Position numbers and translations under genes: made by a program. This document shows positions 1 through 20,370 of a DNA stretch of 20,370 nt, piece after piece. The notes under the pieces were generated by a model that made no database searches, was not told where the DNA came from, and was given only the letters and a program-made list of their open reading frames with translations. This DNA comes from Candidatus Eiseniibacteriota bacterium (lineage in GTDB: Bacteria > Eisenbacteria > RBG-16-71-46). How positions within the stretch are numbered: the first letter of the stretch is position 1; each line of letters begins with the position of its first letter. The stretch covers positions 1 to 20,370 of the forward strand of contig JANMQY010000101.1 of NCBI GenBank assembly GCA_031370785.1, in the 5' to 3' direction.

Positions 1-639
1 CGCCCGTCCGAGGCGGACCGCGGCTCGCAGGGCGCCTCTCCCGCTCACGAGGCCGGACCGCCACTGCTCGCCGCGCTGTTCGACACCGAACTGTTCGGGC
101 ACTGGTGGTTCGAAGGTCCCGCCTTTCTCGAGCGCGCCCTGGAAGAGATCGAGCGCCTCGGGGTCGAGCCGGTCGCGATCGAGGGGTGGCTCGAGCGCCA
201 CCCGCCGGTCGATGCGGTATCGCTCGGTGAGGGTTCGTGGGGCGAGGGTGGCGACCATCGGATGTGGTGGAACGACGGCACGCGCGAGGCGTGGCGCGCG
301 ATCCACAGCGCCGCTCAGCGCTTCGAGACGCTCGCCGAGCGGGCGGCGGGAGTCGCGGACGAAGCGCTGCTCGATCGGCTGCTGGTCCAGACCGCACGCG
401 AGGTGCTGCTGCTCGAGGCCTCGGACTGGACCTTCCTCATCACCAGCGGCGCGGCGAAGGACTACGCCGAACGCCGCATCCGCGAGCACGCCGCGGACGC
501 CGCGCGGCTGTCGGCCCTGGTGGAACGCCGGATCGATGGCGCCGCGCTCAGCACCGGCGAGGTCGAGGCCCTCGAGGCACTCGAGCGGCGCGACGCGCTG
601 TTCCCCGATCTCCAGTGGCGCGAGGCGGCGGGTCTCTAG
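1..639 (+). CDS. GH57-family 1,4-alpha-glucan branching enzyme (DUF1957 C-terminal part), 5'-partial
   Basis: Frame +1 is open from base 1 to TAG 637-639. The translation contains FDTELFGHWWFEG (GH57 acid/base Asp motif), GSWGEGG and ARE(V)LLLEASDWTFLI, typical of GH57 branching enzymes. Confidence 0.9.
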   Translation, partial: RPSEADRGSQGASPAHEAGPPLLAALFDTELFGHWWFEGPAFLERALEEIERLGVEPVAIEGWLERHPPVDAVSLGEGSWGEGGDHRMWWNDGTREAWRAIHSAAQRFETLAERAAGVADEALLDRLLVQTAREVLLLEASDWTFLITSGAAKDYAERRIREHAADAARLSALVERRIDGAALSTGEVEALEALERRDALFPDLQWREAAGL

Positions 640-887
640 CTTTTCGCGAGCGCCGCGAGCCGCTCGCTCGGAGCGAGCGGAGCGCGATCGAGCAGACCCT
701 CCACCTCGCGCGACGCGCGCATCGGCAACCTCACGCCGTTCTCGTCCTCGAGGCTGCGATAGCTTCGCCCGAGGGAGCGCAGCATCTCCGCACGGCCGAT
801 CTCGAACCAGCGCAGGTGGGTCGCGTAGTAGGCCCAGCCCATCTGGTCGGTGTCGCCGTAGCGCACCCGGAACGAGAAGCCGTGCAT
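636..887 (-). pseudogene. YbgC/FadM (4HBT hot-dog) acyl-CoA thioesterase, only 83 aa, apparent in-frame internal deletion
   Basis: MHGFSFRVRYGDTDQMGWAYYATHLRWFEIGRAEMLRSLG matches the RVRY-x-DTDQMG-x4-Y-x2-WFE-x-GR signature. After GVRLP the protein jumps straight to a C-terminal-like helix (MRASREVEGLLDRAP). ATG 887 overlaps the upstream stop (TGATG). Confidence 0.65.
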
Positions 888-1825
888 CACGCCTGCCCCT
901 CGGCACGCGCCGAATCCGGGGCAGCGCCCGACCCGACGCCGACATCCACGGGATCCGGCGCGGTCTTCCACCGGCGGTGCAGCCAGAACCACATCTCGGG
1001 GCGTGCGCGCACCTGACGCTCCAGCTCGGCGGTGTGGAGCGCGGTCAGCGCACGCACCGCATCGGGCGCGGTGGGATCGGAGGCGACCAGCGGCGGAAGC
1101 AGTCGCAACCGATGGCGACCATCGAGGAGGCGCTCGGCGAATCCCATCACGATCGGTGCCCCGGTGCGCAGCGCGATCCGGGCCGGGCCGGTCGGCGTGC
1201 TCGCCGGGCGGCCGAAGAACGGCACGAACACCCCGTGACGCCGCGCATCCTGGTCCGCGACCAGCGCGACCCAGCGGTTTGCGGCCAGCGACTGGAGCAC
1301 CCCGCGCACTCCACCGCCGATCGGAATCTGCCCGACCCCGGAGCGCTCGCGCTCGCGCCCCAGCATTTCGTCCACGCCGGGGTTCGACAGCGGCTGAACC
1401 ACGAAGTCGACCGGATGAATGCGGCCGAGCCAGCCCCCGAGCAACTCGAAGTTGCCGAAGTGTCCGGTCAGGAGCAGCGCGCCTCGTCCGGCGGAGCGCG
1501 CCGCCTCGAGGTGCTCCAGACCCAGGACCCGCTCGACCACCTCCCCGTCCGGCGCGTGCACCAGATCCGAAAGCCGCGCGTACTCGACCAGCACCCGGCC
1601 CAGCTCGTGATAGTGCGCCGCGAGAATCGCCGCGCGCTCTTCCGCCCCGCGCTCGGGAAAGGCCAGCGCGAGATTCTGCTCGGCGACATGCCGGCGCATG
1701 CCGAGTGCGCTCGCGGTTGCACCGAGCGAGACTCCCCAGTCGAGCGTGGTGCGCCAGGGCGCGCGGCGGATTCCGGCGCGCAATACCTTCGCGAGGGCGG
1801 TCTGGAATCGATGCGATGCCCTCAC
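887..1825 (-). CDS. lpxL: Lipid A late acyltransferase / lysophospholipid acyltransferase (LpxL/HtrB family)
   Basis: Motifs NLALAFPE, GHFGNFE (HX4D/E), ADQDA, VFVPFFGRPAST and PEMWFWLHRRWK. GTG start at 1825 overlaps the dprA stop (GTGA); the longer ORF-track start is not credible. Confidence 0.85.
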   Translation of the reverse strand: MRASHRFQTALAKVLRAGIRRAPWRTTLDWGVSLGATASALGMRRHVAEQNLALAFPERGAEERAAILAAHYHELGRVLVEYARLSDLVHAPDGEVVERVLGLEHLEAARSAGRGALLLTGHFGNFELLGGWLGRIHPVDFVVQPLSNPGVDEMLGRERERSGVGQIPIGGGVRGVLQSLAANRWVALVADQDARRHGVFVPFFGRPASTPTGPARIALRTGAPIVMGFAERLLDGRHRLRLLPPLVASDPTAPDAVRALTALHTAELERQVRARPEMWFWLHRRWKTAPDPVDVGVGSGAAPDSARAEGQA

Positions 1826-2781
1826 CTGCGCCCCGCCGCCCGCGCCCAGCGCTGCCCCGGGAGCGCAACCGCCGCACCGCTCCACTCGAGGACAAGGAGC
1901 GCGGCGAGCGCGGCGTCGGGTGCGAGCCCGGATCTGGCCACCAGCGCTTCCACGCCGAGCGGACGCTCTGCGAGCGCAGCGAGGAGGCGTGCCTCGGGCG
2001 TGGCTTCGGCGGGCGGAGTCGAGTCGCAGAGTCGCGCAGGCGCCAGCGCCGGCCGCGCGGCGGATGAGTCGTGCGCGCTCAGCGCGTCGATGATGTCGCC
2101 TGCGTGCGCGCACAGACGCGCGCCGCGTCGGATCAGCTCGTGGACGCCCCGGCTGGTCTCGCGGTCCACATCGCCGGGCACCGCCAGCAACGGGCGGCCA
2201 AGCCGGAGCGCAACCGCGGCGGTGGTGAGCGCGCCGCTGCGCTCGGCGGCCTCGACCACCACCACCGCTGCGGACAGCGCCGCGATCAGGCGGTTGCGGG
2301 TCAGGAACACGCCGCGCCCAGGCGGCGGACCCGAGGCGCGCTCGCTGACCAGCGCACCTTGCGCCGCGATCGATTCGGCGAGCGCCGCGTGATGCAGTGG
2401 AACGATCGCATCCAGTCCGCCGGGAACCACCGCGACCGTGATTCCGTTCGCATCCAGAGCGCCGCAATGCGCGGCGGCATCGATACCGCGCGCGAGCCCG
2501 CTCACCACCGCGAACCCGAGCCCGACCAGATCTCCCGCCAGGCGTCGCGCCTGGGCGAGCCCGTAATCGGAAGCCGCGCGCGAGCCGACCAGCGCCACGC
2601 ACCGCGAGCGCGGCGGCACGACGCCGCGCGTGTAGAGAAACGGCGGAGCATCGGGAAGGTCGAGCAGCGCGGCCGGATATCCATTCGTGCCGCGCGCAGA
2701 GGCGCGAAGCTCTGCGGCCGGCCCCTCGCGCACCAGTGCGCCACCATCGCGAACGCCGCTATGGCTGGGGATCGCCTGCAT
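1822..2781 (-). CDS. dprA: DNA-protecting protein DprA/Smf
   Basis: YPAALLDLPDAPPFLYTRG, VALVGSR, VVSGLARGIDAAAH, FLTRNRLIAALS, VVEAAERSGALTTA, AVPG, plus a C-terminal winged-helix-like segment (LLVLEWSG). Confidence 0.95.
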   Translation of the reverse strand: MQAIPSHSGVRDGGALVREGPAAELRASARGTNGYPAALLDLPDAPPFLYTRGVVPPRSRCVALVGSRAASDYGLAQARRLAGDLVGLGFAVVSGLARGIDAAAHCGALDANGITVAVVPGGLDAIVPLHHAALAESIAAQGALVSERASGPPPGRGVFLTRNRLIAALSAAVVVVEAAERSGALTTAAVALRLGRPLLAVPGDVDRETSRGVHELIRRGARLCAHAGDIIDALSAHDSSAARPALAPARLCDSTPPAEATPEARLLAALAERPLGVEALVARSGLAPDAALAALLVLEWSGAAVALPGQRWARAAGRR

Positions 2782-3427
2782 GGCTGCCGCCCTCTCCCGG
2801 GCGATTCCGGGTGGGCGGGGGCCCGGTGAGCAGTTCCCACTCCACGCCCTCTTCGCTGGCGCGCACCAGAGCGTGATCGTCCGAGAGCCCGCCCTCTTCG
2901 TGCGCCATCAGCTCGTCGCTGCGCATCAGGCGCTCGACACGGTCGAGCAGCGCGCGGTCGCGCTCACCCAGCTCGTCGAGACGGCGTCGCCTGAGATCGG
3001 GCGGCAACCGGTGCATGCCCTGTGCGACCGCGATCGCGCCGCGCTGAAGCCCGATCGCGACCAGGGCGTCGCGCGCCGCGACGGCCACGGTCGCATTCGC
3101 ATCCTCGGCCAGGCGCAGCAGCGCCGGGACCGCGGGGCGATATCCGATCCGCCCGAGCACGCGCGCGGTGCTGGTGCGCGTGAACCACAGACCCTGTTCG
3201 AGCATCGGCAGGAGCACCGGCGCGCCGCGGTCGGCCATGTGCAGGAACGCCTCCTCCGCCAGGTCGCGCAGGTACCACGATTCATCGCACAGGCATTCCA
3301 CCAGCAGCGAGAGCGCCTCGGGATCGGTGCGGGACTCGAGCCCGGCCACGTACTCGCGCTTGGCGGTCAGCCCGCGCGAGCTCAGGAAATCCAGCGGCTT
3401 GCCCTGCGAGAACTTGTCGTCGCTCAT
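2759..3427 (-). CDS. HEAT-repeat (PBS-lyase-like) protein
   Basis: 222 aa. Repeated helical units LVECLCDESWYLRDLAEEAF / LLPMLEQGLWFTRTSTARVLGRIG / LLRLAEDANATVAVAARDALVAIG. ATGA overlap with the obgE stop. Confidence 0.8.
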   Translation of the reverse strand: MSDDKFSQGKPLDFLSSRGLTAKREYVAGLESRTDPEALSLLVECLCDESWYLRDLAEEAFLHMADRGAPVLLPMLEQGLWFTRTSTARVLGRIGYRPAVPALLRLAEDANATVAVAARDALVAIGLQRGAIAVAQGMHRLPPDLRRRRLDELGERDRALLDRVERLMRSDELMAHEEGGLSDDHALVRASEEGVEWELLTGPPPTRNRPGEGGSHAGDPQP

Positions 3428-4434
3428 GCTTCGCTCTCAGGGTCGGCCGGAGCCACGGCCGGCGCGGTGAGCAGCCACAGCTCGTCGAGCAGCTCGCGCA
3501 GTCCATCGCCGGTGTGGGCACTGATCAGGCGCGCATCCGGCAGACCGACGCGCGCGGGCGCTCCCGCGCGATCCTCCGGCGCCAGCAGATCCGACTTGGT
3601 CAGCACCACCACCTTTGGCCGCTCCGCGAGCGCGGCGCTGTGCAGCGCCAGCTCGCGCTCGAGCGTGGCGAGATCGCGCGCCGGATCCTCGGCGGTCACG
3701 TCGAGCAGACAGGCCAGCGCGCGGGTGCGTTCGAGATGGCGCAGGAACTGGAGTCCGAGGCCCTTGCCCTCGTGCGCGCCTTCGATCAGACCGGGTACAT
3801 CCGCAACCACGAAGTTCCGCTCCTCGTCGAGCACCGCGATCCCCAGATTGGGCTCGAGTGTGGTGAAGGGATACGCCGCGATCTTCGGACGCGCCCGAGT
3901 CAGGCGAGACAGCAGCGTGGACTTTCCGGCATTCGGAAGGCCGACCAGACCGACATCGGCGATGAGCTTGAGCTCCAGCTCGAGCCGCCGCTCCTCGCCC
4001 GGCTCGCCGGGATCCGCGCGCCGGGGCGCCTGATGCGTCGAGGTCGCGTAGCGCGCGTTGCCGCGACCTCCGCGCCCACCGCGCGCCGCCACCAGCTCGT
4101 CGCCTTCCTTCAGCAGATCTGCGACCACCTCGCCGGTCTCGACGTCGCGGAGCACGGTGCCCGGCGGGACCTTCACGATCAGGTCTTCGCCGTCGCGCCC
4201 GGTGCGGTTGTTTCCGGACCCGGGACGACCGTGAACCGCACGGTATCGAGGCTGTTCGCGGCAGTCAAGAAGTGTGCGCACGTGAGGGTCGACGCGCAGG
4301 ATCACGCTTCCGCCACGCCCGCCATCGCCACCGTCGGGACCGCCCTTGGGCACGTATTTCTCACGGCGGAAGCTGACGCAGCCCGAGCCACCGTTGCCGG
4401 CCAGCACGTGAATCCGGGTCAGATCGACGAGCAT
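3424..4434 (-). CDS. obgE: GTPase ObgE/CgtA
   Basis: Gly-rich Obg fold (AGNGGSGCVSFRREKYVPKGGPDGGDGGRGG), G1 GLPNAGKS, G2 YPFTT, G3 DVPG, G4 TKSD, G5 ISA. Short form without a C-terminal extension. Confidence 0.97.
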   Translation of the reverse strand: MLVDLTRIHVLAGNGGSGCVSFRREKYVPKGGPDGGDGGRGGSVILRVDPHVRTLLDCREQPRYRAVHGRPGSGNNRTGRDGEDLIVKVPPGTVLRDVETGEVVADLLKEGDELVAARGGRGGRGNARYATSTHQAPRRADPGEPGEERRLELELKLIADVGLVGLPNAGKSTLLSRLTRARPKIAAYPFTTLEPNLGIAVLDEERNFVVADVPGLIEGAHEGKGLGLQFLRHLERTRALACLLDVTAEDPARDLATLERELALHSAALAERPKVVVLTKSDLLAPEDRAGAPARVGLPDARLISAHTGDGLRELLDELWLLTAPAVAPADPESEA

Positions 4435-4436
4435 GG

Positions 4437-5528
4437 CTAGCGCACCCTCGCGCCGAGCGCGGCGATCACGGCATCCGCCATCGCCTCGGTGGTGACGCCA
4501 CGCGCCGCATCCTCAGGGGCATGCAGGTCGCGGGTCACGCAGTGACCCTCGGCGAGCACCTGGGCGATCGAAGCCTCCAGCCTCTCTCCGGCCTCGAATT
4601 CACCGAGGTGCCGCAGCATCGCCGCGCCCGAGAGGATGAGTGCGGTCGGATTCATCATTCCCGATCCTTTGAACTGGGGGGCCGAGCCGTGCACTGGCTC
4701 GAACAGCGCGACCGACTGCCCGTAGTTCGCGCCCGGCGCCACCCCGAGCCCGCCCACCAGGCCCGCGCACAGGTCAGAGACGATGTCGCCGTACAGGTTC
4801 GGCAGCACCAGCACGTCGAACGTCTGGGGACGCTGCACCAGCTGCATGCACAGTGCGTCGACGATCATGTCCTCGAACGCGATCTCGGGGTGCAGTGTGG
4901 CCACCTCGCGCGCGACCTGGAGGAACAGGCCGTCGGTGTACTTCATGATGTTGGCCTTGTGCACCGCGGTGACCTTGCGCCGGCCGTGATGCCGCGCGTA
5001 CTCGAATGCAAACTCCACGATGCGGCGCGAGCCGGTCACCGAGATCGGCTTGAGCGAGAGCGCCGCGTCGTCGCGAATGGTGCGTCCGGTGTGTCGTTCC
5101 ACCACCGCGCGGATCTCGCGCAATCCTTCCGAGCCGCGCTCGAACTCGATGCCGACGTAGAGGTCCTCGGTGTTCTCGCGCACGATTACCAGATCCACCC
5201 CCGGCACCGCATTGCGGATCCCGGAATAGGTGCGCGCCGGGCGCAGATTCGCGAACAGATCCAGCTCGGTGCGGAGCGCGACATTGACCGAGCGGAATCC
5301 GCCCCCGATCGGAGTGGTGAGCGGACCCTTCAAGCCCACCGCGTTGCGCTTGAGCGATTCGATGACGCGCGGCGGCAGCGGCGTGCCCTCGGTCGCCACG
5401 ACGTCGGCTCCCGCGTTCTGCACGTCCCACTCGAACTGGACTCCGGTCGCCTCCAGCGTGCGGCGGGCCGCGGCGGTCAGCTCCGGACCGATCCCGTCGC
5501 CCGGGATCAGGGTGACACGGTGCTTCAA
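4437..5528 (-). CDS. icd: Isocitrate/isopropylmalate dehydrogenase family enzyme, most likely isocitrate dehydrogenase
   Basis: IPGDGIGPE, SVNVALR, NLRP, RENTEDLY, VHKANIMK, NLYGDIVSDL and EPVHGSAP. The S-x-N motif favours isocitrate. TTG start with SD GAGGAGG (5534-5540) 5 nt upstream. Confidence 0.85.
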   Translation of the reverse strand: MKHRVTLIPGDGIGPELTAAARRTLEATGVQFEWDVQNAGADVVATEGTPLPPRVIESLKRNAVGLKGPLTTPIGGGFRSVNVALRTELDLFANLRPARTYSGIRNAVPGVDLVIVRENTEDLYVGIEFERGSEGLREIRAVVERHTGRTIRDDAALSLKPISVTGSRRIVEFAFEYARHHGRRKVTAVHKANIMKYTDGLFLQVAREVATLHPEIAFEDMIVDALCMQLVQRPQTFDVLVLPNLYGDIVSDLCAGLVGGLGVAPGANYGQSVALFEPVHGSAPQFKGSGMMNPTALILSGAAMLRHLGEFEAGERLEASIAQVLAEGHCVTRDLHAPEDAARGVTTEAMADAVIAALGARVR

Positions 5529-5547
5529 GGATGCCTCCTCGGCGCGG

Positions 5548-7416
5548 TCATTCCGGTTCCCGCAGGGTCGCGAGCAGACCGCCGCGGGAGAGGCGGATCA
5601 CCTCGCGCGTATCGAGCGCGTGCCTCACCGTGTACTGGGTGCCCTGCGTGAGATTGCGCGCGACCAGCGCGCGCCCCGGCGCCAGCGCTTCGGGCAGCCC
5701 CGGAATCTCGAGCTCATCTCCGGTCGCGACCGCGCTCGCGTCCGCGCCGCTGACGAACTCGAGAGGCAGTATGCCGCTGAGCGCCGCGAGGTGCGCGAAC
5801 TCGGGCGCGATCGAGCGGGCGAGGAATGCCCGCACGCCGAGCGCGACCGGCGCGAGCGCGGCAGTGTCCCATGCCACGCCGGACCCAAAGCGCTCGCCCG
5901 CCACCAGGAAGCCGCCGCCCGCTTCGCGCGCGTGGCGCGCGAATCCCGGCTCCGCGTCATCGAGCGTGAACTCGGCGAGCGCATCGAGGTCACCGACCAG
6001 CGGCCGCACCTTCGCGCCCCACGGCACCAGCATCTCGGTCGTGACGTCGTCGCCCAGCCGGCGCAGAACCACACCGCGCAACGCGCCTTCGAATGGGCGC
6101 CCGGCCGGAAACCTGGGCGCCTTCGCCGGCGTCTCGGCCGGGCTGCCGAGCCGTGGCGCCTGACCCGCCGCGAACACCAGAGGCGCCGCGCCCTGGCGAG
6201 TGAAATCCAGCACCCGTCGTGGATCCTCGAGCGCGCCCTCGAGCGCCGCCGCGACGCAGGTCGCGATGCCGGCCGCCTGCCAGCGCGAACGCCCGGGCGG
6301 CAGATCGCCGGGTCCGGCGCCGCAGCACAGCCCGAGCGTCGCCGCCACCGGCCTCGCCCCCGCCTCCTCGATCTGCGCCCCGGCCGCGGCGAGGCGTTCG
6401 AGCGTGCCCTGCACCCGCGCGGTCTCGCGCACCTGGCGCGTTCCCGGCACCACCATCACCGTCACCCCCTCGCGAACCCGGTTCTTGCCCAGCAGGTCCG
6501 CGAATCGCGCCAGATCCTCCGCGCTCGCCCCCGGGCCGATCAGCACTCCTTCGACCGCGGTCCCGCGCACCTCGCGTACCGGGCGCGCCGCGGCACGGCG
6601 TTCGAAGGGCGCGGTGAGCGGCTCGATACCGTCGATGTCGAACGGATGAGGCTCGACCGTTCGTGTCGATTCGTCCACGAAGCGCTTCCAGTCGACCTCG
6701 CGTCCCTGCGCCGCGAGCCACGCGCGGGCGTACTCCTCCGAGGGAAACAGGCACGAGCGTGCGCCGCACTCAACCGCGGCGACCGCGAGCGATACGCGGG
6801 CATCGACCGGGAGCGGCGTGCCCGAAAACTCGATGAAACGCGATTCGAGAGGAAGATCCTCGAGCCGTGCGTGCAGTGCGAGTGCGGCATCGTGCCCGTC
6901 CACGCCGGGCCCGAGCGAGCCCGAGATCGCGATCTCGCGCACTCCTGGCCAGCGCAGCTCGACCGGTCGTCCCGCCATCACCGCCGTCAGCTCGAGCGCA
7001 CTCACCGGCAGCGTGAGCATGCCGAGGGCCGCCGCCACCGGCGAGCGGCGGCCAGCCGAGGCCAGCACGCGGGTGGGCGCCGCGAAATGCTCGAGGTGCA
7101 CGCGCTCGCACCGCCCGTCGCCGGGGCGCGAGAACAGCACGCCGAGACGGTGGGCTGCCTGCTGCAGCTCGCGCAGCTCGTCGGCGCTTTCGAAGGCGGC
7201 CTGAGGCGCGTGGCGCTCGGCGCCCACCAGCGCGACTTCGGACCTCGCGCGCTCGAGCCCGAGGCTCTCGAAGGCGGCGAGCGCGACCACGGCGGCCACG
7301 CCGCCGGCCAGCGCGTGATCGGCGCGCACGTCGAGCACCTCGCCGATGCGCGGCCCGTCCGCCTCGAGCGCACCTGCGTTGAGATGCGTGGCGAGAACGC
7401 TCGTGATCAGGCCCAT
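5548..7416 (-). CDS. Aconitase-superfamily protein (single-chain, C-terminal swivel domain), catalytically degenerate pseudo-aconitase
   Basis: 622 aa from ATG 7416 (GAGGG upstream). Colinear with the ~640-aa 'putative aconitate hydratase' type via FSRPGDGRCERVHLEHF, LFPSEEYARAWLAAQGRE, PVREVRGTAVEGVLIG, VVPGTRQV, LGDDVTTE, AALAPVALGVRAFLARS and GGLL, but the Fe-S cysteines and catalytic motifs are absent. Confidence 0.85.
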   Translation of the reverse strand: MGLITSVLATHLNAGALEADGPRIGEVLDVRADHALAGGVAAVVALAAFESLGLERARSEVALVGAERHAPQAAFESADELRELQQAAHRLGVLFSRPGDGRCERVHLEHFAAPTRVLASAGRRSPVAAALGMLTLPVSALELTAVMAGRPVELRWPGVREIAISGSLGPGVDGHDAALALHARLEDLPLESRFIEFSGTPLPVDARVSLAVAAVECGARSCLFPSEEYARAWLAAQGREVDWKRFVDESTRTVEPHPFDIDGIEPLTAPFERRAAARPVREVRGTAVEGVLIGPGASAEDLARFADLLGKNRVREGVTVMVVPGTRQVRETARVQGTLERLAAAGAQIEEAGARPVAATLGLCCGAGPGDLPPGRSRWQAAGIATCVAAALEGALEDPRRVLDFTRQGAAPLVFAAGQAPRLGSPAETPAKAPRFPAGRPFEGALRGVVLRRLGDDVTTEMLVPWGAKVRPLVGDLDALAEFTLDDAEPGFARHAREAGGGFLVAGERFGSGVAWDTAALAPVALGVRAFLARSIAPEFAHLAALSGILPLEFVSGADASAVATGDELEIPGLPEALAPGRALVARNLTQGTQYTVRHALDTREVIRLSRGGLLATLREPE

Positions 7417-7429
7417 GGCGCGGCCACCC

Positions 7430-7828
7430 TCACGAGCCCGAATCCCTCTTCGGTCGATCGCTCTTCGGCCGGTCGCTCTTCGGGTGATCGCTCTTCGGGC
7501 GATCGCTCCTCGACTTCTCGCTGCCGCCAGAGCCGGTTCCGGCCGCGCCGCCCTTCGCGGTCCCTTCGCCCTTCGCAGCCCCTTCGCTCTTCGCAGCCCC
7601 TTCGGTCCCGGCGCCCGACTCCTTTTTCGCGTCCTTGTGATAGCCCGCACTGCGGTAGTCGGTGATGTAGAAGCCGGAGCCCTTGAACAGCAGACCCGCT
7701 CCCCCTGAGGGAACTTTCACGGCGCGCCCGCGGCACTTCGGGCAGCGCCGCGGAGTGTCATCCGACATGCTGTGGAACAGCTCGAACTGGTGCCCGCACT
7801 TGCGGCACCGGTAGTCGTAGGTCGGCAT
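7430..7828 (-). CDS. FmdB-family zinc-ribbon putative regulatory protein with low-complexity tail
   Basis: MPTYDYRCRKCGHQFE...CPKC...FKGSGFYITDY is the typical CxxC-CxxC FmdB signature. SD AGAGGAG upstream. Confidence 0.9.
   Translation of the reverse strand: MPTYDYRCRKCGHQFELFHSMSDDTPRRCPKCRGRAVKVPSGGAGLLFKGSGFYITDYRSAGYHKDAKKESGAGTEGAAKSEGAAKGEGTAKGGAAGTGSGGSEKSRSDRPKSDHPKSDRPKSDRPKRDSGS
7446..7505. repeat. 4 x 15-bp tandem repeat (CTCTTCGGNNG(A/G)TCG) encoding SD(R/H)PK in the FmdB tail
   Basis: Units at 7446, 7461, 7476 and 7491, read directly from the sequence. Confidence 0.9.
7551..7604. repeat. 3 x 18-bp tandem repeat encoding EG(A/T)AK(S/G) in the FmdB tail
   Basis: cccttcgcggtcccttcg / cccttcgcagccccttcg / ctcttcgcagccccttcg at 7551, 7569 and 7587. 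Confidence 0.9.
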
Positions 7829-7880
7829 GAATCAGACTCCTCTTGGTTTCTTTCGCGCCCCGTAGAGGTGGCGCGGCGAA

Positions 7881-8894
7881 TCAGCTGGCGGTCGGGCCGC
7901 TCGCGGCGCTGAGTGCGCACGCGATGGTGGAAACCTCGGCCACGTCTTCCGCAGTGCAGCCGCGCGACAGGTCGTTGGCCTGTCGCGCGAGTCCCATCAG
8001 GATCGGACCATACGCCTTTGCCTCGGCGAGGCGCTGGACCAGCTTGTATCCGATGTTCCCCGAGTCGAGATCCGGGAACACGAGCACGTTGGCGTGTCCG
8101 GCGACCACGCTGCCCGGGGCCTTGCGCTTCGCCACCCCGGGATCGAGCGCGGCATCGGCCTGCAGCTCGCCGTCGAGGTGCAGATCGGGCCTGAGCGCAC
8201 GCGCGAGCTGGACCGCCTGTCGCACCTTGTCCACGCGCGGGTGGGATGCGGAGCCGCGCGTCGAGAACGAAAGGAACGCGGTGTGCGGCACCTGCCCGGT
8301 CAGGCGCGCGTAATGGTCGGCGGTCAGACATCCGATCTCCGCGAGCTGCTGCGCATCTGGATCCGGCACCACGCCGCAGTCGGCGAATAGAAGCACGCGC
8401 TCCTCGGCGCCCGCGCTTGCCGGCACGACCATCAGGAAGAAGGACGACACGCGCTGGACCCCGGGCGCGAGCCCGATCAGCCACAGCGCCGCGCGCAACA
8501 CGTCGGCGGTAGTGCGCGATGCGCCGGCGACGAAACAATCCGCCAGTCCCTCGCGCACTCGCGCCGCGGCCTGAAACAATGGGTCGCGCGCCAGCGCCTC
8601 GACCTCGGATGCCGCAATCCGGTCGCCGCGCGAGGCGCGAAGCGCGGCCGCGGTGCGCGCGATCTCGGCGGGCTCATTGCTCTCCAGCACCGGCACGCCG
8701 GTGAGCACTGCGCCCGCGGTGCGCGCGGTCGAGCGCACCGTCTCGCGGTCACCGATCAGCGAGACCTCGGCGATTCGATCGCGGGCCAGCCGCTCGGCGG
8801 CATGCACCACGCGCTCGTCTCCGCCCTCGGGCAGCAGCAGCCGCCGCGGGCGCAGGCGCGCCTGGCGCCGGATGCGCTCGAGGATCGCGCTCAT
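7881..8894 (-). CDS. pta: Phosphate acetyltransferase (short, catalytic-domain-only form)
   Basis: LLLPEG, VSSFFLM, FADCG, FLSFSTRGS, DGELQADAAL, ANVLVFPDLDSGNIGYKL and GPILMGLARQANDLSRGC. Confidence 0.92.
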   Translation of the reverse strand: MSAILERIRRQARLRPRRLLLPEGGDERVVHAAERLARDRIAEVSLIGDRETVRSTARTAGAVLTGVPVLESNEPAEIARTAAALRASRGDRIAASEVEALARDPLFQAAARVREGLADCFVAGASRTTADVLRAALWLIGLAPGVQRVSSFFLMVVPASAGAEERVLLFADCGVVPDPDAQQLAEIGCLTADHYARLTGQVPHTAFLSFSTRGSASHPRVDKVRQAVQLARALRPDLHLDGELQADAALDPGVAKRKAPGSVVAGHANVLVFPDLDSGNIGYKLVQRLAEAKAYGPILMGLARQANDLSRGCTAEDVAEVSTIACALSAASGPTAS

Positions 8895-9466
8895 CGACGA
8901 GTGGCGCTCTTCGCTCGGGCGGATTTCGCTCGCGTAGGCCTGGCGCGCCCGGCCGGCTTCTTCGCTCGCGCGGGCGCGGTGGCGCGCATTCGCGCGCGCA
9001 GGCGCTCCTCGACCGCATGCGGCACCAGCCCCTGGATCCGGCCGCCGAGACGCGCGACTTCCTTCACCAGCGTCGAGTTGAGGTAGGTGTACTGCTGGCT
9101 CGGCATCAGGAACGCCACTTCGACCCCAGGCGCGAGACGGCGATTCATGAGCGCCATCTGGAATTCGAACTCGAAGTCGCTCACCGCGCGCAGGCCGCGG
9201 ATCATCACGCCGGCGCCGACGCGCCTCGCGCAGTCCACCACCAGGTCCGAGAACTCGATGACCTCGATGCCACGCAGCGTGCGGGTCGCGAGCCGAATCA
9301 TCTCGACGCGCTCCTCGACCGGGAAGAAAGTGCCCTTGACCGGATTGTGCGCGACCGCCACCACCACCCGGTCGAACAGCCGCGCGGCGCGGCGGGTCAG
9401 GTCGAGATGGCCGTTGGTGAATGGGTCGAAGGTGCCCGGGAACAGCGCCGTGCGGTCCGCGTTCAT
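8891..9466 (-). CDS. coaD: Pantetheine-phosphate adenylyltransferase with basic C-terminal extension
   Basis: FPGTFDPFTNGHLD, RGLRAVSDFEFEFQMALMNR, STLVKEVA. ATG 9466 overlaps the rsmD stop (ATGA) and has an AAGGAGG SD. Confidence 0.96.
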   Translation of the reverse strand: MNADRTALFPGTFDPFTNGHLDLTRRAARLFDRVVVAVAHNPVKGTFFPVEERVEMIRLATRTLRGIEVIEFSDLVVDCARRVGAGVMIRGLRAVSDFEFEFQMALMNRRLAPGVEVAFLMPSQQYTYLNSTLVKEVARLGGRIQGLVPHAVEERLRARMRATAPARAKKPAGRARPTRAKSARAKSATRR

Positions 9467-10047
9467 GGCGTGGCCTCCTTGGTCGGTGGGGTTCCGGCCT
9501 CGCCCGCGAGGCGATAGGTGGACACCCGGGTCTCTCCGTAACGGCGTTCTCGGTCGCGGGAAAGCCCGCCGCACCGCTCGGGCATCACGTCCCGCATATG
9601 GTGTTCGACCACCACCCGCACTCGCTGGTTCAGGGCCATGGTCGCGAGCGTCTCGAGCGTCAGCCGAGCCGGTCCGCCGCCGTAGGGCGGGTCGAGAAGG
9701 ATCAGGTCCGCCTCCGCCACGGGTCCGGCTAGCGACTTCAGGCCCTGCGGCAGGTGAACGGGCCAGACTCTCGTGCGCTCTTGAAGTTGCAGCGCGACGA
9801 GATTCTCCTCGAGCACCCGGCGCGCGCTCCGGTCCGACTCCACGAAGTCGGCCTTTGTGGCTCCGCGCGACAGGGCCTCGATCCCGAGCGCCCCGGATCC
9901 CGCGAACAGGTCCACGACCCGGACTCCTGCGAGCGGCTCGAGCGCCATGAACATCGCCTCGCGGACGCGGTCCGACGTGGGCCGGGTGCCCAGCCCGCGC
10001 GGCGCGGCCAGCCTGCGGCCTCCGAGCTCTCCTGCGATCACGCGCAC
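9463..10047 (-). CDS. rsmD: 16S rRNA m2G966 methyltransferase RsmD
   Basis: (M)RVIAGELGGRRL, RPTSDRVREAMF, DLFAGSGALGIEALSRGA and DPPY. GTG 10047 gives the canonical MRVIAG start (alternative GTG 10068). The rsmD-coaD adjacency is common. Confidence 0.93.
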   Translation of the reverse strand: MRVIAGELGGRRLAAPRGLGTRPTSDRVREAMFMALEPLAGVRVVDLFAGSGALGIEALSRGATKADFVESDRSARRVLEENLVALQLQERTRVWPVHLPQGLKSLAGPVAEADLILLDPPYGGGPARLTLETLATMALNQRVRVVVEHHMRDVMPERCGGLSRDRERRYGETRVSTYRLAGEAGTPPTKEATP

Positions 10048-10056
10048 GAGCGCGGC

Positions 10057-10085
10057 AGTCTCACCCACCCCAAAAGGGGTGTCAA
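10057..10085 (-). promoter_or_regulatory. Putative sigma70 promoter for the rsmD operon (TTGACA-17 nt-GAGACT)
   Basis: Minus strand reads TTGACA ccccttttggggtgggt GAGACT gccgcgctc GTG: consensus -35, 17-nt spacer, and a -10 retaining the conserved A and T. Confidence 0.6.
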
Positions 10086-10111
10086 GCCGACCGCCACTTC
10101 GACCTCTCGCT

Positions 10112-10735
10112 TCATCGCAGGTCCACCACTTCGAAACCGCCGGGGGCGCTCAGGCGGAATGCCGCGCGGCCGCGGCGCGGCGTGAAGCGCCACGCTCTGA
10201 GCCGGTAGCCGACGCGGCCGCCCTCGCCGTCCGAGATCTCGAGGCGATTCGGAAGGCCCTTAGCCCCGAGCGTCACCCACGCGCTGTCGGGGCCGCTGGC
10301 GGCAGCGCCCTCTCCGGTGCGCACCAGCAGGAAACGCTTCGCGTCGAGCGCGCGCTCGACGATGCCCGTACCTTTCGGATCGAGCATGACGCGCCACCAC
10401 ACCAGCGCATTGCCCGCGCTCTCGGGTCCGAGCCGGATCACCTGGCGCAGGGCGGGCTGCAGCCACTCGCCGCCCTCGGCACGCACGGTGATGCTCTCGC
10501 CACCGCGCACGTCGAGACGGGCGCAGTCGGGTGGCTCGAGCGCGAGCGTGCCGCGAAGCTCCGGCATTCCCTGCCGCTCGGCGCCGGCCTCACGGGTGAG
10601 CGTCACTTCCAGTCGGCCGGTGCGCCCGAGGCCGTCGAGCAGAGCGCGACTCGAGCGCAGGGTCGTCGAGCCGGGAGCGGCCGCCGCGAGAATCGTGAGG
10701 GCGAGCGCGAGAGTCAGACCCAGGAATCGGCTCAT
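10112..10735 (-). CDS. LolA-like periplasmic outer-membrane lipoprotein carrier (divergent)
   Basis: Signal peptide MSRFLGLTLALALTILAAAA. GTLALEPPDCARLDV...ESITVRAEGGEWLQPALRQVIR and C-terminal AFRLSAPGGFEVVDLR follow the LolA pattern. ATG 10735 overlaps the upstream stop (ATGA). Confidence 0.65.
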   Translation of the reverse strand: MSRFLGLTLALALTILAAAAPGSTTLRSSRALLDGLGRTGRLEVTLTREAGAERQGMPELRGTLALEPPDCARLDVRGGESITVRAEGGEWLQPALRQVIRLGPESAGNALVWWRVMLDPKGTGIVERALDAKRFLLVRTGEGAAASGPDSAWVTLGAKGLPNRLEISDGEGGRVGYRLRAWRFTPRRGRAAFRLSAPGGFEVVDLR

Positions 10736-11544
10736 AGCGAGACCAGCCGTTCGAGCGCGCGCCTGAGATCGGCGAGCCCGAGCCGCTCCGCCTCGGGCGG
10801 CGGTGTGAGTGAGAATCGCATCGGATTCGAAACCACTGCGAACCGGGTGCGCTCGATCCGCGAGTCGATGTGGAAGCTGCCCGCGGAATCCGCGAGTTCG
10901 ACGCGAGCGGGCCACCACACTCCATTCGTCCCGGACCATTCGAGGTACCTCGCGCGAAGCCGCGCACCACCCCGACGGCTCACCTCGGCCCACACCGGCA
11001 GCCCGCCCGATCCGACCGACACCGCGACGCTGTCCCCGCTTTCCAGCCACGCCAGCCGAAGCAGCGAGTCGTTCCACACTGCGCTCTGCCAGGCACTCGC
11101 CGGGGGACGCCAGCCGGCGCTCCACACCCTGACGATCAGCTCGCCCGGATTGTGCACGCCGATCGAATCGCCGAGCGAGGGCAGCACGATCCACGTGCGC
11201 CGCGAGGGAATGCGCGCGGTCACCGAGTCGCCACGCCCCGCGACATCGAGCGCGGTGCCGAGCAAGGACCCCACCCGCAGCCGGAACGCATCGGGCGCGG
11301 CCATCTCGAGCGCGGCCTCCACCGCCGGAAGGCGCTTCTCTTCTCCAACCGTGCTGCGGATCACGATCTGCTGCTCGACCGAGGCGAGGCGGGCTTCGCG
11401 CGCACCGAGCGCCGCGAGATAGCGCTCCTCGCGCCGCCCGGCCGAAAGCTCGGCGCTCGGTCGCGGCGGCGGGGCGCAGCCCGCGAGCATGAGCACAACC
11501 AGGACGAGGAGGCGTGCGAGCCTCCGCCCCCGTGACCGGCTCAT
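10732..11544 (-). CDS. Lipoprotein, probable LolB/DUF4292-like beta-sheet fold
   Basis: Basic N-region, hydrophobic core, lipobox LAG-C. Beta-rich body (APDAFRLRVGSLLGTALDVAGRGDSVTARIP; WWPARVELAD; FSLTPPPEA). ATGA overlap with aroK. Confidence 0.6.
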   Translation of the reverse strand: MSRSRGRRLARLLVLVVLMLAGCAPPPRPSAELSAGRREERYLAALGAREARLASVEQQIVIRSTVGEEKRLPAVEAALEMAAPDAFRLRVGSLLGTALDVAGRGDSVTARIPSRRTWIVLPSLGDSIGVHNPGELIVRVWSAGWRPPASAWQSAVWNDSLLRLAWLESGDSVAVSVGSGGLPVWAEVSRRGGARLRARYLEWSGTNGVWWPARVELADSAGSFHIDSRIERTRFAVVSNPMRFSLTPPPEAERLGLADLRRALERLVSL

Positions 11545-12071
11545 GACGATCCCTTCAATGCCGCGAGAATGGCGTCCACCACCTGGCCCGGGCTCAGTCC
11601 GTCGGTCGGGACGCGCAACGCGGCCACCTCTTCATAGAGCGCTCGGCGCGTGGCGAGCAGCTCGGCCAGCCGGTCGGAGGCGGGCGCGCCGGCCAGCAGC
11701 GGCCGGGTCGCTCCGTCACACGCGACACGGCGTGCGGCCTCGGCAGGGTCGACCTCCAGCCACACCACCCGGCAGCGCGCGCGCAGCAGCGCACGATGGC
11801 GTGGATCGAGCACCACGCCGCCGCCGCACGCCACCACGCCCACTCGCGCATCCAGCGCCTGCGAGAGCAGCTCGCCCTCGCGGGTGCGGAACCACGCTTC
11901 TCCGGGGTTCTCGAAAAGCTGCGCGACGCTCTCGCCGCTTTCGGCCTCGATCATGGCGTCGAGGTCGGCCGCCGCAACGCCGAGCCGCTCACTGAGCGCG
12001 CGTGCGGTCTCGCTCTTCCCCGCTCCCATCAGGCCGACGAGTGCGATCGGACGCGAATCCGTGGAGTGCAT
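11541..12071 (-). CDS. aroK: Shikimate kinase
   Basis: Walker A GLMGAGKS, DLD, GEAWFRTRE, ACGGG, RPLL and RRALY. Lies directly downstream of pilQ, as in many diderm genomes. Confidence 0.95.
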   Translation of the reverse strand: MHSTDSRPIALVGLMGAGKSETARALSERLGVAAADLDAMIEAESGESVAQLFENPGEAWFRTREGELLSQALDARVGVVACGGGVVLDPRHRALLRARCRVVWLEVDPAEAARRVACDGATRPLLAGAPASDRLAELLATRRALYEEVAALRVPTDGLSPGQVVDAILAALKGSS

Positions 12072-12077
12072 GCCGCG

Positions 12078-12086
12078 AGCCTAGCA
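12078..12086 (-). promoter_or_regulatory. Putative extended -10 promoter giving a leaderless aroK mRNA
   Basis: Minus strand TGcTAGGCT-cgcggc-ATG: TGn plus TAnnnT, 6 nt before the start codon, and no SD at a normal distance. Confidence 0.55.
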
Positions 12087-12134
12087 CACGCTTCCCGGGC
12101 GCCTTCCTGCCCGGCGGGCCCGGGCGGCGGAAAT

Positions 12135-12176
12135 GCTTGCGGCCGCCGGAGCGCTTCAGCTCCGGCGGCCGCGAGC
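12135..12176 (-). terminator. Intrinsic terminator-like hairpin after pilQ
   Basis: Perfect 14-bp stem 12139-12152 / 12159-12172 (extendable to 18 bp with one mismatch), 6-nt loop, followed by ATTTCC on the minus strand (short U tract). Confidence 0.7.
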
Positions 12177-12192
12177 GACTACTTTACGAAGA

Positions 12193-13560
12193 CTAGTTGC
12201 TGGCCAGCGACGTCACCAGGCGCGGCGTCACGAAGATGATCAGCTCGCGATTCTGGCGAACCGACGTGTCCGACCGGAACAGCATCCCGAGCAGCGGGAT
12301 GTCCTTCAGGAACGGAACGCCACGGCGCACGGTCGAGTCGTTGGTGCGGATCAGGCCGCCGATCACCGCGGTCTGCCCGTCGTCCACCATGACGCGCGTG
12401 TCGGCTTCACTGGTGTTGATGATCACGCCGCCCTGCACCGTGCTCTGGCTGGACAGATCGCTCACTTCAGGATGCAGATCCATGATGATCTTCTTGTCCT
12501 GGGTGAGGTGCGGCGTCACTTTGAGCTGGATACCGATGGTCTGCAGCTGCGAGACCGGATTGCCCGCGACGTCCTGCACGATGAGCGGAATCTTCTGGCC
12601 GACGAGGATCTTCGCCTCGCGGTTGTCCACCGTGGTGATGCGCGGGTTCGAGATGATGTTGGCCTTGCGGTTCTGCTCGAGCATCTGGATCTGGGCCTCG
12701 ACCGAACCCCACTTCTTGAAGATTCCGTACGCGAGCCGCAGCGCCGGATCGGCGATCGGCGTCTTGTGAATCCCGACCACAACCTGGTCCGGATCGTTGC
12801 CCGGATTCGGCGCATGCGGCGTGTTCGTCGGAGTACCGTCGAAGAATTCCATCCCGTCCGGCGATTCCGAGGTGCCGCCCAGGTTCCACTCGATTCCCAG
12901 GCCACGCAACGCCTCGGCGTCGACGTCCACCAGCTTCGCGGTGATCTCGATCTGCGGCGTGGTCGAGTCGAGATCGGAAGCCATCTTCTCGAGACGATCC
13001 AGGTTGCTCGCCAGATCGCTGATGATCAGCGAGTTGGTGCGCTTCTCGGCGGTGATGCTGCCACGCCGCGTCAGCGAACCCTGCAGCGCGATCTGCATCT
13101 CGCCGACGTTCGCATAGTTCAGCTTCACGATGCGCGTCTCGAGCGGCGCCACTTCGGCCTGCTTGGCGCGCGCCTGTTCGCGATCCACGGCTTCGGCGGA
13201 GAGCTTGGCCGCGTCGTCGACGCGGATGATTCCGCCCTCTGAGACGTAGTCGAGGCCGTTCATGCGCAAGACGGTGCGCAGCGCCTCTTCCCAGCCCACA
13301 TTCTTGAGCGACGCCTTCACCGTTCCCTTGACGCCGCTGCCGAGAACGATATTGCGACCGCTGAACTCCGCAATCGCACGGATCACGGTGCGGATGTCCG
13401 CGCCTTCGACATCGAGGCTGAACGTCCCGCCACCCGTGCGGACCAGACCGACCTGCTGCATGGCCGAGGACTGTTGCGCCGCGGCAGGCTTCACCGCGAT
13501 CGCCGCCAGCGAGACGCCGGCGATCAGGACCAGGGCCGCCAGGACTTTAGCGGTTCGCAT
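12193..13560 (-). CDS. pilQ: Type IV pilus secretin PilQ (short, no AMIN domains)
   Basis: Signal peptide; N0 (FSLDVEGADIRTVIRAIAEFSGRNIV...WEEAL); N domain (LNYAN...EKRTNSLIISD); secretin domain (PQIEITAKLV, ISNPRITT, LKVTPH, GQTAVIGGL, VPFLKDIPLLGMLF, ELIIFVTP). Confidence 0.95.
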   Translation of the reverse strand: MRTAKVLAALVLIAGVSLAAIAVKPAAAQQSSAMQQVGLVRTGGGTFSLDVEGADIRTVIRAIAEFSGRNIVLGSGVKGTVKASLKNVGWEEALRTVLRMNGLDYVSEGGIIRVDDAAKLSAEAVDREQARAKQAEVAPLETRIVKLNYANVGEMQIALQGSLTRRGSITAEKRTNSLIISDLASNLDRLEKMASDLDSTTPQIEITAKLVDVDAEALRGLGIEWNLGGTSESPDGMEFFDGTPTNTPHAPNPGNDPDQVVVGIHKTPIADPALRLAYGIFKKWGSVEAQIQMLEQNRKANIISNPRITTVDNREAKILVGQKIPLIVQDVAGNPVSQLQTIGIQLKVTPHLTQDKKIIMDLHPEVSDLSSQSTVQGGVIINTSEADTRVMVDDGQTAVIGGLIRTNDSTVRRGVPFLKDIPLLGMLFRSDTSVRQNRELIIFVTPRLVTSLASN

Positions 13561-13561
13561 T

Positions 13562-14329
13562 CTAGTTCTCTCCCTTTCGCGTCAGCGGAATGACCACCGA
13601 CTCTGACTGACCATCCACAGTGAGGTTCACGAGCACCGCGTCCCGCTTCAGGTCCGAGACAACGCCATTCATCACCTTGTCTCCCTGGCGCAGCACGAGG
13701 CTGTTGCCACGGGCATCTTCGGCCAGGGCGAACTTGTCGTTCGTCCCCCAGACGATACCGACCACCTTGATGGCGCCGACGTCGACCGGAGCGTCGCCGC
13801 CCACGTCGTTGCCGACGAATCCGCCGTCCACCATCGCCTGGAAGGGATCCCGGCGACCGAGCGCGTTGTACTGATACGTCACCCGATCCTCGAGATGCGC
13901 GGAAGGCTGCACCACGACGCTTTTCGCGGTGGCCGGCTTCGACTTCATCGCCGAAGCAACCGGCGTCACGACCGCTGAAGGCTTCGTGCTCGACGCCGCT
14001 TTCCCACTCCACGTCGCCTTCGTCACCGCGGCGGCCGGAGCCTTCGCGGGCGTCCCCGCCACAGTTGCCGGAGATTTCGCAGGCGTCGCCACCGGCGTTG
14101 CCGGGGCGTTCGCAGGCGTCGCGACCGGAGTCGTCTTCGGAGCGCTCGCGGACGGCTCGACCCTGGTCGGGGCCGCATCCGCGCTAGCCGGAGTCACCCA
14201 CTCGCCCGTGGTCCGCAGGACGAGGGAGCCGCCAGCGCCCATCACGAGCCCCGCCGTGAGCAGTCCAGCGAGGATCCGCAGGGTGCCCGCATTCGAGGCG
14301 GCCGAAACTTCAGGACGCTTTGTGCGCAT
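13562..14329 (-). CDS. pilP: PilP-like pilus assembly protein with Pro/Ala/Thr-rich linker, no lipobox
   Basis: Located between pilO and pilQ. YQYNALGRRDPF motif followed by a beta domain (IKVVGIVWG...ALAEDARGNSLVLRQGDKVMNGVVSDL). Confidence 0.75.
   Translation of the reverse strand: MRTKRPEVSAASNAGTLRILAGLLTAGLVMGAGGSLVLRTTGEWVTPASADAAPTRVEPSASAPKTTPVATPANAPATPVATPAKSPATVAGTPAKAPAAAVTKATWSGKAASSTKPSAVVTPVASAMKSKPATAKSVVVQPSAHLEDRVTYQYNALGRRDPFQAMVDGGFVGNDVGGDAPVDVGAIKVVGIVWGTNDKFALAEDARGNSLVLRQGDKVMNGVVSDLKRDAVLVNLTVDGQSESVVIPLTRKGEN
14033..14131. repeat. 3 x 33-bp degenerate tandem repeat (TPVATPANAPA / TPVATPAKSPA / TVAGTPAKAPA) in the PilP linker
   Basis: Core ttcgc(a/g)ggcgtc recurs at 14043, 14076 and 14109. 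Confidence 0.85.
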
Positions 14330-14954
14330 TGTTCTCCCCTTCCTTCTTCACCGGAGCGGGCTCTGCGGCCGGCGCGGGCGACGTATTGAGGCTGTATGCG
14401 GAGGCGGTGAACTCGATCGAGGTGATCAGGTTTCCGTCCTTCTTGTTGGTGTTGGGAGTGATGTGCAGATTCGCGACCGTGATGATGCGCCGCATGTTCG
14501 CCAGCTCGGCGAGGAAGGAACCGACCTGGTGGTACCCGCCGTTCACCTTGATCTGCATCGGGACCTCGGTGTAGTACTGCTCGCTTTTCGGCGGAGCCGG
14601 ACGGAAGGCCTGGAACTGGACACCCGTCTCCTGCGCGGCCAGCGTCACCTTGCGCAGCAGCGTCGCGAGCTCTCGATCGGTCGGCAGCAGCTCAGCCGCC
14701 ATGTACCAGCGCTCGTGCAACTGCTCGTACTCCGCCTCGAAGCGAGGCAGATCGGCGACCGTGGCGCGCGCGCGCGCGAGCTCGGTGTTCTTGTGCTCGA
14801 AGTCGGCCTTGAGCAGGCTGATCTTCTCGCTCTGCACGGGGAAGCTGAACGGCAGGAAGTGGGTGAAGAAGAACACCCCCACCACTCCCGCCGCGAGCAC
14901 CGCGGTCAGAATCAGCTTCTGCACTCCTGGATTCTTCAGATCGATGTTGGGCAT
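14310..14954 (-). CDS. pilO: Type IV pilus assembly protein PilO
   Basis: N-terminal TM, coiled coil, LLPTDRELATLL, YYTEVPMQIKVNGGYHQVGSFLAELANMRRII. Confidence 0.92.
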   Translation of the reverse strand: MPNIDLKNPGVQKLILTAVLAAGVVGVFFFTHFLPFSFPVQSEKISLLKADFEHKNTELARARATVADLPRFEAEYEQLHERWYMAAELLPTDRELATLLRKVTLAAQETGVQFQAFRPAPPKSEQYYTEVPMQIKVNGGYHQVGSFLAELANMRRIITVANLHITPNTNKKDGNLITSIEFTASAYSLNTSPAPAAEPAPVKKEGENNAHKAS

Positions 14955-14967
14955 GGGAGTCTCCTCG

Positions 14968-15537
14968 TCAGTTGGCGGGTTCGTCCGCCGTGACCTTGCA
15001 GGTCACGCGGAACTTCACCACTTCGTGGTCCGTCATCTGGCTTCGCTCTGCGAATCCGAGCTCGACACCTGCGAACATCGGGGAGCGCTCGAGACGCGAC
15101 ATGAAATCGGAGACCACCAGGTTCGAGAACGTGACCCCCTCCAGACTGATCGAGCTACCCGCATCCTGCGTCGCTGCGACCAGCCAGAGGTGGTCGGGCA
15201 CACAGCGCGCGAGCTCATCCATGAGTCGAACGCTCTGAGTACGACCCTTCTCAAGCTTGTTGATGATGCCGAGTCGCAGATCCAGCTCGGCCCGCTCCTG
15301 CGCGAGGCGCTGAACCCGGGCGATCTGCGGCGCGAGAGCGCGTGACTGCGCTTCGACGTCGGCGATCGAATGGGTGAGCGAATTGATGCGCGAGGTCTGC
15401 GAAACTACGGTCCCGGCCACGACCAGTCCGGTCGCCAGCAGCACGACCGCGGGGACGACCATGTCTCCGACCTTGAAACTGAAGGCGGGCTTGCGCTGGG
15501 ACTTGCCCTCATTCGGCAGCAAATTGATGCGGATCAT
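14968..15537 (-). CDS. pilN: Type IV pilus assembly protein PilN
   Basis: Starts MIRINLLP (PilM-binding INLLP motif); TM, coiled coil, VPDHLWL and FMSRLERSPMF. ATGA overlap with pilM. Confidence 0.93.
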   Translation of the reverse strand: MIRINLLPNEGKSQRKPAFSFKVGDMVVPAVVLLATGLVVAGTVVSQTSRINSLTHSIADVEAQSRALAPQIARVQRLAQERAELDLRLGIINKLEKGRTQSVRLMDELARCVPDHLWLVAATQDAGSSISLEGVTFSNLVVSDFMSRLERSPMFAGVELGFAERSQMTDHEVVKFRVTCKVTADEPAN

Positions 15538-16589
15538 TTCTTGTCCCCCAGTCGGCGCAAGGCGAGCCCGACGCCGACCGTCAGAAGAGGCGCCACCTTC
15601 ATGACGTCCTGTCCGGCGAAGAGCGCCGGGTCGTAGCTGATGCGGGCCAGAGGGTTCGCAATCTCGGCCGGAACGCCGAAACGACGGTTGAGGAATTCCG
15701 ACACGCCCGGTGTCATCGAAGCGCCGCCACACAGCATGATGCGCGTCACCGGTCCGGCTTCGCCGGCGGTGCGCAGGTAGGCCTGCGCCCGCTCCAGCGC
15801 CGTCGCCAGACCTTCGCAGGCCTGCTCGATCACCGGAACGACGTCGAGCCCGGCGCCGGACTCACCGCGAACGGCTGCGGCGGCCTCGCCCTGGCTCAGG
15901 TTGAACTTGCGCTGGGCACCCTCGATGAACGAGTTGCCACCGACCTGCAGGTCCTTGGTGAAGTACGGAACACCCGCCTGCGTGATGTTGATGTTCGTGA
16001 TCTCGGCCCCGATGTTGAGGATCGCGATCACATCCTCGGGGCTGAAGTCGTAGTTGGCCGCCAGCGCGTTCTGCGCGGCGAACGAATCCACGTCGACGAT
16101 CAACGGCTGAAGGCCGGCCTCGCGGATCAGGTCGCTGAAGGACATGACCATGTCCTTCTTGGCCGCGACCAGCAGAACCTGCATCTGCTTGGGGTCGTTC
16201 GGCGCGGCGCCCAGGATCTCGAAGTCGAGCGACACGTCGTTGATGTCGTAGGGGACGTGCTGCTCGGCTTCCCAGTACACGGCCTGCTGTGCGTCCTCGG
16301 CCGAGAGCTTGTTCATCGTGATCTTCTTCACGATCACTGCGCGACCGCTGACCGCAGCCACGACGTTCTTCGAGCGGATCCCGCGCGACTCGAGCAGATT
16401 CGAGATCGCGTCGGTCACGAGCTGACGATCCATGATTTCGCCGTCGACGATCGCTTCGGCGAGCGGAGCGGAGATACCCCAGTTCACGAGCTTGAAGCTC
16501 TTGTTCGACTGGGATTCGAGCTCGACCGCCTTGATCGCGTGGCTTCCGATGTCCAGCCCCACGAGGGACTGCTTCTTCCCGAAGAGCAT
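15534..16589 (-). CDS. pilM: Type IV pilus assembly protein PilM (actin-like)
   Basis: VGLDIGSHAIKAVEL, AVIVKKI, EAEQHVPY, VLLVAAKK, LNIGA, LCGGAS, ANP and VGLALR. Confidence 0.96.
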   Translation of the reverse strand: MLFGKKQSLVGLDIGSHAIKAVELESQSNKSFKLVNWGISAPLAEAIVDGEIMDRQLVTDAISNLLESRGIRSKNVVAAVSGRAVIVKKITMNKLSAEDAQQAVYWEAEQHVPYDINDVSLDFEILGAAPNDPKQMQVLLVAAKKDMVMSFSDLIREAGLQPLIVDVDSFAAQNALAANYDFSPEDVIAILNIGAEITNINITQAGVPYFTKDLQVGGNSFIEGAQRKFNLSQGEAAAAVRGESGAGLDVVPVIEQACEGLATALERAQAYLRTAGEAGPVTRIMLCGGASMTPGVSEFLNRRFGVPAEIANPLARISYDPALFAGQDVMKVAPLLTVGVGLALRRLGDKK

Positions 16590-16715
16590 CTCTTCACTCC
16601 CTGAGAGCGCTCACGGCTTGCACCGGTTCGCTCGGCTGGACCGCTCGCCTGGACCGGCGCACGCGGTGTGTAGGTCTATTCGATCTGGGGCCGTGTCCTT
16701 CGGCCTGCCGTCCCA

Positions 16716-16752
16716 TGCATCGGACGTTGCCAAACTCGACTTGAGTGCCAAA
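16716..16752 (-). promoter_or_regulatory. Tandem imperfect sigma54-like (-24) boxes upstream of pilM
   Basis: Minus strand TTTGGCACtcaagTCGAg TTTGGCAacgtccgATGCA. The first copy is GG-N10-GA and the second is GG-N11-GC; neither is fully canonical. Confidence 0.3.
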
Positions 16753-16802
16753 TGCAGTTGAACCGTGCAGGGGGCCGGAATCCGGGTCCTGGGTTCGATG
16801 AC

Positions 16803-17567
16803 TCACTTGAGCAGGACCACCGGAGTGGGCAGTTTCCGCACCGCCATCTCCCGGCGTCCGGTCTCGAGCGCCCGGCGGATCTTCTCCATCTCCTTCTGGG
16901 CGATTTCGCGCAGGTAGTGATTCTGGGAATGGTTGCGAACGTCCTCCCACAGCGAGTAGGCCACGACCAGGTCGCCCGAGTGCTGCCGGGCATAAGCCGC
17001 GAAGCGGGCTGCCTGGGGCGGCGCGCCGGGAAGTCGTGCCGCCTGCTGGAAATACTCGGCGGCACGACGCAGCTGGCGGCCGCCGGGCTGCACGTAGTAG
17101 AGGAAGCCCAGCTGAAAGGCGAGTCGCGCGCTACCCGGGTTGGCGGCGATCCCCTTGAGCATCAGACGCTCGGCGCGCGGGAAGTCCCTTCCCTCCTGTG
17201 CGAGCGCGAAGGCTCCGAACTCGTACGCGGCCTCGAAGCGCGGCGCGAGCGAGGTGAGGATGTCGAAGACGTGCCCCATGCGGGCGAACTGGTTGTCGGC
17301 CAGGCGATGCTCGCCGTAGTACTGGATCGCACGCAGCCAGGCGAGGTCGGCCGCGGTTTCGGCGTGGCCGAGAGTCGCGGGCTCGAGGTGAGCTCCGGAT
17401 GGGTAGTAGGAAAGTTCTTCGAGCGGGCGGGGCGGAGGCAGCGCACGCGCCGCGTAGCCGGCGAGGCCGCATGCCGCCGCGCCGAGCACCAATCCCATCG
17501 CCCAGGCGATCGCCATGCGCTCGCGAACGCCCAGCGCCCGCGCTCGCGCCCGGGCGGCGACGCTCAT
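16803..17567 (-). CDS. Membrane-anchored TPR-like protein, Myxococcus PilG / Geobacter XapA-like
   Basis: ATG 17567 overlaps the permease stop. N-terminal [43 protein letters not shown] and [15 protein letters not shown] helical repeats. Context next to the pilus-associated ABC genes. Confidence 0.7.
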
Positions 17568-18328
17568 TTGAAGTCTCTCGACTCGAACGCGGCGCTCGCC
17601 AGGCACAGCACGCACGCCACGTACACCGCGGCGTACGCGGTCGCGACCGCGAGATGCCACGGCGTGGTCAGCTCTCCGGCGGCGGCAAGGGTGCGCATGT
17701 TGAAGAGCGGCAGATTCGGCGCGAGGTTGGCCGCGGTTCCGAGCAGCGTCGAGAGCGGCGCCGGAACGTGTCCTGCGAAGCTGCGCAGATCGTAGCTCCA
17801 CTGCCCGACCAGATAGAGGCCGAGCGTGTAGAGCGCGGAGAGCACCGGCGTGGACAGCGACGAGAACAGCACGGCACACGCGGTCACGACCGAGAGTTCC
17901 AGTCCGGCCAGATACGTCGCCTGAAGGATGGAAGCGGTGTGATCGGCATTGCCGCGCGAGAGCAGCACCAGCCACAGCCCCGCCCCAAGCCCCGCAGTCA
18001 CGACCCACAGCGCGCCGGCGAGTCCCGCCCACTTGCCCACCAGATAGGCGGGGCGGGTGATGGGCCGCGACAGCAGGTTGAAGATGGTGCGTCGATCGAT
18101 TTCCTTGGCGACGAGACTCGAGCCCACCAGCAGCACCACCAACAGGCCGAGCATCGAGATCGCGCTCAGGCCCAGATCGATGGTGAGGCGGAGTCCCTCG
18201 CCGAGCGCGAGCGGGCTCATCACCTGGGTGGCGATCAGGATCACCAGCCCCGCAATCATCACCCCGCTCAGCATCCGGTCGCGAGTCGCTTCGCGGAACG
18301 TGTTCTGCGCGATCAGGCCGGCGTTCAC
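17564..18328 (-). CDS. ABC-2-type permease, PilI-like
   Basis: GTG 18328 (GTGA overlap). [39 protein letters not shown], about six hydrophobic segments, C-terminal FESRDFK. Confidence 0.88.
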
Positions 18329-19344
18329 GCGCTCCTCCGCTCCTCGGAGCTTTCGGCGGCGCTCAGGAACAGCTCCTCGAGGCTCGCGCGCTGCGGCGAG
18401 ACCGCACGCACCCGCACTCCGGAGCGGAGCAGCCAGGCCAGCACGTCGTTGAGCAGATGCTCCTGCTCGACCACGAACACCGTGTCGCTGCCGTGCTCGC
18501 GCCGGGTCACGGTCGTGCTCCACGCCGGCGGAATCTCGATGACCGTGACGCCGCTGCACTGCACTTCGACGCGCTGGCGACCGTCGTGCACCAGCTCGCC
18601 GACGTCGGCGATGCGGCTGAGCCTGCCGTCGAGCACGATCGCGACCCGATCGCACAGCATTTCCACGTCGGGAAGGATGTGCGAGGAGAACATCACGGTG
18701 ACGCCGCGCTCATGCTGCTCCAGGATCAGCTCGCGGACGTCGCGGCGGCCGAGCGGATCGAGCCCGCTCATCGGCTCATCGAGGATCAGCAGCTCGGGGT
18801 CGTGCACCAGCGCGGAGGCGAGGCCCAGACGCTGCAACATGCCCTTGGAGTACTTGCGCAGATTCAGATCGGGGCGCTCGCCCAGGCCCACGCGGCCGAG
18901 CCAGTGACGAGCAAGCGTGTCCGCCTCGTGCGACGCGAGCCCGGACAGCTGGCCTGCCATCTTCAGGTACTCGCGTCCGTTCAGGTAGTCGTAGAAATAT
19001 GGCTGCTCGGGCAGGAAGCCCAGACGGCGGCGGCTCTCGGGGCTCGCGATCGGAATGCCCATCAGCCAGGCTTCGCCGCGAGTGGGCTTGAGCAGGCCGG
19101 TGAGCAGCTTGAGCGTGGTGGTCTTCCCCGCTCCGTTCGGGCCGAGATAACCGAGCACCGCGCCACGCGCGACCTCGAGGTTCAGGTCTTCGAGCCCGCG
19201 GGTGACTTTCAGCGTCCAGGGACTGCGATAGAACTTGGAGAGGCCCCGGGCCGAGATCGCCAGGTCCCGGTTCGAGTCGGACGCGGTCCCAGCGGGGCGA
19301 TCAATCCCGTGCCGCTCCGCACTGCGAACGCCTGGACTCTGCAC
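18325..19344 (-). CDS. ABC transporter ATP-binding protein, PilH-like
   Basis: Walker [22 protein letters not shown], signature YSKGM, Walker [15 protein letters not shown]-loop SSH. GTG start with GGAGGG SD. Confidence 0.93.
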
Positions 19345-19445
19345 GGCTTCCCTCCGGCTTGCGTGGGCAGGCCTCTGCTAAGTGCTTGAGGCGCCGCACG
19401 AACGCATCAGAATCGATTGGGGTGTGGAACCAGGCGATTGCGGAA

Positions 19446-19461
19446 TGCAACGACTATGCCG
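19446..19461 (-). promoter_or_regulatory. Putative sigma54 (-24/-12) promoter for the ABC ATPase-permease-TPR genes
   Basis: Minus strand CGGCATagtcgTTGCA: GG-N10-GC spacing with a consensus TTGCA. Confidence 0.6.
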
Positions 19462-19502
19462 CCTGGGTCCGCTCGCAGCTGAGGCGCGCCTAGGAGGCGC
19501 GG

Positions 19503-19940
19503 TTACTGGCCGGTCGTGAGAACGAGGGTCAGGGTGTCGCCGAGCGGGCCGTTGCCCTTGAGATAGTAGAGATTGTCCGTCACCGGATTGAACGCCATCT
19601 CGCCCGGATTGCCCAAAGAGGGATTCGCGTTCCAGTTCACCACCGACGGCAGCTTGGTGAACGGATTGACCGGGAAGACCCCGCCCGGGCACATCTGGGC
19701 GAGAGTGCGGCCGTCCTGTGTCGTCGAACCCGCAGCCGTGGCGTAGATGCCGTTGTTGAGAATCGAGAAGTCTTCCATGACCAGCTGCAGCGTGTGCATG
19801 TTCGCCTTCACCCTCGACTCCTGGGCGCGGCGCTGGAGCGAGATGAAGTTCGGAATCGCAATGGACGCGAGGATGCCGACGATCAATACCACGATCATGA
19901 GCTCGATGAGCGTGAATCCGCTGGATGTGCGAGCGTGCAT
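19503..19940 (-). CDS. Type IVa prepilin (N-terminal methylation motif)
   Basis: MHARTSSG|FTLIELMIVVLIVGILASIAIPNF with G-1, F1, E5 and P22; 145 aa. GAGG SD before ATG 19940. Confidence 0.93.
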   Translation of the reverse strand: MHARTSSGFTLIELMIVVLIVGILASIAIPNFISLQRRAQESRVKANMHTLQLVMEDFSILNNGIYATAAGSTTQDGRTLAQMCPGGVFPVNPFTKLPSVVNWNANPSLGNPGEMAFNPVTDNLYYLKGNGPLGDTLTLVLTTGQ

Positions 19941-19984
19941 CGTCTGCCTCGAGTTCTGGTGAGATTCGTACCCATTCCATCTAT

Positions 19985-20000
19985 TGCAGCGCACGTGCCA
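19985..20000 (-). promoter_or_regulatory. Putative sigma54 (-24/-12) promoter for the pilin gene
   Basis: Minus strand TGGCACGtgcgCTGCA, close to the TGGCACG-N4-TTGCW consensus, 45 nt upstream of the pilin ATG. Confidence 0.75.
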
Positions 20001-20220
20001 CTCGGTCCCGGATGCGGAACAATCGCCAAGTCGATGAGGCTGCACGGTCTGCGCGGAATCAGCGGATTCGACCCGTCGGGAGACGCCTTGCGGGCTGCAT
20101 GATGCCTGGTCGGCCGCCATGCGAACCGCGACGACCCTCGTCCAGTTGAGCCAGCGCACCCGGACCCAGGGCTCGAGCGCCAGGCGGTGTGCAGCAATCC
20201 CAGGCTCGCCATTCCCGCAC

Positions 20221-20259
20221 GGAAACAGGACGAGGGCGGGATTGCTCCCGCCCTCGTCC
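20221..20259 (-). terminator. Intrinsic terminator after the upstream pilin
   Basis: Perfect 14-bp stem 20228-20241 / 20246-20259, GCAA tetraloop on the minus strand, followed by TGTTTCC. Confidence 0.85.
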
Positions 20260-20282
20260 AGGTAGTTTCCTTCAGATCCGGA

Positions 20283-20370
20283 TTACTGACCGGCCGTCAG
20301 GACCAGCGTCAGCGCCGCGGTCTTGCCAACGCCGCGGATGTTGTAGTTGGTGCCCGACGAATCGGCGTAG
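20283..20370 (-). CDS. 3' end of a second, paralogous type IV pilin (5' part outside the window)
   Basis: Reads ...YADSSGTNYNIRGVGKTAALTLVLTAGQ* (TAA 20283-20285), paralleling the C-terminus ...NLYYLKGNGPLGDTLTLVLTTGQ* of the pilin at 19503-19940. Not in the ORF track. Confidence 0.75.
   Translation of the reverse strand, partial: YADSSGTNYNIRGVGKTAALTLVLTAGQ

Follow-up and report, generated by a model that had tools for sequence, protein, structure and literature searches.

Is a full-length aconitase gene that has lost the iron–sulfur ligands and catalytic residues of the enzyme a dying relic, or has it been kept by selection for another function? We address this question for a pseudo-aconitase (AcnP, P0001) in a Candidatus Eiseniibacteriota genome. 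The window, that is the whole stretch of DNA that was analysed, comprises 20,370 nucleotides.

The reading frame and its predicted fold

The gene lies in an operon with the order rsmD-coaD-pta-fmdB-acn-icd-obgE-HEAT-dprA, of which the following features are relevant here:

7881..8894, minus strand: phosphotransacetylase gene (pta), conserved upstream context (profile matches, synteny)
7430..7828, minus strand: FmdB-family zinc-ribbon gene, conserved upstream neighbour (profile matches, synteny)
7417..7432, minus strand: fmdB stop codon, then a 13-nt spacer to the ATG with GAGGG, which resembles a Shine-Dalgarno sequence (sequence)
5548..7416, minus strand: pseudo-aconitase ORF (AcnP), 622 aa, single-chain fold of the TIGR01342/PRK07229 type
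4437..5528, minus strand: icd, isocitrate/isopropylmalate dehydrogenase family, immediately downstream of AcnP (profile matches)
3424..4434, minus strand: ObgE GTPase, immediately downstream of AcnP where icd is missing
2759..3427, minus strand: HEAT-repeat protein gene after obgE (profile matches)

A Shine-Dalgarno sequence and tight spacing had been noted in a preliminary description of the locus, and both are present: 13 nt with GAGGG upstream of AcnP, and 19 nt with GAGGAGG between its stop codon and the TTG of icd. More distant IDH-family paralogues occur in most genomes of the family, so another IDH as a partner is possible. Searches of the window gave 0 Rfam matches; promoter-like sites were absent, and terminator-like sites numbered 2 versus 3.3 expected. 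Two sequencing runs labelled as RNA (X9, X10) look like DNA, with flat-depth contigs of 6-13 kb across several genes and longest records above 50 kb. Sister families keep the same operon without the AcnP gene. Two neighbours were considered as partners and given up. The adjacent icd is ruled out as an obligate partner, its orthologue being present in only 11 of the 89 genomes of this family (probably Ca. Eisenbacteria). The HEAT protein, suggested by the analogy that AcnB carries a HEAT domain, is not specific to the AcnP family, since a class-wide sample of 151 genomes gave matches in 114.

Translation of 7416-5548 on the minus strand gives 622 aa without an internal stop. Two Pfam domains are matched above their gathering cut-offs (Aconitase, E 1.7e-31; Aconitase_C, E 1.1e-5), and phmmer aligns the protein with pig aconitase 1c96 at E 3.4e-21. 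The top NCBIfam match is PRK07229 (NF005558), with 280 bits versus a cut-off of 612, and TIGR01342 scores 258 bits versus 719; AcnP thus falls below the curated score cut-offs of both equivalogs. The AlphaFold model has four domains (mean pLDDT 91.3, pTM 0.91) and matches mitochondrial aconitase over its full length (VIA Z 36.7, rmsd 5.0, 608 residues), while residues 1-401 match M. jannaschii LeuC (Z 38.9, rmsd 2.6). Together, the two Pfam domains and the predicted four-domain structure place AcnP in the aconitase superfamily by fold, and the earlier claim of a colinear, full-length frame with the fold retained is borne out by the HMM matches and this confident model.

Loss of the active site

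The following segments replace the central motifs of the enzyme:

7042..7053, minus strand: residues 122-125 (GRRS) in place of the catalytic DSHT (alignment with P0012)
6523..6540, minus strand: residues 293-298 (IGPGAS), where the first Fe-S cysteine (C358) is gone through a two-residue deletion
6343..6369, minus strand: residues 350-358 in place of the CGPC loop with the second and third Fe-S cysteines (alignment)
5866..5880, minus strand: residues 513-517 (GVAWD) in place of GSSRE with the catalytic Ser and a substrate Arg (alignment)

Substitutions were read from an alignment with the intact homologue P0012. The pig residue numbers, taken in part from the preliminary description, were transferred to AcnP via the P0012 motifs; the active-site residues R447, R452, R580 and R644 are hence in pig numbering, while R447 of domain 4 (see below) is in AcnP numbering. 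Only 1 of about 21-22 scored active-site residues is left in AcnP. In comparison with P0012, QD has become GG, DH ER, GICHQ GRCER, DSH GRR, N258 V, TTDH TTEM, R580 V and SSR VAW, and the NRNF.GR motif is replaced, so that every substitution listed earlier was recovered. The catalytic His101 and Ser642 and the substrate arginines 447, 452, 580 and 644 (pig numbering) are all missing.

Comparable losses are found in 78 homologues, which we call the dead clade. AcnP has none of the three Fe-S cysteines, and across the clade they are present in 0, 1 and 0 of 78, the latter two being the CGPC-loop columns, which have no conserved substitute. The two-residue deletion at C358 is common to all 78, and the NR columns of NRNF.GR are deleted in 73-74. 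Of DSH there remain D in 1, S in 6 and H in 1 protein, and of the GSSRE columns S in 3 and R in 26; for His101, Ser642 and Arg447, 452, 580 and 644 the counts are 3, 3, 0, 1, 29 and 26. The D100 column (pig numbering) has D or E in 53. The preliminary description had stressed that E262 is kept; this is incidental, because only 11 of the 78 have it. It had also proposed to look for a different set of conserved cleft residues; no conserved replacement was found in the old cleft across the 78 proteins. C364 and C365 were considered as retained CGPC ligands on the basis of a single automatic alignment, but a local-pair alignment and the model (strand 361-365) put them on the next strand, and they were therefore rejected.

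Descent, distribution and selection

In a tree limited to PRK07229-type proteins, the 78 dead homologues form one clade (FastTree support 1.0; SH-aLRT 100 under LG+C20 in a 20-row subset). It is nested among PRK07229-type proteins, and its sister (G004/L033 and P0037) is partly intact, with 13-14 of 21 active-site residues, and found at the same locus. AcnP hence appears to descend from within the PRK07229/TIGR01342 aconitate hydratase lineage. It shares with these 'putative aconitate hydratases' the length (about 600-650 aa) and the domain order 1-2-3-linker-4, but lacks their three cysteines, DH, DSH and SSR motifs and substrate arginines. Branches in the dead clade are long in the subset tree, with a mean pairwise identity of 37%. 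As the tree also contains other degenerate aconitase lineages, proteins of this fold seem to have lost catalysis more than once; by the 20-row subset tree alone, the dead clade and the P0090/P0097/P0107 lineage would have separate origins.

In 74 of the 89 family genomes AcnP is found between fmdB and obgE, with or without icd, and is either complete or cut by a contig end. Of the other 15, 11 have a profile match only and 4 miss the obgE match as well; a genuine loss was not demonstrated in any of the 89. A tally of 79/86 was left out as a count, since part of its matches are other aconitase-family genes (e.g. G184). Of two scans with single proteins, one gave 3 loci, of which 1 was an Eisenbacteria orthologue, and the other 11 loci, of which 3 were close orthologues; the ESM Atlas returned aconitase clusters only, the top one with 70 members, most commonly Eiseniibacteriota. 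In the literature, searched with little subscription content, we found no description of this dead aconitase.

We compared 23 AcnP pairs, of which 10 were saturated (dS over 1.5) and 1 was identical; these were left out. In the remaining 12 disjoint pairs omega was 0.023-0.136, close to that of the neighbours where covered (pta 0.023-0.070, obgE 0.027-0.056). For AcnP against L059 omega was 0.024 over 164 codons, with an LRT of 99 against omega=1. In long-distance comparisons dN is usually higher in AcnP than in obgE and pta, by a factor of 2-4. Frameshifts in AcnP were seen in five genomes; neighbouring genes are also shifted in two of them (G012, G094) and unshifted in three (G009, G025, G155). 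The genome also has, as the preliminary description had proposed to check, a second aconitase, AcnA, whose motifs are intact across a 141-nt contig overlap. AcnA was matched in 75 of the 89 family genomes; that it is an obligate partner is doubtful, as AcnP occurs without an AcnA match in G020 (a single contig, 94% complete) and in G010 (100% complete). Low dN/dS, family-wide synteny and the intact AcnA argue, as first proposed, for a selected pseudoenzyme instead of decay. AcnP can be described as a homologue with an intact ORF under purifying selection and predicted to be catalytically inactive, and we consider it very probable that selection maintains it in a non-catalytic role.

Constraint in domain 4 and possible functions

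If not in the cleft, where does selection act? The conserved segments of the dead clade are:

6685..6705, minus strand: GRExDW[K/R] motif of domain 2, residues 238-244 (clade conservation)
5551..6096, minus strand: domain 4 (swivel domain), residues 441-622, most constrained part in the dead clade (conservation, dN)
6073..6081, minus strand: LRG with R447, which is R in 76/78 dead and variable in intact enzymes
6010..6024, minus strand: PWGx[R/K] loop, residues 465-469, putative cleft-rim position by homology
5689..5721, minus strand: GDELEIPGLPE, residues 566-576; E568 in 72/78, E570 in 78/78
5641..5658, minus strand: RNLTQG, residues 587-592; R587 in 78/78, L589 in 77/78

The mean share of the top residue is 0.57 in domain 4 versus 0.39-0.50 in domains 1-3, and its dN is below that of the rest of the protein in 15 of 17 pairs. 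The full set of R447, E568, E570, R587 and L589 (AcnP numbering) is carried by 71 of the 78 dead proteins and by 2 of the 147 intact ones, counts drawn partly from profile-selected sequences, and by 58 of the 60 syntenic loci that cover domain 4. At the sequence level, constraint has moved to domain 4 in the dead clade. Intact PRK07229 members, in contrast, have variable polar residues at these five columns, as surface sites would show. In domain 2, R239 and W243 are present in all 78 and largely inherited; K/R244 (78/78) is variable in intact enzymes. Part of the shifts (R469, R529, R591) are K-to-R and could be accounted for by GC pressure. From strand alternation in the model and the topology of the swivel domain, we infer that the five residues lie on the outer beta-sheet. 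The joint change of R447 to L and E568 to I in one locus (L119) fits a cross-strand contact. Three intact enzymes (P0345, P0349, P0358) carry 4 of the 5 residues, so that the ladder was inherited and frozen, not invented; instead of a binding surface, it could be a stabilising salt-bridge network. The partly degraded sister P0037 already has all five, which suggests a moonlighting surface that persisted after catalysis was gone. The 120 proteins listed for the domain-4 profile included no informative fusion; the single Pta fusion (P0055) was discarded, since both genes are truncated and it looks like a deletion or a chimera.

In sum, the active site is lost, the fold is retained in the model, selection is purifying, the clade has one origin and constraint has shifted to domain 4. 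This leads to the following reading, to which we assign a probability of about 0.5: AcnP would be a selected dead aconitase whose role is binding or scaffolding instead of catalysis, with a domain-4 patch for a putative partner. Its ancestor would have been an intact PRK07229-type aconitase of the single-chain kind, encoded in a housekeeping operon, which lost Fe-S ligands and catalytic residues once, in the family ancestor, while AcnA or another aconitase supplied the chemistry. It would then have been retained as a folded protein in which the five residues make up a charged ladder surrounding an exposed Leu on the outer antiparallel swivel-domain sheet, off the old cleft. Ladder and GRExDW[K/R] motif might dock a partner that evolves slowly and is most probably a protein, possibly a second AcnP copy or a housekeeping protein, with AcnP as scaffold or regulator. 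Of the roles first proposed, the scaffold fits best, a metabolite sensor has little support from the cleft, and a permanently apo RNA-binder of the IRP/CitB type is not supported, the RNA-contact equivalents being deleted or variable and the net charge negative (-13 in AcnP; dead-clade median -8).

How do other explanations compare? It is unlikely that AcnP is a small-molecule sensor whose cluster-free cleft or rim binds citrate or another metabolite and moves domain 4, the shift being read out through the outer patch. The whole four-domain architecture and the acidic D100 column would suit such a role, as would the presumably cleft-facing loop that connects TTDH to the R580 motif, with a new W466 (52/78 dead; A in 139/147 intact) and R469 (75/78). 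However, the substrate arginines are lost or variable, the cleft has no conserved replacement, W466 is often replaced, and K to R at 469 may be an effect of base composition. It is quite unlikely that the outer surface of domain 4 binds nucleic acids or ribosomes, perhaps jointly with ObgE in ribosome assembly. AcnP directly precedes obgE wherever icd is missing, and R116, K/R244, R447, R469, R529, R587, R591 and R610 are conserved, but equally many invariant residues are acidic (E568, E570, D/E240, D242). Moreover, fmdB lies immediately before obgE, without AcnP in between, in five genomes of other families (f2, f3, f4, f17), and ObgE therefore functions without AcnP. An IRP2-like, permanently apo regulator that binds RNA in an opened cleft is improbable. 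The model aligns with IRE-bound IRP1 (3sn2, Z 21.8) and with IRP2 (IREB2; 6vcd, Z 21.6), and the PWGxR loop would correspond to part of the domain-4 C-bulge pocket. However, the AcnP model is nearer to closed aconitases (Z 36-37) than to RNA-bound IRP1 (Z 22), although models of this kind lean towards the closed form. By our mapping, the equivalents of IRP1 436-442 and 534-544 are deleted or replaced in the clade, and those of R713 and R780 are R in 29 and 26 of 78. PMC3048577 names these residues as the IRE contacts of IRP1 and gives IRP2 as a precedent that assembles no cluster, does not keep the active-site residues and only binds IREs; according to PMC7003851, R780Q alone cuts IRP1 binding about 20-fold. 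With no replacements in the cleft and these loops and arginines deleted or variable, the apo-IRP reading is weak; the genome's AcnA, moreover, keeps the RNA-contact elements and could take such a role. IRPs also belong by descent to the AcnA lineage, and the cleft is where they bind RNA, whereas constraint in AcnP lies mainly on domain-4 strands that probably face outwards.

E. coli AcnA and AcnB are moonlighting aconitases, and AcnP would resemble them in using the aconitase scaffold in a non-catalytic role. The same holds for B. subtilis CitB, a further precedent for RNA binding in the apo form according to PMC7430163. Those proteins toggle with the Fe-S cluster and remain enzymes; AcnP has no cluster ligands, so iron sensing by cluster switching is impossible for it. 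It is very unlikely to be a new, cluster-independent enzyme rewired like aconitase X (AcnX/LhpI), a diverged superfamily member (structural match Z 15.6-16.4) that changed ligands and reaction according to PMC5144071. Some His and Cys columns are conserved (H11 86%, H34 71%, C387 77%, H599 85%), but several genera have C, P, L or A in place of H599, the positions of H11 and D33 are structural also in intact enzymes, and the cleft has no invariant His, Cys or Asp. AcnX uses Cys and Glu as metal ligands; the dead clade conserves no such set (0-4 Cys in the region), AcnP does not match the AcnX profile, and it is much nearer to true aconitases than AcnX is. Still less probable is a regulatory subunit of the adjacent isocitrate dehydrogenase: the two genes are tightly spaced here and the PDB holds an integrative AcnA-IDH model (9a4j), but AcnP and its motif persist where the icd orthologue is absent. 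Finally, a slowly decaying relic, held open by GC-rich codon usage and its position in an essential operon, is extremely unlikely. A high Gly/Ala/Arg/Pro share (0.45 vs 0.31-0.39 in three intact homologues), the long branches and the frameshifts speak for decay, but it is largely refuted by dN/dS; length and domain order are also conserved, residues are invariant despite the low mean identity, and icd has disappeared from this slot much more easily.

Moonlighting by bacterial aconitases is textbook knowledge, but their non-catalytic roles are hard to separate from catalysis. The dead clade provides a natural separation of the two: across 78 divergent dead proteins selection points to five domain-4 residues off the RNA-binding cleft, the partly intact sister indicates a likely sequence of steps, and a moonlighting role for the swivel domain that does not involve RNA becomes open to direct testing. 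Many dead homologues are labelled 'aconitate hydratase' by JGI and would hence be wrongly counted as TCA enzymes. That catalysis seems to have been lost repeatedly makes the finding less surprising and of wider relevance. A more speculative idea, which we regard as rather unlikely, is that an active aconitase had a pre-existing binding surface on the outer swivel-domain sheet, that this surface became near-essential in this family, and that the protein then dropped catalysis to become a dedicated bacterial adaptor. If so, the adaptor would couple a conserved housekeeping machine to metabolic state, such as ObgE and ribosome assembly or the acetyl-CoA enzymes Pta and CoaD encoded in its operon. 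The G004/P0037 lineage would then represent a surviving intermediate stage, and ordinary aconitases would have at this surface a moonlighting site that has so far been overlooked.

Fold, active site and selection

AcnP is encoded by a single open frame of 622 aa on the minus strand (window 7416-5548), with a high content of Gly, Ala, Arg and Pro, on which Pfam Aconitase and Aconitase_C both exceed their cut-offs. Its top NCBIfam match, the single-chain 'putative aconitate hydratase' (PRK07229/TIGR01342), scores less than half of the requirement. The AlphaFold model, computed with an alignment of 33 rows, has high confidence (pLDDT 91.3, pTM 0.91) and matches aconitases over its full length (Foldseek E 4e-43, VIA Z 36-39). 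Alignment to an intact homologue, P0012, bore out all the active-site losses listed in the preliminary description: 1 of 22 scored sites is kept, a deletion of two residues has taken the first Fe-S cysteine, and another sequence stands in for the CGPC loop. Pig and IRP1 residue numbers, in part those of that description, were placed on AcnP through the P0012 motifs and are presumably equivalent. The one site kept is E262 (pig numbering), as claimed, but it is not conserved among relatives (11 of the 78 homologues that lack the active site, here called the dead clade).

Selection was measured with pairwise codon models (GY94, F3x4, custom script) on 23 disjoint pairs, of which ten saturated and one identical were set aside. 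The remaining 12 (dS < 1.5), which are not fully independent because seven come from one genus, gave omega values of 0.023-0.136 for AcnP; in those pairs that covered the neighbours pta and obgE, the ranges were 0.023-0.070 and 0.027-0.056, respectively. Between AcnP of the window and a metagenomic relative omega was 0.024 (first 164 codons). Over longer distances AcnP typically evolves at 2-4 times the rate of obgE or pta. AcnP is under constraint, weaker than that on an enzyme. The earlier proposal of a selected pseudoenzyme rather than a decaying gene is supported by these omega values, no clean loss was seen among the 89 genomes of the family, and we are highly confident that AcnP is a selected non-catalytic protein.

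Gene neighbourhood, distribution and ancestry

The operon order is rsmD-coaD-pta-fmdB-[AcnP]-icd-obgE-HEAT-dprA. Features of the window and of related loci are as follows.

Features in the window and at related loci
Window 4437-5528: icd; the cofactor-specificity loop of its product is HGSAPQFKG, every NCBIfam IDH cut-off is missed (best 382 vs 510) and catalytic motifs look intact by eye
Window 7430-7650: FmdB zinc-ribbon protein; low-complexity tail with short repeats (EGAAK/EGTAK; SDRPK/SDHPK x4), its length differing between relatives
Window 12193-20159: type IV pilus cluster (PilQ/P/O/N/M-like genes, ABC transporter, pilin), named by reading ORFs; GC 0.63-0.70 per kb, below most of the first 12 kb (0.69-0.74)
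G000:C59:7515-9566 (L003:538-2589): fused LeuD/LeuC-like enzyme in the genome of the window (G000); all NCBIfam cut-offs missed
L037:2337-3527 (G004): partly degenerate AcnP orthologue at the same locus
L086:6918-8584 (G059) and L087:3914-5647 (G104), family f13: intact split LeuC/LeuD (HacA/HacB-like) pair in the fmdB-obgE slot

The second, intact aconitase for which the preliminary description suggested a search is present: AcnA, split on two contigs with a 141-nt overlap. The fused enzyme is swivel-first, a LeuD-like domain followed by a LeuC/HacA-like part with intact cysteine motifs. With both in the genome, citrate isomerisation is independent of AcnP. G010, G094 and G153 have frames of 546-729 aa with Aconitase matches that may represent this fused gene.

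AcnA of two relatives carries an insert of ~510 aa directly at the third Fe-S cysteine (GCTT/C...HN/CIGN; L068:290-4624 in G018, L069:786-5225 in G028), with a weak Pfam Intein_splicing match below cut-off (E 1e-7 and 1e-6). Splicing would be required to form the cluster site. Comparable frames of 1,300-1,600 aa occur in ~20 family genomes; AcnA of G000 is without the insert.

AcnP lies at the conserved locus in 74 of the 89 family genomes, counting fragments at contig ends as well as whole genes, and a profile search alone gave matches in 11 more. The other four (G001, G021, G096, G202) have no obgE match either, which indicates assembly gaps. G038, from another family, was counted in overall tallies only. 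The region before obgE was compared in 12 genomes from other families: in five fmdB is followed directly by obgE, two have only icd in between, two carry an intact split LeuC/LeuD-type pair and three show other arrangements without an aconitase match, so the function of AcnP is particular to its family; the f13 pair indicates that genes of the aconitase family or icd have occupied this slot repeatedly. About 1.2 kb separates pta from fmdB in G004 and likewise in several other families. Most named relatives belong to Ca. Eisenbacteria (P0008, L054, P0294, P0298 and the top Atlas cluster), and the genome of the window probably belongs there too; the source label of P0301 is Ca. Udaeobacter. G010 (100% complete) has no AcnA match, and the pseudo-aconitase is the sole Pfam Aconitase match in G019, reflecting either assembly gaps or lack of a canonical aconitase.

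Among the best 150 of 1,180 matches (E<=1e-30, 50%-identity library), active-site retention runs from 22/22 down to 0/22. In a 145-row tree the 78 dead proteins group in a single, long-stemmed clade (support 1.0), which a mixture-model tree of 46 of the rows also recovers (SH-aLRT 100). Its sister comprises L033, from the G004 locus, and P0037, which retain 13-14 of 21 sites with three and two cysteines, respectively. P0037 already has the domain-4 signature treated below; the L033 sequence ends before that domain. Outside the clade, degenerate PRK07229-type proteins (P0090/P0097/P0107, P0120, P0084) lack the signature; in these and in P0080 the cysteines and most catalytic residues are gone. 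P0090, P0097 and P0107 bear Lys/Arg-rich tails. Other PRK07229-type proteins (P0082, P0098, P0106, P0115, P0117, P0125, P0128, P0170 and others) have Ser for the first Fe-S cysteine in a near-intact active site, and their sequences possibly point to two-Cys cluster ligation.

Domain 4 and the possible function of AcnP

In the dead clade the swivel domain (domain 4, residues 441-622) is the most conserved, with a mean top-residue share of 0.57 vs 0.39-0.50 elsewhere, whereas domains 1b and 2 come first in 27 intact enzymes of comparable divergence (0.62-0.63 vs 0.54 for domain 4). Domain-4 dN is lower than that of the rest, which includes a variable linker, in 15 of 17 pairs. R447 (76/78), E568 (72/78), E570 (78/78), R587 (78/78) and L589 (77/78) occur all together in 71 of 78 dead proteins vs 2 of 147 intact ones, and 58 of the 60 syntenic loci that span the domain encode the full set (two of the 60 are identical). 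K/R244 is kept in 78/78 dead proteins and W466 in 52/78. A domain-4 profile search, circular for the motif, added 75 dead proteins, of which 73 carry the full set, and three intact enzymes with four of the five, so the ladder was inherited and then frozen. In intact enzymes the signature columns vary and hold polar residues; along strands 446-453, 568-571 and 584-588 of the model they alternate. Given the topology of the swivel domain, the residues probably face solvent on its outer antiparallel sheet.

Our best reading, with a probability of about 0.5, is that AcnP is a scaffold or regulator on whose domain 4 a conserved partner would dock. The ladder could also serve stability. Contigs from the RNA runs had flat depth, as expected of DNA. 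The domain-4 profile search gave no informative fusion among the matches listed; one record, P0055 (730 aa), is an in-frame Pta-AcnP fusion with both parts truncated, probably a deletion or assembly chimera.

Sensing of a metabolite through a W466/R469 rim is unlikely. Slightly less likely still is binding of nucleic acid or ribosomes at the outer surface. The suggested RNA-binding regulator of the IRP/CitB kind fared poorly and seems improbable. IRP1 grips IREs via segments 436-442 and 534-544 and R713/R780, as described in PMC3048577, R780Q weakening binding ~20-fold according to PMC7003851, and CitB is thought to bind similarly in the account of PMC7430163. In AcnP the counterparts of these elements have been deleted or vary, the net charge of the protein is negative, and it is AcnA of the same genome that retains the RNA-contact elements. 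New chemistry, of the kind described for aconitase X in PMC5144071, would be quite surprising; no conserved replacement residues were found in the cleft in the alignment of the 78 dead homologues. A role as an IDH subunit is more doubtful again, an adjacent icd orthologue being present in only 11 of 89 family genomes. That AcnP is decaying is hardly credible for the gene as a whole. Frameshifts in AcnP occur in five genomes, in two of which (G012, G094) neighbour genes are also frameshifted, but not in G009, G025 and G155, and decay may be real in a few lineages.

A dead aconitase has a known precedent in IRP2, and no description of this clade was found in the literature searched, which covered few subscription papers. 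In conclusion, the AcnP clade is real and extends across the family, a candidate surface has been mapped, and there is an evolutionary intermediate.
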